From the IMG/VR virus record IMGVR_UViG_3300045996_000464, positions 7,289 to 71,288 of that record: a DNA stretch of 64,000 nt; one strand, written 5' to 3'. The notes beneath the pieces are model-generated. The model saw only the letters and a list, made by a program, of their open reading frames with translations, was not told the origin of the DNA and did no database searches. The position numbers and the translations under genes were made by a program. Shown here one piece after another: positions 1 through 64,000 of this stretch. This DNA comes from a virus. The first letter of the stretch is position 1. Every line of letters begins with the position of its first letter.

Positions 1-780
1 GTGCAGTGGTCTTACAACCTCATCACATCGCGCACTCCCACCTATGCTGGCGAAGTGGTGCAAGTGTTGTCCGTCGCTTTCGACAAGTTGTCTATCACAG
101 GTAAGTTCGGCAAAGAGGGATCGCACGGTGTGTACAAGTCAGAGGGCCGACTTCGTAAGCGAACGAGCGAAGAGTGGAATACCAATCTACCCTACGGCGT
201 AGGGTTAGTACAAATGACAGCGTGGTTCCGCGAGTACTTTGCGATTGCATCACAGGGCGTTGACTCTAAAGAGAACTACGACGAGCGACCAGTGACGGTC
301 AAGTACCAGGGTGCGATTCTCGATGTCCCCGTAGACTATGGCAAGAGCGAGCATCTCTGGAAGGTCTACCCTGTGTCCTTTCCTAGCTATCGACGGGCAC
401 ACAACAACTTCGCGCCCGAGTGGAAGGTAGAGTGCGAGGTTGCCGAGCCTGACGCAAGCATCGCTCATACTGAGCGAGACTCAGCGATTGAGAGACTTCA
501 GCGAGGCGCACGTTGGCAGCCGATGAATCCGTATAGTGACCCTCTAGCTCGATACCTACCCAATGACTTCAATGACATGAACGCAAATCAGCGCAAGCAG
601 CTATTGAAAATCGCGCAACAGGAATTGGCGAAGGATAGCCACAATGTCGTGGACTACTTCAACGACATGATTCCGTCACTCAACTCTGAAACGTTCCGTG
701 AGCTACTCGCACAGGGAGCCTCTGCGCCTGTCATCACTAAGGCTAAGACTGACAGCACCCACAAGCCGAGAGAGGATTAA
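1..780 (+). CDS. tail/baseplate-region structural protein (possibly 5'-truncated)
   Basis: Long ORF at window edge, co-oriented with the baseplate module. Confidence 0.55.
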   Translation: MQWSYNLITSRTPTYAGEVVQVLSVAFDKLSITGKFGKEGSHGVYKSEGRLRKRTSEEWNTNLPYGVGLVQMTAWFREYFAIASQGVDSKENYDERPVTVKYQGAILDVPVDYGKSEHLWKVYPVSFPSYRRAHNNFAPEWKVECEVAEPDASIAHTERDSAIERLQRGARWQPMNPYSDPLARYLPNDFNDMNANQRKQLLKIAQQELAKDSHNVVDYFNDMIPSLNSETFRELLAQGASAPVITKAKTDSTHKPRED

Positions 781-781
781 A

Positions 782-1372
782 TTGGCCAGTTCATCAAACG
801 GATTCCTAACCTACAAGATCGGCAATGAGGTTCGCTCATTCCCTCTGTGGGTTATGGAGTTTAGTCAGCCATTGATGTTAAGTGGGTCATCTGCGCAGAG
901 CAGGACGCGCAAGCATTTCTATCCACGTTCGCATGCCCCTGGCGATATCGCTGTCAAAGGACGTTGCGAAAGCCAACACCACTATCAGGAGCTAGCTCAT
1001 TTCATCCGCAAGCATCAACGAGAGATGGTTGACATGCCAGCAAGTGAGCGCTTTACACGCATCAATGTCAGCAACCCAGGCTATCATCGGCTGCTTCGCT
1101 TGTCAATCCCTCATGAACCTCTCTATGTTCGCGGTTGGGTTTCCAACTTCAGCATCAGCAAAAGGGGTGTACATGCGCCAGCGCCTGAATACAGCTTCAA
1201 TTTCTTTGTCGTCTTTGATCAGAGCGCACGCGATATCGGTATTTCCCATCGCATCCAGAAGTACTACAGCGCAGCCGACTCGCGCACAGGTGCAGCTATG
1301 GAACAAGACGAGCTAAGGGCCGCAACAGATCGAGCCAGAACAGCAGCAGGTAAGGGGTTCTCAGAACGATGA
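782..1372 (+). CDS. tail/baseplate-region protein
   Basis: ORF 698..1372; TTG at 782 follows the upstream stop with GAGG before it; overlaps start of the hub gene. Confidence 0.55.
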   Translation: MASSSNGFLTYKIGNEVRSFPLWVMEFSQPLMLSGSSAQSRTRKHFYPRSHAPGDIAVKGRCESQHHYQELAHFIRKHQREMVDMPASERFTRINVSNPGYHRLLRLSIPHEPLYVRGWVSNFSISKRGVHAPAPEYSFNFFVVFDQSARDIGISHRIQKYYSAADSRTGAAMEQDELRAATDRARTAAGKGFSER

Positions 1373-3885
1373 AGCGTTTAGTCTACGCACCAAGGGTTGA
1401 GGCACTGATCAGACTTGAGAGTCAGAACAGGCTGATCGATGTAACAGAAGACATCATCAGCGGCAGCGTTTCACGCAAACTCAACGCCATGTCTACCGCG
1501 CAGTTGCAGCTACAGAACAAGTACGGCAAGTACACGAGCCGCAACATCATCCAGCCGATGGATCGAATTGTCATTCGCATGTCTAGAATGGGCGAGCCGT
1601 TTCTCGTCTTCTCTGGCTTCATTGACGAGTCTCCCTATGACCAGCTTTATCCTGGCCCTGTCAATCTTGCTGCATCAGATACCATCAAGCTGCTTCAGCA
1701 CACCTACTTTGATCCGGGACTCTTTGCAGTTCAGGGATTCCTACAGAGCTTGGGTTGGACGTACAATCTCGCCAATGGTCAGTTGACCGACAACCAAAGT
1801 CAAGGCAGGGTGGGCAACCTAGACCACAAGGGCGGCGTGGGTGACGTGCTTAGGGAGTTCCTCGTAGAGATTGGTGGTTGGCCGCGCACGTCTATTGACA
1901 TCCACAATCTGCCGCCCAAGTTCATCTCCGACATCACCAATGTCATGAGTGCAGCAGCGCAAGAAGCAAGCGACCAGTGGGAAGAGAATTTCGATTTGCT
2001 TGAGCGCCTGTATGGTATTAGCATCGAGGCACCTAGCGCTGACGTAGCCACCCCAGGCACCACGAACCCTGGCAACGTGTCTCTCGTGGATACAGCCCGC
2101 GCAGCGATCAAGGCGGGCTTCAAGGGAGAGGATTTGGTTAAGATCGTTGCAGTCACCATCCGCGAGGGTGGCGGGCGTTCTAACGCTATGAGCTACAACG
2201 GGCAATCGATTGGCTCCTACGGCTCAGGACTCTGGCAGATCGACAGCCAGCATACACCGGGCGGTGGCGGCACAGGGCTTCCACAGCCACCAGGAGTTTC
2301 ACCAGGCGTCTTCCACACTCTTAAGATGCCGTCCGACTGGAATGCTGTCAAGGGTTCACTGCCATCGAACGTGCGTACATTCATGGAGAACTGTTTTGAT
2401 CCTGTCTTCTGCGCACAGCAAGCATACACGATCTATCAGTCCTCTGGTATCGGAGCGTGGTTTGGTTATGCCAATGTCACTGCCGATGACATGGCTGCTG
2501 CGACCAAGGCAATCAAGGATGTGCAATCAGGCTTCAGCGCCACGAGTCTGCTAGTTACAAGTCCCACCACAAGCACGGCCTCAACTGCTGTTGCTCGCCA
2601 GTCTACACAGAACACGGTAGCGACAAAGTTGCTTCAGGTGGCAACAGAAGAGCTTGGCAACATGGAGCAGACATCTAATTGGTCGCCACGCATCTCCGAA
2701 TACTTGCGCATCACAGGCATCGCTAGCCCTGCGGCATGGTGTGCAGCATTCGTTGCATGGTGCTTCAACCAGGCGGGCCGACCCATTCACACTGAAATTA
2801 GCGGCATTGCCGCAGTGGCGAGCATTCAGAATTATGCCGAGGCGCACGGATGGGTGGTGAATCAGCCTAAGCCAGGAGACATCATCACCTTCCGGGCCAA
2901 CGATGGCTACCCTTCTAACGACCACACAGGGATCGTCACGAGCGTTAGCAACGGTGTTGTTCACACGATTGAGGGAAATACCTCTAACGGTGTACGCCGA
3001 CGAACCTACTCACAGGGAGCAGGTGACCATACCTACATTAGGGTTCCCGGCACGGGTGATACGGCAGGCGATGGAGGTTATGCGGGTGGCACTGATGTGG
3101 CGACTGTAACACCTGAAAGCATCGCCAAGATCGCCAAGGCATCCATCTTCAGTCTACAGCTACAGAGCAGTGACCCAATCCTCTCTAATGTTCTCAAGGG
3201 GCGCAGAGCGCTTGCTAATGATGTGCCACTGATCGAGTGGGTGCAGACGCTCACTGAGTCTTCAGGACGAGTCTTCTGCACCAAGCCCAACGGCGACTTC
3301 CTCTCATTCCACCCTGACCGTTTTGGCTACTTCAACTCTCGCACGCCGTATTTCCAGATCGCTGATGTCGAAGTGGTGGACTTGAATATCACCAAGAACG
3401 ACAGAGAATTGACGACGCACGTTTTCACGACCGGCTCTATGAGCAACAGCATCGGTCAGATCAACATCATTGACCAGATTGGTTCCATGTATGCAACGGT
3501 CGAAGACCCAGCGTTCAAGTATTTCATCGGCGCAGACATTGACCCGATCAGCTTCCTTAAGCGCTATGGCGCTCGACCTATGCAGCATCCGCTACCGCTT
3601 GTAAACCATCCCATGCTCTTGTGGATGGCATCGTGGACGAAGTTTGCGGAGCAGTGGTCAATGCAGTACAGCAGTGCAGCACAGTTCACCTTCATGCCCG
3701 AGCTACTGCCAGGAGGACTCGTAGCAATTGGAGACAGGCTTCAGATGTTCATTGAAGAGGTTACACACAGTTTTGACCTTGGTGGTGGATTTACCTCCCA
3801 GGCAACACTATCGTCACCGGCCTCACTCAGTTCGAAGTACAGCGATCTACCTATAGCAGGACTACCAGCAAGGAGCAGCAGCTAA
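1369..3885 (+). CDS. baseplate hub / tail-associated lysin with lysozyme-like and CHAP amidase domains
   Basis: IREGGG...GLWQI...FDP lysozyme/transglycosylase-like motifs; AWCAAFVAWC...DHTGIV...TIEGNT CHAP motifs; position in the baseplate module. Confidence 0.8.
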   Translation: MKRLVYAPRVEALIRLESQNRLIDVTEDIISGSVSRKLNAMSTAQLQLQNKYGKYTSRNIIQPMDRIVIRMSRMGEPFLVFSGFIDESPYDQLYPGPVNLAASDTIKLLQHTYFDPGLFAVQGFLQSLGWTYNLANGQLTDNQSQGRVGNLDHKGGVGDVLREFLVEIGGWPRTSIDIHNLPPKFISDITNVMSAAAQEASDQWEENFDLLERLYGISIEAPSADVATPGTTNPGNVSLVDTARAAIKAGFKGEDLVKIVAVTIREGGGRSNAMSYNGQSIGSYGSGLWQIDSQHTPGGGGTGLPQPPGVSPGVFHTLKMPSDWNAVKGSLPSNVRTFMENCFDPVFCAQQAYTIYQSSGIGAWFGYANVTADDMAAATKAIKDVQSGFSATSLLVTSPTTSTASTAVARQSTQNTVATKLLQVATEELGNMEQTSNWSPRISEYLRITGIASPAAWCAAFVAWCFNQAGRPIHTEISGIAAVASIQNYAEAHGWVVNQPKPGDIITFRANDGYPSNDHTGIVTSVSNGVVHTIEGNTSNGVRRRTYSQGAGDHTYIRVPGTGDTAGDGGYAGGTDVATVTPESIAKIAKASIFSLQLQSSDPILSNVLKGRRALANDVPLIEWVQTLTESSGRVFCTKPNGDFLSFHPDRFGYFNSRTPYFQIADVEVVDLNITKNDRELTTHVFTTGSMSNSIGQINIIDQIGSMYATVEDPAFKYFIGADIDPISFLKRYGARPMQHPLPLVNHPMLLWMASWTKFAEQWSMQYSSAAQFTFMPELLPGGLVAIGDRLQMFIEEVTHSFDLGGGFTSQATLSSPASLSSKYSDLPIAGLPARSSS

Positions 3886-3886
3886 T

Positions 3887-4909
3887 ATGTTGGGCGAGAG
3901 ACAGTTCAATCGAGAAACAGAAGAGCGCGCTATTCGTATTGAAGAAGTCAACGTGATTGAACACTACATCGTTGGGCGCGATGAATGGAACACGCCCATT
4001 CGGCTGTCGTTCCATTTCGTAGATTCTGTCGTTTCAGTACCCCAAGTGGGAGAGACATGGACTGCGGTTCGCAAGGGTGCTAGTTGGTTTCTCAGTCGCA
4101 ACGGCAGTTCTGGCAACAACATCGAGGGGCTATCCCCTGGCGATAAGAAGCTTGCGGCAAGTGGCGACCTTTATCTTGAGGGCAACGAAGTCAAGATCAA
4201 CGGCGTTAATATTTCCGCTCCTAGTGGTGTCGAGAATGACGAGGTAGGCGTTTGGGCTGGTGGGCCTACTGGCGCTTTTGTTTATCAGAAACTCACCAAT
4301 GCTCAGGTCGATGCCGCCGCAGGTATTGAGAAGTCAAAGCTTGCATCATTGGGCATTGTTGATGGTGATGTCAGTGCCATTTCTGCATCCAAGATTACCA
4401 GCTTGGGCGCAACTCTAATATCCCAGGTTTCTGTTGACACCCCCGTGGCTAGTATTTCATTTAGTGTTCCCCAGACTTTCACGCACCTTAAGCTTGTGGG
4501 CACCCTAGAATCTTCTGCCGCCGCACCAATTTCAGCGAGCCTTCAATGCAATAACGACACTTCTGCTGTTTACCAGTGGCTCCGTCACTCTGTTTTCAGT
4601 GGCACGATTGATCAGGGTTGGGCCGCAGCGCAGGCTTCCATATTTCTTAATCATATTGGAGCATCCAGCGGCGGGCCGCACGCACACTCCATCGAAATAA
4701 CAATGCCTAACTATCGTCGCACAGGTCACGCAGCAAGAAACATATTTTCTCAATCGGGCGCAAGCTGGAACAATACATCAGGCAGCCATTCCAAAAATGA
4801 AACGCATGGAGTATGGTCAAATGCCGCCGCCGTAACCTCAATTACGCTATTCCCATCATCAGGCAACTTCACGACTAAAACCTCTATGTCTCTTCTAGGA
4901 TTACTGTAA
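3887..4909 (+). CDS. baseplate spike-like N-terminus fused to a fiber/receptor-binding-like C-terminus
   Basis: VPQVGETW motif resembles the gpV/gp5 OB-fold; C-terminal AAVTSITLFPSSGNF resembles fiber tips. Confidence 0.55.
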   Translation: MLGERQFNRETEERAIRIEEVNVIEHYIVGRDEWNTPIRLSFHFVDSVVSVPQVGETWTAVRKGASWFLSRNGSSGNNIEGLSPGDKKLAASGDLYLEGNEVKINGVNISAPSGVENDEVGVWAGGPTGAFVYQKLTNAQVDAAAGIEKSKLASLGIVDGDVSAISASKITSLGATLISQVSVDTPVASISFSVPQTFTHLKLVGTLESSAAAPISASLQCNNDTSAVYQWLRHSVFSGTIDQGWAAAQASIFLNHIGASSGGPHAHSIEITMPNYRRTGHAARNIFSQSGASWNNTSGSHSKNETHGVWSNAAAVTSITLFPSSGNFTTKTSMSLLGLL

Positions 4910-5187
4910 TGCAAAAGCTAATTGTAAACGCTGATGGAGAAGTCGAATACGTCGAGCTAACCGAAGAAGAAATGGCCGCACTGGTTGCGGAGCAAGAGGC
5001 AGAACAAGCCCGACAATTAGAGTCTACAGAACGTCGAAATCGCGCGAATGACATATTAACAACACTCGAACAAGCTGATGACAATTGGGGCACACTAACA
5101 AACGCACAGAAGGATGCAGTGCTGCGATTAACTGTACGAGCAGTTGCAAAAATGGGGCGTCGGATGATGCACATATTAGGAGAGTAG
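4909..5187 (+). CDS. putative tail fiber assembly chaperone
   Basis: Small acidic protein (VELTEEE) directly after the fiber-like gene. Confidence 0.45.
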   Translation: MQKLIVNADGEVEYVELTEEEMAALVAEQEAEQARQLESTERRNRANDILTTLEQADDNWGTLTNAQKDAVLRLTVRAVAKMGRRMMHILGE

Positions 5188-5188
5188 G

Positions 5189-5656
5189 ATGAGCAAATCA
5201 TTCAGAATTACGAATGGCGATCTTGAAGTCGGAGTCGGCCGTTCTTATCAACAAGTTACAGGGCAAGCCAAGCTTTTCCAGGATTTGAAGCTCTGGGTGC
5301 TTGAGAAGATTGGCACTGATCCTGCCACGCCTACCTATGGAAGTCGCCTGGACGGCGGCGTAATAGGTGGAGAGGAAATTCCCTCCTACATTGGCCAGAC
5401 AATTACCCAAGAAAGGATGGCTGATATCGCTGCTGAGGTTTCGGACTTGCTTGCCCTCTACCAGGAAGAGCAGTTGGCGAAGATGCAGCGCGAAGCAATC
5501 TTGTACCAAGGGGAACACACCTTAGCCCCTGAAGAAATCCTACACCGTGTGGACGATATTAGCACCGCCCAGGTTGGCACCACCATCCTTGTGCGGGTAG
5601 CTTGCACCACACTGGCAGGTAACTCCTTTCGACTAACTATTCCCGCGAGCATCTAG
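5189..5656 (+). CDS. baseplate wedge protein (gp25/W-like)
   Basis: PTYGSRL motif, size, position before baseplate J. Confidence 0.75.
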   Translation: MSKSFRITNGDLEVGVGRSYQQVTGQAKLFQDLKLWVLEKIGTDPATPTYGSRLDGGVIGGEEIPSYIGQTITQERMADIAAEVSDLLALYQEEQLAKMQREAILYQGEHTLAPEEILHRVDDISTAQVGTTILVRVACTTLAGNSFRLTIPASI

Positions 5657-5658
5657 AA

Positions 5659-7425
5659 ATGGCTAGAACATCAGAACAGATCAGTCAGCAAATCCGAGCA
5701 GGGCTTCGCGTCTTAGACCCAGACATCTCAACAGAGGCGCTAACACCTGAGCGCAAGATCATTGACACGGTAGCTGAGGTTATGGCCGAGGCGAGTGTCG
5801 ATGAGTATGTTCTTGACTACATCCACGACATCGACACGAAGGTTGGCGTAGACCTTGACAAGTTCATCGCACTCTTTGGTTTTGCTCGCCAAGGTGGCCG
5901 ACGCGCTACAGGAACCGTTACCTTCTCGCGCGCAGAAGCGGGAGACGTTGACATCTCTATCCCTGCGGGAACGCAAGTCATCAAGCCTGCAACGGCTGTC
6001 TCTCCTGCCGTCATTTTCCAGACGACAGCTTCTGTTACTCTCTATCGTGGCACTCTAGCTGTCGATGCGCCCGTGGAGTGCATGTCTGTTGGCGAGATTG
6101 GCAATCTTCCTGGTGCTAGCATTATCGCTGCGACGAGCGCACCGGGCATCTCAGCAGTCACGAACGCTGTAGCTACGACCGGAGGCACAGCCGAAGAGAC
6201 AGACGCAGAGCTTCGTGTTCGATTCAAGAATACGATCTTCCGCAACATTGCCGGTACCCAAGATCAGTACCTTGCGCTTGCTATCGCTTCACGGTTCACC
6301 AAGAAGGCAAATGTCATCGGGCCAGCCAGCCGCTTCCTTGAGTACTTACAGATCAGCGCAGGCGCAGCGACATCTGTGCTGCCGTACTCCAAATATACCT
6401 ATGACTTCGACTATTATCTCACAGATGGCAACATCACCGATGAGACGTTCTACAACCCAGCAGCCGATTACACGTTCAACGACACGGTGCCACCTAGCAT
6501 CACTGTTGTCAACGCTACAGCGCTACCCAACTCTAAGGTAGTTCTACTAGAGCATACCTACACTTCTGCAAACTCGCGTAACGACCCAGCAACAAACGTT
6601 CTCAATTATGTGGATGTATTTGTGAGTGGTGCTGATATCGTTTCAGCTACAGAGTCAGCGGTGTTCCCGTCTACAGCAAAGAACGTGGTCAACTCGGCAG
6701 GCAACGCTTATCACACAGGCAACTGGAAGCGCGCAAGCGGTGCGAACCCCACGGTTGGCAATCGCATCCAAGAGCTTCTGTGGCAGCCTGCCGCAGGACT
6801 TCCCGCATCTATTACGATTGGGCCTAGCACCTTCGTCCTCAATACGGATTACTGGCTCGTCACAGACGTGACCATCAACAAGGGCAGTCGCCGCGCTCGC
6901 AACGCTATCGAGTGGGACGCACAGGGCACACCATCCCCGGCTCTCCCAGCAGCAGCAACAGCCTTCCAGATCACCTACACCTTCGATAAGCTCCCGATGA
7001 CGCTTAACGAGCTAATGGAGTCGCACAAGCAGGTTACCACAGACGTTCTCGTCCACTCGGCCACCGAGCGTTACTTCAACGTCTATCTCACGATCATGTA
7101 CACACCTGGATTCTCTACTGTCTCAACCAACACCGCTGTTATCACGGCGCTCACAGCATTCCTAGAGCGCCTTGACTTCGGCGCAGTCATTCAGGTTAGC
7201 GACATCCTCGATGTCGTCCATGACGTTCCTGGTGTAGACAACGTGCGCCTTACCTCATCTACGGAAGCCCCGTCAGATTACGGCATCCAAGAGGTAGCAG
7301 CCGATGGTGTCACTGAGATTGGCGCAGCTAAGACCAACGACTTCGCTCTTCAGGATTCAGACCTTCCTGTCCTCAACAACGTCTTCTTCCTACCGAAGTC
7401 ACAGAACACTTGGAGCAGCCTATAA
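5659..7425 (+). CDS. baseplate J-like wedge protein
   Basis: RATGTVTF, IPAGT and GGTAEETDAELRVR motifs; C-terminal VPGVDNV. Confidence 0.88.
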   Translation: MARTSEQISQQIRAGLRVLDPDISTEALTPERKIIDTVAEVMAEASVDEYVLDYIHDIDTKVGVDLDKFIALFGFARQGGRRATGTVTFSRAEAGDVDISIPAGTQVIKPATAVSPAVIFQTTASVTLYRGTLAVDAPVECMSVGEIGNLPGASIIAATSAPGISAVTNAVATTGGTAEETDAELRVRFKNTIFRNIAGTQDQYLALAIASRFTKKANVIGPASRFLEYLQISAGAATSVLPYSKYTYDFDYYLTDGNITDETFYNPAADYTFNDTVPPSITVVNATALPNSKVVLLEHTYTSANSRNDPATNVLNYVDVFVSGADIVSATESAVFPSTAKNVVNSAGNAYHTGNWKRASGANPTVGNRIQELLWQPAAGLPASITIGPSTFVLNTDYWLVTDVTINKGSRRARNAIEWDAQGTPSPALPAAATAFQITYTFDKLPMTLNELMESHKQVTTDVLVHSATERYFNVYLTIMYTPGFSTVSTNTAVITALTAFLERLDFGAVIQVSDILDVVHDVPGVDNVRLTSSTEAPSDYGIQEVAADGVTEIGAAKTNDFALQDSDLPVLNNVFFLPKSQNTWSSL

Positions 7426-10400
7426 ATGGCAACCATTCAGGAACTACGCGCACAGGGGGCGTTGACCGCTGTCGCCACACCAATTCCTGAGCCTCTTAAC
7501 GCACCACCCAAGTTCAACGAGAGGTTAAAGCGCTTTGGTGACCACTACAATCTGTCAAACGATTCTCACCTGTTTCGTTTTCTTGTTGCCCTTTGTGGCG
7601 ACACAGGCGCAGGTTCACTTAAGCGCGAGCTACTGCTTCCACGGCTACAGGCACAGCTAGAGTCAACGCACTTCCTCAACCTAGATCGCATCTATGGTAG
7701 CGCGCTCTTGCTGCCTCGCCTAGATGCAGAGCTTTATGCCTACAACCCAGAGAATGACATCCTTCAGCAACAGCAGTGGGCAGAGGTCTACGCAAAGGAT
7801 GCATCCTATAGGGCGCGTTGTCTAACGTGGATGCGCGCGATCATCGCTGGTTCTACTCTTGAGGGCATGAGCCTTGCTGCCGAAGCCGCAATTGGCGTGG
7901 AGTGCGACATCTTTGAGCGCTACAAGTATATTGAGAATCAGACGGCAGAGAATGCGCTGGGCGGCGGTTCCACCCAGAACATCGGCAAGACAACGAGCCG
8001 CAATGAGTTCGTCATCGTACCTCGATCACTGACGGTTTCTGAGCAGGAGAAGCGCCGCATCATGCGCCTTGTAGATAAACTACGACCCGTTAACACACTC
8101 TGCACTGTAGTCGCAGGAGATGAGGTTCGTTCCGAGCGCAGCTTCCAGACGGTTGCTGCCTCTTCTGAGCGATTCTACGTCAAGCGTCTAGTCAGCGGCA
8201 ACACAGCCATTAGCTGGCCGGACGTGGATATCTCACAGGGCGTCTGGGTAGAGAGCGCAATAGAGAAGGAAGCTCCCACGTTTGCCTTCATGGATCGACA
8301 GGAGGCCGTTACATACCTTGACGTTAGCAGCGTCGAGGCATCCACAGAACATGTCGGCTACTTTAACAAGCATCAGCGCCAGCTATTCGGGCACCTTGCA
8401 GAGTCTCCTGATGAGACGTACTACTACTCGGCTGATCGATCCTATGCCCGTAACATTGCGCCAGTGAACCTAGCTACGGCTTGGACGCGAGGAACCGGCG
8501 AAGCTCCACACGATATGATCGTGGTCAACAACCACTATCCGATTGGTTACTTCGCAGACACAGACACAAGCGCGTTCATCCAACAGCCACAAGAGAACTT
8601 CTGGGCATCGGTTGAAGAGTACGCACCCGCCAGTGAGACTCTCGTCTTCGATTTCGGCCGAGTCCGCCCGATCAACTTCATAGACTTCGAAATTTGCCAC
8701 AAACCAGTAGATTTTATCATTGAATACGATGATGCTGGCGTCTGGAAGACCGTTGAGCCACGTGAGGGATTGCCAGTGTCAATGAGTGTAGATTATCACC
8801 CGTCTCTGGCTAACCCTTGGCACTACTTCGAAATCACATTCGACCTACTTCAAACCCAGAAGATTAGGCTAACGATGACACGGCGCGAACGTCGCTTCCC
8901 GCTTGAGACAAGCGAACTATTCCCGTGGAGTATTGAGTTACGCTCAGCGCGACTCATGTACGTCATCGGACGTGCTTCTGACTTTATCGAGGATGAGGGC
9001 CAGGACGTTCTTGGCAACACCTTCCGCACTGAGCTAGATGTTAAGCGCGCGACCGTCATCTCGGAGTTGACAGACGATGATGCGTCTCTCACTGTCAGCG
9101 GCACGCCGATTACTGATGCAGTGCGCACAGCAAGCTTGGCAGGCGACGGTCGTGAGCCTGAAGGCACCTACGGCATCTGGGAGGCGACCACCAATCTGCT
9201 CACCAATGGTGGCTTTGAAGCCAACGCAACAGGGTGGACAGGCACAAACGGCACAGTAGCTCGTGACAACGCAAGAGCGAAATTTGGCACCTACAGCGGG
9301 CGCTTAACGATTACTGCCAGTGGATCAGCTACTTCTATGTCAGCAACCGCTACTATCTCTGGTGCAACCGCAGCGCGCAAGTACTCAGGATCAGTTTGGG
9401 TCTATGCCGACAGTACGCAGACAGGTCGAGACTTCGTTATCATCTTGCGTGAAACAGGTGGCGCATCAGGCGCGGCCGAGTCGCAAAGCGTGAAGACTCT
9501 TGCGGCGGGATGGAACCTGTTGACTCATACGCGCACCATCGCACAGAACGACCGCACAGGTGTGCTGATGGCGGTTGGCCCATCGAGCAATGCGGGTAAC
9601 TTCGCTACTCAGCGCTACTGGATTGATGGCGCACAGATTGAAGAGCAGCCGCTGATTACTCCTTATGTAGACACAAGTGGCTCTACTCAGACGCGCACAG
9701 CAGCACGGGTGCAGCTTCCTCCGAGCCTATTAGACGAGACTCAGGGCTGGGTTGCGATGCGAGTCCGTCTTGGTTGGGACAGCACCACTGAACCGGGTGA
9801 CGCCTACTTCTTCGACTGGCGAGATGGAGGTTCTGAGGGCATCTGGGGATTCTACAACGCCACAGGCAACAGCTTGAGCATCTTTAGAGGCAATGGTTCT
9901 GGCTCAACTGTATCTACTGCCTTCACTCCCTCTACAGCAGAAACAACTTTCATCTTCAAGTGGAGTGCCACTCAGCTTGGCATGGCAGCTAATGGTTTGA
10001 ACTTCGTCACTGGCTCCAATACGTTGATCCCAGACTTGGCAGCGGCATTGATGGATATTGGTCAGACAGCAAACGCCAGCCATCTTGACGGCAACGTACT
10101 CTGGTTCGCTGCTGGAACGGGCGAGCTAACGAATGCCGACGCAACCACCATCTACGGCTATGGCTCTACCGCTCCTGAATACACAAGGGATTTGCCAGGG
10201 GCAGCACAAGTCTTGTGGGATGCGGAGTCTAACACCTATCAGTACAACACAGGAAAGCCTGATCCGCTCAACTATTGGTCAAGTAAGCCCAACCCATCCC
10301 GGCATGGAGTTGAGGCACTCTACTTCGACCTGAGGCAGGGCGAGATTACAGGCACGATGGAATACTTGAACACCCAGTTCATGGACGAGCTTAACGAGCG

Positions 10401-11385
10401 CTCTATGGCTGACCTTGCGAACTACTACGCTGACGGCCAGATCATTGATGAGGTCTACATCGACCCGGTTACCTACGGCTGTGACATGCATTTCTACTAC
10501 TCAGACGACGACGATCCTGACTGGGACGAGAAGTTGTGGACGCCGATTCCACGACAGTACATCCTTAAGAGAGGCTTCTTCGCGCTACCTCAGCCGACTT
10601 ACGTGCGCTACTTCAAGATCGAGTTCAGTAATCTTGCGGCGATGCCTTATCAAGCACCTGAGTATCCATTGATCCCTGTCGTTCAGTACAACAGGTTCCC
10701 CTCTTGGGTTGAAGACTACTTTGCGATGGCCTACATGGATCGCCCGGTTACACCAGACCTTCTAGAAGTAGTTGAACAGGTCATCATTGATCCGATCAAG
10801 TTTGGATTCCAAAAGGTTAACGATAAGCTTGTTTCAAACTTTGAAGCAGAGCGTATCCTTCAAACACAAGACACAGACGATGAGGTTAGTGAGTACATCC
10901 ACGGCATCTTGCACACTGAGCATGTCGAGGATCGCGCGCATGTCGAGAGCAAGATTCAGTTTCGTTCGCCGCTCCAATGGCAGAGCGACCTTGTTGCCCT
11001 GCTCGACTCTAGTCGTGCCCTCTCTCGTGTAGCTATGGAAGCCCGAGAGGGCATCATCGACACCGGATGGTCAGCCGAGTTGGGCTTGCCGATTCATGAT
11101 ATCCCTCTACAGGCTTCTACGCAGAATCAGACGGAGAATATCAAAGAGAAGCAGACACCTATCTTGTGGTTCCCACGTCGAGCGCGGCATACCTACAAGA
11201 TCGTAGAGGCTCCGCTGACCAAGAAGCTAGCGTATTTCGCAGCCGTTAAGACCGTCAGCTTCCATCGTCGCAACTTCCAGGTCTACCATGACGAGGCCGT
11301 CTACTATGAGTCCTTGAGCGACAGCGCTCACATCGAAAGCACAGACTTTGTACAGAACGACTGGCGCTACGAGATTGAAACCTAA
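7426..11385 (+). CDS. baseplate wedge/tail protein with inserted carbohydrate-binding-like domains
   Basis: Follows baseplate J; internal NLLTNGGFE...IDGAQIEE module typical of tail carbohydrate-binding domains. Confidence 0.65.
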   Translation: MATIQELRAQGALTAVATPIPEPLNAPPKFNERLKRFGDHYNLSNDSHLFRFLVALCGDTGAGSLKRELLLPRLQAQLESTHFLNLDRIYGSALLLPRLDAELYAYNPENDILQQQQWAEVYAKDASYRARCLTWMRAIIAGSTLEGMSLAAEAAIGVECDIFERYKYIENQTAENALGGGSTQNIGKTTSRNEFVIVPRSLTVSEQEKRRIMRLVDKLRPVNTLCTVVAGDEVRSERSFQTVAASSERFYVKRLVSGNTAISWPDVDISQGVWVESAIEKEAPTFAFMDRQEAVTYLDVSSVEASTEHVGYFNKHQRQLFGHLAESPDETYYYSADRSYARNIAPVNLATAWTRGTGEAPHDMIVVNNHYPIGYFADTDTSAFIQQPQENFWASVEEYAPASETLVFDFGRVRPINFIDFEICHKPVDFIIEYDDAGVWKTVEPREGLPVSMSVDYHPSLANPWHYFEITFDLLQTQKIRLTMTRRERRFPLETSELFPWSIELRSARLMYVIGRASDFIEDEGQDVLGNTFRTELDVKRATVISELTDDDASLTVSGTPITDAVRTASLAGDGREPEGTYGIWEATTNLLTNGGFEANATGWTGTNGTVARDNARAKFGTYSGRLTITASGSATSMSATATISGATAARKYSGSVWVYADSTQTGRDFVIILRETGGASGAAESQSVKTLAAGWNLLTHTRTIAQNDRTGVLMAVGPSSNAGNFATQRYWIDGAQIEEQPLITPYVDTSGSTQTRTAARVQLPPSLLDETQGWVAMRVRLGWDSTTEPGDAYFFDWRDGGSEGIWGFYNATGNSLSIFRGNGSGSTVSTAFTPSTAETTFIFKWSATQLGMAANGLNFVTGSNTLIPDLAAALMDIGQTANASHLDGNVLWFAAGTGELTNADATTIYGYGSTAPEYTRDLPGAAQVLWDAESNTYQYNTGKPDPLNYWSSKPNPSRHGVEALYFDLRQGEITGTMEYLNTQFMDELNERSMADLANYYADGQIIDEVYIDPVTYGCDMHFYYSDDDDPDWDEKLWTPIPRQYILKRGFFALPQPTYVRYFKIEFSNLAAMPYQAPEYPLIPVVQYNRFPSWVEDYFAMAYMDRPVTPDLLEVVEQVIIDPIKFGFQKVNDKLVSNFEAERILQTQDTDDEVSEYIHGILHTEHVEDRAHVESKIQFRSPLQWQSDLVALLDSSRALSRVAMEAREGIIDTGWSAELGLPIHDIPLQASTQNQTENIKEKQTPILWFPRRARHTYKIVEAPLTKKLAYFAAVKTVSFHRRNFQVYHDEAVYYESLSDSAHIESTDFVQNDWRYEIET

Positions 11386-13385
11386 TGAGCCATAACCTCT
11401 ACACTAAGCTGGGAGAGAGTTTTGATATCTCTCCCGCACAACTAATAGACTATCGTCAGAGCGGAAGCGCCTATCAGACGATCAAGCACTACAACATCAG
11501 GTCATTCCATTCTGATACGTTGACGCGCAATTTCACCCAGGACGACTATGACTTCTGGGAGAACTATCAGTACCAGGATTACTCTGTTGGTGAGCCACGA
11601 TCTATCACTGGGCAGCAACTGATCAACCGCGACATGGCCAGCTTGAACACTCTTGACATGGGCGACATGGATGGTATGACCATGTTCCAGTTAGACTATG
11701 CTCAAACAGCTACAGGAAACGAAGAATGGACAACCGGGGCGGGCATCACCTTGGGCAGAGACGCAGCCAACAGGTACGTCAACCGCTTGGCCGTCAGCCT
11801 TAGCGCCGCAGAGCTTAAGGAGGTATCGTCTTTCTATGAAGACGACATCCTGACGGGCATGGAAGGCGACTACAACATCGAGCTAACGCTGTACGACTTT
11901 TCAGGCACAGGATTAGACCTGGCCAACTCTTGGCTTGACTTCTCGACTGACACTGGTTTCACGGCTGGCAACACGGCCAGCCTGCGGTTCTCCTTAACGA
12001 CCACAAGCCTAGCTGCCGTCCCTGTTGGTACCGAAACAAAGGCTATCTGGTCGAGAAGCTCTTTAGCAGCAATCGACATGACTCAGATCAAGGCAGTGCG
12101 ACTGCGACTCAAGGCAGGAGCTTCGCCGTTCACATTCATCACGAATGCGCTACGTGTGCTTCCGAATACCAGCCCGACATTGCCGCCCACAATGATCGAC
12201 ACCAAGCGAGGCATCTTTGTCAAGGCTCCCTCTCGTGATGGCGTGTTGAGCGACACCGCCGAGGCACTCAAGTTCTTCGACAAGACGAAGCCACGTAACG
12301 TCAAGGTGTACGCACGCTTCAACTCAGGTCACAATCCAACAGGCGCTGACAACAAGATTACCCTGTCGGCTCGCAATGAGGGGACAGCATCCAACAGCTA
12401 TGGGGTCAGTGCAGAGCTTACAGCACGAAACACCCAGAGTCGCTTGGCTATCACTGACTACACGGCCAGCGGAACTACCACCACATCATCTCCTATCAAC
12501 ACCAACATCCTAACAGAGAACACAGACTACTTCATGGTGCTAGAGGTCACAGACACTGCCGCCAAAGCATCTATTAGGGCAGTAGATGGAATCAATGTTG
12601 GCGCTGAAGTTTACTCTGTAACTGCCACAGTGACTCGACTGGATCGTGGCTATGTCGGCTGGAATCTAGCACCCTACAACCAGGACTTTACACTAGACTA
12701 TGTACAAGCACAGGATGCTACGTTCGGCTCATTCGTAACGACCTCCTTCAACTCACTCTCATGGGTTGAAGGTGCATCCCTGTTCACAGATCAATCCCCA
12801 CCTGCGGAGCTACTAGAGGACGGTGGCGACCCAATTGCTTGGGGCGATGCAACTCTCACTCGACTGACATCGTATGATTCCATTACTCGCACAGGCACAC
12901 TCAACCAAGGGGGCATCGTTTATGATGAGCCTGTGATGATGGGCACTGGCCGTCACGCTTATGTGCGTGGCCGCATCTGGCCTGAAGGTGGAGTTAATGG
13001 CACCTATCGCATCGCGCTCGTAGACGAGTACGACTCTGTTAGCTTCCTGGCTCAGATCACTGATCTTCTACCTAACAGGTGGAATGATTTTGAAATTAGC
13101 TTCGTTGATGAAGTCTTTGTTGTGCCCCTATTTCTGCATATTCAACAGCAGGGATATCATGCTGATACGTTCCGCTTAAGTGAAGTGCGAATTGATCACA
13201 ATGTCATTGCATGGGAAGCAACCGCAGATGCTACGAATTGGCAGCCATTCTTGAACACGTTAAACGAGCCGTATGGTGCCATCCACTTTGGCACTCCTGG
13301 CAAGGCAATTAAGCTGCGCGCTACAGCCTACTCAGATAGAGCATGGATTTCGAATTACAAACTTGTGCCGCACTACAAATTGTGA
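11385..13385 (+). CDS. tail/structural protein
   Basis: 666-aa beta-rich ORF translationally coupled to the upstream tail gene. Confidence 0.55.
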   Translation: MSHNLYTKLGESFDISPAQLIDYRQSGSAYQTIKHYNIRSFHSDTLTRNFTQDDYDFWENYQYQDYSVGEPRSITGQQLINRDMASLNTLDMGDMDGMTMFQLDYAQTATGNEEWTTGAGITLGRDAANRYVNRLAVSLSAAELKEVSSFYEDDILTGMEGDYNIELTLYDFSGTGLDLANSWLDFSTDTGFTAGNTASLRFSLTTTSLAAVPVGTETKAIWSRSSLAAIDMTQIKAVRLRLKAGASPFTFITNALRVLPNTSPTLPPTMIDTKRGIFVKAPSRDGVLSDTAEALKFFDKTKPRNVKVYARFNSGHNPTGADNKITLSARNEGTASNSYGVSAELTARNTQSRLAITDYTASGTTTTSSPINTNILTENTDYFMVLEVTDTAAKASIRAVDGINVGAEVYSVTATVTRLDRGYVGWNLAPYNQDFTLDYVQAQDATFGSFVTTSFNSLSWVEGASLFTDQSPPAELLEDGGDPIAWGDATLTRLTSYDSITRTGTLNQGGIVYDEPVMMGTGRHAYVRGRIWPEGGVNGTYRIALVDEYDSVSFLAQITDLLPNRWNDFEISFVDEVFVVPLFLHIQQQGYHADTFRLSEVRIDHNVIAWEATADATNWQPFLNTLNEPYGAIHFGTPGKAIKLRATAYSDRAWISNYKLVPHYKL

Positions 13386-13416
13386 TAGAATAGTAGTAGC
13401 GAAAGGTATACCTTAT

Positions 13417-15249
13417 TTGACCAAGATTTTACGGTGGGATGATTACCGTCCCACGTTCCTGAAAATGGAACAAGAGGCTCAAGCTCGTGCCCTGTTCCTG
13501 GAACCTCATCCAGACTACCCAGCCTATCTGCTGGTCAATTCCTTTGACCCGTTGTACGTGCATGCGCTGAAAGAGACTATCGGGGAGTATCGCGCAATCC
13601 ACAAGCTGAAGCTGGATAAGCTGTTTGAGGCTGCTGACGAAGAAGGCTTCGGCCCAATTGTGTATGCAGGAAACCCCGACGACATCTTCGACTTCCTCAA
13701 GAGACTGGACGATCCGTACCCTCACGACCTTTCCGTAACCTTGAAGCACTTTCAGTTGCGTGGGTACAACTACACCAAGAGTCTCGACAGCGCCATCATC
13801 AACTGGTCTACAGGTACAGGCAAGTCGGTCTATGCAGTGGCTCGCGCTAAGCATCTATTGCTAGATGGCGAGATTGACAAGGTGGTGGTTCTCTCCAAGA
13901 GCCACAACAAGAAGAACTGGCAGCGCACATTCGAACGTATCGGCGCACTACAAGCTGTGAGAGATGATGAGTGTGTTGGCTCCCCTAGCATGGCCCGTGA
14001 GCGTCGTGCGGAATTGTACAAGGACAATGATATCTTCATCATCAACTACGAGAAGATGCGCTACCGTCCTGAGCGAGAGCCGCGTCAGACCTTAGTGGGT
14101 GGCAGGAAGCGCCCTGCCGCCTCAGGAGACGGCCAGGAGCTACAGGAGGCTCTTAGAGGCCAGCGTGTGCTTTGGGTATGGGATGAGATGCCCTCCAAGA
14201 TGAAGAGCATGCAGACGGCCTGGTACAAGGGCGCACAGAAGCTGCTGAAGGTGACCAAGCACAACTACCAGATCGAGCTAACCGCTACGAAGGTTGAGCG
14301 TGACCCCGAGAACGTCTACGTTTGCACCAAAATCTTGGACAAGAACATCTGGCCTAGCATTTCAACGTTCCGATCCCACTACGCCAAGTCGATGTCTAAT
14401 TTCTCCCCATGGCAGGTTGCATCCTGGGACAAGAAGAAACTGCCCGAGATTGGCATGCGCCTCGCCCACATTACGCACGTGGCTGACAAGTACTCTGATC
14501 CTGAGATTCGGGATGAGTTCCCTGTAGATCACTGGGAAGATGTGTTGATCGACATGTCGCCCCAAGACCGAAAGCTCTATGACCATGTGAAGCAGGCCAC
14601 GCTTGAGGACAAGGAAGTGCTGACGTTCAACAAGTTGATCCCACTACAGCTAGTTTGCAATAATCCTCTTTTGTTAGAGTCTTCTGGCTCTGAGCTAGCG
14701 GCCCGGATTCTACAAACGGAGCGCGTCACAGACGCTTACTGCAACAAGCTCTTGAAGTTGCGTGACATCCTCGATGAGATTGACAGCAAGGTGGTCATCT
14801 TCACCAAGTTTACGAATCTCGGCACGAAGATGCTAATGCCTTATCTCGCGGCCTGGGGCCAGACGTTCGTCATCTATGACGGCAACGCTAACAAAAAGCA
14901 AGAAGCGCAAGACAGGTTCCGTGAGGACGATAGGATCAAGATTTTCCTGTCATCCGATGCAGGCTCTGACTCCATCGATCTTGAGCAGGCCACCACGGTC
15001 ATCAACTATGACTTGCCAGATAATCACTCGACGCTCATTCAGCGCGTCAACAGGATCAGTCGCCTCACGTCCACGGCAGAGCATGTTTTCTACATGAACC
15101 TAATCATGGCCGACACACTGGAAGAGAAGAAGCTTAAGCGCCTCCATGTTAAGCGGCAGTATGAAGAAGCTATTGATACCGACCTTGTAGAGCAGTCTGA
15201 GCTATTGACCGAGACGAACGTCGATTCAATCGACTGGCTTTTGGCCTAA
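13417..15249 (+). CDS. SNF2-like (SF2) helicase
   Basis: STGTGKS Walker A, WDE Walker B, LTAT motif III, INYD...QRVNRISR motif VI; TTG start after GAAAGG. Confidence 0.85.
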   Translation: MTKILRWDDYRPTFLKMEQEAQARALFLEPHPDYPAYLLVNSFDPLYVHALKETIGEYRAIHKLKLDKLFEAADEEGFGPIVYAGNPDDIFDFLKRLDDPYPHDLSVTLKHFQLRGYNYTKSLDSAIINWSTGTGKSVYAVARAKHLLLDGEIDKVVVLSKSHNKKNWQRTFERIGALQAVRDDECVGSPSMARERRAELYKDNDIFIINYEKMRYRPEREPRQTLVGGRKRPAASGDGQELQEALRGQRVLWVWDEMPSKMKSMQTAWYKGAQKLLKVTKHNYQIELTATKVERDPENVYVCTKILDKNIWPSISTFRSHYAKSMSNFSPWQVASWDKKKLPEIGMRLAHITHVADKYSDPEIRDEFPVDHWEDVLIDMSPQDRKLYDHVKQATLEDKEVLTFNKLIPLQLVCNNPLLLESSGSELAARILQTERVTDAYCNKLLKLRDILDEIDSKVVIFTKFTNLGTKMLMPYLAAWGQTFVIYDGNANKKQEAQDRFREDDRIKIFLSSDAGSDSIDLEQATTVINYDLPDNHSTLIQRVNRISRLTSTAEHVFYMNLIMADTLEEKKLKRLHVKRQYEEAIDTDLVEQSELLTETNVDSIDWLLA

Positions 15250-15572
15250 ATGCGACCCGGCTTCCTTACCTTGTGGTTCGCTTCTGCATACGCCTTGCGT
15301 GTCTGTTCCATGATAAGCTCGTAAGCCTCATCGTCTACGCCATTATGATCGGCGGCGATGCGCTCAATTTCCTTGATGGCTTGGATTATGACTGCCGGGT
15401 CAAGTATGCGCTTACTATCAATCGTTGTTTTCTCAGCGCTAACGCACTGGAAATCTTTGCAGCCGCACAAGTCATCTTGATAGTTGCAATGGCCAAACGG
15501 CTGATAACCAGCCAATTTCTCATGCAATGACCTAGAATGCCCGCAGTTGTCGCAGACCTGTTCTTTGATCAT
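15246..15572 (-). CDS. hypothetical protein with N-terminal Cys/His cluster
   Basis: CDNCGH..H...C...CGC motif; last gene of the minus-strand block. Confidence 0.6.
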   Translation of the reverse strand: MIKEQVCDNCGHSRSLHEKLAGYQPFGHCNYQDDLCGCKDFQCVSAEKTTIDSKRILDPAVIIQAIKEIERIAADHNGVDDEAYELIMEQTRKAYAEANHKVRKPGRI

Positions 15573-15736
15573 GTTCCAGGCAAAGCTCTAGAGGGCGAAC
15601 GGTCGGTAGCTTCTTTGTGCCGCTTCACGGTAACTTCAACCTTCTTAGTGCCAAGAAGGTAGGTGATTTCAAGATCATCAATCTTGGCTATCTCAGCAGG
15701 CATGCCGAGAAACGTTACCTTGTCTCCCTTTTTCAT
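15569..15736 (-). CDS. hypothetical protein (55 aa, MKKGDKV...)
   Basis: Hand-translated; ATGA overlaps with both neighbours. Confidence 0.55.
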   Translation of the reverse strand: MKKGDKVTFLGMPAEIAKIDDLEITYLLGTKKVEVTVKRHKEATDRSPSRALPGT

Positions 15737-16164
15737 AGAAGCTGCATCCTCTCGGCCATCTCTTCGATCACTGACTCAGGAATCTGACGATCCTTGGGGC
15801 GCGTAGCATTACGCGCGAAAGCTACCTCAAGTGGCACATCCACACGAATCACTTGAGTGTCGTAGCCGAAGACGTATGCGCCCATGAGGTAAGGTGAAAC
15901 TGCCTCCTGGGTCAGGTTGGTGTTGTCGATGATGATGTTGTGCATGTTCCTACTCATCTCAAGGATCGCGCGCCTCTGGTTCCAGTTATGGGCCTCGGCG
16001 GTGCGGGTCTTGTCGTAGTCGTAGTAGCTAGGGTCACCCATGTACCAAAACTCGTCAGTGGAGAAGATGAGCGCGCCAGTGGCATCAGCCAAAGCCTTGG
16101 CGACGGTAGACTTGCCAGAGCCTGGAATGCCTTGCATGAGTGTTAGCGTCTTCTTGGTCATCAA
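15733..16164 (-). CDS. P-loop kinase (AAA_33 / polynucleotide kinase-like)
   Basis: GIPGSGKST Walker A, STD, IIIDNTN, ARN..R...IP motifs. Confidence 0.8.
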   Translation of the reverse strand: MMTKKTLTLMQGIPGSGKSTVAKALADATGALIFSTDEFWYMGDPSYYDYDKTRTAEAHNWNQRRAILEMSRNMHNIIIDNTNLTQEAVSPYLMGAYVFGYDTQVIRVDVPLEVAFARNATRPKDRQIPESVIEEMAERMQLL

Positions 16165-16463
16165 GCTTCTCCCGTAGAGCTTATCCCGCCCGCTCTACAT
16201 TCACGACACAATCCTTGGACAATCGAAACCTGCCCAGCACGACATGCGCTACAGTCGCCAATACTAGGTTCACTATCAAGTATAGCAGATACCCGCCCTT
16301 CCGTCTGTTCAGCAACATAACATGGAACACAAATATCCCATTTGACGCCATCAGCATCTTGGGCGCACTCTTCTGATGTTAGTGATTCAAAACAAAGGCA
16401 ACAGAAAAGACAGTCATGTTCGGATGCTTTCTTGCCATGGAAGAGACATACAGGGTCAATCAT
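16161..16463 (-). CDS. Cys-rich hypothetical protein
   Basis: Several CxxC pairs; coupled overlaps with neighbours. Confidence 0.55.
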   Translation of the reverse strand: MIDPVCLFHGKKASEHDCLFCCLCFESLTSEECAQDADGVKWDICVPCYVAEQTEGRVSAILDSEPSIGDCSACRAGQVSIVQGLCRECRAGGISSTGEA

Positions 16464-16963
16464 AGATAGCTCGCATCATCGTCGGGGTGAGCAAGAGGAT
16501 CGTCGCTGTACCCATTGGCTTGTTCCGCGTCTACGCTGGAAGCCCCAACGCCCTGGCAAACGTCGCAGACCTGACGCTCGTGCAGGTGGCAATCGCAGGC
16601 AGCGTCCGGTGTGCTGGTCGCCCGGCGACGCTCTGCGCGCATCTCGAATGGGTCGAATGTCCGAGCGCCGTTTCTGTCCTCCGCGTCTACGCTGGAAGTA
16701 CGGAGCGCGGCGAGAGCAGCGCGCACCACCTTTCCGGGCGGAAACTTGCCTGAGACGAGGTAGGGCGTCAGCAGTTTCTCTGCTGTTCGTAGCGCCTGTG
16801 CAGCGTCCGGTGTGCTGGTCTGCTCCCGAGCGAGCGCGTCTCCTGCGGCGAGCAAGCGTGCGAGTCCCTCGTCGTCGTGGCAGACCTCACCGTGATCGTT
16901 CACAACGGCTTCGCGTGCCGCGCTCCACTCGCGTAGCGTGTCCTGGGCGGGGGGAACGCGCAT
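16460..16963 (-). CDS. mosaic hypothetical protein with internal repeats
   Basis: TSTPDAA and SSVDAE each occur twice; ATGA overlaps. Confidence 0.55.
   Translation of the reverse strand: MRVPPAQDTLREWSAAREAVVNDHGEVCHDDEGLARLLAAGDALAREQTSTPDAAQALRTAEKLLTPYLVSGKFPPGKVVRAALAALRTSSVDAEDRNGARTFDPFEMRAERRRATSTPDAACDCHLHERQVCDVCQGVGASSVDAEQANGYSDDPLAHPDDDASYL
16524..16820. repeat. two interleaved direct repeats (19 bp and 21 bp)
   Basis: TCCGCGTCTACGCTGGAAG at 16524 and 16680; GCAGCGTCCGGTGTGCTGGTC at 16599 and 16800. Confidence 0.85.
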
Positions 16964-17071
16964 CAGGCGTCGTCCTTTTTCTCATACCCGAGTAACCGCG
17001 CCATCGGCTTGGCGAGCCAATACCATATGACGAGCCAGCCGGACGCAAAACCGCTCAGCCACACGAACACG

Positions 17072-17284
17072 TCATGCCAAGTCATCGGCGTCTTTTTCCT
17101 TCACGACATTCGGCCAAGTAACTTCATAGTCCCACCGAGGATCAACGTGCCGCCCATCTGAGGTTTTGGCCCAGTGATTACTGCTGTGACCCTGTTCGCC
17201 CCGGCATCGGCGTGGCCCTTCGTCAAACTTATAGATGGGCGACAGGCTTTCACAGCGCGCTTTCGTGGATGAACCAGAAGTCAT
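17072..17284 (-). CDS. hypothetical protein (probably leaderless)
   Basis: ATG 6 nt after a TATACT -10 box. Confidence 0.55.
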   Translation of the reverse strand: MTSGSSTKARCESLSPIYKFDEGPRRCRGEQGHSSNHWAKTSDGRHVDPRWDYEVTWPNVVKEKDADDLA

Positions 17285-17290
17285 AAATTC

Positions 17291-17319
17291 AGTATAGCAG
17301 CCCAGGTTGCAACTGTCAA
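17291..17319 (-). promoter_or_regulatory. sigma-70-type promoter
   Basis: TTGACA-N17-TATACT on the minus strand. Confidence 0.75.
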
Positions 17320-17320
17320 G

Positions 17321-17626
17321 CTATCTGCCAACTCGCTCTTTCTCCCACATCATGCCACATAGCACGGAGCGGAAGAGATAGCCCTGAAGCATATGAGGAT
17401 CAACACCACCCTTGTTCTTGATGCTCTCGACAATCTCCTGTAGTCGCTCAGCGACATAGCGCTTCACGTCCTCCTGTTCCCAGTCCTTGAAGTCAAGATC
17501 GGGTGGCCAGACATAGCCATCACCCAATTCACTATCCCCAAGCAGACCTTGGGTTACGGCAACGTCAAGAGACTCGCTGTAGATTTCCCAGATGTCATTC
17601 AAAGGGTGCTGATTATTCGTGTCCAT
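17321..17626 (-). CDS. hypothetical protein
   Basis: 101-aa ORF in the minus-strand block. Confidence 0.6.
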   Translation of the reverse strand: MDTNNQHPLNDIWEIYSESLDVAVTQGLLGDSELGDGYVWPPDLDFKDWEQEDVKRYVAERLQEIVESIKNKGGVDPHMLQGYLFRSVLCGMMWEKERVGR

Positions 17627-17810
17627 CTCGCTTATTAGCTGGCGCTGATGACCCCTTTGATGTTAGCACGTCCCTGCCAACCTTCTTCATGGCACGGCGC
17701 TCAGAAGCAGGGATGGCCATCATGTCTGTAATGGCTCGCTCAAGCTCACGTACACGCCGCTCAGCGACAAGCGCTCGCGTCTCCCAGGTATTTTCGCTAG
17801 GGATGTACAC
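17613..17810 (-). CDS. hypothetical protein
   Basis: Coupled small ORF. Confidence 0.5.
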   Translation of the reverse strand: MYIPSENTWETRALVAERRVRELERAITDMMAIPASERRAMKKVGRDVLTSKGSSAPANKRDGHE

Positions 17811-17995
17811 TACGGTAGCTCCGCTTGTTCGAAAAGGGCAAGGACACGATCTATTTCCGCATCCATCTCTTCTTGAGAAAGGATAACGGCAAAAGCATCC
17901 AATATAGACAGGTCATGCCCACGTTTGGCAGCTAGCTGCTTAAGCCTTTCGTACTTCTCTTCTCTGGTCATGGTAGCTCCGGTGCGTTGCGCCAA
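17810..17995 (-). CDS. hypothetical protein
   Basis: Coupled small ORF. Confidence 0.5.
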   Translation of the reverse strand: MAQRTGATMTREEKYERLKQLAAKRGHDLSILDAFAVILSQEEMDAEIDRVLALFEQAELP

Positions 17996-18327
17996 CTGCC
18001 ACCCTTAGAGCGCATGATCGGGGTGCCATCCTCGCGCTGCTGCCAGATCATGCCAGGATCAATGCCGACAATCTTGCAGGCGCGCACATAGTCAGGCCAG
18101 AGCTTCTTTGGATTGCGAGGTTGCGCATAGCCACACAGGACGCACTTCTTGTGTGAAGCGCTAGACACGTGGCGATAAGTACTCTTGATGATCTTGCCAG
18201 CGGCATCCTCTTTCTCGTACTCAACCTCATGCCACCATGTGCCCTCAGTGGGCGGGTTCATCAATAGGCGACGGAGGTACTCTTCCTCAGTCTTGTTCTT
18301 CCACAGCTTGGGCTTACGCTTCGCCAC
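17968..18327 (-). CDS. hypothetical protein
   Basis: GTG start after GGAGG inside ORF 17968..18471; H..CxxC motif. Confidence 0.55.
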   Translation of the reverse strand: MAKRKPKLWKNKTEEEYLRRLLMNPPTEGTWWHEVEYEKEDAAGKIIKSTYRHVSSASHKKCVLCGYAQPRNPKKLWPDYVRACKIVGIDPGMIWQQREDGTPIMRSKGGSWRNAPELP

Positions 18328-18517
18328 TGTACCTCCGGTAAACGATTTGGGTCGAATGCTTCTGTTTCTCCCCTGGCTTACGAGCAAAGGAGTAACCGAT
18401 ATCGAAAATTTCATCATGCTCGTCAAAAAGATCGAGCTTGGCCTGGACATTAGCCTGATGTTTAGTAGCATTACCGTCCGTCTCGACCACTATGACATAA
18501 AACTTGCTACTCATCAT
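18314..18517 (-). CDS. hypothetical protein
   Basis: Small ORF tiling the minus-strand block. Confidence 0.5.
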   Translation of the reverse strand: MMSSKFYVIVVETDGNATKHQANVQAKLDLFDEHDEIFDIGYSFARKPGEKQKHSTQIVYRRYSGEA

Positions 18518-18689
18518 ATACCCTATAGATGATCAAGGTTGAATAGACACACTGGGCATTAGAAAGACTGATGCTATGCTTGACATCGAAAAGCTCCTTG
18601 GGTGGAACAATCTCAGCAAGCACAGCATTGACTCTTTCGTAATGAGGTTCTTCGTTGATCGTAACGATGTGTCTGGACTTGAGTGTCAC
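18507..18689 (-). CDS. hypothetical protein (probably leaderless)
   Basis: GTG 6 nt after TTGTGC-N17-TATACT. Confidence 0.5.
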   Translation of the reverse strand: MTLKSRHIVTINEEPHYERVNAVLAEIVPPKELFDVKHSISLSNAQCVYSTLIIYRVYDE

Positions 18690-18914
18690 CTATCCAGTAT
18701 ACCACATCTTCGTGTCACGCACAATTCTAATTCATCACTTGACATTTAGCTATTTATATGATATCACGCGCGGGCGCGCTAGTGGCAACCTATATAGGGT
18801 CTAATAGTTACTACGTAGTAAGATTGAGATGTTAGGTGAGAGAAGAGAGATACCTAGTTTCGGCGGCTAGCGCCGAGTAATAATTGGACATGTTCAATCC
18901 AACAAAGAGGTAAA

Positions 18915-19358
18915 ATGACTGGTCTACTATCAAACGCTGGTCGCTCATTCCTGCGAGCCTTCGCCGGTTCGTTGCTTGTTCTCCTTCCGGGAGTGCTGGC
19001 AGCGCCTGACGTGAACGCTATGCTAGGTCTAGCGGTTGCAGCACTAATCGCTTCGGTCGCCGCAGGCTTGAAGGCTCTTCAGGTCTTCGTTCCGCAGCTA
19101 TCGTTCCAGAGCTTTGTGCCTGGATTCGCTGGTACGCTGTTGGACTCTGCCGCACGAGCGTTCCTTGGTGCATTCCTGATCCTAGCTCCGGGCGTCCTTG
19201 GCGCACCGAACCTAGATCAAGGCAAGGCACTTCTCACGGCTGCTCTGGTCGCAGGCGTCACCGCAGCAGTCCGCGCACTACAGGCATTCTTCACTACAGG
19301 CGAGCCTGTTGGTGAGGCTGGCTTCGACGTGCCGGATCGAAAGCGCTTGGGAGTCTAA
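18915..19358 (+). CDS. putative holin (internally duplicated membrane protein)
   Basis: Two similar hydrophobic halves (RAF.G..L.L.PGVL.AP ... ALQ.F); GAGG RBS. Confidence 0.65.
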   Translation: MTGLLSNAGRSFLRAFAGSLLVLLPGVLAAPDVNAMLGLAVAALIASVAAGLKALQVFVPQLSFQSFVPGFAGTLLDSAARAFLGAFLILAPGVLGAPNLDQGKALLTAALVAGVTAAVRALQAFFTTGEPVGEAGFDVPDRKRLGV

Positions 19359-19508
19359 ATGGCTTTCGAGAAGACAGGACGTGAAGGTCTAGGCGACAAC
19401 GCGCCCCAGGTTCCAAACCCGGACGCAGCGCCCGACGATTCGCTCTTGGGCGCACCTGACGACGAGCCAGTGCCGCACGGCAATGGACTCGACGCAGACG
19501 ACGACTAA
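19359..19508 (+). CDS. small acidic protein (49 aa)
   Basis: Hand-translated MAFEKTG...DADDD; begins right after the holin stop, GGAG upstream. Confidence 0.5.
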   Translation: MAFEKTGREGLGDNAPQVPNPDAAPDDSLLGAPDDEPVPHGNGLDADDD

Positions 19509-19543
19509 ATCTGCTACACTAAGTAGTACTTGGCAAGTCGGCG

Positions 19544-19569
19544 CAGGGCGGGAGCAATCCCGCCCTTGC
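19544..19569 (+). terminator. GC-rich hairpin, putative terminator
   Basis: AGGGCGGGA-GCAA-TCCCGCCCT inverted repeat. Confidence 0.55.
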
Positions 19570-19633
19570 TATTCACCCGAGTCTATGATATAATGAATAG
19601 ACAAGGGAAAGAAAGACGAAAGGGGATCGAAAC

Positions 19634-19987
19634 ATGGCACTGACTGCATCGGAGCGCGAGACGACCATCAACATGGTGGACGATCTGGATCACATCGTGA
19701 TCAGCACGTCCCAGCGCGTCATGGTCACGCAGCTTCTCAACAACCCGAACGCCACGATCACCGAGGATGTCGTTTTCGACGGCACCCGCATGCTGACGGC
19801 TACGCTTCCGCTTGGCTCGATCACGGTGCGCAAGGCCGCAAAGGGTAGCATCCGCCGCGACAACGGCGGCAAGAAGCGCGAGATTACCGCTGCGCGCTGT
19901 GGCACCATCAAGGAAGACGGAAAGCCGTGCAAGGCCATCGCTGCCAAGGCGACGGGTTCCTGCCCCAAGCATCCGGCGAAGGTCTAG
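19634..19987 (+). CDS. hypothetical protein with C-terminal C-C-C-H zinc-ribbon-like motif
   Basis: RCGTIKEDGKPCKA...CPKH; AGGGG RBS; TATAAT upstream. Confidence 0.65.
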   Translation: MALTASERETTINMVDDLDHIVISTSQRVMVTQLLNNPNATITEDVVFDGTRMLTATLPLGSITVRKAAKGSIRRDNGGKKREITAARCGTIKEDGKPCKAIAAKATGSCPKHPAKV

Positions 19988-20098
19988 GAGGAAACATGAA
20001 GAACATCGTTGTCCTGATTCTCGATCCGCGTAGCTCGTTCAAGTCGGGCAATCAGGTTCCGTGGGTCTATCCGTTCAGCAAGAACTAGGGAGGGACTA

Positions 20099-20299
20099 AT
20101 GGCACAAAAGAACGCAAAGATGGGACACGCAAAGATCAAGGGTGGCGGCAAGGAGGTAGGTTCGAAGGTGAACCATCGCGTCACCGGCTCTGTCTCTCGT
20201 GGTTACACCGTTGTGAACGCAGCGGGTGAGGATCAGGGCTACCGACGCAACATGTGGGACGCCATCGATCTTCGCAAGGCGCTTGACAGTCGCGGCTAA
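20099..20299 (+). CDS. hypothetical protein
   Basis: GGGAGG RBS, 66 aa. Confidence 0.6.
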   Translation: MAQKNAKMGHAKIKGGGKEVGSKVNHRVTGSVSRGYTVVNAAGEDQGYRRNMWDAIDLRKALDSRG

Positions 20300-20331
20300 G
20301 TCTGTTAGACTGTAGAAGGTGATGTTCCACC

Positions 20332-20376
20332 GGGGTGGGAGTTTCCTCCTTTCCTCCCACCCCAAATTTCTTTTTG
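20332..20376 (+). terminator. intrinsic terminator
   Basis: GGGGTGGGAG/CTCCCACCCC stem followed by a T-rich tract. Confidence 0.6.
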
Positions 20377-20419
20377 TACGGACACTATAAAAGGGGCAAC
20401 GAGAACCACTAATATGTAC

Positions 20420-20448
20420 TTGACAGAGAGAACCCTGTCTGGTACACT
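20420..20448 (+). promoter_or_regulatory. sigma-70-type promoter at the start of the tRNA cluster
   Basis: TTGACA-N17-TACACT. Confidence 0.8.
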
Positions 20449-20468
20449 TTATAGACAGCAGTAAACTA

Positions 20469-20542
20469 GGGTCTTTAGCTCAGTGGAACAGAGCGGCGGT
20501 CTTCTAAACCGTAGGTCACAGGTTCGAATCCTGTAAGACTCA
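20469..20542 (+). tRNA. tRNA-Arg(TCT)
   Basis: Cloverleaf, anticodon loop CTTCTAA. Confidence 0.93.
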
Positions 20543-20593
20543 CTAGGATAGGCGGTTCGACTCCGCACCGAAAGGTTCCGGGAAAATCCGAAC

Positions 20594-20622
20594 TTGACAG
20601 CAAGATCGTCAGGTGGTAGTAT
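20594..20622 (+). promoter_or_regulatory. sigma-70-type promoter
   Basis: TTGACA-N17-TAGTAT upstream of a structured non-coding region. Confidence 0.65.
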
Positions 20623-20629
20623 GTTGATA

Positions 20630-20982
20630 GGTGCCTCCGACTCATGTGCTGGCGAGTCAACTCACCGAAAGTTTGGTGGGTAGGATGCAAAACCAAGGCC
20701 GCTTCTACAGGGTCAAGGGGGAGCAGAGAGAGCCTTTCACTCAACACGAGTGAGAACACTGTAGTAGCGCGTGGGATTGAACTACCCGCTGAGTTGCAGA
20801 AGCATGAACGAAGACTCTAGGTTCCAACCTAGGGAAACCGAAAAATGTGGAAACTCAAAGGCGGCGGGTTAGCAAGTGGCCTTTGATATATTACATGCCC
20901 CGCGCTTCTAGAGTCTTCTGACTCGACATAGTGTGATGCGATTGGTAAACGAAGTCGCCAAGGCTTCCCTGACCATCACACC
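20630..20982 (+). ncRNA. candidate large structured ncRNA (~350 nt)
   Basis: No plus-strand ORF; long-range helices GAAGACTCTAG/CTAGAGTCTTC and GTGTGATG/CATCACAC; GNRA loops; own promoter. Confidence 0.55.
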
Positions 20983-20986
20983 ATAT

Positions 20987-21059
20987 GGGGATGTAGCTCA
21001 GTTGGGAGAGCAATTGCTTTGCACGCAATAGGTCGCGGGTTCGACTCCTGTCATCTCCA
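20987..21059 (+). tRNA. tRNA-Ala(TGC)
   Basis: Cloverleaf with G3:U70. Confidence 0.95.
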
Positions 21060-21105
21060 CTTTAGCGCTAAACGTCTGGGCATAGCCGTAAAACTAACCC
21101 TTCGG

Positions 21106-21296
21106 CAGGACGTATGATCCCAGGTTGAAATTTACTGCCCTCTCAAGATAATATCTCACGACCCGTGTAAGCCGGGTGGGGTGGTCATTTGCAAGACCCT
21201 CTCCGGGTAGGAGGCCCAGCCGATAGGGCAGACATCGGCGGTCGTTACAGGCCACACTGTAACAGGGTGCGCCCTAAACAGCGTAACACGTCCTGC
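21106..21296 (+). ncRNA. candidate structured ncRNA
   Basis: GCAGGACGT/ACGTCCTGC closing helix; CTGCCCT/AGGGCAG and GTTACAG/CTGTAAC internal helices. Confidence 0.5.
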
Positions 21297-21345
21297 GCAG
21301 CCCGTTGGAGCATTGCGTTCCGCGAGGGATAGGCGGGGACACCAT

Positions 21346-21418
21346 AGGCAATTAGCTCAGTTGGGAGAGCGTCTGCTTTACACGCAGAGGGTCGGGGGTT
21401 CAAGTCCCTCATTGCCTA
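21346..21418 (+). tRNA. tRNA-Val(TAC)
   Basis: Cloverleaf, loop TTTACAC. Confidence 0.95.
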
Positions 21419-21551
21419 CTAGCGTTCGGATTCTGACGACACCGAACGTGGTGCATACACCGAAAAGTCAGCGGTGGGTAACTCCTAGAGATATGCACAA
21501 GCCGTGGCAACTGTAGCGCTCCTGATGGAGTGGCGAACCCTGCGGCTCCAT

Positions 21552-21633
21552 GCAGATATGGCGGAATAGGTATACGCGCTGGTCTTAGAAACCAGTGGGG
21601 TGACCCATGCAGGTTCGATTCCTGTTATCTGCA
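21552..21633 (+). tRNA. tRNA-Leu(TAG)
   Basis: Type II cloverleaf, loop CTTAGAA. Confidence 0.93.
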
Positions 21634-21764
21634 CTAGCTCTGGAAGGTCGAGACTTCGTAATTGCGGTCAGGCGCACAGAGCAGTAAGATCATCTCAGCA
21701 AGGTTTCTCAGGAGGGGATGGATAGCGGTTGCTGAGTGCTATCCATCCCCACAGGGGAATCCTC

Positions 21765-21838
21765 GGACGTGTAGCTAAGCGGCTCAAGGCAGGGGACTCT
21801 TAATCCCAAGATCGTAGGTTCGAATCCTACCACGTTCA
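21765..21838 (+). tRNA. tRNA-Lys(CTT)
   Basis: Cloverleaf, loop CTCTTAA. Confidence 0.92.
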
Positions 21839-21939
21839 TAGCAATGGGTACCGGGTAGTACGTGTGTGCGGCGTATCCGCATGGGCCATCGGTCAATCCG
21901 TCTAAGGTGTACAACAGGAACCCGACTTCATTGCAATTA

Positions 21940-22011
21940 GGATGCATGGCAGATTGGTTATGCAGGCGGCTCTTAACCGTCGAGATGTGGGTTCGATTCC
22001 TACTGCATCCA
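21940..22011 (+). tRNA. tRNA-Lys(CTT), second copy
   Basis: Cloverleaf, loop CTCTTAA. Confidence 0.9.
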
Positions 22012-22220
22012 CTAGTGTGGCCGGGGGCGTTCAGCCCTAAGGTAGCCGCAAGGCAAGGGAGTCTACGGACTCACTAGGTTCTAGTGACCTAGCCCTACGT
22101 CACACGCAATAGTAGCTGGTCGTGCGCCTATGACGGGCGTACATAGGGTTCGATTCCCTAGTGAGCCTGGAAGGGTCTACCGAGGGCGGCGTGGCAGAAA
22201 CCACGGATCAGTGAAGTTTA

Positions 22221-22300
22221 GTCCGTATGCTGGAATTGGTATACAGGCACGGTTGAGAGCCGTGTGCGGAAGCATCCGAGTTCGACTCTCGGTACGGACA
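22221..22300 (+). tRNA. tRNA-Leu(GAG)
   Basis: Type II cloverleaf, loop TTGAGAG. Confidence 0.92.
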
Positions 22301-22344
22301 TAGAAAGACCAAGATGCGAACGGTAATGTGTGGAGGTAATTCAC

Positions 22345-22407
22345 ATGACACTTGGTGGAATTCTAGTTGTAATTCTGATTGTTCTTGTTCTGCTCTGGCT
22401 ACTCTAA
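22345..22407 (+). CDS. 20-aa single-TM microprotein (MTLGGILVVILIVLVLLWLL)
   Basis: GGAGGT RBS; almost fully hydrophobic ORF. Confidence 0.6.
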   Translation: MTLGGILVVILIVLVLLWLL

Positions 22408-22424
22408 AGGCACAGAGCAGCCTA

Positions 22425-22498
22425 GTTCACGTAGCTCAGTCCGGTAGAGCTTTCGGTTGAAGCCCGAAGAGTCGGCGGTTCAAATCCGTCCGTGAACA
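22425..22498 (+). tRNA. tRNA-Phe(GAA)
   Basis: Cloverleaf, loop TTGAAGC. Confidence 0.92.
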
Positions 22499-22511
22499 CC
22501 TTTTGGAACCA

Positions 22512-22905
22512 CCTTCCCTGGGCAAAGCGGTAGCTCCGTGCGCCCTTATGGGTTGGTGGGTGGTATGGCGGAAAAGCGCCTAGTTGCCTTCTCGCAAGGC
22601 GGGTGGCTAGGTGTTGAACGCACGTCTGGCGAAAATCCTGGGCAACCAGGATGAGTAGTAGTCGAATGAAAGCATCATTGTTGTACCCAGGGGCTACCGC
22701 TGAGGGAGGCAATGGTGTGGGCGAGGCGCAACCTCGTACAGCGATGGCGCGGCAGCGCAGGAATGGTCGGAGAGAAACCTATGATAAAGGCAGCTTTGCC
22801 TCTCCGTGTGGGATGCCAAGACCCACTATCACATCCAAATCCTTTGATTGGATAGGACGACAGGGAGATACCACTGGGTGGTGTCGAGGCAGACAATTCT
22901 CCCAT
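22512..22905 (+). ncRNA. candidate large structured ncRNA (~400 nt)
   Basis: AGCGGTAGCTCC/GGGGCTACCGCT long-range helix; several GCAA-capped hairpins such as ATCCTGG-GCAA-CCAGGAT. Confidence 0.55.
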
Positions 22906-22909
22906 CCAT

Positions 22910-22983
22910 GCCCCATTGGATTAGTGGTTTAGATCGCTGCCCTCTCAAGGCAGAGAACACGGGTTCGAATCCCGTATGGGGTG
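22910..22983 (+). tRNA. tRNA-Glu(CTC)
   Basis: Cloverleaf, loop CTCTCAA. Confidence 0.93.
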
Positions 22984-23085
22984 CTAGCTCAATGAAGGTG
23001 GGCCGCTTTCATTCAAAACAGACTGGAATGGGCACTCACCAGAGAGTAACCGTAGGAAAATTATATGCTCCTGCGGGTTATTTGA

Positions 23086-23156
23086 TGGCGTATCGTCTAA
23101 TGGTAAGACGCGGGGCTGTTAACTCCGTTATTCAGGTTCGAATCCTGGTATGCCAG
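23086..23156 (+). tRNA. tRNA-Asn(GTT)
   Basis: Cloverleaf, U1-A72, loop CTGTTAA. Confidence 0.9.
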
Positions 23157-23266
23157 CTAAAATGAACCAGAGATGACGGGAACGACTTAGGGCGGGGGAG
23201 TTTCCCTCGTGAACAGCGAAAACTGTCGGAGAGAAAACTGGAAATCTGCGCCCTTGAAAGGCGTAG

Positions 23267-23339
23267 ACGTGTGTAGCTCAGTCAGGGAGAGCGGTCGGCT
23301 TTCAACCGATGGTCGTGGGTTCAAATCCCACCACAATGC
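23267..23339 (+). tRNA. degenerate tRNA, TTC anticodon on a Lys-like body
   Basis: D, anticodon (CTTTCAA) and T arms intact; outer acceptor stem mispaired. Confidence 0.6.
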
Positions 23340-23404
23340 AGACTTAATGGCGTGCTGCACGATCCGCAGCCGTGAAGCCTAGTCACGATACGACGGGCAA
23401 TTAA

Positions 23405-23476
23405 TCCCGGATGGCGAAGAGGAAACGCAGGCGGCTGTTAACCGTCCATTCGTAGGTTCGAATCCTACTCTGGGAG
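23405..23476 (+). tRNA. tRNA-Asn(GTT), second copy
   Basis: Cloverleaf, U1-A72. Confidence 0.92.
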
Positions 23477-23505
23477 CTAGTCTCGTAAGCAACACAGGAG
23501 ATGAG

Positions 23506-23870
23506 CATGAAGTAATGTAACAACCCTGCGTCCATAGGACACGAGGCGCGTGGCCACGAAGACCAAACCATGTTAGCCTTGAGGGAACACCTTATGTGGT
23601 TGGGGTGAATGTTACTGTCAGCCGAAGCGGGATCACGTCGCCAAGGAAGCCGGGAACGTCTTGCTAGGCAGCTAGTGCCATTGCGGTAACAGCTAGCTGT
23701 TGGGCCTAGTACAGCGAAAACTGTGCGGAGGGTCGCCCGTAAGGTAACGTTGATTATATTTGGTTTTGCTTCCCGTCGCTGCATTGCGGCTGGCGGGACA
23801 TTCATTTAGATGCTATTTATAGCTGGGCGGACAGCTAGAGCCGGGGTGATAAGCGTCGGCATCCGTCAAC
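23506..23870 (+). ncRNA. candidate structured ncRNA region
   Basis: Several helices; contains the GGGAACGTCTT...CAGCGAAAA motif; no plus-strand ORF. Confidence 0.45.
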
Positions 23871-23873
23871 CTA

Positions 23874-23961
23874 GGAGCGGTCGCATAGTTGGCCGATTGC
23901 GCGGGTTTGCTAAACCCGTATGTCTGAAAGGGCATCCAGGGTTCGAATCCCTGTCGCTCCG
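23874..23961 (+). tRNA. tRNA-Ser(GCT)
   Basis: Type II cloverleaf, G73. Confidence 0.93.
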
Positions 23962-24026
23962 TAGCTAGAAGTCGTCTCGCCGGTAAAGCCACAGGCTGTA
24001 AAGCGGAACCGTTCTCTAGCTTACTT

Positions 24027-24108
24027 GGAATGTGTCCGGGTGGTGAGGGCGCTGTCTTGAAAACAGTTGCGTCGTGAGGCGTTGCAGGTTCGAATCCTGT
24101 GCATTCCG
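24027..24108 (+). tRNA. tRNA-Ser(TGA), short atypical D-arm
   Basis: Acceptor GGAATGT/GCATTCC, loop CTTGAAA, long variable arm. Confidence 0.85.
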
Positions 24109-24202
24109 TAGAGTTAGTCCCGGTGTGTTGGCCCGTACAGCCAGAGTCCGGGCTTGACTAGGTTGATCGCCTAGGATTGCAGCATCAGAACCGCTAACTC
24201 GT

Positions 24203-24289
24203 GGTTACATCGCATAGTGGTCTAGTGCGCCCGCTTGGAAAGCGGGTTGGGAGGAAATGCCCTCGTAGGTTCGAATCCTACTGTAACCG
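24203..24289 (+). tRNA. tRNA-Ser(GGA)
   Basis: Type II cloverleaf. Confidence 0.93.
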
Positions 24290-24467
24290 TAGAGAAGATT
24301 GTAGACGATCTTGCAGTCGAAGGAATGTGTCGCCTGAGCAAGCAGCCGCATTCCAGTCTTCTCTTTAGTTTAGGTCATAGTAAGATGCGTTCGACTCGCA
24401 TTGAAAGCTTGGTGTGTCGCAGGGTCGTGCTGGCCAGCCCTCTGCGTGACTCCCTGATCTAAAGCTT

Positions 24468-24538
24468 GCGCGATACAGTCATGGCGACGAGTGGGCCTCC
24501 AAAACCTTACTGAGCGGGTTCGACTCCTGCATCGCGTG
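24468..24538 (+). tRNA. tRNA-Trp(CCA), atypical D-arm
   Basis: Acceptor GCGCGAT/ATCGCGT, G73, loop CTCCAAA; very small D-arm and irregular anticodon stem. Confidence 0.75.
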
Positions 24539-24688
24539 CTAAGTCCTTTGTTGCTTGCCGTCCGTGAGGTATCTAGAACCGTAGCGGGTAGCTCAGGGTT
24601 AGATTCCCTGATAGGGCCACAGCGCCCTAGGCTGAGGGAACCACGCCCTTAAAGCGTGGTATTCTCGGCAACACTGGACTCCGGTTTA

Positions 24689-24761
24689 GCATCGGGCGCG
24701 TCCGGTAGATGCAGCCGAGCTTATATCTCGGCAAGAGCAGGTTCGACTCCTGACCGATGTA
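24689..24761 (+). tRNA. tRNA-Ile(TAT), non-canonical fold
   Basis: Acceptor GCATCGG/CCGATGT, 5-bp D-stem, 6-bp anticodon stem around CTTATAT. Confidence 0.8.
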
Positions 24762-24879
24762 CTCTAGTGTGGCTACGTTGTGCTTGCTGGCACCATGGCA
24801 GGAAACTGAGGCTGACCGTCCCTGGCGTAGATGCGCACCACACTGGAATATTAACACCCTCTCTGACGTTGGAGTAAGT

Positions 24880-25140
24880 ATGGAAAAGACACTGTACAAG
24901 TTCTACGCAGACTGGTGCGGGCCGTGCAAGATCATGAATCCAGTGGTTGACAAACTAGTAAAGACTCATGGTCTGGTGTTGGTGTCTGTCAACATTGACG
25001 ACGAACCACATCGCGCGCACGATCACGATGTACGATCCATTCCTACGCTCGTCTTAGAGCATGAGGATGGCAGCAAGACTCGCGTGGTAGGCGTAAGGCC
25101 GTACTATGCAACCGAGCAGGCGCTAGGCTTAACCGCTTAG
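24880..25140 (+). CDS. trxA: thioredoxin
   Basis: FYADWCGPCK active site and VRSIPT; GGAG RBS. Confidence 0.9.
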   Translation: MEKTLYKFYADWCGPCKIMNPVVDKLVKTHGLVLVSVNIDDEPHRAHDHDVRSIPTLVLEHEDGSKTRVVGVRPYYATEQALGLTA

Positions 25141-25152
25141 CGTTTGCACCAT

Positions 25153-25229
25153 AGACGTGTATACCCTCGCTCTGATAAGGCGTAGAAAGGTTAGCAGGTT
25201 ACACAGTGGTTCGAATCCACTCACGTCTA
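25153..25229 (+). tRNA. rearranged tRNA-Ile(GAT) with a D-loop-like segment 3' of the anticodon arm
   Basis: Perfect acceptor AGACGTG/CACGTCT plus A73, perfect T-arm, anticodon arm CGCT-CTGATAA-GGCG; no D-arm at the normal position. Confidence 0.7.
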
Positions 25230-25412
25230 CTGGCGAAAGCCAATGTCAGGGCAATGCCTATGGACGTAGCGCTAGCCGCGACCATGGAACCGAAGGTCAG
25301 ATTGGATCGTTCTTAGATGGCCGGACTTTTCCGGTCTGCCGTTCGTGAAAACTGAAACCGAAATCCATGAGATGCTAGTAGGCGCGGGTACTGGCACCCT
25401 TTTTAGAAAGAA

Positions 25413-25569
25413 TGGCAATGCAGTAAGTGATTACAATTGGAGAAAGTGGCCGAACCCAACGGTGACCACGAGAACGTCTTGACACAAAGTGGACGAAAGG
25501 CTTAATTAGCTGAGTAGGTAGAAGCGGGTCGAGCGAAAAGCGTGCGAGTTGATCGGTGACGCATTGCCA
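25413..25569 (+). ncRNA. candidate structured ncRNA upstream of tmRNA
   Basis: TGGCAATGC/GCATTGCCA closing helix; GAGAACGTCTT...GAGCGAAAA motif. Confidence 0.5.
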
Positions 25570-25576
25570 GTTTTAT

Positions 25577-25915
25577 GGGGATGAAATGGTATCGATTGCC
25601 AAGTAAATGGCATAGTTGCGAGCAGTGGTGACCGAGGCCACTTAAATCACGGTCAAACCAATAAATGCAGAGAACACTTCTGTAGCAGACACCTTCCCGG
25701 CCGAATGGGCTGAGGATCGTCTAGCCGTCGCTGCGTAAACGGATCAACAGAAACGCAGTCCAATGGGACACCCGCGAGGCCATCCTAAATACAACGGGTC
25801 TTGCTGATTAAGGCGGCTCTTGCAGCCGTAACGGGACGCGGCACCTTAGCCAGCTACGCTCGTAGACGCTAGTTGTTTCTTGTGTAAGACGCGAGTTCGA
25901 CTCTCGCCATCTCCA
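25577..25915 (+). ncRNA. ssrA: tmRNA; tag (A)AENTSVADTFPAEWAEDRLAVAA
   Basis: GGGGATG/CATCTCCA Ala-type acceptor, stemless D-loop, 3' T-arm; ATAAAT-GCA resume site at 25667; tag ends in AA-stop. Confidence 0.95.
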
Positions 25916-26027
25916 CTTAAGTGTATCGCCCGCCCAATGCCGGTTGCCGCTGGCTACGGGGCAACGGGTACGGCGGCAACCGTATTCACAATATCGGCTG
26001 TAGGCCGAGGCGGTAGGTTATGAATCA

Positions 26028-26100
26028 AGCGGGTTACCATTCTGGTGAAAACGGGAGTCTCATAAGCTCTCCCAGACGGGTTCGATCCCCGTACCCGCTC
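26028..26100 (+). tRNA. tRNA-Met(CAT)-like, atypical D-arm
   Basis: Acceptor AGCGGGT/ACCCGCT, loop CTCATAA, good T-arm. Confidence 0.75.
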
Positions 26101-26149
26101 CCTTCGTCGCCTATCCGGTTAGGCTAATAACCCCGGTGTGGCGGCTCCT

Positions 26150-26221
26150 GGCACCTTGACCGAGTGGTTTAGGTAGTGGACTGCAAACCCACGCACGCGA
26201 GTTCGATTCTCGCAGGTGCCT
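26150..26221 (+). tRNA. tRNA-Cys(GCA)
   Basis: Cloverleaf, U73. Confidence 0.93.
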
Positions 26222-26275
26222 TGTGGTAACCCGATCAAATGACAGTCGTCATTCCTAAACTATCGGGAGGTTGTC

Positions 26276-26587
26276 ATGACCGTATACTACAGCCCTGAGC
26301 AGTGGAACCTAGAGCCGTTCGCGGAACTAGAGTTGACTGAGCCGGACTATAGCTTCGATCTGGTGGTCGTGTGGCGACACAAGGACACTGGCGAGTTGTA
26401 CTTCGCTCAAGACTCAGGATGTTCGTGCCCTTCTCCGTTCGAAGACTTCACTAGCATCGATGATCTGATCCTCTTGTCTACGGACAACGATTACGATTGC
26501 TTGATGCGTGTGACGGATCGAGCGGACAACCGCGCGAATCGTGTGAGCTTTCTACGGAAGGTTCACGCGGCGATGCAGACTGGATGA
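26276..26587 (+). CDS. hypothetical protein (DSGCSCPSPFE motif)
   Basis: GGGAGG RBS, 103 aa. Confidence 0.75.
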   Translation: MTVYYSPEQWNLEPFAELELTEPDYSFDLVVVWRHKDTGELYFAQDSGCSCPSPFEDFTSIDDLILLSTDNDYDCLMRVTDRADNRANRVSFLRKVHAAMQTG

Positions 26588-26633
26588 TGGAACGGTTGCA
26601 TGTTCGACCCATGCGCGTCCGCTGCTCGCACAA

Positions 26634-26707
26634 GCCCCTCTAGCCCAACTGGCAGAGGCAGTCGGCTTAAACCCGACACAGTAACGGTTCGAATCCGTTG
26701 AGGGGTA
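26634..26707 (+). tRNA. tRNA-Leu(TAA), short variable loop
   Basis: Cloverleaf, loop CTTAAAC; resembles actinobacterial Leu(UAA). Confidence 0.92.
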
Positions 26708-26710
26708 CTA

Positions 26711-26806
26711 GCTGTACATTGTTGGTTCGAATCCAACTCCCGGCACTCACGCCGGGATAGCGAAGTGGCAGACGCGCCCTGGCTCATAACTGGGGAGACG
26801 TGCGGT
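26711..26806 (+). tRNA. circularly permuted tRNA(CAT), Met-like
   Basis: Order is T-arm (26721-37), acceptor 3' strand TCCCGGC+A, linker CTCAC, acceptor 5' strand GCCGGGA, D-arm, anticodon arm with CTCATAA, AGAC; flanks GCTGTAC/GTGCGGT are complementary. Confidence 0.75.
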
Positions 26807-26886
26807 GTAGTCGAAGAGGGAAGGGAACGAATGTCTAAGCCAATCGGGTGGATGCTCGATAGCGACACGAAAACCTCCTGAGACGA

Positions 26887-26970
26887 GCAGGACTGGTGGA
26901 ATTGGTATACACGGCAGTCTCAAAAACTGCTGCCTTCACTGGCTTGCGGGTTCGAGTCCCGCGTCCTGTA
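26887..26970 (+). tRNA. tRNA-Leu(CAA)
   Basis: Type II cloverleaf. Confidence 0.94.
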
Positions 26971-27020
26971 CTTAAGCGTAGGTGAAAGCCCTACTGACAG
27001 CCTGGAAAGACGGGCACCAT

Positions 27021-27093
27021 GCCTCCGTAAGCTTAATGGTAGAGCTACGGTCTTTTAAACCGAGGGTTGCGGGTTCGATTCCTGCCGGGGGCA
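27021..27093 (+). tRNA. tRNA-Lys(TTT)
   Basis: Cloverleaf, loop CTTTTAA. Confidence 0.9.
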
Positions 27094-27245
27094 CTACAGA
27101 AGGAAAGAGCAAACCGTGACTGAGGAAGCTAACGGACGGATAAACACGAAGGTCGGTCGCGCCGATCAAGCTTCCTGCCCTTAATGAGTGGGTACTCACG
27201 TCGCGTAGGCCGTCCTATATCGCACCTTCTGTTTTAGATTCACAT

Positions 27246-27319
27246 GGCCCATTAGCTCAGAGGAATAGAGTGTCGCGCTTCGAACGCGAAGGTCGCAGGT
27301 TCGATCCCTGCATGGGTCG
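27246..27319 (+). tRNA. tRNA-Arg(TCG)
   Basis: Cloverleaf, loop CTTCGAA. Confidence 0.92.
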
Positions 27320-27589
27320 CTGGTGCTAGTAACGATGAGCGGAACGTAGCGTTAGGGATGAGGTTGTGGAGTCATGACGAAACAGCCAAGAGACAGCCCG
27401 TTGATCGCGTGACAGTCGCTCGTAACTAGAGTGTGAGACAGGTATGTCCGCCACGGCCTGAAAAGGAAGGTGCCTCCACCGGACGCACGATTAAGTGCAG
27501 GGATCAGGAGGGTAAATGTAACGGAGCGCTCCGAGCGACGACAGCCCCCGTTTCTTGCACGTCACCAACTTTTGTGATAGGATGTACCT

Positions 27590-27769
27590 ATGGCACAAAA
27601 GAAGAACGTAGCTCAGACATCTGGCTGGCGCGGCAGGCAAGACAAGACTCGCCAGGACAGGATGCCAGCAGGGCAACGAGCGCGAGCAGTAGCACAGCAG
27701 GATCGCGTAAGTTGGATGAAGGAAACCAAGCCTACGTGCAGCAGGCATTGGACGTATCGCGAACATTGA
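27590..27769 (+). CDS. basic hypothetical protein (59 aa, probably leaderless)
   Basis: Hand-translated MAQKKNVAQ...; ATG 6 nt after TTGCAC-N17-TAGGAT. Confidence 0.5.
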   Translation: MAQKKNVAQTSGWRGRQDKTRQDRMPAGQRARAVAQQDRVSWMKETKPTCSRHWTYREH

Positions 27770-27783
27770 AAACTTAGAGAAGC

Positions 27784-27858
27784 CAGGATATAGCTCAGCT
27801 TGGACAGAGTGCGCCCCTCGGACGGGTGAGGCCGTAGGTTCGAATCCTACTATCCTGA
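27784..27858 (+). tRNA. tRNA-Pro(CGG)
   Basis: Cloverleaf, C1-G72, loop CTCGGAC. Confidence 0.92.
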
Positions 27859-27929
27859 TCAGATGTATGCCTAGAGTTGTCGGCTCTGTAGGCACCGGGT
27901 GGCCACCCGATTAAATTGAACCGTCACCA

Positions 27930-28005
27930 CAGTGTGTAGCTCAGTTTGGTTTAGAGTACTCGCCTTGGACGCGAGAGGCCGTTGGTTCGAATCCAACCAC
28001 ACTGA
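27930..28005 (+). tRNA. tRNA-Pro(TGG)
   Basis: Cloverleaf, loop CTTGGAC. Confidence 0.93.
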
Positions 28006-28098
28006 TAGCACTCTCCGAGGGCGCTATATGCGTTAAGAAGCGGAGGTTCTCAAAGTTGGGCGAAAGCTCTGCGGCGAAGAGTAGGAGAGGGCGATTCA

Positions 28099-28173
28099 CA
28101 GGATATAGCTCAGTCTGGTTAGAGTACTTCGTTGGGGACGAAGAAGCCGCAAGTTCGAATCTTGCTATCCTGA
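28099..28173 (+). tRNA. tRNA-Pro(GGG)
   Basis: Cloverleaf, loop TTGGGGA. Confidence 0.93.
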
Positions 28174-28202
28174 CTCGATTCTCCGTACACGGAATAGGTG
28201 AC

Positions 28203-28442
28203 ATGTGGGCGAGAATCTTCTACGGGCCGAGCGATTGGTTCATTCATCATACTAACGCACGACAGCGAGCAGCCATTAACTTTTGGTTGCTCTTCATCTG
28301 GATCATTCCAGGCGTCTTCATCTGGTACGTACTGCGAGATGCGCTGTGGTTCGTAGGCTTCATGAGCATTTACGCAATCTGGGTTAGCCACTTCGGTGGA
28401 TTCAGCGCAGAGACGCCCGTAGAAAACGAGAATGGCGACTAG
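28203..28442 (+). CDS. small membrane protein (2 TM)
   Basis: ATG after AGGTG; two hydrophobic Trp-rich segments. Confidence 0.65.
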   Translation: MWARIFYGPSDWFIHHTNARQRAAINFWLLFIWIIPGVFIWYVLRDALWFVGFMSIYAIWVSHFGGFSAETPVENENGD

Positions 28443-28717
28443 GCTACCAACCTAGGTCAGTACACAAGCCTCCCACTGAGATGTGGGGCATCGGGACGAT
28501 ACGCCCCTCAAAAGGCGGAACGTCTTGATGTTTGGTGGACAGGTCACCGGACGGTCTTGCCTTGGCAGGATCGAGCAGCCCGGTAAAGTCGCACTCAATC
28601 GACGGTTAGAGTGTTGACAGAATTATAGGTGCGCGGCCTAACGGAGTCTAGTGGTGAGGGCTTTTCTCCCCGTCTTCACGCAACACTGCCCTGTTCAGAA
28701 CAGCGGTGTTGCTCCAT

Positions 28718-28788
28718 TCCTGGATCGTCTAACGGTAGGACAGCGGCCTCTGAAGCCGTATATGGTGGTTCGAATCCATCTCCGGGAG
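28718..28788 (+). tRNA. tRNA-Gln(CTG)
   Basis: Cloverleaf, U1-A72. Confidence 0.93.
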
Positions 28789-28810
28789 CTAGCCGCAAGG
28801 CTGAATTGTT

Positions 28811-29068
28811 GGTGCTTCAAGTCAGCGACGAGTCAAGGCCGTGTAGGGCCGCTTAAGCAGAGCCGTCTGAGCGATCACCTATGCGGGTGTTCGCGGTCGG
28901 TACAACTCGTAGACACAACGAAGCCTAACCTCACAAGAGTAGGTGGTGGAGGGTACCTAACCTGGGTGAAATTAGAAAACATGCATGGGTACGAAGACCA
29001 TAGCGGCCTGGGGAAACCACTGAGGGTATGAGGGAAAGTCTGCTCACGGAGTGAGCGGAGCCAGCACC
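28811..29068 (+). ncRNA. candidate structured ncRNA (~260 nt)
   Basis: GGTGCT/AGCACC closure and internal hairpins; lies between two tRNAs. Confidence 0.4.
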
Positions 29069-29082
29069 GTGTAAGGTACAAA

Positions 29083-29160
29083 GCCAGTTCGCCCAAGGTG
29101 GGCACGGCGGCTGTAACCCGCCCGTCTCAGACACGATAGGTTCGATTCCTATAGCTGGCA
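29083..29160 (+). tRNA. tRNA-Tyr(GTA), compact D-arm
   Basis: Acceptor GCCAGTT/AGCTGGC, loop CTGTAAC, long variable arm, 5-nt D-loop. Confidence 0.85.
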
Positions 29161-29256
29161 TAGTTGTGAAAGCCGCACAGAAGGGCAAAGGGTGCTTATG
29201 CCCGGACAGGTCTTGCTAAGGAAAATGACACCCCTCTTTAGCGTCACAACTAACTC

Positions 29257-29297
29257 GCTAGTATAGTAGTCTGGCTGACTACACCCGGCTGTAACCC
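29257..29297 (+). pseudogene. orphan 5' half of a tRNA-Tyr(GTA)
   Basis: GCTAGTA, D-arm and CCCGG-CTGTAAC-CC, then breaks off just before the HNH ORF. Confidence 0.7.
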
Positions 29298-29303
29298 TTT
29301 GTT

Positions 29304-29669
29304 TTGGGTTACATCGCGCAGGTAATTGGCATGAGAGACAGAAATGCTTATGCGCGAGACGTTACGTACCGTAAACCGGGACGCAAAGAGTACATAATAG
29401 CGTCTAACAAAAAGCGGCGAGCAGCAACCGTACAAAGGTTGCGCGATTACAAGTTAGAACATGGTTGCGCTGAGTGCGGCTTTAATGACTGCGCTAGTGC
29501 CCTAGACTTCCATCACCGTAATGGTGACGAGAAGTTGTTTAGCCTCGGTTCAGCAGCAGCCCAGGATTATGGATGGGATAGGCTCGCAGCCGAGATAAAG
29601 AAATGCGATATTCTTTGCGCAAATCATCATCGCATGAAGAATTGCAAATGTCACGCTAGCATGGTGTAA
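29304..29669 (+). CDS. HNH endonuclease (homing-type)
   Basis: CAECG...LDFHH...EIKKCDILCANHHR motifs. Confidence 0.85.
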   Translation: MGYIAQVIGMRDRNAYARDVTYRKPGRKEYIIASNKKRRAATVQRLRDYKLEHGCAECGFNDCASALDFHHRNGDEKLFSLGSAAAQDYGWDRLAAEIKKCDILCANHHRMKNCKCHASMV

Positions 29670-29725
29670 AGGTTGCACACTGGTCTGTAAAACCACGAGA
29701 CTAGGTTCGATTCCTAGTGCTAGCA
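29655..29725 (+). tRNA. tRNA-Tyr(GTA), short variable loop
   Basis: Acceptor GCTAGCA/TGCTAGC, loop CTGTAAA; overlaps the HNH stop codon. Confidence 0.88.
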
Positions 29726-29792
29726 CTCGATGAGATGATGACAAAGCTATCGGTCGTCACGCCTATGACCTAGGTCGAAGAGGATAGCACGA

Positions 29793-29868
29793 TCCAAGGT
29801 TACTCTGTTGGCACGGGTGGCGCGGCTTTGAACCGTTGCAATCGTGGGTTCGATTCCTACCCTTGGAA
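29793..29868 (+). tRNA. tRNA-Gln(TTG)
   Basis: U1-A72, loop CTTTGAA, irregular anticodon stem. Confidence 0.82.
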
Positions 29869-30031
29869 CTGAGCAGGAGAACTACATGGCGATTGAGGGC
29901 CACGAACCCAAGAGCATCGTCTAACGGATGAACCTGCTGCGGGTGTACGGGTCGTGCCGTTACCCTAAGTTGCACGAAGAGGCGTTTGACGGTAGCCACA
30001 ACTTCGCTAACCCAGAGGGAAACCGTCGCTT

Positions 30032-30105
30032 GATGCTGTCGTCTAGAGGCTTAAGGCACCGCCCTGTCACGGCGGATATCGCGGGTTCGAATCCCGTCAG
30101 CATCG
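30032..30105 (+). tRNA. tRNA-Asp(GTC)
   Basis: Cloverleaf, G73. Confidence 0.93.
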
Positions 30106-30209
30106 TATGGGTCACAGTAGGTGATTCAGCCGGAATCGGCAGCTAGTCTTGTACCTCCCGTTGGGGTCGTGCCCAACAATAGGGTGCTGTACATGTGCCC
30201 CGGCAGCAA

Positions 30210-30282
30210 CGCCCCTTAGTTCATTGGTCTAGAACGCCCGCCTGTCCAGCGGAAGAGACGAGTTCGATTCTCGTAGGGGTGG
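30210..30282 (+). tRNA. tRNA-Asp(GTC), second copy
   Basis: Cloverleaf, loop CTGTCCA. Confidence 0.88.
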
Positions 30283-30495
30283 CTGAATTCACTACTAATG
30301 AATCGTGGTCTGTGCCAACTGTCATAGACGCCGAACATACACAAGAACACCTTGCCATCGCGCGGGGTGATAGGAAGGTAACAAGCCTTGTGAATCCCAA
30401 TTCCTGGCAAGGCTGGATTGGGAACCTTCCGAACAAGGGTTACGTCCAGCGCCCCATCCGTAGAGGGTGGTAAGCGGGGGTAGCGTGCCCACCAT

Positions 30496-30569
30496 ATCAG
30501 AGTCGTCTAATGGTCAAGGACACCAGACTTTCAATCTGGGCAATGCGGGTTCGACTCCCGTCTCTGATA
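30496..30569 (+). tRNA. tRNA-Glu(TTC)
   Basis: Cloverleaf, loop CTTTCAA. Confidence 0.93.
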
Positions 30570-30638
30570 CTAACTCGATGGATATCACATCGGGGGCGCA
30601 TGGGGTGCAATTCCCATTAGAAACATGCGCTTGCTTTA

Positions 30639-30712
30639 GCATCAGTAGCTCAGTGGTAGAGCATCCGCGACATGGTAGCGGAAGGTCATGGGTTCGATCC
30701 CCATCTGGCGCT
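30639..30712 (+). tRNA. tRNA-like gene with a 9-nt anticodon loop (GACATGGTA)
   Basis: Normal D and T arms; TCCGC/GCGGA stem; anticodon not assignable. Confidence 0.7.
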
Positions 30713-30830
30713 CTGGTGATACGTAACGGTGGCCTACGCTTCGGCGGACAATAGTGCGCCTAAGTCGTATCACCAACATTCAGGTCGGAGCTTACCCGAT
30801 ACACAGGAAATCCTATTGTTAGGAGCTACT

Positions 30831-30992
30831 ATGTATCACCGATCTGATGCCAGTCTCCGACGCATCGCAAAGAAGCGCGCGAAGAGACATGGTACTACGG
30901 CAAAGGACTTCAAACGGAAGGGCTTGCGGAGGCGCTGGCTCGTTCATCAGCTAGCCGGACATAACGGCTACAAGAACACCGATTTGCCGTAA
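30831..30992 (+). CDS. small basic protein (53 aa)
   Basis: AGGAG RBS before ATG; Arg/Lys-rich. Confidence 0.55.
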   Translation: MYHRSDASLRRIAKKRAKRHGTTAKDFKRKGLRRRWLVHQLAGHNGYKNTDLP

Positions 30993-31033
30993 ACGACAAG
31001 GTGGACTCCTAAACGTGCAGGGGAGTCCGTCAC

Positions 31034-31105
31034 GCCAGCTTAAGCCTAATGGTAGGGCACATCCCTTGTAAGGATGGGGTACGGGTTCGATTCCTGTAGT
31101 TGGCT
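31034..31105 (+). tRNA. tRNA-Thr(TGT)
   Basis: Cloverleaf, loop CTTGTAA. Confidence 0.92.
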
Positions 31106-31107
31106 CT

Positions 31108-31184
31108 GTGGATGAAGCTAAAGTGGCCGAAGCTCTGGGTTGTGATCCCAGCGAAAGCGGGTTCAAGTCCCGTCATCCACCCCA
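31108..31184 (+). tRNA. tRNA-His(GTG)
   Basis: Cloverleaf, C73, encoded CCA; T rather than G at position -1. Confidence 0.92.
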
Positions 31185-31185
31185 C

Positions 31186-31260
31186 GGTGAACGGGTAGCC
31201 TTTGGCGGCTACGGCGGGTTGTGATCCCGTTGGCAGCGAGTTCGATTCTCGTCGTTTACC
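31186..31260 (+). tRNA. tRNA-His(GTG), extended D-stem
   Basis: G-1:C73; GTAGCC/GGCTAC D-stem. Confidence 0.85.
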
Positions 31261-31265
31261 CTTAA

Positions 31266-31379
31266 GCGGACGTAGCTCAGTTGATGAGAGCATCGTGGCG
31301 TTAACCCACTCGCGCTAGAGCGCTCTAGGTGCGGTGGCTGTCACGAAGGTCGGAGGTTTGATTCCTCCCGTTCGCTCCA
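31266..31379 (+). ncRNA. tRNA-Gly-like body with a ~44-nt structured insert replacing the anticodon loop
   Basis: Acceptor GCGGACG/CGTTCGC+TCCA, D and T arms; TCGTG/CACGA stem extended into a long hairpin. Confidence 0.7.
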
Positions 31380-31445
31380 TGTTCCGGTGTGGTTCCACGG
31401 TTCTCACATCGGCCGCTGACAGACCCGTGGTTCCTGTCAGCATTC

Positions 31446-31518
31446 GCCTGACTGGTGCTAATGGATAGCATACGTCGTTGGTATCGACGGGGACAGAGTT
31501 CGATTCTCTGGTTAGGCT
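31446..31518 (+). tRNA. tRNA-Thr(GGT)
   Basis: Cloverleaf, loop TTGGTAT. Confidence 0.92.
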
Positions 31519-31612
31519 TGTGACCCACTACATGGAGGCGCACACATGCGCAACTCACTTGCCCAAACCATGTAGGTAGCAATAGTGCTACCTCATCGTT
31601 TGGGAGGTAAAG

Positions 31613-31798
31613 TTGGCCAGAAAGTCTCAGGCCGAAATTGATCTTGGTTCTCTTGGCAAGGGCAAGAAGAAGGACAAGAAGAACAAGAATCGCAAGTACG
31701 GGCGTAACCTCAAGAAGTGCGCCAACTACCGCTTGCGCGTCGGTAAGCCCCTCGGAAGAGGCGTATCCGGCAACAAGCGCGGCAAGAGCCACGTTTAA
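31613..31798 (+). CDS. small highly basic protein (61 aa)
   Basis: GGGAGGT RBS before TTG; Lys/Arg-rich. Confidence 0.65.
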   Translation: MARKSQAEIDLGSLGKGKKKDKKNKNRKYGRNLKKCANYRLRVGKPLGRGVSGNKRGKSHV

Positions 31799-31802
31799 AT
31801 AT

Positions 31803-31877
31803 GGGAGTAGTCAAGGTTCAAATCCTTGCCCTGGCCCCACAAGGGTCGGGAGGTAGTGTTAGCGGGCGCACGCTCCC
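31803..31877 (+). ncRNA. YrlA-like / permuted tRNA-like RNA
   Basis: GGGAG/CTCCC closing stem encloses T-arm, then acceptor-like hairpin, then D-arm. Confidence 0.7.
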
Positions 31878-31925
31878 CTACATCATCGGGTATGGATTCC
31901 GCCCGAGGCCCAAAAGGGATCACCC

Positions 31926-31998
31926 GCCAATCAAGCTTAAGTGGCTAAGCGCCTGTTTCGTAATCAGGAGGTTCTCGGTTCGAATCCGGGGATTGGCT
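31926..31998 (+). tRNA. tRNA-Thr(CGT)
   Basis: Cloverleaf, loop TTCGTAA. Confidence 0.88.
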
Positions 31999-32039
31999 TA
32001 CACTCCTAAATCAAAACCCACCATTGTGTACGGAGACGC

Positions 32040-32291
32040 ATGAAGAAACTACTACTCGTTCCGGTCATGGCCCTCGCGCTGTTCGTTGGCGCAGCGGCAG
32101 CACCGGCTAAGACCCCGGTGTTCGGCACCGAGGATTCATGTGCGGCAAGCTTCTCAATCGAGAATGCTCAAGCATGTGGCTCTAACCCGACACCCTATAT
32201 CGTTCACTGTAGCTATAACTCATCCACTGGCCACTACTTCGTCGGCTGGTCGGACGGACGCTGGTACTACAACCCGAACGGCTGCTGGTAG
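32040..32291 (+). CDS. small secreted Cys-containing protein
   Basis: GGAG RBS; MKK-hydrophobic-AxA signal peptide; 4 Cys. Confidence 0.7.
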   Translation: MKKLLLVPVMALALFVGAAAAPAKTPVFGTEDSCAASFSIENAQACGSNPTPYIVHCSYNSSTGHYFVGWSDGRWYYNPNGCW

Positions 32292-32477
32292 AAACACGGT
32301 GGGCCACCAGCCGTTCAAATGGTGGCTATAAGGTTGGTTTCAATGAAAAAGAACACTGGAATCGCAGCTTACAGGCTGATCCTGCGGAAACGGCCATGGT
32401 ACCGTAGATGGTACGCCCTGACGCTCTATTTTTACTACCGTACTAAGATCAGGCTCACATCTCACCTGTAATGGGTG

Positions 32478-32552
32478 ATGAGTACGATCCTAATCCTAGT
32501 AGTTCTGGCCGTAATCCTGGTATGGGTTCTCTGGCCAGACATTCGGAGGTAA
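32478..32552 (+). CDS. 24-aa single-TM microprotein
   Basis: Hand-translated MSTILILVVLAVILVWVLWPDIRR. Confidence 0.45.
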   Translation: MSTILILVVLAVILVWVLWPDIRR

Positions 32553-32555
32553 GAA

Positions 32556-32663
32556 ATGTCAAAGGGTGACAAGGTAGAAGTACAGGCAGCGCAGAAGGGT
32601 AGCCCCAAGAAGGGTTCTGGCTGGCGCAACGTAGGCAAGAAGCTACGCCGAAAGAAGAAGTAA
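32556..32663 (+). CDS. 35-aa basic microprotein
   Basis: GGAGGT RBS; MSKGDKV...KKLRRKKK; TAATG overlap with the next gene. Confidence 0.6.
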   Translation: MSKGDKVEVQAAQKGSPKKGSGWRNVGKKLRRKKK

Positions 32664-32914
32664 TGAGCGAGCTAGAAGAGACAGCCAAGCGGCTAGCTAA
32701 GGCTAGCGAAACAATCTATTCCAAGGCGGATGAAATCAAGGCTGTCGCGGATCAGTTGCGTTCGGACGTAGATGTTCTTACGGAACGACTCGACGCGGTT
32801 GAAAGTGATGCAACTCACGTTGCAGAGAATCTAACCGCAACTAGTGAGAAGGTTGAGGGGCAGCAAGTTAAGCAGGATGATCGTCTAGACACTCTAGAGA
32901 ACGGCAACACATAG
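32663..32914 (+). CDS. coiled-coil hypothetical protein
   Basis: 83 aa with heptad-like pattern. Confidence 0.65.
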   Translation: MSELEETAKRLAKASETIYSKADEIKAVADQLRSDVDVLTERLDAVESDATHVAENLTATSEKVEGQQVKQDDRLDTLENGNT

Positions 32915-32985
32915 GCTATTAACTCAGTTGGGAGAGTACCTCGTTGACATCGAGGAAGTCACTGGTTCAAGTCCAGTATAGCCTA
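32913..32985 (+). tRNA. tRNA-Val(GAC)
   Basis: Cloverleaf, loop TTGACAT. Confidence 0.94.
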
Positions 32986-32990
32986 CTCAT

Positions 32991-33062
32991 GGGGAATTAG
33001 TGCTAACGGGAACACATCGGTTTTGCATACCGAAATTAAGGGTTCGACTCCCTTATTCTCCA
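32991..33062 (+). tRNA. tRNA-Ala(TGC), second copy
   Basis: Cloverleaf, G3:U70. Confidence 0.92.
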
Positions 33063-33082
33063 CTTTGTGCTATACTTAGAGT

Positions 33083-33226
33083 ATGACCGAGAAGATGAAA
33101 GTCAAAGGTTCCAGCGAGGTTGTCCAGGTCACCGGCAAGAGCGGCGATTATTACCGCGTCTACGTCAAGGGTGTGTCTGGTTACTATCACGACTGGTACC
33201 ACAAAGATCAGTTGACTCCCGCATAA
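33083..33226 (+). CDS. 47-aa SH3-like microprotein (probably leaderless)
   Basis: Hand-translated MTEKMKVKG...WYHKDQLTPA; ATG 6 nt after TGC-TATACT. Confidence 0.55.
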   Translation: MTEKMKVKGSSEVVQVTGKSGDYYRVYVKGVSGYYHDWYHKDQLTPA

Positions 33227-33295
33227 GTAGCTCAGATTGGCCAGAGCAGGTCGTTGCCAACGATCAGGTCGTGGGTTCGAATCCCATCTTATGCT
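33221..33295 (+). tRNA. tRNA-Gly(GCC)
   Basis: Cloverleaf, U73. Confidence 0.93.
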
Positions 33296-33345
33296 TAGCT
33301 CGTTCGTGGGTGAGGGTACCCAATATGACCATGTTCGGGCTTTCA

Positions 33346-33420
33346 AGTCTCATTAGTGTTAGCGGTTCAGCACTACAGTCTTCCAAACTGTAAGCATCGG
33401 TTCGAATCCGATATGAGACT
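33346..33420 (+). tRNA. tRNA-Gly(TCC)
   Basis: Cloverleaf, loop CTTCCAA. Confidence 0.9.
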
Positions 33421-33561
33421 CTTCCACGGACAGTCCTCGCAGGGTATCCTAGGGCAGTTAAACACACTGCGACCATTCGGCCCGAGACGGAGCTAGGTTG
33501 ACGGTATCAGAATGCAGAACATCTAGGGTCGTGTTTACTGATGAGGCTTAACCGTGGATAT

Positions 33562-33634
33562 GGTTGCGTAGCTCAGAGGATAGAGTGCCTCCCTGCGAAG
33601 GAGGAAGCCGCTGGTTCGATTCCAGCCGTGACCA
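33562..33634 (+). tRNA. tRNA-Arg(GCG)
   Basis: Cloverleaf, loop CTGCGAA. Confidence 0.92.
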
Positions 33635-33766
33635 CTAGACCGTATGTTCCAGATTGCCGCCGTTGACGAACGGGTCTGCCCCTGGACTTGAGAATCCAAC
33701 TCTTGCATCTAACGTGGATGTAAGCAAGGGTTCCAGACGGTCTTTCATGTACAACCCGGAGAAAGC

Positions 33767-33955
33767 ATGTACAAGGACGCAAACAAGTTGACGGTGCGCG
33801 AAGGATACGAATGGGCGCTAGCTGCCGCAACTGCTGCCGAGCATGGCAGTGGCTCTAGCAACACCCACGTTCCTGCTGCCTATCAGGCTGCATATGACGC
33901 TGGGTACAACTATGGCACCGCTGTGTTGAAGCCCATGAAGCGCAACACTCACTAA
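33767..33955 (+). CDS. hypothetical protein
   Basis: GGAG RBS, 62 aa. Confidence 0.55.
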   Translation: MYKDANKLTVREGYEWALAAATAAEHGSGSSNTHVPAAYQAAYDAGYNYGTAVLKPMKRNTH

Positions 33956-33957
33956 TT

Positions 33958-34257
33958 TGTAGCACAGACTGCGGCTGTCAGATTCAATCAACTGGCAGAG
34001 GAAAGTCCGGGCACCTGCTTGGCGGGAATTCAACCGCGCAAGCAAACGTTCACACGAGCCTAGGAGATGACCTTAACTTTTCGAAGTTAAGATGAATCGC
34101 TTAACTAGTAAGGTGGCGGGGTGCGACCCCAAGACGTGCGGCTGAGATGCTGACACAGGTAGGGGGCAGGTAGACGTGAGTCTCCCGCGATAAATAGCGA
34201 GTTAGATCGTAGTCCTTCCCCGCAAGGGGTTGACAGAACCCGGCTTATCGTGCTACA
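33958..34257 (+). ncRNA. rnpB: RNase P RNA (compact, divergent)
   Basis: P4 signatures GAGGAAAGTCCGGGC and ACAGAACCCGGCTTAT; P1 TGTAGCAC/GTGCTACA; P2 GACTGCGG/TCGTAGTC; P3 and P19 hairpins. Confidence 0.9.
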
Positions 34258-34266
34258 CTGTATTGC

Positions 34267-34461
34267 ATGAAGTTACAGCGTGAAACTGCGCCGACGCCCG
34301 ATGGCGAAATCCCGGAGTGGGAGCAGCTTTACTGCTGGTCATGTTCCGCCAACAAGCATCACCGTCTGGTCACGATGATGGATTCAGATCATGGCACAGA
34401 GGCTCTACATCAGTGCATGAATTGCAACACTGTTTCACAAGCGTTTTACCCTGCTACGTAG
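34267..34461 (+). CDS. zinc-ribbon hypothetical protein
   Basis: Two CxxC pairs; follows TTGACA-N18-TACACT. Confidence 0.6.
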   Translation: MKLQRETAPTPDGEIPEWEQLYCWSCSANKHHRLVTMMDSDHGTEALHQCMNCNTVSQAFYPAT

Positions 34462-34525
34462 CCAAGTGGTCTAAGGCAGCGGCCTCATAAGCCGCCACTC
34501 GTCAGTTCGAATCTGACCGTAGCGA
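34452..34525 (+). tRNA. tRNA-Met/Ile2(CAT)
   Basis: Cloverleaf, loop CTCATAA. Confidence 0.9.
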
Positions 34526-34526
34526 T

Positions 34527-34712
34527 ATGGCTAAAATAAACCAAGCAGCAGAGAAGCGGCTCAAGAACGAAGAGTACGCCAAGAAGTTCGAAAAGAAGAA
34601 GGAACCACAGGTTCGTGGCAAGAAGGAAAAGCCGAAGCCGAAGTTCGCTAATTGGTGTCGGGCTAAGGGGCATCCAGCATCTTGTCAGGTAGACGCATGT
34701 CCTCAGCCGTAA
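34527..34712 (+). CDS. small basic Cys/His protein
   Basis: 61-aa ORF directly after a tRNA. Confidence 0.5.
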   Translation: MAKINQAAEKRLKNEEYAKKFEKKKEPQVRGKKEKPKPKFANWCRAKGHPASCQVDACPQP

Positions 34713-34799
34713 AACATAATCATCTCACTAGGGATATCAAGCGCCCTGGTGTTTGCCCCAAGTGCGACGAGTATCACAAACGTCCAGGCGGGCAGCTAA

Positions 34800-34871
34800 G
34801 TCCTGGTAGCTCAGAGGAAGAGCTTTCGCCTCCTAAGCGAATGGTCGCTGGTTCGAATCCAGTTCAGGACG
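34800..34871 (+). tRNA. tRNA-Arg(CCT)
   Basis: Cloverleaf, loop CTCCTAA. Confidence 0.93.
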
Positions 34872-34984
34872 TTATGAAATGGTATTGTAGGCGTTGCGGG
34901 TACGTCATGAATGGTATAGCTCAAACGTGGCGCGGTGATGGCCCGTGGTGTCCCACACCAAAATGTAAGGGTATGAAACTAACG

Positions 34985-35058
34985 CGCGGGATGGAGCAGT
35001 CAGGTAGCTCGTCAGCCTCATAAGCTGAAGGTCGTAGGTTCAATTCCTACTCCCGCTT
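34985..35058 (+). tRNA. initiator-like tRNA-fMet(CAT)
   Basis: CGCGGGATGGAGCAG body, C1 x U72 mismatch, TTCAA T-loop. Confidence 0.9.
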
Positions 35059-35103
35059 CTAACCTCCTAAGTGTGGATTGTGACCACAACCGAGGGAGGT
35101 AGC

Positions 35104-35319
35104 ATGGCAGCAGTAAAGAAGGTCGTAGTTGGTACGGATGACCTTGTAGGTTGCAAGGTTATCAGCGTGGACTACAACGAGATGACTCTAGAGAAGGATG
35201 GCAGGCAGTTCTATGTCGAGCTAGAGGAAGAGGCGTACTGGAACACCATGTGTGACGGTTGTTGCGGCTGTGGTAGCGCACCAACTTACATGGTAGCTCG
35301 CGCCGATGCAGTTGAGTGA
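35104..35319 (+). CDS. hypothetical protein
   Basis: GGGAGGT RBS; CDGCCGC motif. Confidence 0.65.
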   Translation: MAAVKKVVVGTDDLVGCKVISVDYNEMTLEKDGRQFYVELEEEAYWNTMCDGCCGCGSAPTYMVARADAVE

Positions 35320-35335
35320 AAGGTACACAAGCACC

Positions 35336-35360
35336 AGCCCTCCTTCGGGAGGGCTTTTGT
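35336..35360 (+). terminator. intrinsic terminator closing the RNA cluster
   Basis: AGCCCTCC-TTCG-GGAGGGCT followed by Ts. Confidence 0.8.
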
Positions 35361-35370
35361 GTTTCTAGGC

Positions 35371-35399
35371 TTGACAACAGTTCGATCCTAAGCTACACT
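35371..35399 (+). promoter_or_regulatory. sigma-70-type promoter for the sortase operon
   Basis: TTGACA-N17-TACACT. Confidence 0.75.
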
Positions 35400-35433
35400 T
35401 AGAGGAAGTGTAATTCTAAAGAAAGGCGCAAAG

Positions 35434-36045
35434 TTGCGTAGATTTCTAGCAATCCTCGCGTTCGCTGTCGTAGCTGCTGTGGGCGTGGGAACGTCAGTCG
35501 CGGTAGCAAACGGCCCGGATACAACCACCATCTGTCATCTTAAGCCTGGGTTCCAGAACGGCCCTGGTGCAGAGTTCATTCAGATGGAAGTGCCCAATTC
35601 GGCTCTTGATGCACATCTTGCTCACGGCGATACTCTCGGCTCGTGCGGCGGCGGCGGCACAGTCACTGTCACTGTTCCGGGTGGGACGACTACGGTTACT
35701 GTTCCGGGCGAGACTGTCACTGTTCCTGGTGAGACGGTAACGCTTCCAGGTGAAACGGTCACGGTTCCAAGTCAGACAGTAACACTTCCGGGCCAGACGG
35801 TAACAGTAGAGAAGACAGTTGACCCAGTATCTGCGGTTACGGTGCCTGGGCCTACTGTAACAGTCACTGTTCCTGGGCCTGTCGGAGTGCCTACGCCGGA
35901 TCGACCTGTTGAGGTTCGCACGGTCGTTAAGAAGGCGAAGACGGTCATCAAGTGGAAGACGCGAACGGTCGTTAAGACCAAGATCGTTAATCGCTGCTTG
36001 CCACCTACACCGCCCCGTCCTCGTGAAGTCCCGTACACTCCGTAA
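35434..36045 (+). CDS. secreted surface protein with TVT(V/L)PG repeats; putative sortase substrate
   Basis: Signal peptide; TTICH...AHLAHGD..GSC domain; 7-aa repeats; C-terminal VPYTP. Confidence 0.7.
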   Translation: MRRFLAILAFAVVAAVGVGTSVAVANGPDTTTICHLKPGFQNGPGAEFIQMEVPNSALDAHLAHGDTLGSCGGGGTVTVTVPGGTTTVTVPGETVTVPGETVTLPGETVTVPSQTVTLPGQTVTVEKTVDPVSAVTVPGPTVTVTVPGPVGVPTPDRPVEVRTVVKKAKTVIKWKTRTVVKTKIVNRCLPPTPPRPREVPYTP

Positions 36046-36421
36046 CATTCTGATTCTGGGGGTGGTCAGCCTTGCGCTGGCTGCCTCCGCTTCAGCGTAC
36101 CCAAATACGATCTACATCCCCAAAATCGGCCTTTACGCCGCTTTAGCACCATCGCTCGACACTGGCCCGTGGTTGTACTGGCAGGACGAGGACACAGTAG
36201 CCATCGCAGGGCACCGTACAACGCATTCTAAGCCCTTCTCAGCAATAGATAGGCTTAGCCGGGGTGATCTTATCAGAACGCGCGGAAAGAACTACAGAGT
36301 GGCTAAGATTGTAGTGATTCGACCGTGGGAAACATGGGTATTGAATTGGCAGGGGCTTGTCCTCTCTGCGTGTACGCCCAAAGGCTCTGCTTCTCATCGC
36401 ATAGTTGTGCTGGCACGATAG
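36023..36421 (+). CDS. sortase (compact, class E/F-like)
   Basis: N-terminal hydrophobic anchor; IAGHRTTH, GD.I, LSACTP and RIVV give the His-Cys-Arg triad. Confidence 0.85.
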   Translation: MKSRTLRNILILGVVSLALAASASAYPNTIYIPKIGLYAALAPSLDTGPWLYWQDEDTVAIAGHRTTHSKPFSAIDRLSRGDLIRTRGKNYRVAKIVVIRPWETWVLNWQGLVLSACTPKGSASHRIVVLAR

Positions 36422-36449
36422 ATGTGCTAGACTATAGCCATGAAGAGTC

Positions 36450-36632
36450 GTGGGGCGTATGATTGGCCCTCCTGATCCGTATGAGATTGACACGTACCAC
36501 AAAGAGCAGAAGCGGCTGCAAGAGCTAAAGGTGGCCGCTGGTATCTGTCGCTGCATCCATTGCTCTGAGAAGGTTGATCGAGATGAGTACACATGGCCTG
36601 AGTGCGCTATGTGCTATGCTTTCTGTGATTGA
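36450..36632 (+). CDS. small Cys-rich protein
   Basis: CxxC pairs. Confidence 0.5.
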   Translation: MGRMIGPPDPYEIDTYHKEQKRLQELKVAAGICRCIHCSEKVDRDEYTWPECAMCYAFCD

Positions 36633-36731
36633 TTAAGTCTCGCTCTCAGCGAAAAGACTATATCTGTTAGTACACCTGGAAGGTGATCAGCGTCGAGTAA
36701 TATGAGAAGAGAATAACAAGTAGGAGACAGG

Positions 36732-38534
36732 ATGAGTGAGTTCGAACCAAGCGGCTTAGGCCGTACTATTTTTTCTGACAGGTATGCACGTACACCTGAA
36801 GAGACATGGCAAGAGGCGTGTGACCGAGTGGCCACGCATGTAGCACAGGCAGAAGAGAACGGAAAGGTCAAGAAATACGGTGACAGATTCCGAGAGCAGC
36901 TTTCTAGCGGTAGATTTAACCCTGGTGGACGCATTTGGTATGGTGCTGGCCGTCCAAAGGCTCAGCTTCTCAATTGCTTCGTTGTACCTACAGGCGACTC
37001 CCGCGAGGCTTGGGGGAAGACCGCCAATGACACCATCATCATCAGCGGCCTCATGGGTGGAGTCGGCATTAACCTATCCCCTATCCGTTATCGAGGCGCG
37101 GCGATTAAAGGGACAGGCGGTGAGGCTACTGGCGCAGTATCATTTGGCCAGATGATCAATGCCATTGGTAACACCATCCGTGGCGGTGGTGGCCGACGCA
37201 TGGCTTTGATGCTGTCGTTGGAGTTAAACCATCCTGACGTTGAAGAGTTCCTTAAAGTCAAGCTAGACCTAAAGGAGTTGAACAACGCCAACATCTCGCT
37301 CGTCATTCCAGAGAACATGCCCACTGAGCGGTTCCAAGAGATGGTCGAGAACAACGAAGACATCGAGCTAGAGTTCAATGGCGTCCCGAGCGGCAAGACG
37401 ATCAGCGCGGGTTGGCTCTGGGGTATGCTCGTAGAGAATGCCTACAAGAGCGGCGAGCCGGGTATCCTAAACGGCTATCTGGCCAACAAGATGAGCAACC
37501 TTTGGTATCACAAGAACCTCATCTGCACCAATCCGTGTGGAGAAATCTGGTTGGAAGAGTACGGCTGCTGCGATCTTGGCGCGCTCGTACTTCCACGCTT
37601 CGTAGAGGATGGCAAGTTCAACTGGGACGCATTCGATGAGAGTATCCGTCTCGGTGTGCGCTTCCTTGATAACGTCCTCTCCGTCAATCACTATCCGTTA
37701 GCTGAAATTAAGCAGAACTGCGAAGATGTGCGACGTATCGGCCTGGGAGTGATGGGCCTACATACGATGCTACTTGAGCTAGGGATGAAGTATGACTCTC
37801 CCGAGGCATTCAAGTTCGTGGAGAGACTCTTCAACACCATGAAGAACACTGCTTACGACGCTAGCATCAACCTTGCTATCGAGAAGGGCGCATTCCCGGC
37901 CTATGATCCCAGGTTCCTAGAGAGCGGTTTCGTGAAGACGCTCAAGAGAGGCATCAGGAACAAGATCAAGGAGCATGGAATCCGCAACTGCGCCCTCATG
38001 ACGATTGCGCCAACGGGTACAACCTCTATGGTCGCAGGGGTGTCTTCAGGCATCGAGCCTATTGCAGCCCCGGTCTACTGGCGCAACTATTTCAAGCCCA
38101 CGGGCGAGCTAGAACAAGAGCTAGTCGTAGAGGATGCATTCTACAAGTATCCTGAGCTAGTTCAATCAGCTATCGACGTGAGCCTGCGCGGCCATTTTGA
38201 GATGCAGAAGATTGTCCAGAAGCACATCGACAACGCTGTGAGCAAGACCATCAACATGGCTGAGGATGCCGACATTGAAGAGTTCGGCAAGCTATGGCTT
38301 GAGTACCTGCCGCACTGCAAGGGCACAACGGTGTACCGATTCGGCAGTCGTGAGAATGAGCCGATCAATCCTGTGCCCCGAGAGCAATGGAGTGAGGTAG
38401 TTCGCGGCACTGAGGTACACGATCAGATGACAGTTGAAGAATTCATGGCCATCGATTGTGTCGGTGGTGTTTGTGAGGTTCCGCAGGTGTGGGGTCAACC
38501 TCCTGTCCCTGAGAAGATGATCGACGTAGTATAA
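36732..38534 (+). CDS. nrdJ: class II (adenosylcobalamin-dependent) ribonucleotide reductase
   Basis: PGGR, LLNCFV, TNPCGE, IAPTGT, SSGIEP and C-terminal CVGGVCE; no NrdB-like gene adjacent. Confidence 0.88.
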   Translation: MSEFEPSGLGRTIFSDRYARTPEETWQEACDRVATHVAQAEENGKVKKYGDRFREQLSSGRFNPGGRIWYGAGRPKAQLLNCFVVPTGDSREAWGKTANDTIIISGLMGGVGINLSPIRYRGAAIKGTGGEATGAVSFGQMINAIGNTIRGGGGRRMALMLSLELNHPDVEEFLKVKLDLKELNNANISLVIPENMPTERFQEMVENNEDIELEFNGVPSGKTISAGWLWGMLVENAYKSGEPGILNGYLANKMSNLWYHKNLICTNPCGEIWLEEYGCCDLGALVLPRFVEDGKFNWDAFDESIRLGVRFLDNVLSVNHYPLAEIKQNCEDVRRIGLGVMGLHTMLLELGMKYDSPEAFKFVERLFNTMKNTAYDASINLAIEKGAFPAYDPRFLESGFVKTLKRGIRNKIKEHGIRNCALMTIAPTGTTSMVAGVSSGIEPIAAPVYWRNYFKPTGELEQELVVEDAFYKYPELVQSAIDVSLRGHFEMQKIVQKHIDNAVSKTINMAEDADIEEFGKLWLEYLPHCKGTTVYRFGSRENEPINPVPREQWSEVVRGTEVHDQMTVEEFMAIDCVGGVCEVPQVWGQPPVPEKMIDVV

Positions 38535-38573
38535 CATCTTGCAAGTTCTGCAAGAATCTGCTACACTGTAGAC

Positions 38574-38810
38574 ATGAGAGTTCCAGGCATTTCTAAGCCC
38601 AAGCATGAGGGGCATCACCCGTTGCTGTCAGAGGTAGTCGGCACTAAGCTGATCTACAAGACGCACCCCAATGGCAATAGGGCGCAACGTAGGTCTAAGC
38701 AGCGCCATCACCCTTACTTCACCAAGACGCGCACGGGCGGTCGTCTCTGGGAGATTGGCGTGCGCGACATGCACCGAGAACAGAGCCAGGAGAATAAGAA
38801 TGGCAACTAA
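38574..38810 (+). CDS. basic hypothetical protein (probably leaderless)
   Basis: ATG 6 nt after TGC-TACACT. Confidence 0.55.
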   Translation: MRVPGISKPKHEGHHPLLSEVVGTKLIYKTHPNGNRAQRRSKQRHHPYFTKTRTGGRLWEIGVRDMHREQSQENKNGN

Positions 38811-39111
38811 GGTTGCGCTTTGCAAGGACATGGTTCGGCCACGGATCGTAGAGAATCCATCCAGCAAGGGTGACGGTTCATTCTACGAGGTAGTCACGGG
38901 CACGCTCTTCAACGAGCCTGTTTGTGACTGCCCAGGCTATAACTTCAGGGGTCGCTGTCGGCACATTGCCGAGGCAGAAGAGACGCGCTGTCACTTCAAT
39001 CGCAGGCTCAGTGCAGGTGAGCGTCCTCAGGCGCATGGGGCTGAAATAGGCAAGTGCCCTGGCTGTGACGGCCCGCTAATCATCTTCGACTTTACGCCGG
39101 AGTTCGTATGA
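38800..39111 (+). CDS. SWIM zinc-finger protein
   Basis: CDCPG..FRGRCRH motif; AGGAG RBS. Confidence 0.75.
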   Translation: MATKVALCKDMVRPRIVENPSSKGDGSFYEVVTGTLFNEPVCDCPGYNFRGRCRHIAEAEETRCHFNRRLSAGERPQAHGAEIGKCPGCDGPLIIFDFTPEFV

Positions 39112-39241
39112 TCCACTGGCTCGCAATTTTCTGGCCGCACATTCTGTTCGTGTTGCTGATTGTTGCTATGTTTGCTGTTGCAATTTTTGCACCTACGTCA
39201 TGGGGCGATGGTGAAGACCCCTATGGTGGCACAGGAAGCCG

Positions 39242-39832
39242 ATGAGGCGCGAGCAGCGCTTAGCTCATATCGCTCGACAGCTATATGAGACGGTCGAGAA
39301 TGAGAGGGAAGTCAAGAAGAGCCGGGAGGATTTGCGCAAAGAGTTCTTTCGACTTCATGATGCTGGTCTAGGCGCTAACCACATTCTGCCAGTTAGGACG
39401 GTTGAGATTCCAGAGTCGTTCTTCAAGGCAACAGGTCTATCACAAGAAGAATTCGTCACAAGGCGCTTCCCCGGCTGGAAGGTCGAACATGTCGAGCTTA
39501 ACACGGTTGAAAAGAAGCGCACGTTTGTACTGAAAAGAGACACTAAATACGTTGCAGGGGTTGTGGACATAGAAGATGAAGGGCAGACGGTACGAGTCTC
39601 CAAAGAAGTCGTAGAATACAGTCCCGAGGTTGATTTCGAGAGCCTCAAGAAGGAGCGCCCCGACCTGTACCGCAAGCTGAAGAAGACGGTCAAGGTTGAT
39701 GTGCTAGATGACGATAAATTTGAAGCGCTTTTGGCAGAACACCCCGAAGAGTTGTCTGTGGTTGAGCGGCACCTTGTAGTTAAAGAGCCTGCGCTACGAG
39801 CCACAGTGAAGAGAGTCAAAGATGAAGAATGA
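39242..39832 (+). CDS. hypothetical protein
   Basis: 196-aa ORF in the replication operon. Confidence 0.65.
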   Translation: MRREQRLAHIARQLYETVENEREVKKSREDLRKEFFRLHDAGLGANHILPVRTVEIPESFFKATGLSQEEFVTRRFPGWKVEHVELNTVEKKRTFVLKRDTKYVAGVVDIEDEGQTVRVSKEVVEYSPEVDFESLKKERPDLYRKLKKTVKVDVLDDDKFEALLAEHPEELSVVERHLVVKEPALRATVKRVKDEE

Positions 39833-40127
39833 AGACCTAAATCTGGACACAGCAGCAGAGAAGATGTTTGGTTATCCCTACGCAAGCCTGTCAGCATGGA
39901 GCCAACAGCACGTGCGCGAGGTAGTGGCCAAGATGAAGAAACTGGACGCACCCTATACTGCCTCTCTGCCACGAGCAGATGATGTGGGAACAAGATTGGC
40001 AAACGAGAGATTAGCTCAGGAAAATGAGCAACTTCGATTGGAGAATGCAGACCTATGGCTAGAGAACACGGAACTACAGGAAGAACTAGCGAAGCTAAAG
40101 GCCGAGTGGAACCGCCCACTTTCGTAA
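39822..40127 (+). CDS. coiled-coil hypothetical protein
   Basis: C-terminal heptad repeats. Confidence 0.6.
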   Translation: MKNEDLNLDTAAEKMFGYPYASLSAWSQQHVREVVAKMKKLDAPYTASLPRADDVGTRLANERLAQENEQLRLENADLWLENTELQEELAKLKAEWNRPLS

Positions 40128-40660
40128 TGGCTTGCGGCCCAACGGGTGCGCGGCTGTCATTGACGCATATCTTGCAAGAGGATGTAGAGGGCTTAGCTGT
40201 GGTGTTCTATGACAACTACAAGGATGCACGATACACGGGTATTACTACCGATTATCGTCATGAGCTACAGCTAGCTACTCGTTATGCTGATGACATGATG
40301 CAGAAGAGGGATAAGCCAACCCTCTTTACCCACTCGTTGCTCGATTCTGTGGCCTATGCATCGTTGAAGCTTGAGCGCTACATGGAGCATGGGGCTGTCA
40401 GCGAATACACACAAGATAAGGCCATCTTGACGTTCGGCGTGATTGGTGCTATGTTCAAAGACACCTTCAAGGCTGACGAGGTTCTCTTTTTGACCATGTA
40501 TCGTGCAGAAGAAGGAGAAGCTTATGTCATTCAGGAGCGCGTGCGCATGATCCTTGAAGAGTTTAGCATTCCTTACACTGATTTCGATTTCTTCAAGGAA
40601 ACCACAGAGCGTGTGGCAAACGATGTAAGGAAGCGAGTCGAGAAGATCATTAATGGATAG
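40055..40660 (+). CDS. hypothetical protein, possibly a degenerate nucleotide-kinase fold
   Basis: SLLDSVAY segment reminiscent of AAA_28/NadR-type kinases; no intact Walker A; start uncertain. Confidence 0.45.
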   Translation: MAREHGTTGRTSEAKGRVEPPTFVMACGPTGARLSLTHILQEDVEGLAVVFYDNYKDARYTGITTDYRHELQLATRYADDMMQKRDKPTLFTHSLLDSVAYASLKLERYMEHGAVSEYTQDKAILTFGVIGAMFKDTFKADEVLFLTMYRAEEGEAYVIQERVRMILEEFSIPYTDFDFFKETTERVANDVRKRVEKIING

Positions 40661-41447
40661 AGAAACACTACTGAGCAACCTTCGCAGCCGTAAGATTGAC
40701 GATTCGACCTACGACAGGATTGAGAAGAGCTATCCGGTAGCTAAGGATTGCCCCACTTGTGGTGGTCGAGGCACGTACATGCTCGACTTCCAAGCCTACG
40801 AGTGTGATTGTGAGGTACAGATAGCCTTGCAACGTCACTATTTCCGCGCCAACATTGGCCGCGAGTACCACGACATCTGCCTAAAAGACTTTGATGGCGA
40901 CGATGCGGGCGTAGTTGTCCCTGCCGTGGAGGATTACCTTGCCAAGTTCGATGACAACTTCCACTACGGGCTGGGCCTGACCTTCAACGGCCCGTTTGGC
41001 ACAGGTAAGACTTTCGCTATGACGTGCGTGCTGAAGGAGTTGATCAAGAACGCTCGTGAAACGTACTTCATCACCTTCGAAGAGCTAATCAACATCTGGG
41101 GCAAGTCCTGGCACGACGACGATGCCAAGAGGCTGCTAGAACAGCGCCTGAAAACGGTCGAAGTCTTGGGTCTGGATGAGTTGCGCACTGATGCACGTAA
41201 CGCTGGCGGTTTCCTACAGAATGGACTTGATTCTGTCATCCGACACCGCACGTCGAATCTACTGCCAACTCTGATCACGACGAACATGAGCAAAGAGTCT
41301 GAGGCACAGGAATTCGGTAAGGTTTACTCGCTGTTGGCCGCTAAGAATACTCGCATCGAGACAAACGGGCATGATCGGCGTATGCAGGAAGTGCGCACCC
41401 GCAACTATGAGTTGAAGAAGCGAGGGGAGAGACGGCCAGTATGCTAG
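40653..41447 (+). CDS. DnaC/IstB-like helicase loader ATPase
   Basis: N-terminal CPTC..CDC; GPFGTGKT; LGLDE; TLITTN. Confidence 0.88.
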   Translation: MDRETLLSNLRSRKIDDSTYDRIEKSYPVAKDCPTCGGRGTYMLDFQAYECDCEVQIALQRHYFRANIGREYHDICLKDFDGDDAGVVVPAVEDYLAKFDDNFHYGLGLTFNGPFGTGKTFAMTCVLKELIKNARETYFITFEELINIWGKSWHDDDAKRLLEQRLKTVEVLGLDELRTDARNAGGFLQNGLDSVIRHRTSNLLPTLITTNMSKESEAQEFGKVYSLLAAKNTRIETNGHDRRMQEVRTRNYELKKRGERRPVC

Positions 41448-42709
41448 ACAACACGTCAATAGCCAAAGTAACTGCGGCACTGGACTTTGAACAGGAGTTC
41501 ATCAACCATTTGGCGAATCTTCCTTCCCTAGAGTACATCTTGCGCGAGGGCATTTCTCCTGATCTGCTTCTGTCGCCCCGAACCAAGTCTGTCTTCACTT
41601 TCGTCACACACCATTTCAACGCCAGCGGCCGTCTACCGGGCGCGAAGACCCTTAAGCAGGAATTCCCCAAGCTTGAGTTTGAAGAGCCTGAGACGACCGT
41701 ACAGTACGTTGTGGAGAAACTGCGTGACCGCTATCAGCGCAACGAGATTGGTGAGTTGATCGAGGCGATTGCCGAGGTAACGGTCAAAGACCCCAAAGAG
41801 GCGATGTCGAGGCTCCGTCAAGCTGCTTTTGAGATTGACAGGAACAGCACTAGTAACCGTCATCTCTGGTTACCGGGCGACCACAAGCTCTTCCTTCGCA
41901 ATCTACAGCAACAGGTGCTTGCGGGTGCTTTCAACGGCACTACCTGCGGCTACGCTGAGATTGACAAGTTCACCGGAGGCATCAAGGACGGCAACTTGGC
42001 CTACCTGCTTGCCCGAGAGAAGCGCATGAAGACCTTTAACGTCTGCATGGCGTTCATTGGGCAGGCTAGAGACGGCCGTAACCCCTACTTCGCCACATTA
42101 GAAAACACAGAGCAGGAAATCATGCTGCGTATCTCTTGTATTCTGTCGGGCTACTCGTGGGATTTGGCTCAAAGAGGTATTTTCACTGCCAAGGATTACA
42201 AGATGATCGACAAGGCATGGGAAGAGTTCAGTCAACACAAGTTTGCCATCGAGATGCCGCCAATGGACGAGCGCACGGTGCCCGCTCTTGTCTCAAAGGC
42301 CGACAAGGTGGGCGCAGAAGCCATCATCATCTCGCAGTTCAAGTACATCAAGGGCGTCAAGGACTTCTACCGCAGTGAGACAGAGGAAAAGGCAGAGGTT
42401 GCTATCGATCTAAAGCAGGCGGCTGTGCGCCCAGGTGCTGAGCGTCCCTTTTATGTCGAGGCACAGTTCAATCGTGGCGGCGATAGCATGGAAGAGCTTG
42501 AAGATTTCGATGGCAGCAAGGTAGGACTCACCGATATGATTGGTCAGGCTGCCGACACTCTTTACGGCATCTTTCAGAACAAGGATTTACGCGCGAATAA
42601 CACACTTGAATTCGGTATTCTTACAGCGCGCAATCATGGTAAAGCATCGTGGTATATCCAGACCGAATTGGTCAATAAAACCGAGTTCAAAGTAGCTTCT
42701 AGGAGATAG
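41441..42709 (+). CDS. dnaB: DnaB-like replicative helicase
   Basis: GYAEIDKFTGG, TLEN, AQFNR and IGQAAD motifs; between loader and primase. Confidence 0.8.
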   Translation: MLDNTSIAKVTAALDFEQEFINHLANLPSLEYILREGISPDLLLSPRTKSVFTFVTHHFNASGRLPGAKTLKQEFPKLEFEEPETTVQYVVEKLRDRYQRNEIGELIEAIAEVTVKDPKEAMSRLRQAAFEIDRNSTSNRHLWLPGDHKLFLRNLQQQVLAGAFNGTTCGYAEIDKFTGGIKDGNLAYLLAREKRMKTFNVCMAFIGQARDGRNPYFATLENTEQEIMLRISCILSGYSWDLAQRGIFTAKDYKMIDKAWEEFSQHKFAIEMPPMDERTVPALVSKADKVGAEAIIISQFKYIKGVKDFYRSETEEKAEVAIDLKQAAVRPGAERPFYVEAQFNRGGDSMEELEDFDGSKVGLTDMIGQAADTLYGIFQNKDLRANNTLEFGILTARNHGKASWYIQTELVNKTEFKVASRR

Positions 42710-42712
42710 AAA

Positions 42713-43243
42713 ATGGCAACAAAGAATGACGCGACACATGGTGGTGAACCGCTGTTTAGTAAGCGGTCGCCAAGTCACACTCATACTATTAGCACTACTG
42801 GTGTAGTTTCTGGGGGTGCGTTTGCGAGTGGCGGTGGTGGTTACGCATGGGAAATAGGCACTTCTTCGGGTACGGGTGGCCCATGGACGATGCCTGCCCA
42901 GCCTAGCCCTTATTTGCCTCCCCACTATACCTATCCTGGAACCACCTATCCTGGTACCACCTTTCCACAACCGATAGAAGGAACAGTAGGGATGATTGGT
43001 GGTGTGCCACATAGGTACGAGGGTGGCATTTGGGTTCAGATTGAGCCGAGTGACGAGACAGTGGGCGCACCTGAGGTTCGCATCGTCCTTGACGCAACTG
43101 CTATGCTTAAGGCACTGCGTGCATACCGGGACTTCCTAGATGAGATTCGGGATGGACTGGATGCAGAGACAGTCAAGATCGTAGATGACATCCTATTCGG
43201 CCTTGGTGAGGCTATCGAGGCTTTGGAGAAGCGTTGGACTTAA
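42713..43243 (+). CDS. hypothetical protein (Gly/Pro/Thr-rich)
   Basis: AGGAG RBS; TYPGT repeats. Confidence 0.6.
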   Translation: MATKNDATHGGEPLFSKRSPSHTHTISTTGVVSGGAFASGGGGYAWEIGTSSGTGGPWTMPAQPSPYLPPHYTYPGTTYPGTTFPQPIEGTVGMIGGVPHRYEGGIWVQIEPSDETVGAPEVRIVLDATAMLKALRAYRDFLDEIRDGLDAETVKIVDDILFGLGEAIEALEKRWT

Positions 43244-44385
43244 GCAAGATCAGACGAGGCGTGGTCGAAGACTTCACAGACTACTCCTATCTAGCGGGCA
43301 AGATTGATACTGAAGCTCTTTTGGAAGAGCTAGGGATCGATGTCGGCTTCAAGCAGAGTCAGCACCAGTGGATGTGTCACTGCCCTGACTTTGAGGGCAA
43401 CCACAAGCACGGCGATAGCTCGCCCTCGTTCGGCTTCAACGATGAGAAGCTTGCCTACAACTGTTTCGTTTGTGGCGGCGGCACCATCGTTGAGTTGGTC
43501 TGGTTGATGCGCCCTGAGATGGCACCTAGGTCATCTGGACAGGCCGATAAGGCTGAGGCGCACGATGCTGTCGTCACGTGGTTAGAGGGTTACGCTGACC
43601 TCAATTCTGAGACTGCGTTGAGTGCTAGAATTCACTCGATGCTGCACCCAGAAGAGGAAGACGACACATTGCCCGAAATCCCTGAAGACAACCTCTTCCA
43701 GTACAGGATGATTCACCCTTATCTCTATGAGCGTGGGCTGACTAAGGACATCATTGTTGACATGCAGGTTGGTTTCGATGAAGAGCATGCTGGAATCACG
43801 ATTCCGCACTTCTTCATGGGCAAACTTGTCGGCCTACAGCGCCGCCACCTGGCAACGTACACAGATGGCCCAAAGAAGGATCAGTATTTCTGCCCGCGCT
43901 GTGAGCTAGATGGCAAGAAGGTGCCCAAGTACAAGAACACGTCAGGGTTCCCCAAGGCCAACACGCTCTACGGTTATGATCGAATGAAGAAGTACCTCAA
44001 GGAAGAAGGTGCTTCGTCTGTCATCGTTGTTGAATCGCCCATGACTGCGCTCAAGTTGATGAGCATGGGGTTCAATCGTGTCGTGGCTACGTTCGGCTCG
44101 TTCTCTAGAGAGCAGGGGATGCTTTTGCTTGCGGTTCCGACCGTCTATTTCTGGCCCGACAATGACGCTGCTGGCTATGAAAATGCACAGCGTGCAGTCG
44201 AGACGTTAGGCAAGATGACGACGCTTAGAATTGTTCCAGTAGTGCTGAACGAGAAGGGTGACGCGGCTGATCTTCAGACCGCCGATGAGGTTATCGCCTA
44301 CCTCCAAGCTGCATACCCAAGCACTCTATTTGCGGCTAAAACAAGCGGTAAAAGGTTGCCGACACTAGCACAAATCGGTCGCTAG
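43234..44385 (+). CDS. dnaG: DNA primase (CHC2 zinc finger plus Toprim)
   Basis: CHCP..H.D..PSF...CFVC; YLYERG; PKYKN; VVES; PDNDAAG. Confidence 0.88.
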   Translation: MDLSKIRRGVVEDFTDYSYLAGKIDTEALLEELGIDVGFKQSQHQWMCHCPDFEGNHKHGDSSPSFGFNDEKLAYNCFVCGGGTIVELVWLMRPEMAPRSSGQADKAEAHDAVVTWLEGYADLNSETALSARIHSMLHPEEEDDTLPEIPEDNLFQYRMIHPYLYERGLTKDIIVDMQVGFDEEHAGITIPHFFMGKLVGLQRRHLATYTDGPKKDQYFCPRCELDGKKVPKYKNTSGFPKANTLYGYDRMKKYLKEEGASSVIVVESPMTALKLMSMGFNRVVATFGSFSREQGMLLLAVPTVYFWPDNDAAGYENAQRAVETLGKMTTLRIVPVVLNEKGDAADLQTADEVIAYLQAAYPSTLFAAKTSGKRLPTLAQIGR

Positions 44386-44413
44386 CGAACACTAATATAC
44401 GAGGTAGAAAACT

Positions 44414-44701
44414 ATGGCTATGAAGAAATTTGCAGACGGCGAAGGCAGGCTTGAAGTCCTTAAGGGACGAGAAGCAAACGTCCTTGCTGACTTCCAGCAG
44501 CGCCTTGGCGTCTATCAAGTCAGCGAGTTCTCTGACACTGATCGAGAGCAGTTGATGAAGGCTCTTGATGAAGCCCGAGCAGAGGATGAGGCAGAAGACA
44601 AGGAGCGCCGCGAGGCCCGAGAGGCTCGACAGCAGCGCAAGGAAGAGAAGGAAAAGGAAGAGCAGGGGGATGCACGTGAGTCTTCCACTGAACAAGGATA
44701 G
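44414..44701 (+). CDS. charged hypothetical protein
   Basis: GAGGT RBS, 95 aa. Confidence 0.6.
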   Translation: MAMKKFADGEGRLEVLKGREANVLADFQQRLGVYQVSEFSDTDREQLMKALDEARAEDEAEDKERREAREARQQRKEEKEKEEQGDARESSTEQG

Positions 44702-44948
44702 TCTTTCAAGGACTGTCCAGAATTTCACCCGTCAAGTTTTAGCCCTTGAAGCGCAATTGAAGTCAGAAAGATTGCTGCGACGAGAGGCAGAGCAAAAGAT
44801 TGTCGAGTTACAAAAGCAACTCGATGATGCGTTAGACTATAACAAATCGCTGATGGAAATGGATGAGAGATTCTAGGCGAAAGTTATAGTTGCGCTAAGC
44901 ACAATCACGTGCTACAATGTAAACAACTCAATAACGAGGGAGATATAC

Positions 44949-45755
44949 ATGGCAAGACAGTTTGAGAAGGGCACCGATGTTATCAAGAAGGCAGCGGAGT
45001 CCAAGAAGTCGAAGGGTCGCTACACCCCTAACATTTACTGGAAGGATGGCGACATCAAGACCATCGCATGGCTAACCGCAGGCGATGAGATTCCGAAGGT
45101 AAGGCTGCACAAGATGGTGCCCGTACCGGACGACAAGATGAAGAGCGGCACCCGTTGGGAGACGCTACTCTGTAAGAAAGACCCGTCAATGATCGAGGAT
45201 TTCGGCGGTGTCTGCGAGCTTTGTGATGAAGTCGGTCACGAGGCTACAGAGCAGTTCGTCGCGCTGGCAGTTGAGCTAGAGCCAGTCAAGGACGGGAAGA
45301 AGGTTACGGGGTTGAAGGTTCGCTACGTGACCAAGCCGAACAAGGATGGCGTTGACGTTGACTACCCGCAGTGGGGTATCGTCATTCAGTCCGCGTCCAA
45401 CTTCTTCGCGTACTACGGTGCATACCACGAGGCTAGTGGGGACATCCGTGAAGTGGCGTGGGAAATCCACCGTGAGGGTGGTTCACGTGACACCAAGTAT
45501 CACCCGTTCATCGTCATGAATGGCCCGAACGCGGTGCCGCTTCCTGACATGAGCGATTTCGCTGATGATCTTCCCGCACTGGAAGCACTACTTGAAGAGA
45601 TGGGTTCTGAAGAGGCTTACGCTCGTGTTGCGGGCGTCACTTCTGACGACATCCCAAGCTTCGATGACGAGCGAACAGATGATGGAACGCTTCCTTCGGG
45701 CGAGCGCGCCACTGAGTTTGCTAAGGTCAGGGAAGAAGTAGTCGGTAGCTACTAA
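44949..45755 (+). CDS. putative single-stranded DNA-binding protein (gp32-like)
   Basis: H...C...CELC zinc motif, R.G...DTKY, acidic tail; replication module. Confidence 0.65.
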   Translation: MARQFEKGTDVIKKAAESKKSKGRYTPNIYWKDGDIKTIAWLTAGDEIPKVRLHKMVPVPDDKMKSGTRWETLLCKKDPSMIEDFGGVCELCDEVGHEATEQFVALAVELEPVKDGKKVTGLKVRYVTKPNKDGVDVDYPQWGIVIQSASNFFAYYGAYHEASGDIREVAWEIHREGGSRDTKYHPFIVMNGPNAVPLPDMSDFADDLPALEALLEEMGSEEAYARVAGVTSDDIPSFDDERTDDGTLPSGERATEFAKVREEVVGSY

Positions 45756-45763
45756 GCCTCTGT

Positions 45764-46369
45764 TTGGTGTCTATCACGATCATCACAGATGGTTCTGCTG
45801 ATAACCGCGACGGGAGTGGTGGATGGTGTGCTATTGTACGCTATCCATCCTCCCTCGTGGAGTTGCAAGGATGGGCTGAAGGTACAACCTCCAACCGCAT
45901 GGAGTTGACCGCTGCCCTTGAAGGGCTAAAATCGATTCAGGTGCCGTCAGACATCGTTTTGGTGTCAGACTCCACCTATCTGATCAAGGCGTTTCGGCAG
46001 AACTGGATCGAGCGGTGGATGTGGGAGGAAGAGTGCGGCAACAGAACCAAGCCGCGTACCAACATGGACTTGTGGCATCAGCTATACGGCCTCAACAAGT
46101 ACCACAATGTCAGCTTCATCAAGATCAAGGGTCATTCTGGTGATTACTGGAATGAGCGGGCTGATAGGCTTGCAGATGAGGCGAGGCGAAGTAAGGTTTC
46201 AAACACGCATATCAACAAAGAGTGGATTGAAAATATACGGTGCGAAAGTATGGCACCGAATGGATCGAGGCAATGCAAGTTGCATCAAGGTCACACGGGG
46301 CGTCACTACTGGACAAACGGAAAGGCTAATGGTGTCGAAATTTACGGAACCAGTGCAGTTTCAGTCTGA
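45764..46369 (+). CDS. rnhA: ribonuclease HI
   Basis: TDGS, TSNRMELTA, SDSTY, N.DLW, KGHSG..WNERAD.LA. Confidence 0.93.
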   Translation: MVSITIITDGSADNRDGSGGWCAIVRYPSSLVELQGWAEGTTSNRMELTAALEGLKSIQVPSDIVLVSDSTYLIKAFRQNWIERWMWEEECGNRTKPRTNMDLWHQLYGLNKYHNVSFIKIKGHSGDYWNERADRLADEARRSKVSNTHINKEWIENIRCESMAPNGSRQCKLHQGHTGRHYWTNGKANGVEIYGTSAVSV

Positions 46370-46586
46370 AGTAAAGTACGGTGATATTGAGAACGACATA
46401 TACAGCTACGAATTTGACTATGAGCGCGAAATTGTGAACATAAAATTCCGTAGGTATATCGATGCAGATCGTGCAGGATTTTGCGGCTATGTGGGAGACA
46501 ATGTAATTTTGCCTATGGATTTGCTTCAAGAAGTAGCACGAAACATTTAAATATAAGGCCGGGTAAGGTCTATAGGATGGAGAATT

Positions 46587-46784
46587 ATGCAGTTCAATAA
46601 CGATGAAGAGCGCGTGAACGGCCACTTGATGGATTTTATGACTGAAGTCCAGGAGTGGGATTTACGAGCCAATCAGGACGAGCTAACGCGAGCTATTCAC
46701 ACCTTGCAGATGTTCGTTTTTCAGCATGCACTACAGCGCACGGGTGGTTTGAATGGAGGTTGGTATGGCGACCCCACTTCATAA
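46587..46784 (+). CDS. hypothetical protein
   Basis: GGAG RBS, 65 aa. Confidence 0.6.
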   Translation: MQFNNDEERVNGHLMDFMTEVQEWDLRANQDELTRAIHTLQMFVFQHALQRTGGLNGGWYGDPTS

Positions 46785-49700
46785 TCACACTCACGCTAGT
46801 CAGCTAGACGGACTGGCGACCCCAGCCGAAATCGTTGAGCGCTCTAGGCAGATCAACGTTGAGGCGGCTGGATGCACAGACCACGATCTTGTCGCTGGTC
46901 ATGTGGACTTCTACAAGACTTTGACTGAGGCGGGCGTCAAGCCCCTCCTTGGCATTGAGACGTACCAGACCATCGGCCCCCGCCAAAGCAATTTCGGTGG
47001 CCAGTCCACCAGAACGGCCGAGGGAACCAAGGAGAAGATCGACAACTTCCACCTGATTCTCGTCGCCATGAACAACGAGGGGCTGCGTAACCTCTGGGCG
47101 ATGAATTCAGAGGCACATGCGACCGGGTTCTACTACCATGGGCGCGTGGATTGGGAACTACTGGCCAAGTACAATGAGGGGATCATCGCCACGAGCGCCT
47201 GCGGTCTGGGGCTGCTCTCTCAGTCGCTTAGAAACAACCCGTTCATCCCTGATACTCAGACTCTGCTTGACAAGTACCTCTCCATCTTTGGTGACAGGTT
47301 CTATATCGAGCTAAGCACCTATTCAGAGGAATGGCAGCGCAATCTCAACTACCATCTCGCCAAGCTGGCGGGTGAAAGCGGCGTTCCGGTCATCTATGCG
47401 AACGATGCACACTACGCATTCCCGGAGCAGTACGATCTACACGAGACAATTCTGTGCATGCAGTACAACGAGAAGAAGAGTGACCGAACAGAGCCGCATC
47501 ACACACCCGACCTGTACATCATGAGCGAGAAGGAGGTAAATGAGGCATTCTACTACCTGCCGCAGCCTATCGTTGATGAGGCTATTGAGTCATCGGATGA
47601 AGTCGCGCGGCTGTGTGCCGTCAGTCTTCCTGAGTACAAGATGCATCTGCCTGTCTTCATTCCAGACAAGAAGTGGAAGACAGGGTTGGAGATGTTCTAC
47701 GACCTTGCGGTGGCAGGTTATCAAGAGAAGATCATAGCTCGTGGGCTTGACTCAGAAGTCTACATGGATCGCTTCAAGAGCGAGATGGATGTCATGGTCA
47801 AAGCCAAGCTGTGTGACTACCTGCTCATCGTGCGTGACGCGATCATCTGGGCGCGCAACAAAGGCTATCTGGTTGGGCCTGGACGAGGATCAGTGGGCGG
47901 CTCGCTGCTTGCCTATCTAATCGGCATCCATGAGATTGACCCGATTCGCTACGGCCTCATCTTTGAGCGCTTCTACAACATCGGGCGCGAGTCGTCTATG
48001 CCTGATATCGATGTCGATTTCCCGACCTGGGTCACTGACTTGGTGAAGAAGTACCTCTCCGACAAGTACGGCGAAGAGAATTGCGCCGATATCGGTACGG
48101 TCAGCACACTTCAACCGCGCGCCGCGATCCAGAAGCTAGGCAAGGCGCTTGATGAACCATTCAACGTGACGAAGGACATCTCTTCCTTTATTGAGAAGCA
48201 GATTAAGGCGGGCCAGCAGCCCACATGGGAGACAATCGATGCCGCGATGGCAAAAGAGTCGCGGATGCTGACATTAAAGGCGCATCACCCTAAGCTGTTC
48301 GAATACGCGCGCACGATGCACAAGCGCACGTTCACTTATGGCGTTCATGCTTCGGGCTTCATCGTCTCGGACGTGCCGCTCCGTGAGAACTTCCCGCTGC
48401 GCTGGAACACAAAGGAAAAGAAGGTCGTAACCCAGTGGGATATGCGCATCGCAGAGAAACTGGGCTTCCTCAAGATCGATGTCCTTGGATTGAGGAATCT
48501 TGATACTCTCATGGAGTACAACAACATCCTCAAGCAGCGCGGCAAGCCGACCGTAGACTTCCTGGACGTGATTCGCAAGGAAGAGGCTGGCGAGCTACCG
48601 GAAGAGATGTGGAGGCTCGTAGATGACGGCCTCACCGTGGGTGTTTTCCAGATCGAAGACGGCGTGATGGCCAAGTGGCTAGGCCGACACATGAAGTGCC
48701 GCAACCTAGAAGATATCGCTCTGCTCACCGCGCTTAATCGTCCCGCCGTTCTCAAGGCGCAGGCGCACGAGAAGGTCGTAGATGGTCGAGATGGCAAGCC
48801 GCATGGCGCTATGCATCCGTTGCTTGAGAAGGTGTGTGATGAGTCGTACAACCAGCTTGTCTACCAAGAGCAGTTCATCAACTTCTTTATTGAGCTAGGC
48901 TACGACCCCAAAGAAGCTGACAACATCCGCGCCATCGTCGGCAAGAAGAAGCGCAAAGAGATGGCTGAAGCTAAGCCTGAGTACCTGAAGCGCTTTATGG
49001 CGCACCCCATAACGGCGCAGTACATTCAGCAGATATGGCAGGACAATGAAGGTGTTGGCCTCTATGATCCTTCGTTGGCAGAGCAGCACGCTAACGTTAT
49101 TTGGGATGCACTAGAGGGTTTTGCAGACTACGCCTTCAACAAGGCCCACTCAGTCGAGTACGGCCTGATTTCGCTCTGGACGCTCTATGCTAAGTGGCTC
49201 AACCCGATGGAATTTTACCTTGCATCGATCAGATCGCTTGTGGCTGAAGGTCAGAAGGGTGAAGTGCCTCGCTATGTGCGCGAGATGAAACGCAGAGAGA
49301 TGGAAGTGTTGCCAGTAGACATGAACGAGTCGATGGCAGAGACAACCATTCAGGGCAATGCTATTCGCTACGGCTTCACAGACATCAAGGGCTTCGGTAA
49401 GGCCGCAGCTAACTGGCTCGTAGAGAAGCGCCCATTTGAAAGCTTCGATGACATCATCATCAAGGCTGAGATGGACGAGAATAAGATCACTCTCCGAAAC
49501 GGCACCCGCCGCATGGCCATCAATCGTGGCCACGTTTCCAAGTTGGAGCAACTAACCACCCTTGAGGGTGAAGAACTGTTCGACGTAGAAGAAGAGCTAT
49601 TGGGCTACTCTTTGTCTGATAATTCTGCTACAATACTAGAGGAATACGCAGAGCAAATTGAGGATACTTGCGTTCCCTACATCGCGCTTGAGAAGCCGGG

Positions 49701-49953
49701 GGCTTATTCGATTGCAGGTATCATCTCAGAAATCAAGATGAGCAAAACTAAAACAGGCGACCCTTTTGCCTGGGTGACCCTAGAAGACCAGCATGGCCAG
49801 ACCGTAGAAGCCACCGTGTGGTCACAGGAGTTGACGCGCCTAGCCTTTGCGTGGCGCAGGCGACAGGCTATCATCGCCAAGATCAAGGTGACTGATCGTG
49901 GTAAGAATATTACGCACGCGAAGGTACTGTATGCTAAGGGTGTTGAACTGTGA
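46765..49953 (+). CDS. dnaE: DNA polymerase III alpha subunit
   Basis: PHP domain (LHNHT..S.LDG, TDH), GPGRGS, PDIDVDF, KIDVLGL, FNKAHS; no intein seen. Confidence 0.96.
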   Translation: MATPLHNHTHASQLDGLATPAEIVERSRQINVEAAGCTDHDLVAGHVDFYKTLTEAGVKPLLGIETYQTIGPRQSNFGGQSTRTAEGTKEKIDNFHLILVAMNNEGLRNLWAMNSEAHATGFYYHGRVDWELLAKYNEGIIATSACGLGLLSQSLRNNPFIPDTQTLLDKYLSIFGDRFYIELSTYSEEWQRNLNYHLAKLAGESGVPVIYANDAHYAFPEQYDLHETILCMQYNEKKSDRTEPHHTPDLYIMSEKEVNEAFYYLPQPIVDEAIESSDEVARLCAVSLPEYKMHLPVFIPDKKWKTGLEMFYDLAVAGYQEKIIARGLDSEVYMDRFKSEMDVMVKAKLCDYLLIVRDAIIWARNKGYLVGPGRGSVGGSLLAYLIGIHEIDPIRYGLIFERFYNIGRESSMPDIDVDFPTWVTDLVKKYLSDKYGEENCADIGTVSTLQPRAAIQKLGKALDEPFNVTKDISSFIEKQIKAGQQPTWETIDAAMAKESRMLTLKAHHPKLFEYARTMHKRTFTYGVHASGFIVSDVPLRENFPLRWNTKEKKVVTQWDMRIAEKLGFLKIDVLGLRNLDTLMEYNNILKQRGKPTVDFLDVIRKEEAGELPEEMWRLVDDGLTVGVFQIEDGVMAKWLGRHMKCRNLEDIALLTALNRPAVLKAQAHEKVVDGRDGKPHGAMHPLLEKVCDESYNQLVYQEQFINFFIELGYDPKEADNIRAIVGKKKRKEMAEAKPEYLKRFMAHPITAQYIQQIWQDNEGVGLYDPSLAEQHANVIWDALEGFADYAFNKAHSVEYGLISLWTLYAKWLNPMEFYLASIRSLVAEGQKGEVPRYVREMKRREMEVLPVDMNESMAETTIQGNAIRYGFTDIKGFGKAAANWLVEKRPFESFDDIIIKAEMDENKITLRNGTRRMAINRGHVSKLEQLTTLEGEELFDVEEELLGYSLSDNSATILEEYAEQIEDTCVPYIALEKPGAYSIAGIISEIKMSKTKTGDPFAWVTLEDQHGQTVEATVWSQELTRLAFAWRRRQAIIAKIKVTDRGKNITHAKVLYAKGVEL

Positions 49954-50165
49954 ATCCAGATGTGCGTGAGGCAATTATGGTTTACCTCGATACTGGCAAA
50001 GAGGATTTGATCGAACTAAAATACCCCTCTGAAGCTTACGAACTACAAGAAGCGCTAGAGTTAGTGCGTGATGGGAAAGGTCACACTATCCTCATCTACG
50101 GCAAGACAGGCGAACATCTTTACCCAGTTGAGCGCATCATCAAAATTGAAACCATCAAGGAATGA
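49950..50165 (+). CDS. hypothetical protein
   Basis: Coupled GTGA overlap. Confidence 0.6.
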   Translation: MNPDVREAIMVYLDTGKEDLIELKYPSEAYELQEALELVRDGKGHTILIYGKTGEHLYPVERIIKIETIKE

Positions 50166-50168
50166 AGT

Positions 50169-51251
50169 ATGAGCATAGACAAGATTATGGCAGACCTGTC
50201 CAAGGACTTTGGGGACAGAATCTACAAGGCGTCGGAGGCACCACCCGTGAAAGTCATTCCAACAGGCATCACTAGTCTAGATATCGCCACTGGTGTAGGT
50301 GGCTGGCCACGAGGCACGCTCGTGGAGATTTTCGGCCGTGAATCAAGCGGCAAGACCGCACTTGGATTGTACACGATGGCCGAAGTACACAGGATGAACG
50401 GCTTTACTGCACTCGTTAACCTAGAGTCAGGCATCACACAGGAAGGGTGGCTCAACTGGGCTGTCGAGATTGCGCCGCCCTGGTTCGATCCCGCCCGCGT
50501 TGTCGTTATCAACCCTGCGCCAGGTTCTGAGGCTCTTGTGGCGTTCGGCAAACTGATTGCAAGCGGCGCGTTCGATGCCATCGTCTATGACTCCATCGGC
50601 GCAATGTCCACTGACAAGGAAATCCAGGCTGGCGAGTCAAAGCAAGCGTATGGCCAGTCAGCCCTCGTCACACAGTTGATTAAGCAGGCGGCACGTTATG
50701 CATACGAGAAGGAATGCGTGCCGATCATGCTGAACCAGATCAGAGATGACGCAGCAGGCCAATACATCGTTGAGAAAGCTCCTGGCGGTCACGCCAAGGA
50801 TCACTTCGCCACTTTGCGCGTGCATCTCAAGACCAGCAATCGTGACTGGAAGAAGATCAAGGCTCCGAACGGCGATCCGAATGCTGCTGACGAGTATCCT
50901 GGCTTCCGTGTCAACGCTCGCATCGTTAAGAACAAGGTTGGGCGTCCGCGCTACCCTGCCGGATGGAACTACTGGAATTACCCATCACCGGATGGCGTCA
51001 TCGGCATCGATACGTTCCAAGATACGGTAGATGTAGCACTTCGTCGCGGAGCGTTCCGCAAGGCGGGCGCGTGGTATTACCATGAGAGCTTCCCGGATGG
51101 TAAGCTCAACGGTGGTGTAGCTGTCTCAGCATTCCTTCGTCAGAATCCCAAGGTCTACGAGGAAGTCAAGACCAATCTGATCAAGGAAGCCTACAGCAAC
51201 CCTGAGCCGGTCGAGGAAGAGCGCGAGGTAATCACAGATGTTATTGTTTAG
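50169..51251 (+). CDS. recA: RecA/UvsX recombinase
   Basis: GRESSGKT, YDSIGA, NQIR, PGGHA, VKNK, KAGAWY. Confidence 0.93.
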   Translation: MSIDKIMADLSKDFGDRIYKASEAPPVKVIPTGITSLDIATGVGGWPRGTLVEIFGRESSGKTALGLYTMAEVHRMNGFTALVNLESGITQEGWLNWAVEIAPPWFDPARVVVINPAPGSEALVAFGKLIASGAFDAIVYDSIGAMSTDKEIQAGESKQAYGQSALVTQLIKQAARYAYEKECVPIMLNQIRDDAAGQYIVEKAPGGHAKDHFATLRVHLKTSNRDWKKIKAPNGDPNAADEYPGFRVNARIVKNKVGRPRYPAGWNYWNYPSPDGVIGIDTFQDTVDVALRRGAFRKAGAWYYHESFPDGKLNGGVAVSAFLRQNPKVYEEVKTNLIKEAYSNPEPVEEEREVITDVIV

Positions 51252-51347
51252 ACTAGCCAAGTTGGTTGTTCGGTTCCTCAATTGGACAGAGCGAAATGAC
51301 AATACTCGCAATTGGAATCCTTGGATTGTACGAAGGAAGATCGTGCC

Positions 51348-51713
51348 ATGAGAGCTAAGCACACTACAGGCATGGCGAAGGAGCATGAGGACTTCGTAGC
51401 GGAAACTTACGGCTGGGCCGCAGGCAGGCGCTCACCGTCTTCTGGGGCATCCTTCAATGACCCCGCAGATGTCGTCACTGACGTGTCTGTGATTGAATGC
51501 GAAGCAACCGAGGCGCAGAGTTACACGCTAAAGCGCTCGTTCTGGGATGAGGTAGTGGAAAAACAACACTCAGGCAAGACTCCCATGCTCGCCGTGAGGT
51601 TTCGTAGCCCCACAGATGGGAAACACCTAGATTTGGCTGTTGTTTCACTAGATGAACTGTCAGCCCTACAAGAGGAAGTTGAGGCATACCGCAATGAAGC
51701 GATCCAAAGATAA
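51348..51713 (+). CDS. PD-(D/E)XK Holliday-junction-resolvase-like protein
   Basis: E...RRSPSSGA...DV...IECE pattern. Confidence 0.65.
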   Translation: MRAKHTTGMAKEHEDFVAETYGWAAGRRSPSSGASFNDPADVVTDVSVIECEATEAQSYTLKRSFWDEVVEKQHSGKTPMLAVRFRSPTDGKHLDLAVVSLDELSALQEEVEAYRNEAIQR

Positions 51714-51900
51714 GTACGACATCACTGTCCCGCCGATGCGTATTCCTGGCACCCAAATTGACGCGCTGCGCTTCTTTGAAATGAATGGTCTGTTGGTGTG
51801 GCTTAAGCAGATTGAGGAAGAGTCTCAGCATGCCGTGGCAAAGCAAACCGCGAAGAGCATCCATGATGCAATTGCTAAGTCGCAAGTGGAGCCATCGTAA
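51694..51900 (+). CDS. hypothetical protein
   Basis: GAGG RBS, coupled. Confidence 0.5.
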   Translation: MKRSKDKYDITVPPMRIPGTQIDALRFFEMNGLLVWLKQIEEESQHAVAKQTAKSIHDAIAKSQVEPS

Positions 51901-52118
51901 TGGCATACCCATACGTATGTGACAATTGTTTAGATGGCAAGCATGATCAATGCGAGGGATCGAGAGATGTGCCGTCCGATCAGTATAGTATGCTAGGTGG
52001 AGGATTTTGTATCTGTTCGCACGGAGGGGAAGAATCACTGTTTGAAAAGGATCGTAGAGAGATGAGCCGCAAATCTAGAGAGGCACGGGTGTCGTCCGAC
52101 GCCCCTGATAAGGTATAA
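51900..52118 (+). CDS. Cys/His-rich hypothetical protein
   Basis: CDNC...H..C...CICSH. Confidence 0.55.
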   Translation: MAYPYVCDNCLDGKHDQCEGSRDVPSDQYSMLGGGFCICSHGGEESLFEKDRREMSRKSREARVSSDAPDKV

Positions 52119-52121
52119 GGT

Positions 52122-52904
52122 ATGGCGTTTGATAGCAAGAAGCTTCTCAAGACCCTGACGGCGGGACAAGGTTCGATCCTAGTCCCTCACATCGAGGCGT
52201 ATCAGTCGCGTGGCAAGTTCCCCGAGAAGTGGGAGATTGAGATTCGTAACTACAAGAAGAGCGACAAGCATTTTCACCCTTCGTCCCACTGCTTTACGCC
52301 GCCGCTTGAGCTATGGCAGCAGATGAAGGGTGTGGCTCCGAAAGAGAAGATCAGCCCTGCTCTCCGTCGCACGTTTGACTGCGGTCACATGTGGCATGGC
52401 TACCTACAGTCTATGCTCGTGGATATGAAGTTCGTTCACCCTCGTGGTGTCGAGCAGCACATCGTATCACGTATCGATACACGATACGGCCCGGTTATGG
52501 GTTCAGGCACGGGCGATCTTGTCGGCGTAACGATCCCGAGTCACGGAACGTGGCTCGTAGACATCAAGACGATGAACAAGCCCGAGTTTGAACAGGGCGC
52601 TAGCCAGTACACGCTCAAGAAGTGGGAGGCTCAGGTGTCTTGTTACATGGATTGGTTCGGTGCCGACAAGGCGATGGTGTTGGCCATTTGCAAGGACTCT
52701 CCGCACGCTATGCGCGAGTACCAGATCACCAAGAACCAGCAGTTGCTCAATGAAATCTACGACCGCTGGGGATTCGTCGGCATGCACCTGCGCGAGGGCA
52801 CTAAGGCTGAGGGCTACATCTATGCTGTTGATCCACTCCTGCTCAACCCCGGTGATAGTGTCTATGATGTCGAGCTAGCCAAGGAAGTGGGCGAGCAAGG
52901 GTGA
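52122..52904 (+). CDS. Cas4-like / PD-(D/E)XK exonuclease
   Basis: HPSS.C, G..WH, G..D, VDIKT, Q...YM motifs. Confidence 0.8.
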   Translation: MAFDSKKLLKTLTAGQGSILVPHIEAYQSRGKFPEKWEIEIRNYKKSDKHFHPSSHCFTPPLELWQQMKGVAPKEKISPALRRTFDCGHMWHGYLQSMLVDMKFVHPRGVEQHIVSRIDTRYGPVMGSGTGDLVGVTIPSHGTWLVDIKTMNKPEFEQGASQYTLKKWEAQVSCYMDWFGADKAMVLAICKDSPHAMREYQITKNQQLLNEIYDRWGFVGMHLREGTKAEGYIYAVDPLLLNPGDSVYDVELAKEVGEQG

Positions 52905-53323
52905 GAACCCCGTACTACGGCAATTCTCAGATCAACCAGAGCTTTGGTGTTGGTTCCACTATTCAAACGTATGACCCTAATTCATGGGGGCTTCGCAAGG
53001 AAGAGTTGCCCATCACCACAATGTTCAATCCAGTCGAAGAGGATTATACGCCCTGGCAATTGGATCGTTTTGCTGATGCCTTTCTTTGGGAACAGATTGA
53101 CCAAGGCAATCGCAATTACGAAGACCCATGCATCTTGATGTATGAGCATTTACATGCTCGCCGGAAGAAGGAAATTTACGTCGCGTCAGGCACGCCGGAT
53201 CAGACATTTGCATTGCATCATTCTCCTGATGGACAGATGCTTTACTGGCGAACACACCCTCAGGGACGAGCGGTTAACTCCGAAGAACAGCGCAAGAGTA
53301 ATGCAGCAGGCTTTTATCGGTGA
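52901..53323 (+). CDS. hypothetical protein, paralog of 54545..54892
   Basis: Shared ASGTPD and HP.GR.VNSE.QRK motifs. Confidence 0.7.
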   Translation: MRTPYYGNSQINQSFGVGSTIQTYDPNSWGLRKEELPITTMFNPVEEDYTPWQLDRFADAFLWEQIDQGNRNYEDPCILMYEHLHARRKKEIYVASGTPDQTFALHHSPDGQMLYWRTHPQGRAVNSEEQRKSNAAGFYR

Positions 53324-53400
53324 CGCCTGTATCGGACAACCCTATAAAGTAGTACAAACACAGCACTAATAGATAACCACCCCTTAACGCCTGTTGTTTA

Positions 53401-53430
53401 TTGACAACAGGCGTTTTTGTGTGCTACAAT
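53401..53430 (+). promoter_or_regulatory. sigma-70-type promoter
   Basis: TTGACA-N18-TACAAT with extended TG. Confidence 0.75.
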
Positions 53431-53445
53431 GAGAGGGATTGCAAA

Positions 53446-54066
53446 ATGAGAATTCTGGGCATTGACGGTGGCATGACCCGTCTAGGTATTGGAGCAGTAG
53501 AAATCAAAGACGGGGAGCTATCCCTCATTACCCATGGTGTTATCCGCAATCCTCGTGATCCCGAGCGTACCTTCAACAATCATCTCAATACAGGTATAGC
53601 TCAGATCGTCAATGACTTCCCTCGTGTGCTTGATATGGTCAGACCTGACCTTATCATTTCTGAGTACATTCCGGCTGGCAAGCTGGGATCAAATGACTCG
53701 CTGGTTATCGCCGCAGTTACAACCTGCAAAGTGATTGCATTTCAGTGGGGCATCGAGTGGAAGGACATCGCAGCCAACTCAGCTAAGAAGCAGTTGACTG
53801 GCGATCATAAAGCCAGCAAGACGCTGGTGCGCAATACCGTTTTCGACTTATTCCCGCTCGTAGAGGCTCGACACATGGCCGTCAAGGCTGAGCAGAAAGA
53901 ACGGGGAGAGAAACGAGACGGAATCCCACAAGATACATTCGACGCAATAGGAATTGCGGTCGTAGGAGCAAGCCTGTATGGCAACAGCAACGATGAACAC
54001 ATTGATTTGCCAAGAGTGCAATCAGGAGAAGCGCGAGACTCTGTTCTCGCTGATAGTCAGCGCTAG
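53446..54066 (+). CDS. ruvC: RuvC-like Holliday junction resolvase
   Basis: MRILGIDGG, KKQLTG..KASK, D.FDAIGIA. Confidence 0.88.
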   Translation: MRILGIDGGMTRLGIGAVEIKDGELSLITHGVIRNPRDPERTFNNHLNTGIAQIVNDFPRVLDMVRPDLIISEYIPAGKLGSNDSLVIAAVTTCKVIAFQWGIEWKDIAANSAKKQLTGDHKASKTLVRNTVFDLFPLVEARHMAVKAEQKERGEKRDGIPQDTFDAIGIAVVGASLYGNSNDEHIDLPRVQSGEARDSVLADSQR

Positions 54067-54544
54067 CAACCCGAGTAACGATACTGGTGAGGAAATCCGC
54101 GAAGATGTATGTCGCGCATGTAGACATGATGGTGCCACGGCTGATCAGAAGCACAAGATCATCCGCGAAGCGTATCGTCACTACTTGACCTTCAAGCAGT
54201 ACGTCACGGATACCGGGAACGATGTTATCGAGTACGCGATCCCCAAGGAAGCGGGCAGCGACGAGTTCGTCCCTGTCACTATCTCATTCTCTGACTTGCA
54301 GAGGGCACTGACACGCTTTAGCGACGGAGCTAGGGCCGAGGGTACAGTCCTCAGCAAGCGTAAAGAGCAAGCATTTTACCTTAACGTCATCCGCGATATG
54401 CTACAGCGTGATGTCGCAGAAATCATGGGTATCACCACCGTCTCAGTTGGCCAATATGTAGAGCAAGCAATGCTGCAACTGTGTGCTTACTACTTTGAAG
54501 ATGTACAGGACACTACAAATGTCCAAGAGACGGAGAATGAATAG
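53978..54544 (+). CDS. sigma-70 region-4-type HTH protein with N-terminal zinc motif
   Basis: LSKRKEQAF...QRDVAEIMGITTVSVGQY..QA; two CxxC pairs. Confidence 0.7.
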   Translation: MATATMNTLICQECNQEKRETLFSLIVSASNPSNDTGEEIREDVCRACRHDGATADQKHKIIREAYRHYLTFKQYVTDTGNDVIEYAIPKEAGSDEFVPVTISFSDLQRALTRFSDGARAEGTVLSKRKEQAFYLNVIRDMLQRDVAEIMGITTVSVGQYVEQAMLQLCAYYFEDVQDTTNVQETENE

Positions 54545-54892
54545 GTGAGAACTATGAGAACCCCGTACACATTCCGTAAAGAAGCGCTCTCTGAGTTAGA
54601 GCCATTTGACCCGTGTCGGTCTGATTATTCAGACCGTGAACTAGCCATGTACGCAGACAAGTTTCTGCGCGATGCCGGGACGAACGATACCGATGCGCCC
54701 ATCCTGTTTCAAGAGCATATTGAACCAAGGTGGCGCAAGGAAGTATCGCCCGCCAGTGGCACACCGGATGAGGCCATTACACATGCACAGTCCAAAGATG
54801 GGCAGACCATGTATAATCGCCAGCACCCGGAGGGTCGCAAGGTGAATAGCGAACATCAGAGAAAGTTAAACGGAGCAAGCTACTATAGATAG
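54545..54892 (+). CDS. hypothetical protein, paralog of 52901..53323
   Basis: Shared motifs as above. Confidence 0.7.
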   Translation: MRTMRTPYTFRKEALSELEPFDPCRSDYSDRELAMYADKFLRDAGTNDTDAPILFQEHIEPRWRKEVSPASGTPDEAITHAQSKDGQTMYNRQHPEGRKVNSEHQRKLNGASYYR

Positions 54893-54926
54893 GATCACGG
54901 GGCGGGGAGAGTAGAGGAACTAAACC

Positions 54927-55145
54927 ATGCCAAAACACATTGTAATTGCGGCAAATAGTTACGAGCGCGGTGCGAGTTATGCTCGCGAGAATGGACTGGT
55001 AGATGCGCGCATCTACACACCTGATAACCACAACACGATTAGGGGCAGGATGATTGACAAGTTGATTATTCTTGACCCATTGACTGATCATCAGAACAAA
55101 GTGTTGCTACCTGCGTTGATTGGCGCGGAGGTAACCTATGGCTAA
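54927..55145 (+). CDS. hypothetical protein
   Basis: GAGGA RBS, 72 aa. Confidence 0.6.
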   Translation: MPKHIVIAANSYERGASYARENGLVDARIYTPDNHNTIRGRMIDKLIILDPLTDHQNKVLLPALIGAEVTYG

Positions 55146-55740
55146 GGGTACAAGTTTACAGCAGGCTCATGATGCTCTGCCGATGAAGTCGGAGCCGCGC
55201 TGCAACATCTGCAACTCTGCATCACGCAAGAAGGTAGATCAGTTGCTGGCTGCACAGTTCAGCTACACGTCTATCGCTGAAGAGTTGGTGCGTTACGATG
55301 CAGACTTCAAGGGCAAAGAGCAAGACACGGTACGCAAGAACGTCGAGCGCCACAGCAAGCGCCACGTTGACATCAAGAGCAAGGCAATCCGCAAGATCGT
55401 AGAAGCCCGAGCTAGAGAGCAGGGCATTCTGCTTGAATCTGTTGAGGGTAAGATCACTTCCGGTCGAGCGTTGCTCGACCTGTTGATTGCCAAGGCTACA
55501 GATCAGGCGACTGACCCTGACTTCAAGGTGAAGTTCGCTGACGCTATCGATGCCGTCCGTATGCTAGAAGATGTACAGAAGATGGAGTTCCAGTCACAGC
55601 TTGAGGTTCTACAGCGCCAGGTCTGGGCCATCTCAACAGCAGTTAAGAATCAAGTGGAACCGAGCAAGCTGCCTGCCCTGATCAAGGAGGCGGAACGCCT
55701 GTTTGAGCTACGGAGCATCGAGCAGGAGTCGATGGTCTAG
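55138..55740 (+). CDS. putative terminase small subunit
   Basis: CxxC...H...H zinc/HTH N-terminus, helical C-terminus, upstream of the large terminase. Confidence 0.5.
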   Translation: MAKGTSLQQAHDALPMKSEPRCNICNSASRKKVDQLLAAQFSYTSIAEELVRYDADFKGKEQDTVRKNVERHSKRHVDIKSKAIRKIVEARAREQGILLESVEGKITSGRALLDLLIAKATDQATDPDFKVKFADAIDAVRMLEDVQKMEFQSQLEVLQRQVWAISTAVKNQVEPSKLPALIKEAERLFELRSIEQESMV

Positions 55741-55939
55741 TGTGCCCACGAAGGGAAACACTTAAGGGCGTGCGAATGGTGGCCGGTATACCACGAATCT
55801 CATCTCATATAGGTGGAACGTTGCGGGTGCGGGTGGTTGATACCCGTCTTTACGTGTATCGTAATTACGGAGATTGGACTGCGCACCCAGAACCACCCAA
55901 GATAGTTAAGCGTGGCTTGTTCAGGAAGGGTAAGAGATT

Positions 55940-56257
55940 ATGATTGACCTATACGAAAATGAAGTAGAGCTAATCTACGAAACGATCCAGAAGGTGCAGA
56001 CTAAATACCAGGATCGAGAGGCCAACGGAGCTAATCTGTTGGAGCTTCAGAACGAAGTCGTCGGCAGGCTGGCTGACCTGGGCTTTGGTGCCATCGTTGA
56101 TGTTACGCCCATCGTGGCGCACCAGCCCGTGGTGGTATCCATCACGGAGCGCCTAGACAAGGAGCCGTTCGACGCAGAGCGTAAGCGATGGGAAGTTAAG
56201 CGGCGCGTTGAGCGTGGCGAAGATAACCCTGACGACAAGATCGAAGGAGTAGTGTAA
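55940..56257 (+). CDS. hypothetical protein
   Basis: 105-aa ORF. Confidence 0.6.
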   Translation: MIDLYENEVELIYETIQKVQTKYQDREANGANLLELQNEVVGRLADLGFGAIVDVTPIVAHQPVVVSITERLDKEPFDAERKRWEVKRRVERGEDNPDDKIEGVV

Positions 56258-56463
56258 TGCTGCGATTGCTTCTCAGGGGCAGATGTGTTAGATCACTTCC
56301 GTTCTTTCACGTGTATTTCTTGACGACCACTGGTAAGCAAGTCTGCCCGAATTGCAACAGGGAGAAGTAGTGTCTACTACGCCTGCCAAAGAAGCATACA
56401 GATGCCCGAAGTGTAAGACCCCCGTCTACTTTGGCCTAACGCACAACTGCATCACAGGATAAC

Positions 56464-58461
56464 ATGAGCGGTGGATTCTACGAAGTACCCAACCTACTTG
56501 AGCAGTTCCAGTCTAGTCTTATTCAGGACTATGTTGGCATCATCGAGTTCGTAGAGTCGCCCAAGTACCTTGGCCGCAAGCTGTACCCCAGACAGCGCAC
56601 GCTGCTCAAGATTCTCTTCCTGCAAGACCTGGATGACTACGACAAAAAGGTTCTCAAGGAATGGGAAGCATCTGATGAGATTGAGGTTTGTCCCAAGCTT
56701 GATGAGCGCATCGCCTATCTCAAGCAGAACGGTTACAGCCACTTCCGCACCATCCAATTGGTCGGTGGCCGACGATCTTCTAAGGGTTTCATCACTGCCT
56801 GCTGCATTGCTTACAAGCTGTATTTAATGGCGCAGGTGGAGGACTTAGCTGACGAGTTCAACATCCCAGAGGGCAAGGAAGTGTATTTCAACATCGTTGC
56901 CAACTCTTTGGATCAGGCCATTGCTCACCAGTTCTCCGACGCTTCTGATGCCGTGCTAAGCACCAAGCCGCTGCATGCGCGCAAGCTAGTAGGCAAGGTG
57001 CTAGCTCAATCCATCAGCGTTAACACGCCAGGCGATCTTAGACGCGCAGCTATGTACCGTGCGTCAGGCGTCCAGGTCAACAAGGACATGGCGTCCCTGG
57101 TTGTCAAGGCCAACGGAACCAACTCCAACACCATCCGAGGATCAGCGTCCATCATGTTCGTCTTCGATGAGATGGCCCACCTTGTGGCGGGCGACTCTCG
57201 CATGTCAGATGACGAGCTATGGACAGCCGCTGTCCCGTCTGTTAACCAGTTCCGTGAGCATGGTATGATCTTCGCCAACTCGTCTCCCTATCAGAAGACG
57301 GGCAGATTCTACGAGCTTTACGAGCAGGCGTTTGAGCTTAACGAGAAAGAGATTGAAGAGGGCGGCGACGAGGCAGAACGAAAGGACGGCCCGCCTGCTT
57401 ACCCCGATCACTTCCTCTTGCAGTATCCTTCATGGGCACTGTACGAGGACTGGGACAAGTTCGATATGCCGCCACCCCAGGTCATGCGCCCTGAGCATGA
57501 TCCCATCGTCGCCTCAGAAGAGCGCCGCGATCCTGACACGTTCAAGGTCGAGTATCGCGCGCAGTTCGCAGAAGTCATTAACAGCTTCTTGCGTCCCGAG
57601 CTTGTGGATCGCATGTTCGATGCAGAGTGGAACGAGTCTGTCCTGGGCAAGGAGCTTCGACCGACATCGGGAGCCGTCTCATTCGTAACCTACAAGGGAC
57701 ACGGCGACCCCTCATCAGTCGGCCCAGCTAACTTCGGTATCGCTGTCGGCCACATTGAGACTATCGAGAATCCTGACACAGGAACACATGAGCAGCACGT
57801 GGTCTTTGACTTGATCGATGCGTTCTATCCCGAGGATTTCAAGAACCACACCATTGACTGGACTGAGATTGTTCCAGAAATTACCAGACTCATCAATGTT
57901 TTCCGCCCGTTCGAATGGACGTTCGACCAGTTCGACTCCACGATGGCGATCCAGACCTTGCAGAACAACCTCTCTCAGTTGGGTGTTCGTGAGACTATGG
58001 TCTATGTCAAGACAGCCACGTGGGAGGGCAACATGCGCAGAGCAAAGAACTTCCGCGCAGCACTTAACCTTGGCCGCGTTCATGCGCCACACCCCGACAC
58101 ATTCAATCCACTAGCAACCAAGAACAGTATCGATCTGGCTCGCTCTGAATTGAAGTTCTTGCAAGAGAAGAATGGCAGAGTGGATCGCCAGAAAATTGGC
58201 CCGGTACGAACGAAGGATATTGCAGACTGTATTATGGAGGTTACCGATGCGTTAATTGGTGACACGATTACTCCAAATACAACCGGAGTGAACAGTGAGT
58301 TTGCCCTCGGAGCCAAGGGAGGTTTCCGCTTAGGGTATGGAAATACGGAACAGTTTGCCGAGATGGCAGATTGGCATCGTGTTTCTGGATTGGATCGAAG
58401 TAAGGGCGGCGATGTCTGGGTGCCAGGGCGGCGCACAAGGCGTAACCAACGACCCTATTAA
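56464..58461 (+). CDS. terminase large subunit
   Basis: GGRRSSKG Walker A, FVFDE Walker B, SSP motif III, EYRAQF, nuclease Asp motifs (HGDP, FDQF, KDIAD). Confidence 0.9.
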   Translation: MSGGFYEVPNLLEQFQSSLIQDYVGIIEFVESPKYLGRKLYPRQRTLLKILFLQDLDDYDKKVLKEWEASDEIEVCPKLDERIAYLKQNGYSHFRTIQLVGGRRSSKGFITACCIAYKLYLMAQVEDLADEFNIPEGKEVYFNIVANSLDQAIAHQFSDASDAVLSTKPLHARKLVGKVLAQSISVNTPGDLRRAAMYRASGVQVNKDMASLVVKANGTNSNTIRGSASIMFVFDEMAHLVAGDSRMSDDELWTAAVPSVNQFREHGMIFANSSPYQKTGRFYELYEQAFELNEKEIEEGGDEAERKDGPPAYPDHFLLQYPSWALYEDWDKFDMPPPQVMRPEHDPIVASEERRDPDTFKVEYRAQFAEVINSFLRPELVDRMFDAEWNESVLGKELRPTSGAVSFVTYKGHGDPSSVGPANFGIAVGHIETIENPDTGTHEQHVVFDLIDAFYPEDFKNHTIDWTEIVPEITRLINVFRPFEWTFDQFDSTMAIQTLQNNLSQLGVRETMVYVKTATWEGNMRRAKNFRAALNLGRVHAPHPDTFNPLATKNSIDLARSELKFLQEKNGRVDRQKIGPVRTKDIADCIMEVTDALIGDTITPNTTGVNSEFALGAKGGFRLGYGNTEQFAEMADWHRVSGLDRSKGGDVWVPGRRTRRNQRPY

Positions 58462-58491
58462 GTGCAAACAAACCTATGGGGAATATACGAG

Positions 58492-59403
58492 ATGATCGTT
58501 GAAGAGAATGGCAAACTGTATAAGATCGATGAGGACACAGGTCTAGTCACCGAGGCGTCTGACGCAGACGTTGAGGCAGAGCAAGATTTGTCCGACGAGT
58601 TTCGCATTGGCGACCGTGTAGAAGTGGGCGGCGTGCTAGGCGAAGTCATTAGCATCACTGCCTCCGTTTACGGTGGCGCTTTTGGTGTACGCTTTGATGA
58701 TGGCAGCATTGACGAGTTCGTAGAGACGATGCTCAAAAGGTCAAGCGTCGAGAAGCCCAACTTCGAAACACCTATTCATGAGGTTCAGGCTCGTTTCGCC
58801 AAGTACGAAGAGATGCCTGGATACACCAACGACGAACTGACGCGCAAGGAAGCCGAAGCACGCTGGCTCAACCTCCGCGCGAAGTCACTTGTTACCGATC
58901 CTAAGCTTGCCCTCTCCGATCAGAATGAGCTTGGCCGCATCGTCCTCGTAACCGGCACTGACCTACTAGAGTTGAAGGAAGCCCGCGAGCAGTCAGAAGA
59001 GACTGCATCTTACCTTGGTAGCTTCAACAAGTATCGTCTTGCTAATGAAGTGCAGGGTGGCGGCGCGATCATGGGTCTTCATGGGGATGCATCGTGGCTT
59101 GAGGATGGCCTGGACGGTCTAGAGGTAGCTGAAACTACTGATGCAGACCTAGCTATCACTGCCACTGAGCTTGTTTCACAGTTCTCAGAGGGGCAGCTAC
59201 AAGATGATGAGTTCATGGCGGCTGCGCGCTCTTACCAGTATGACTACCTACAGATGGACGAAGCTGAGCGCACACACTTCGATTCGCTTGTAGAGAGCGC
59301 ACGCACAGCCCGACTCGCAGAGCTTCCCAAGATCGCCAAGCAAGCTAAGACTGAAGTTGAGGACGATCTAGCGAACTTCGACGCTTCGGCGCTGTACCTT
59401 TAA
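58492..59403 (+). CDS. hypothetical head-region protein with SH3/KOW-like segment
   Basis: FRIGDRVEV...VRFDDG; between terminase and portal. Confidence 0.6.
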   Translation: MIVEENGKLYKIDEDTGLVTEASDADVEAEQDLSDEFRIGDRVEVGGVLGEVISITASVYGGAFGVRFDDGSIDEFVETMLKRSSVEKPNFETPIHEVQARFAKYEEMPGYTNDELTRKEAEARWLNLRAKSLVTDPKLALSDQNELGRIVLVTGTDLLELKEAREQSEETASYLGSFNKYRLANEVQGGGAIMGLHGDASWLEDGLDGLEVAETTDADLAITATELVSQFSEGQLQDDEFMAAARSYQYDYLQMDEAERTHFDSLVESARTARLAELPKIAKQAKTEVEDDLANFDASALYL

Positions 59404-59414
59404 GGGAGGCACCG

Positions 59415-60992
59415 ATGTTTGAACTAGCGCTCAACTCAACAGAGAGGGCCAACAAGGCTGCTCTTCTCTTGGCACATGAACGATACTCCGCGCAGTTTGC
59501 CCCGTTTGTCAAGGGTCAACCAGCGCGACTTTCGTATGTCCAGGGTCAGATCGAGGCAATGATATCACAGGTGGCCGAGGAAGTCAAGGCCGAGGAAGAG
59601 GTTGTCCGCGAGCAGTTCCTGGCCTTCCTTAATGAGTCTGTTCACAGCCCCAAGAACAGCATTGATCCTGGCAACATTCACCACACTGACGTGAAGGATC
59701 ACGAGGAAGTGGAGGGTGCAGGACTTGAGGAAGCGCTTAACCCGCCTGGATTAAAGCGCGAGAAGCTAGCTAAGCGCAAGCTTCCTTTCTCAGTAGCTCA
59801 CTATGTGGGTCAGAAGATGTCGCCATCGATGATCAAGGGTATTCAGTTGCATGAAAAGATGGCAATTGATTTCACAGGCGAAGAGATGTACGAGATGTAC
59901 CCTGATGGCCCGGACGATGAGGACATCGATGCCCTGAACCACATGTGGGACAAGGATATGGCTGATCGTATTGAAGCCATCAAGCGCGACTTGCTTTACG
60001 AGGAAGACCCAGAGATACGTGACGAGATGTTCCGTGAGATGGGTGAGCTTCAGTTCAAGATTGACAATCCGGTTCCTCGTGACCCAACGGAAGAGGATGA
60101 GGGTGACGAGTATGAGATGGCAGAGCTTAGTCTCCGTGGTGGTGGCACTAAGAAGGGTGACGCATCCTGGAACATGAGCGACAATCCTGGTGTAGGCACA
60201 GGTCTTGGTGACCCAGAGCCTAAGATGAAGCCGGTCGATCAGTATGCCATGATGCAGTGCAACCTCTGTGAGCGAGCTAACTCACACTTTGAGGGCACTG
60301 AGGATGAAGTTATGGCCCACATTCAACAGGCACACGCGGAAGAAGTAGCGCGCGAGCAGGGCTATGGCACAGCACAGCCCCCGCAGCAGCAATTCTCTAC
60401 CGTCAAGGAGGCAGAGGTACCGCGCACGGATGAGGATGTGCCCGCAGCCGAGCCGCTCCCTCAGACACCCGCGACAGAGTTTGATGGCTACGTTCAAGAG
60501 CTAGCAGAACGCGCAGCAGCGCGCAAGTTCTCGCTCCCAGACGACGAGGCTATCCATTCGATTGCCAGTCAGGTAGGTGCATCACCCGATGAAGTCAAGC
60601 AACACCTTGTGGCCGTTGCTGTCTTTGGTGAGTCTACCGCTCGCAACGGGGAGTTTGGTGGAGACACCAATCCTCCTGAGGGCTACGAAGAGGTATCAGC
60701 GCAGGGTGTTGGTGGACGTATCGATGCCACAGAAGCGTTGATCCCGGTCGATCTAGTAGTCAGCAAGGTCGCAGAGAAGATGAACATGCAGCAAGACCTT
60801 GCGTACAACATGATCCGTGACCGCTATGGTTCTGATCTACCAGACAAGTACCATGCATCAGTCGCGGGGGAGGTTCATCTTTACCTGCCTACGCAGCTAG
60901 CAGGTAATCAGCAGCAACCGCAAGACCCCGAGGTTGGCCCGACACCACAGCCGATTCAGCCTCAAGCACCCGCGCAGCCCCAAGCATACTAG
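59415..60992 (+). CDS. acidic hypothetical head-region protein
   Basis: GGGAGG RBS; C2H2-like CNLC...H...H; Pro/Gln tail. Confidence 0.65.
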   Translation: MFELALNSTERANKAALLLAHERYSAQFAPFVKGQPARLSYVQGQIEAMISQVAEEVKAEEEVVREQFLAFLNESVHSPKNSIDPGNIHHTDVKDHEEVEGAGLEEALNPPGLKREKLAKRKLPFSVAHYVGQKMSPSMIKGIQLHEKMAIDFTGEEMYEMYPDGPDDEDIDALNHMWDKDMADRIEAIKRDLLYEEDPEIRDEMFREMGELQFKIDNPVPRDPTEEDEGDEYEMAELSLRGGGTKKGDASWNMSDNPGVGTGLGDPEPKMKPVDQYAMMQCNLCERANSHFEGTEDEVMAHIQQAHAEEVAREQGYGTAQPPQQQFSTVKEAEVPRTDEDVPAAEPLPQTPATEFDGYVQELAERAAARKFSLPDDEAIHSIASQVGASPDEVKQHLVAVAVFGESTARNGEFGGDTNPPEGYEEVSAQGVGGRIDATEALIPVDLVVSKVAEKMNMQQDLAYNMIRDRYGSDLPDKYHASVAGEVHLYLPTQLAGNQQQPQDPEVGPTPQPIQPQAPAQPQAY

Positions 60993-61011
60993 CCTAAGGA
61001 ACCGCCATTAG

Positions 61012-61299
61012 GTGGCCTGCAAGAACACCAGACACGCACGTAACGGACTAATTCCCAACTACTGTGAGATTCCAGGTTGTGAATTCGATTCGTTGATTAC
61101 GAAGCACCGTATTAAACCAGGGCGTCGGGGCGGTAAGTATATCCCCGGCAATGTGATTGGGTTGTGCCCTAACCATCACGTAGAAGCAGAGCAGGGGAAG
61201 TTTTCTCAGTTGGAATTGTTTGAGATTGTCCATCTGAGGTTGAGATTAGAACAAAGTAACACGAGTATGGAGATGGAACCGAATTATGGATGTGCTTAA
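61012..61299 (+). CDS. HNH endonuclease
   Basis: C...C...HRI.PG..GG.Y...N...LCPNHH. Confidence 0.85.
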   Translation: MACKNTRHARNGLIPNYCEIPGCEFDSLITKHRIKPGRRGGKYIPGNVIGLCPNHHVEAEQGKFSQLELFEIVHLRLRLEQSNTSMEMEPNYGCA

Positions 61300-63445
61300 A
61301 GGCTTCGATGAAGCCCAATATAGGATGGCAGCACTGCATACGCCGAAGGGTCACCGCCCTTCCACCGCGTTAGTGCAGACAGGCGACAGCCTGTTTCAGT
61401 CCATCGAGAATCGCAATTCAAATCTGATCGATGACTTTGCGCAGCGACGTTTGCGCACGGCTAATGCCGCAGGCGGCAGTGATGTCTACGCTACCATGCC
61501 GCGCATTTATACGCCCGTCGAGCAGTTCGAAATGCAGAAGATTCCGTACAACATCAGCAATGAGAAGGAGCGGTTCCGTCTGTACCAGTGGCTCGACCTG
61601 TTCTACCGAACCCACTACTTGATTCCTATCCTCGTAGACATCTTCACAAGGTTCCCACTCGTCGGGCTTGAGTTCCACTCGCCGGACAAGCATCTCGCAG
61701 AGTTCTACCATGAGCTATTCATGGATCGGCTCGACTACGAACACTTCCTAACCGACCTGGGTAGGGAGTACTGGACGTTGGGGCAGGCATTCCCGCTAGG
61801 TCACTTCAATGAGACTTTAGGCATCTGGGAAGAGGAAGAGCTACTTGACCCAACGATGGTCAAGGTGCGTCAGTTCCCGATCATCGGCGGGCAGCAGTAC
61901 TACTTGTCCGCTGAGGGCATGGACTCCCTGCGCAACATCGTCTTGAAGAAGGAACCGCGCGAGGTCTACTATCTCTTGGAGCGTGACTACCCCGAGTGGA
62001 TTCCATTCTTGACGGCGAAGAAGGACATCCCTGTGTCGAACGTGCTGCTCAAGCAGGTGGCTTTCAAGGCTTCGCCACGTGATGACTACGGTACGCCGAT
62101 CCTGTTGCGGGCACTGCGCACACTCATGCACGAAGAGAAGCTGCTTGCGTCACAAGATGCTATCGCTGAGCGCTTGTATTCTCCGATGATCATGGTCAAG
62201 CTGGGCATCCAAGACATGGGCCAGCAGCGCGGCCCGTGGATTCCGACACCGGCTGAGGTTCAGGAAGTACGTAACACCATGGACATCGCCATGTCATCTG
62301 ACTTCCGAATGATGGTTCACCACTTCGGTATCGAAGTACAGAACGTCTTTGGTCGTGAACAGATGCCCCGCCTTGACGCCGACTTCGACCGTATCGAGCG
62401 CCGCATCATGCAGACGTTCGGCATTAACCCCTCACTACTCTCAGGTGGAGCGGCATCACAGCCTTACGCATCGAGCGCGCTACAGGCAGAGTTCCTCAAC
62501 CAGATTCTACGCACCTACCAGGGCTACCTTAAGCGACACTATGAGTCGCGCGCTTACATCGTAGCTGAGGCCCAGGAACACTACGCATACGACAAGCGAG
62601 GCGACACCCGCATCCCGATCATCGAAGAAGTCATGGAGTATGACGAGGAAACAGGCGAGCCGATCATCGTGCAGAAGAAGAAGCTGATGATCCCCGAGCT
62701 TCGCATGAAGGTTCTCGACCTACGAGACGAAGCCACCCAGCGCCAGTTCCTACAGTCACTCAAGCAGCAGGGTGTGGCTATCCCAGATCAGCAGATGGCG
62801 ATGGGTATGTCTTACGACTTCGAAGAGTTCCTTGCGCAGACCGAGGAAGAGATGATCGCCAAGACTGTATCGCAACAGGAGGCAAAGGTCAAGACCTACG
62901 ACATCCTAACCGCGAAGGGTCTACCGATTCCGCCCGAGCTTAAGGCAGAGGTTGAGGGTATGGCTAACTTCCAAGGCCCACAGCCAGGAGACAGCACAAC
63001 TGTTGGAATCGATCCGCTTCAGCAAGGCGAGGAAATCGTCATGCCCGCACCGCCAGGAGGCACGCCAGCTATTGGGCCGAACAATCCGCAGCGTGGTCAG
63101 CGCCCTGAAGTTTCAGACGAGCGCAATCCTATCCCGCCGCCAGGACAGGTACCGAACAACATGCCTACGCTTCCGGGAGTTCCCGGTCAGCCGGGTATGC
63201 TAGGTGTTCCAGGCGCACCAACCCCAGCATTCGGGCCGGGTTCAAGACGCACTAGAGTAGAGGCAACACCTGATGAACCCAAGGATTACAAGCTGCCGCG
63301 CAAGAAGAATGCAAATATGCAAATTCCGACCTTGCGCGACGGGGCAAAAGATGCTACACTAAGTGAGGACGAACAATATGAAGATGCATCCCCGGTCGCG
63401 CCGAGCCAAGAGCATGAGGCAGAACAGCGCGGATCAGAAGTTTAG
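61286..63445 (+). CDS. portal protein
   Basis: Size, YGTPILLRAL motif, position after terminase, Pro-rich tail. Confidence 0.75.
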   Translation: MDVLKGFDEAQYRMAALHTPKGHRPSTALVQTGDSLFQSIENRNSNLIDDFAQRRLRTANAAGGSDVYATMPRIYTPVEQFEMQKIPYNISNEKERFRLYQWLDLFYRTHYLIPILVDIFTRFPLVGLEFHSPDKHLAEFYHELFMDRLDYEHFLTDLGREYWTLGQAFPLGHFNETLGIWEEEELLDPTMVKVRQFPIIGGQQYYLSAEGMDSLRNIVLKKEPREVYYLLERDYPEWIPFLTAKKDIPVSNVLLKQVAFKASPRDDYGTPILLRALRTLMHEEKLLASQDAIAERLYSPMIMVKLGIQDMGQQRGPWIPTPAEVQEVRNTMDIAMSSDFRMMVHHFGIEVQNVFGREQMPRLDADFDRIERRIMQTFGINPSLLSGGAASQPYASSALQAEFLNQILRTYQGYLKRHYESRAYIVAEAQEHYAYDKRGDTRIPIIEEVMEYDEETGEPIIVQKKKLMIPELRMKVLDLRDEATQRQFLQSLKQQGVAIPDQQMAMGMSYDFEEFLAQTEEEMIAKTVSQQEAKVKTYDILTAKGLPIPPELKAEVEGMANFQGPQPGDSTTVGIDPLQQGEEIVMPAPPGGTPAIGPNNPQRGQRPEVSDERNPIPPPGQVPNNMPTLPGVPGQPGMLGVPGAPTPAFGPGSRRTRVEATPDEPKDYKLPRKKNANMQIPTLRDGAKDATLSEDEQYEDASPVAPSQEHEAEQRGSEV

Positions 63446-63737
63446 TGTAGAATTCTTGGCAACTCTTGCTGCTGTGCAGGAAGAGATGATTGCTAAGACT
63501 GTCGCCGCTCAGTGGCTAGAAGTCGAGCGGCTAGTTTGCAATGGGTTCTACGTGAACTTGGAGAGACTATGCGCAAAGTAAGCGGTGGCTATCTGCTAGA
63601 CTGTGGGCACCAGCAAGTTGTATCGTCCCACAGATTAAGTATAGCACAAAATGGACAAGAGCAACATGCCGTATGGTGTGTGGAGTGCAACGACTGGACG
63701 GCTCTAGCACCTTTTGTATCCGAAGAAAGGCAACCAG

Positions 63738-64000
63738 TTGACGACACCGAGGTATAACGACCACGATGGAATGACTCTAACCGAAGCTGCGTTAGAGCTA
63801 CAAGGAACAGGACTGACTCGCAATGCACTCAAGAAGCGTTGCGACCGCAACACCATCGAGTACTTCTTAGACTCTGATGGCGCAAGGCGAATTCCCCATA
63901 CGGTCATTGCCAGGATGGGTGAGCGTAGGCTAGACGATCTGCCGTACAACCCCTACGATTACCACCCGAAGTTCGACGTTCCGGTGGCAGAAATCTGGGG
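63738..64000 (+). CDS. partial HTH (excisionase/MerR-like) protein
   Basis: Hand-translated MTLTEAALEL...RNALKKRC...GARRIP; open at the window end; start uncertain. Confidence 0.5.
   Translation, partial: MTTPRYNDHDGMTLTEAALELQGTGLTRNALKKRCDRNTIEYFLDSDGARRIPHTVIARMGERRLDDLPYNPYDYHPKFDVPVAEIW

Follow-up and report, generated by a model that had tools for sequence, protein, structure and literature searches.

A phage tRNA array carries a predicted RNase P RNA with an intact catalytic core and a non-canonical specificity region

An RNase P RNA-like gene was found inside the tRNA array of a phage, and it combines a complete catalytic domain with a specificity-domain region that does not follow the bacterial pattern. 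RNase P RNA is counted among the core ribozymes of the cell. The DNA analysed, called the window here, is a stretch of 64,000 nucleotides of an IMG/VR viral record, and cmscan with RF00010, the Rfam model of bacterial class A, placed the gene at positions 33956-34263 on the plus strand (308 nt). This bore out the initial annotation, which had proposed an RNase P RNA at 33958-34257 from the letters of the sequence. The match covers the full model (model positions 1-367) at 64.4 bits with an E-value of 2.7e-19 in a 651-nt search with permissive filters, and the same match had an E-value of 7.1e-21 when searched over the whole contig. The curated gathering score of RF00010 is 100 bits, so at 64.4 bits the element falls outside class A by this score and a default Rfam scan misses it; such a scan of the window at gathering returned the tmRNA and 39 tRNAs and left RNase P RNA unlisted. 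The resemblance to RNase P RNA is far beyond chance, and from its sequence the element is judged to be a phage-borne homologue descended from class A bacterial RNase P RNA.

The element has a GC content of 0.532, compared to 0.529 for the window. Parts of the element and its junctions recur without differences in contigs from three soil runs, which belong to two studies and may include the window's own source. No variants were seen in contigs of four soil DNA runs, in some of which the stretch was partly without cover. One contig from run X1 joins the tRNA-Arg to the element (33595-34162) and a second contig crosses from the element into the downstream genes (34197-34629), both with 0 differences.

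All parts of the element described below lie on the plus strand. The pairings of P1, P2, P3 and P19 and the two P4 strands, which had been recognised from the start, were all confirmed by pair checks. The 5' strand of P1 (33958-33966) pairs with 34248 and 34250-34257 of the 3' strand (34248-34257) through eight consecutive canonical pairs plus A33966-U34248 (9/9), and P2 is formed by 33967-33973 and 34208-34214 with 7/7 canonical pairs, one of them G-U. The P3 hairpin (33975-33998) has eight canonical pairs out of nine and one A-A mismatch, and the P19 hairpin CCCC-GCAA-GGGG (34218-34229) has 4/4 pairs. The two P4 strands match the Rfam consensus at every position: the 5' strand within CR-I, GAGGAAAGUCCGGGC, at 33998-34012 and the 3' strand within CR-V, ACAGAACCCGGCUUA, at 34233-34247. 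Positions 34003-34005 pair with 34244-34246 and 34007-34011 with 34239-34243, which gives eight pairs around the bulged U at 34006.

The remaining catalytic helices were located by the covariance-model (CM) alignment. The P5 5' strand CACC (34012-34015) pairs with GGUG at 34120-34123 (4/4), and J5/15 follows at 34124-34126. It reads CGA where the consensus has CAA, and CAA is also what three other viral elements (L002, L003 and L045) carry, in contrast to the window element. The P15 region (34127-34165, 39 nt) was aligned with high posterior probability and also appeared in the constrained fold. In it, CCCC at 34127-34130 pairs with GGGG at 34162-34165 (4/4) and encloses a short P16/17-like hairpin (34136-34156) and an L15 loop with GGU at 34158-34160. 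Here CACAGGUAGGGG is aligned to the consensus ucCGGGUaggcc, and the GGU that serves for pairing with the tRNA 3' RCCA is kept. The hairpin AGAC-GUGA-GUCU at 34172-34183, with 4/4 pairs and a GNRA loop, stands where the alignment expects P18 and is provisionally assigned as such. An extra small hairpin, CGC-GAUAAAUA-GCG, was seen before J18/2 (34186-34199) in constrained folds only. Overall, 49 of the 50 modelled pairs of the catalytic domain are canonical and, as modelled, the domain is complete (P1-P5, P15-P18, P19) and not especially compact. An initial description of a compact catalytic domain with a divergent specificity domain is therefore right in its second half, as the CM skips 104 nt there, and not in its first. 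Likewise, the P15-P18 region had been called very short; P15-P17 is indeed short at 39 nt, yet it is present, and so is P18 with its GNRA loop.

Two helices of the initial annotation are probably misassigned. It had paired ACCTG with CAGGT and had drawn a GGGG-TGCGA-CCCC hairpin between them. The latter is better read as the P5 3' strand GGUG, the J5/15 CGA and the P15 5' strand CCCC, and the CM makes CAGGT the L15 loop with its GGU. A fold constrained to the CM pairing reached -101.3 kcal/mol compared to -95.3 kcal/mol for the ACCTG/CAGGT pairing, which is 6 kcal/mol better. Since the CM-type pairing (P5 CACC/GGUG, P15 CCCC/GGGG) both fits the class A plan and gives the more stable constrained fold, these models favor it and the ACCTG/CAGGT helix is probably wrong.

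The non-canonical specificity-domain region (S-region) spans 34016-34119 on the plus strand, and these 104 nt were skipped by the CM as local ends. The predicted fold consists of a 29-nt hairpin (34016-34044) and a long irregular stem (34047-34118) whose tip is an 8-bp UUCG-loop hairpin (34072-34091). Its minimum free energy was -32.0 kcal/mol, with a z-score of -2.84, and two of 200 shuffled sequences folded equally well. For comparison, every element fetched from the viral, metagenome and genome collections that is anchored on both P4 strands was put into a reference set of 249. Of these, 230 have the CR-II motif ACAGNRA and 226 the CR-III motif GTGAAA, and neither motif occurs between the P4 strands of the window element, in agreement with an early remark that the usual junction motifs were missing. 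A class A S-domain, as judged by CR-II, CR-III and P7-P14, was thus not found in the window element. Among the matches listed, 239 other RNase P loci were compared and none resembled its S-region. The order of segments in the S-region is CACACGAG, a hairpin and AUGAAUC, and in the compact viral element L045 it is CACAGUGACGA, P12 and GUGAAAC. From this likeness, CACACGAG and AUGAAUC hint at degenerate remnants of CR-II and CR-III rather than wholly foreign sequence.

The element sits on a contig of 71,288 bases, an IMG/VR viral record with a CheckV completeness of 48%. Structural genes for baseplate J, tail lysozyme, portal and terminase were found on it, together with replication and repair genes (Pol III alpha, DnaB, a DnaC-like loader, primase and RecA) and a ribonucleotide reductase (RNR). 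With baseplate, portal, terminase and replication genes of its own, the contig supports the earlier view that the RNA is phage-encoded. The portal shares about 40% identity with its counterparts in Rhodococcus phage Finch, Gordonia phages Stormageddon and Pupper and cluster C mycobacteriophages, and the contig is an actinophage-like myovirus. A search of the 71 kb contig (48% complete) for RnpA (PF00825) found none; the initial annotation had seen none in the window either.

The presumed substrates, 46 tRNA genes with a single tmRNA gene, form an array at 20469-35059 on the plus strand (ARAGORN, Rfam). ARAGORN listed 45 tRNAs and the tmRNA, and the 46th tRNA was found with a predicted intron. 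The element shares the strand of this array and lies inside it, 34 kb from the start of the window and flanked on both sides by phage genes and tRNAs. Some of the tRNAs in the array are only 1-4 nt apart. The element fills a gap of 311 nt that no ORF of at least 30 amino acids spans from end to end, and one minus-strand frame (33818-34045) overlaps its 5' part. Two small ORFs flank it, at 33767-33955 and 34267-34461. Neither ORF62 nor ORF64 had a Pfam family or relatives in any fetched locus, and a search of IMG/VR with ORF64 returned the window's own record alone. ORF64 has two CxxC pairs and resembles a zinc ribbon. A promoter-like site, TTGACA-18 nt-TACACT with an upstream TG, was seen at 34230-34259, where it overlaps the 3' end of the element and faces ORF64 and the tRNA-Met; 0.6 such sites are expected by chance per region. 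A scan of the element region found no gene-specific promoter or terminator.

The neighboring tRNA genes bear on what the element could act upon. The 3' CCA is encoded by only 1 of 45 tRNA genes, so a contact between L15 and CCA would need prior CCA addition. The triplet TAG stands directly after 15 of 45 tRNA genes and with an offset of one after two more, as a shared 3' trailer motif. The 46 tRNAs cover 19 amino acids, and tRNA-Trp was not among them. The tRNA-Ala(ggc) at 31266-31379 has a predicted 35-nt intron (ARAGORN intron option) and a 111-nt Rfam tRNA match of 47.6 bits, and the tmRNA at 25577-25918 scored 108.3 bits and has the tag peptide AENTSVADTFPAEWAEDRLAVAA. The initial annotation had spoken of about 50 tRNA-like RNAs, non-canonical ones among them, as substrates. 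The count here is 46 tRNAs and a tmRNA; as to non-canonical forms, one tRNA has a predicted intron and no permuted or rearranged tRNAs were seen in the array, so the idea of special non-canonical substrates is unsupported here.

The occurrence of RNase P RNA in a tRNA array was not confined to this phage. IMG/VR was scanned for both canonical P4 strands at four spacings, and the scan gave 0 loci at a gap of 170-199 nt, 2 at 200-230 nt, 16 at 231-260 nt and 20 at 261-290 nt. At 11 of the 38 loci, 10-28 tRNAs were present within 2 kb on each side. The array loci are L306, L308, L315, L318, L321, L323, L326, L328, L331, L336 and L338, plus L045, which belongs to a 176 kb record rated 100% complete (G004), lies inside a 24-tRNA array and has compensatory changes in P4. 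RNase P RNAs in or next to dense tRNA arrays thus occur on at least 12 further IMG/VR contigs, up to 463 kb in length, and "rarely seen in viruses", as it had been put at first, was an understatement. L306, L308 and L315 share a local order of Asp-Cys, RNase P RNA and Gly.

Five array-embedded copies were scored and reached 177-253 bits, from which we infer that their S-domains are canonical. The window copy is the structural outlier of the set and the sole scored copy below 177 bits. RnpA was found in none of 12 viral records that bear an RNase P RNA (the window and 11 others), including records rated 100%, 100%, 97% and 94% complete. G004, G006 and G007 had no portal match to the window phage, which places them outside its clade and the RNase P RNA gene in several phage lineages. 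Array-embedded phage RNase P RNAs are a grouping seen here and not a published family, and the window element belongs to it. Many of the remaining IMG/VR loci lie at contig ends without tRNAs and are probably host flanks. In Burkholderiales, Bacteroidales, Flavobacteriaceae and other groups, elements of compact size are normal genes of the chromosome, and 109 of 119 compact metagenome elements had no tRNA within 2 kb among the matches listed. A metagenome contig of 475 kb (L076) has a compact RNase P RNA with eight tRNAs within 2 kb on each side, and it may be another huge phage.

Relatives of the element itself were sought with several methods. Blastn of the element against GenBank phages and against plasmids gave no match, and two further viral RNase P RNAs likewise found none in GenBank phages; at the sensitivity of blastn, no viral RNase P RNA was found in isolated phages. 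Among the matches listed from the scans with both P4 strands, at least 119 metagenome and at least 120 genome loci, there was no sequence like the element outside P4. In the named relatives Finch, Stormageddon, Pupper and Cali, 0 of 4 had a match better than an E-value of 0.38.

A portal search with a single sequence found no relatives of the phage, and one with an alignment that included G001 found nine clade relatives with 57-71% identity. None of the nine, all fragments at 3-60% completeness, had an RNase P RNA match. The most telling of the nine is G011, the closest syntenic relative. Its RNR is 78% identical to that of the window, and its array, which is syntenic, has 42 tRNA matches and a tmRNA at 114.4 bits. 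Sensitive cmscan found no RNase P RNA in this array at E-values up to 1, and the P4 motif was absent even with three mismatches allowed. The syntenic site between tRNA-Arg(gcg) and tRNA-Met measures 460 nt in G011 (L182 16379-16838) compared to 816 nt in the window, and it is without the RNase P gene and both small flanking ORFs, with the downstream lysine-rich ORF conserved. Since the gene is missing at this site, it either entered this lineage as an accessory insertion or disappeared from G011, and its absence from the nine clade relatives, G011 included, marks it as dispensable for the clade.

Judged by its sequence, we lean towards the view that the element is an active ribozyme which, with the RnpA of its host, processes the tRNA precursors of the phage. 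The RNA would have been captured from a cell or from another phage, and long residence in phage DNA could have matched its base composition to that of the phage. It would be transcribed together with the tRNA array and assemble with RnpA of the host, which is presumed because no RnpA was found on the contig. The holoenzyme would then cut the 5' leaders off the 46 phage pre-tRNAs and the pre-tmRNA, and the benefit may be added processing capacity during infection or independence from the host RNase P RNA. The intact core would carry the catalysis, with the bulged U of P4, J5/15 and the pairing of the L15 GGU with the tRNA 3' end. The first A of the J5/15 consensus CAA is one we take to be A248 in E. 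coli numbering. According to the available text of PMC11143913, A248 stacks on the +1/+72 pair of the tRNA, and two interleaved T-loops of the S-domain bind the tRNA elbow. In the window element, elbow recognition by the two T-loop motifs would be lost or replaced by the two new hairpins, and substrate binding would then be weaker, more protein-dependent or differently tuned.

Several observations count for a working ribozyme. The change is confined to one domain, with an intact core and an unalignable S-region, which argues for selection on the core and not general decay. The S-region folds better than 198 of 200 shuffles, the L15 GGU and the GNRA-capped P18 are kept, and the element has a same-strand place in a tRNA/tmRNA array with phage-like GC. 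The other array-embedded viral copies, the lack of RnpA in all 12 records and the identical sequence in three soil runs point in the same direction. Other observations count against it: the score below gathering, the J5/15 CGA and the absence of the elbow-binding CR-II and CR-III, to which a reported loss of cleavage of one pre-tRNA upon deletion of the E. coli S-domain (PMC11143913) adds weight; the failure of the searches to find a homologue of this variant, its absence from G011 and the record of 0/9 in the clade and 0/4 in the named relatives; and the single CCA-encoding gene among 45 tRNA genes with no gene-specific promoter or terminator.

The main rival to a working ribozyme is an inactive relic, in which a captured canonical RNase P RNA had its S-domain wrecked by rearrangement and the loss is too recent for the core to have decayed. 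We consider this rather unlikely. It would account for the absent S-domain motifs, the sub-gathering score and the off-consensus J5/15, and for the window copy being the lone scored array-embedded viral copy below 177 bits. A gene missing from G011 and from nine of nine clade relatives is dispensable, as a relic would be, and the lack of sequence variants in three runs means that there is no sign of purifying selection. However, neutral decay would not be expected to leave 49 of 50 core pairs and a perfect P4 beside 104 unalignable nucleotides. The replacement region forms stable hairpins, including the 8-bp UUCG stem (z -2.84), it is about as large as a reduced S-domain and so does not look like a simple deletion, and the base composition of the element matches that of the phage.

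A non-catalytic mimic, which would bind host RnpA or pre-tRNAs without normal turnover and so redirect or throttle host tRNA maturation for the phage, is a clearly less probable explanation. In bacterial holoenzymes the RnpA-binding region lies in the C-domain, and this domain is intact in the element with the substrate-recognition module lost, as a mimic might be built. A decoy role was also discussed for the orthopoxvirus RNase P-like RNA, but sequestration is reported to have been ruled out for that RNA in the available text of the same source (PMC3001073). A mere protein sponge would have no need of the catalytic nucleotides of P4, and these are perfectly conserved; moreover, with 46 tRNAs of its own, the phage depends on RNase P itself. 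Least credible of all is host DNA, in the form of a bacterial rnpB fragment in a chimeric assembly, or a chance resemblance: host flanks do occur in IMG/VR, where several exact-P4 matches lie at contig ends without nearby tRNAs, but the element is 34 kb in with phage tRNAs and genes on both sides and on the same strand, soil-run contigs cross both junctions with 0 differences, its GC equals that of the phage, none of the 239 fetched elements listed resembles it outside P4, and an E-value of 2.7e-19 rules out chance.

Beyond the working-ribozyme reading of this one element, we propose more tentatively that large, tRNA-rich phages are undescribed carriers of RNase P ribozymes that borrow RnpA. 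In the window phage the core would have been kept by selection and the elbow domain rebuilt into two hairpins, which could make substrate choice independent of the elbow or tune it anew, for example to phage precursors or tmRNA. The link between phage tRNA arrays and RNase P RNA is a recurring one and apparently undescribed. If phages with tRNA arrays routinely bring an RNase P RNA, their takeover of translation reaches the tRNA-processing enzyme itself, beyond tRNAs and tmRNA. The element would then be one of few natural examples in which a catalytic domain of bacterial type works with a non-canonical specificity domain, and it may show how far the substrate-recognising half can change. With an RNA of about 300 nt and 46 neighboring substrates, the long-standing question of the S-domain's part in substrate choice and induced fit would become directly testable. 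Elements of this kind fall below the Rfam gathering threshold and are missed by standard annotation.

The literature searched, with subscription journals outside its coverage, gave no description of a phage-encoded RNase P RNA or of copies in phage tRNA arrays. Three papers on tRNA arrays (PMC4758250, PMC5966550, PMC6409571) were listed with zero occurrences of "ribonuclease P". The element is best compared to class A RNase P RNA (RF00010, the E. coli M1 RNA type), with which it shares the order of helices, P1-P5, the L15 GGU, P18, P19 and the P4 strands. It differs in the two-hairpin region of 104 nt that replaces P7-P14, CR-II and CR-III, in the J5/15 CGA and in being phage-encoded without RnpA. 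With the other array-embedded viral copies it has in common the viral contig, the same-strand position in an array, the lack of RnpA and a length of about 300-330 nt, whereas the scored ones keep canonical S-domains and there is no similarity to the window element outside P4. The Pyrobaculum "type T" RNA is a natural minimal archaeal RNase P RNA whose catalytic domain works without the usual elbow-binding module; in the window element, by comparison, the S-region is replaced and not deleted.

Catalytic domains of types A and B without an S-domain cleave pre-tRNA with or without protein at lower affinity, and deletion of the E. coli S-domain (residues 94-204) abolished cleavage of one pre-tRNA and spared pre-4.5S RNA, as described in the available part of PMC11143913. 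Those RNAs are S-domain-less laboratory constructs, unlike the window element, in which 104 nt of structured RNA take the place of the S-region. The RNase P-like RNA of orthopoxviruses (camelpox) is also virus-encoded. It belongs to a eukaryotic virus, is credited in the text available with "some secondary structure similarity" alone and did not process pre-tRNA in vitro (PMC3001073), whereas the window element is a clear sequence homologue of the class A core and lies among tRNA genes. The closest published parallel found comes from Actinobacteria: Mycolicibacterium austroafricanum, in which their S-domains are divergent, and M. sp. YC-RL4 have extra copies of RNase P RNA that were acquired horizontally (Behra et al. 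2022, PMC9569102). According to the accessible portion of that paper, the same genomes have an extra tmRNA resembling that of a mycobacteriophage. The Mycolicibacterium copies are chromosomal and flank an endonuclease gene (PMC9569102).

Follow-up and report, generated by a model that had tools for sequence, protein, structure and literature searches.

Two overlapping genes on the forward strand lie between a tRNA array on one side and an RNR gene (36732-38534) on the other in the viral DNA analysed here. The first, ORF A, is predicted to encode a secreted stalk protein, and the second encodes a mini-sortase. The window, by which we mean the whole stretch of 64,000 nucleotides, forms part of an IMG/VR record of 71,288 bases with a completeness rating of 48%. 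It contains genes for baseplate, portal, terminase, DNA polymerase, primase, helicase, UvsX-like and RNR proteins, as well as 45 tRNA genes and a tmRNA between 20.4 and 35.1 kb; taken with the IMG/VR origin of the record, these structural and replication genes and the RNA genes identify the window as belonging to a large myovirus-like phage. A small upstream gene (35071-35319) is closed by a terminator-like hairpin, behind which the features collected in Table 1 follow.

Table 1. Features of the sortase/substrate locus (positions in the window).
Feature	Position	Strand	Basis or detail
Terminator-like hairpin and T-run	35336..35365 (hairpin 35336-35355)	+	8-pair stem, 6 G-C, then TTTGTGTTTC
Sigma-70-like promoter, TTGACA-17-TACACT	35371..35399	+	10/12 consensus matches; 35 nt 5' of the ORF A start
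ORF A, 203 aa, predicted secreted stalk protein and putative sortase substrate	35434..36045	+	TTG start, GAAAGG 8 nt upstream
Predicted signal peptide, ORF A residues 1-25 (MRRF, hydrophobic core, VAVA/N)	35434..35508	+	Hydropathy; AF2 helix at residues 2-25
Small Cys/His ('ICH') domain, ORF A residues 30-71	35521..35646	+	Alignment, AF2
TVTxPG repeat stalk, ORF A residues 76-149	35659..35880	+	Tandem Repeats Finder, AF2
Basic segment, ORF A residues 157-190, VEVRTVVKKAKTVIKWKTRTVVKTKIVNRC	35902..36003	+	Resembles Lys-rich tracts of cellular substrates
Overlap of ORF A end and sortase start, 23 nt	36023..36045	+	Same overlap in 11 cellular loci
Mini-sortase, 132 aa, GTG start	36023..36421	+	Pfam, AF2, Foldseek
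Terminal pentapeptide VPYTP then stop, proposed sorting motif	36028..36042	+	P and T invariant in 15 aligned tails
Catalytic His64 (AGHR)	36212..36214	+	Invariant in sortase alignment
Catalytic Cys117 (LSAC)	36371..36373	+	Invariant in sortase alignment
Catalytic Arg126	36398..36400	+	Invariant in sortase alignment

Much of this layout had been proposed in an earlier note on the same DNA: a secreted protein in which a signal peptide and a Cys/His domain are followed by a TVTxPG stalk, then by a basic segment and lastly by VPYTP, its gene overlapping that of a minimal ~132-aa sortase with His, Cys and Arg. These parts are all found where they had been placed. The accompanying claim that the pair has its own promoter stands only in part. 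The site matches the consensus and sits directly after a terminator, but the 1.9 kb scanned contains two promoter-like sites against 1.3 +/- 1.1 in shuffled sequence, which is no clear excess, so that the promoter is plausible by its position and not by statistics.

The mini-sortase belongs to the sortase superfamily, scoring ~46 bits against Pfam PF04203, for which the curated cut-off is 26.6. An N-terminal membrane helix or signal (residues 5-20) is followed, after a spacing of only ~8 residues, by a catalytic barrel of ~105 aa (residues 28-132). The AF2 model, built with the homologue alignment, has a pLDDT of 86.9, rising above 90 for residues 28-132; its helix spans residues 5-20, and its eight strands fall between residues 29 and 131. 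With this model Foldseek gives 110 matches at E <= 0.001 and assigns a probability of 1.00 to sortases of classes C, E, A and D; classes C, E and A are at the top and the two best matches are of class C. The eight strands and the Foldseek matches together indicate that a complete sortase barrel is modelled in ~105 residues, and H64, C117 and R126 are invariant across 26 aligned homologues. A phage-borne sortase with an intact catalytic triad is supported by this alignment and this model. A longer, 170-aa reading of the same frame from the TTG at 35909 is unlikely because the homologues begin at the position equivalent to 36023. Signal peptidase might also cleave the N-terminus (ASA/Y) and so set the enzyme free.

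Six sortase classes, A to F, are described (PMC8703055, PMC5148588). The mini-sortase fits none of the curated ones, so that what had been called a sortase in the earlier note is confirmed at the level of the superfamily (PF04203) and reaches no class cut-off. Class E (NCBIfam NF033747) is the best-scoring NCBIfam class for the window sortase and for its relatives, at 34.3 bits for the window sortase, 36.5 for the cellular relative L003 and 48.3 for the viral relative L084, against a cut-off of 160. The models for classes C, D, F and GN (NF033745, NF033746/NF058671, NF033748 and TIGR03784), with cut-offs of 140-166 bits, give the window sortase at most 27.3 bits and its relatives at most 35.9; for the window sortase, class C stands at 25.7 bits against 160, and class D scores are 12.9-16.7 bits against 165. 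No class A or class B NCBIfam model is among the matches of the window sortase or its relatives, and PHROGs holds no family for it. A profile search of 1.84 billion representative proteins returned only 14 clusters at E <= 1e-30, all of them 126-152 aa long, below which lies a continuum of sortases of ordinary length.

ORF A begins with a strongly hydrophobic stretch (Kyte-Doolittle 19-residue mean 2.39), read as a Sec-type signal peptide with predicted cleavage after VAVA; a Tat signal was rejected, the RR not being conserved among homologues. The full-length AF2 model has a mean pLDDT of 54.6 and is usable only for the N-terminal helix and residues ~30-70. There the ICH domain is modelled as a beta-hairpin and a helix (pLDDT block means 74-94 over residues 31-70), and C34, H35, H61 and H64 are invariant throughout the 12 aligned homologues, a pattern that would suit metal binding. 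The stalk is encoded in part by 21/42-nt tandem repeats (35692-35805, Tandem Repeats Finder), and its low pLDDT is consistent with an extended or disordered structure. In the tail (residues 150-203) there are 13 K+R against 3 D+E, and the C-terminus reads ...RPREVPYTP-stop. The protein matches no Pfam, NCBIfam or PHROG family, its one PHROGs match being marginal (E 0.045). A metagenome homologue, P0117, ends in the identical REVPYTP, whereas other members of the ICH family end in a small Cys-rich knot instead of a sortase tail; ORF A therefore looks like an ICH-family member that has been fitted with an end tag.

The proposed tag departs from the known pattern. A canonical sorting signal consists of the motif, a segment of hydrophobic residues and a tail of positive charge (bioRxiv 10.64898/2026.10.24.761521). 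ORF A keeps the P and T of the canonical pentapeptide, but the residue after Thr is Pro or, in relatives, Leu, and not Gly; the basic tract precedes the motif and none follows it, which breaks the canonical order. An LPXTG-like end lacking a downstream membrane helix or basic tail had been suggested in the earlier note, and that is what is found: the last 60 residues have no hydrophobic segment, the highest 19-residue hydropathy being 0.05. ORF A is the only open frame of the window with a P[F/Y]TP-like end, and none of the 206 open frames carries a canonical LPXTG signal that would point to a substrate elsewhere in it.

That ORF A has no hydrophobic retention segment speaks against its being anchored, as in canonical systems loss of this segment leads to secretion. 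It also lends something to the idea that the sortase merely trims the tail, hydrolysis releasing or maturing a protein that is then secreted, with no transpeptidation: ORF A has no membrane-spanning retention element, and sortases are known to hydrolyse slowly when no nucleophile is available. We consider trimming distinctly unlikely, since it is hard to see why a dedicated enzyme should be maintained for the removal of one residue, since all of the transpeptidase triad is conserved, and since the barrel lies very close to the membrane helix. The sorting of ORF A by a non-canonical signal, with the motif at the very end, a basic tract before it and no hydrophobic segment, is the reading supported by comparison with related loci.

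A word-index search yielded 95 sortase homologues with a length of ~135 aa, a single one of which carries the name Gaiellaceae. The best matches, taking one genome per species, come from eight loci (L002-L009) that are 46-54% identical over the full length and whose record titles name Gaiellaceae, Thermoleophilia or uncultured Actinomycetes. Few genomes have the cassette even within the host family, the mini-sortase type being found in 6 of 201 genomes of Gaiellaceae; samples of the order (2/151) and of the class (2/301) each contain only two of these same six genomes, the order tally at E <= 1e-20 including the unpublished G065, which has only a match of ordinary length.

Comparison of 13 distinct cellular mini-sortase loci reveals what is conserved. 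A Lys-rich tract, the motif [A/V]LPFTP and a TAG stop stand just 5' of the sortase in 12 of them, with intact frames in 11 of the 12; the remaining one, L002, has a frame break farther upstream and retains its tail (...KPRALPFTP-stop). The sole miss is L166, counted as such with broken frames and no readable tail. With two other viral contigs, these loci bear out the conservation of a terminal (L/V)PxT(P/G) in homologous pairs that the earlier note had proposed as a check. The window and the 11 intact cellular loci thus share a ~130-150-aa sortase, the 23-nt overlap, the basic tract and an xP(F/Y)TP end. Basic tails are present in 14 of 14 loci (5-19 K+R and 0-3 D+E in the last 45 residues), and when the xPxTx tails of 15 proteins are aligned, Pro and Thr are the only invariant residues.

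The passenger parts of the cellular upstream proteins, by contrast with their tails, differ between loci: in some, an AHH...C domain is combined with CPNIxGxQ repeats, in others a Thr-rich stalk bears a Cys-rich head, and the L008 substrate has an ICH-type domain resembling that of phage ORF A. Neither Pfam nor NCBIfam puts a name to any of nine substrates, the only matches being to MAP_0585 at 22-23 bits against a cut-off of 170. From these alignments, it is the tail and not the passenger domain that travels with the enzyme. In each of five genomes searched there is exactly one P[F/Y]TP-TAG site, which stands beside the sortase, and no P[F/Y]TP before TAA or TGA; in three of the five the mini-sortase is also the sole PF04203 match. 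Very probably, then, the upstream secreted protein is the dedicated, putative substrate of the sortase.

The way in which the two genes overlap allows one to ask which frame selection has acted upon. In the window and in all 11 intact cellular loci, the sortase start opens exactly the last 23 nt of the upstream gene, the cellular start codons being GTG in nine loci, TTG in one and ATG in one. No Shine-Dalgarno sequence is present before the sortase start in the window, and from an overlap of this kind we infer that translation of the two genes is coupled. The 15 nt that encode LPFTP occur in nine DNA versions across 11 loci; every difference between them is synonymous for LPFTP, while the same 15 nt read in the sortase frame give nine different peptides. 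This pattern of substitution indicates that the pentapeptide is under purifying selection and that, where the two genes overlap, selection acts on the reading frame of the substrate.

Such a pattern bears directly on whether the two genes could simply be neighbours, not enzyme and substrate, with the pentapeptide kept for some other reason such as the overlapping start region or the binding of something else. The motif does fall within the overlap with the sortase start, as one would expect in that case. Variation in the overlap nevertheless leaves the residues of the substrate as they are and alters those of the sortase, the motif resembles LPxT, tail and enzyme stay together while passenger domains change, and a sister clade keeps xP[F/Y/H]TL with no overlap at all, all of which makes mere neighbourhood very unlikely. 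The synonymous-only changes, the motif of the sister clade and the single site per genome together argue that the pentapeptide is conserved for its own sake, as expected of a sorting signal.

The sister clade, which is formed by slightly longer sortases (SH-aLRT 97), shows how far the signal may vary. Its members each have an upstream secreted protein with a basic tract, which ends in RAPFTL in L016, from a Gaiellaceae genome, in QAPYTL in the viral L082 and in PPHTLGLGL in the viral L084. In neither L082 nor L084 does the sortase start fall within the end of the substrate; L016 was left out of this comparison, its sortase frame being broken so that the start could not be placed. The extreme end is therefore not a strict requirement, as the residues after Thr vary between clades (P, L, LGLGL).

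A Gaiellaceae-type actinobacterium is the likely host, given that the closest cellular sortases are in Gaiellaceae and Thermoleophilia records and given the distribution of the ICH domain. The domain is matched in 59 of 201 genomes of Gaiellaceae (including the unpublished G266, G299, G197 and G172) versus 5 of 301 in a phylum-wide sample (including the unpublished G439), in which fewer candidates per genome were scored. The earlier note had presumed a monoderm host. This agrees with a likely host group that is actinobacterial, and sits less easily with the only described species of Gaiellaceae, which is reported to stain Gram-negative and to have a thin peptidoglycan layer (PMC6741124).

On balance, then, we think it fairly probable that the locus is a self-contained, two-gene accessory sortase/substrate cassette of a large, tRNA-rich, myovirus-like soil phage with a Gaiellaceae-type host, and that it uses a putative non-canonical end signal. 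ORF A and the sortase would be made by coupled translation, and ORF A would be exported, its polybasic tract keeping the C-terminus at the anionic surface of the membrane or wall and so standing in for the usual hydrophobic segment and charged tail. The membrane-proximal sortase would bind xP(F/Y)T, Cys117 would attack the Thr carbonyl, and the terminal residue would be released, which is Pro here and would be Leu or LGLGL in the sister clade; cleavage of ORF A would accordingly fall after Thr202. To our knowledge, there is no precedent for a sortase that cleaves a Thr-Pro bond and releases just one residue. The protein would then be passed to an envelope nucleophile, most likely a peptidoglycan precursor, so that the ORF A product would become attached to the wall and the infected cell would display a stalk protein chosen by the phage. 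Exclusion of other phages, adhesion and metal binding may be among the roles of this display; receptor masking or superinfection exclusion, as put forward in the earlier note, is a guess.

We speculate further, and with somewhat less than even conviction, that this is a new sortase class with a 'tail-less' signal, consisting of a polybasic tract and a C-terminal xP(F/Y)T(P/L), with a leaving group of possibly one residue and no membrane-spanning retention segment. Such a class would be native to the thin-walled Gaiellaceae and would have been captured at least twice by soil phages, which would use it to graft a Cys/His stalk protein of their own choosing onto the infected cell.

Class E sortases, whose sorting motif is LAxTG, offer the nearest comparison. 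The enzymes SrtE1 of Streptomyces coelicolor (PDB 5CUW) and SrtE of Thermobifida fusca (PDB 9IOK) have the same fold and the same His/Cys/Arg triad, come from the same phylum and share with the mini-sortase an AGHR(T/N)TH motif; SrtE1 is its best PDB sequence match (E 2.9e-4), and Foldseek aligns the class E structures to the model at a query-normalised TM of 0.62-0.68. The differences are nonetheless marked. The catalytic domain of ~105 aa compares with solved class E chains of 160-170 residues, hardly any linker separates it from the membrane helix, and the signal xP(F/Y)T(P/L) is terminal and comes after a basic tract, whereas the class E signal has a hydrophobic segment and a charged tail behind it. 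Dedicated sortases of class B (motif NPQTN) and class D (motif LPNTA) likewise pair one specialised enzyme with one substrate beside it and a variant pentapeptide. Unlike here, the enzymes are of full size and their substrates keep the hydrophobic segment and the charged tail.

Class C pilin sortases (PDB 4D7W, 6IXZ), the top structural matches, raise the question of whether the enzyme is instead a polymerase or cross-linker, joining Thr202 to a lysine in the Lys tract of another copy, or of another surface protein, into fibres or a mesh. That a Lys-rich region, a possible nucleophile, always precedes the motif recalls class C, and the two best Foldseek matches and the single substrate per genome also fit. 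The mini-sortase nevertheless has no lid that can be seen in the model, and neither a pilin-type fold nor a pilin gene cluster accompanies it; the passenger domains are mutually unrelated, the NCBIfam score for class E lies above that for class C, and the basic tract can be explained as a retention or wall-spanning element. Cross-linking thus seems unlikely, and attachment to the envelope through a tail-less signal remains the reading that we prefer.

A sortase carried by a phage is not in itself new. A preprint of 24 October 2026 describes 24 genes for sortase B that are carried by huge phages of the gut (bioRxiv 10.64898/2026.10.24.761521), and as described there the arrangement is much like the present one, with a gene for a signal-peptide-bearing substrate immediately upstream of a phage-borne sortase and a proposed role in the display of phage proteins on the host surface. 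Those enzymes are of class B, closest to Bacillota, from animal-gut phages of more than 200 kb, and their substrates carry the canonical PXTG, hydrophobic segment and positive tail. Here, in contrast, an unclassified mini-sortase is found in a soil phage with a probable Gaiellaceae host, a tail-less signal and overlapping genes. Phage-borne sortases appear to have been reported previously only for class B in gut phages, though the supplements of that preprint might list others. A phage-borne sortase/substrate module is therefore known, and what is new here is the unclassified minimal enzyme and the putative end-of-protein signal. Our literature search found no paper joining a sortase with Thermoleophilia and no use of LPFTP as a sorting motif.

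Sortases are known from textbooks as a means by which Gram-positive bacteria display proteins at their surface, and they are widely used to ligate proteins. Were a domain of ~105 residues indeed to read a terminal five-residue tag with no hydrophobic anchor, the definition of a sorting signal would have to be revised, predictors that look for a motif plus a helix would miss such substrates, and protein engineering would gain a smaller enzyme with a shorter tag. The same pairing in the likely hosts would point to an undescribed way of fastening a protein to the cell surface, and would offer a first way into the envelope biology of Gaiellaceae, which has a single described species and which the runs and record titles of this analysis place in soil. 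Phage sortases would also extend to soil phages of Actinobacteria and to a different type of enzyme, and this extension beyond the class B of gut phages would suggest that phages remodel host surfaces more widely than thought.

How common the cassette is among phages can be judged from several searches. In 50,697 GenBank phage records, megablast of the region and tblastn of both proteins gave no match, and a single-sequence scan of IMG/VR gave no relative. A profile scan of IMG/VR returned four loci, among which L082 and L084 are of the end-tag type; L083 was rejected because its sortase is an ordinary one and the protein encoded upstream has a hydrophobic stretch and a basic tail at its end, and L085 because its sortase-like protein lacks the Cys. 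A metagenome scan with the five closest sequences yielded only two distant loci (23-27% identity). The pair is absent within 5 kb in all 41 viral loci related through the RNR gene, the closest of which, L088, differs in gene order. In GenBank phage records, IMG/VR and the RNR-related loci together, no closely related phage with the cassette was found. In the sortase tree the phage enzyme groups with the metagenome proteins P0001-P0004 (62-71% identity, SH-aLRT 94), three of which share with it an amino-acid make-up unlike that of cellular sequences; they may be phage-borne too.

Such scarcity near the RNR gene, with the cassette missing from 41 related loci, could mean that the cassette is an inert passenger, a decaying insertion derived from a host and silent during infection. 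This is highly improbable. Both frames are intact and the catalytic residues are retained, the G+C of the cassette (0.54-0.57) fits the phage (0.53) and not the Gaiellaceae locus L002 (0.70), a promoter-like site of its own lies behind the terminator, and the sortase groups with P0001-P0004, three of them sharing its atypical composition. Identical pieces of the region are, moreover, contained in soil metagenome runs from three studies, one of which is possibly the source of the record. No RNA dataset is among the runs listed as containing the stretch, and the pieces assembled from four soil runs are short and identical, with no variants. In the viral relative L084 the pair is surrounded by glycosyltransferase genes and a transglycosylase-like gene, a neighbourhood that fits an envelope-directed role.

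Eight residues ahead of its terminal VPYTP, the secreted stalk protein ORF A, the putative sortase substrate of the window, has another pentapeptide that resembles the motif, LPPTP; this additional pentapeptide is missing from its metagenome homologue P0117. Ten further relatives (P0097, P0098, P0101, P0104, P0109, P0116, P0122, P0129, P0139 and P0147) share with ORF A the small Cys/His domain, the TVT stalk and the basic strands, and in these proteins a small Cys-rich knot that finishes in G-x-G takes the place of the sortase tag, as in the ending ...CPPGTALFNGTCQAVVRGKG.

Pairs of a putative end-tagged substrate gene and a sortase gene also occur in two other viral contigs. The pair in L084 is bracketed by two family-2 glycosyltransferase genes, and its vicinity also holds a gene of transglycosylase type and the C-terminal domain of a terminase. 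In L082 the pair is followed downstream by small ORFs and then by a split B12-type ribonucleotide reductase (RNR) gene; the window likewise has the cassette ahead of RNR, yet the two phages are not close. A further viral locus, L085, encodes a sortase-like protein of 128 aa that has a lipoprotein-type signal, lacks the catalytic Cys and has LVLQTSVP at that place; the 578-aa protein encoded upstream of it contains LPPAG together with a hydrophobic segment, and its tail has RR.

Features of the window and of other viral loci
Locus	Feature	Position	Remarks
Window	tRNA array	20469-35059	+ strand; 45 tRNA genes, 1 tmRNA
Window	Small Cys-rich ORF	34267-34461	64 aa
Window	Small Cys-rich ORF	35071-35319	82 aa; contains CDGCCGCG
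Window	LPPTP of ORF A	36004-36018	
Window	Small Cys-rich ORF	36450-36632	60 aa
L084	Region with cassette	833-5802	IMG/VR contig, 65% G+C
L084	Substrate	2857-3996	Ends PPHTLGLGL
L084	Sortase	4001-4444	
L082	Region with cassette	63-3605	IMG/VR contig, 49% G+C; substrate ends APYTL
L085	Sortase-like protein and preceding 578-aa protein	963-3082	IMG/VR contig

A different conserved tail is found beside sortases of ordinary length, which were collected as 72 loci (L010-L081) from Solirubrobacterales-type genomes. Within 43 of these loci a same-strand ORF, often of about 600 aa, ends in ...YAGPGSLGGT(E/K)SALRR, and where this ORF was picked as the nearest upstream one, its end and the sortase match lie a few hundred bases apart.

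The cassette of the window is flanked by small Cys-rich ORFs, which also occur among the last tRNAs. The three tabulated ORFs contain CxxC-type pairs; a Pfam scan of the two at 35071-35319 and 36450-36632 gave no match, and the sole match of these two in a PHROG scan was a marginal one for the former (E 0.2). The tRNA array serves most amino acids, and its tmRNA encodes the tag AENTSVADTFPAEWAEDRLAVAA. The phage that carries this array has a G+C content of 53%, compared with about 70% in its likely hosts.
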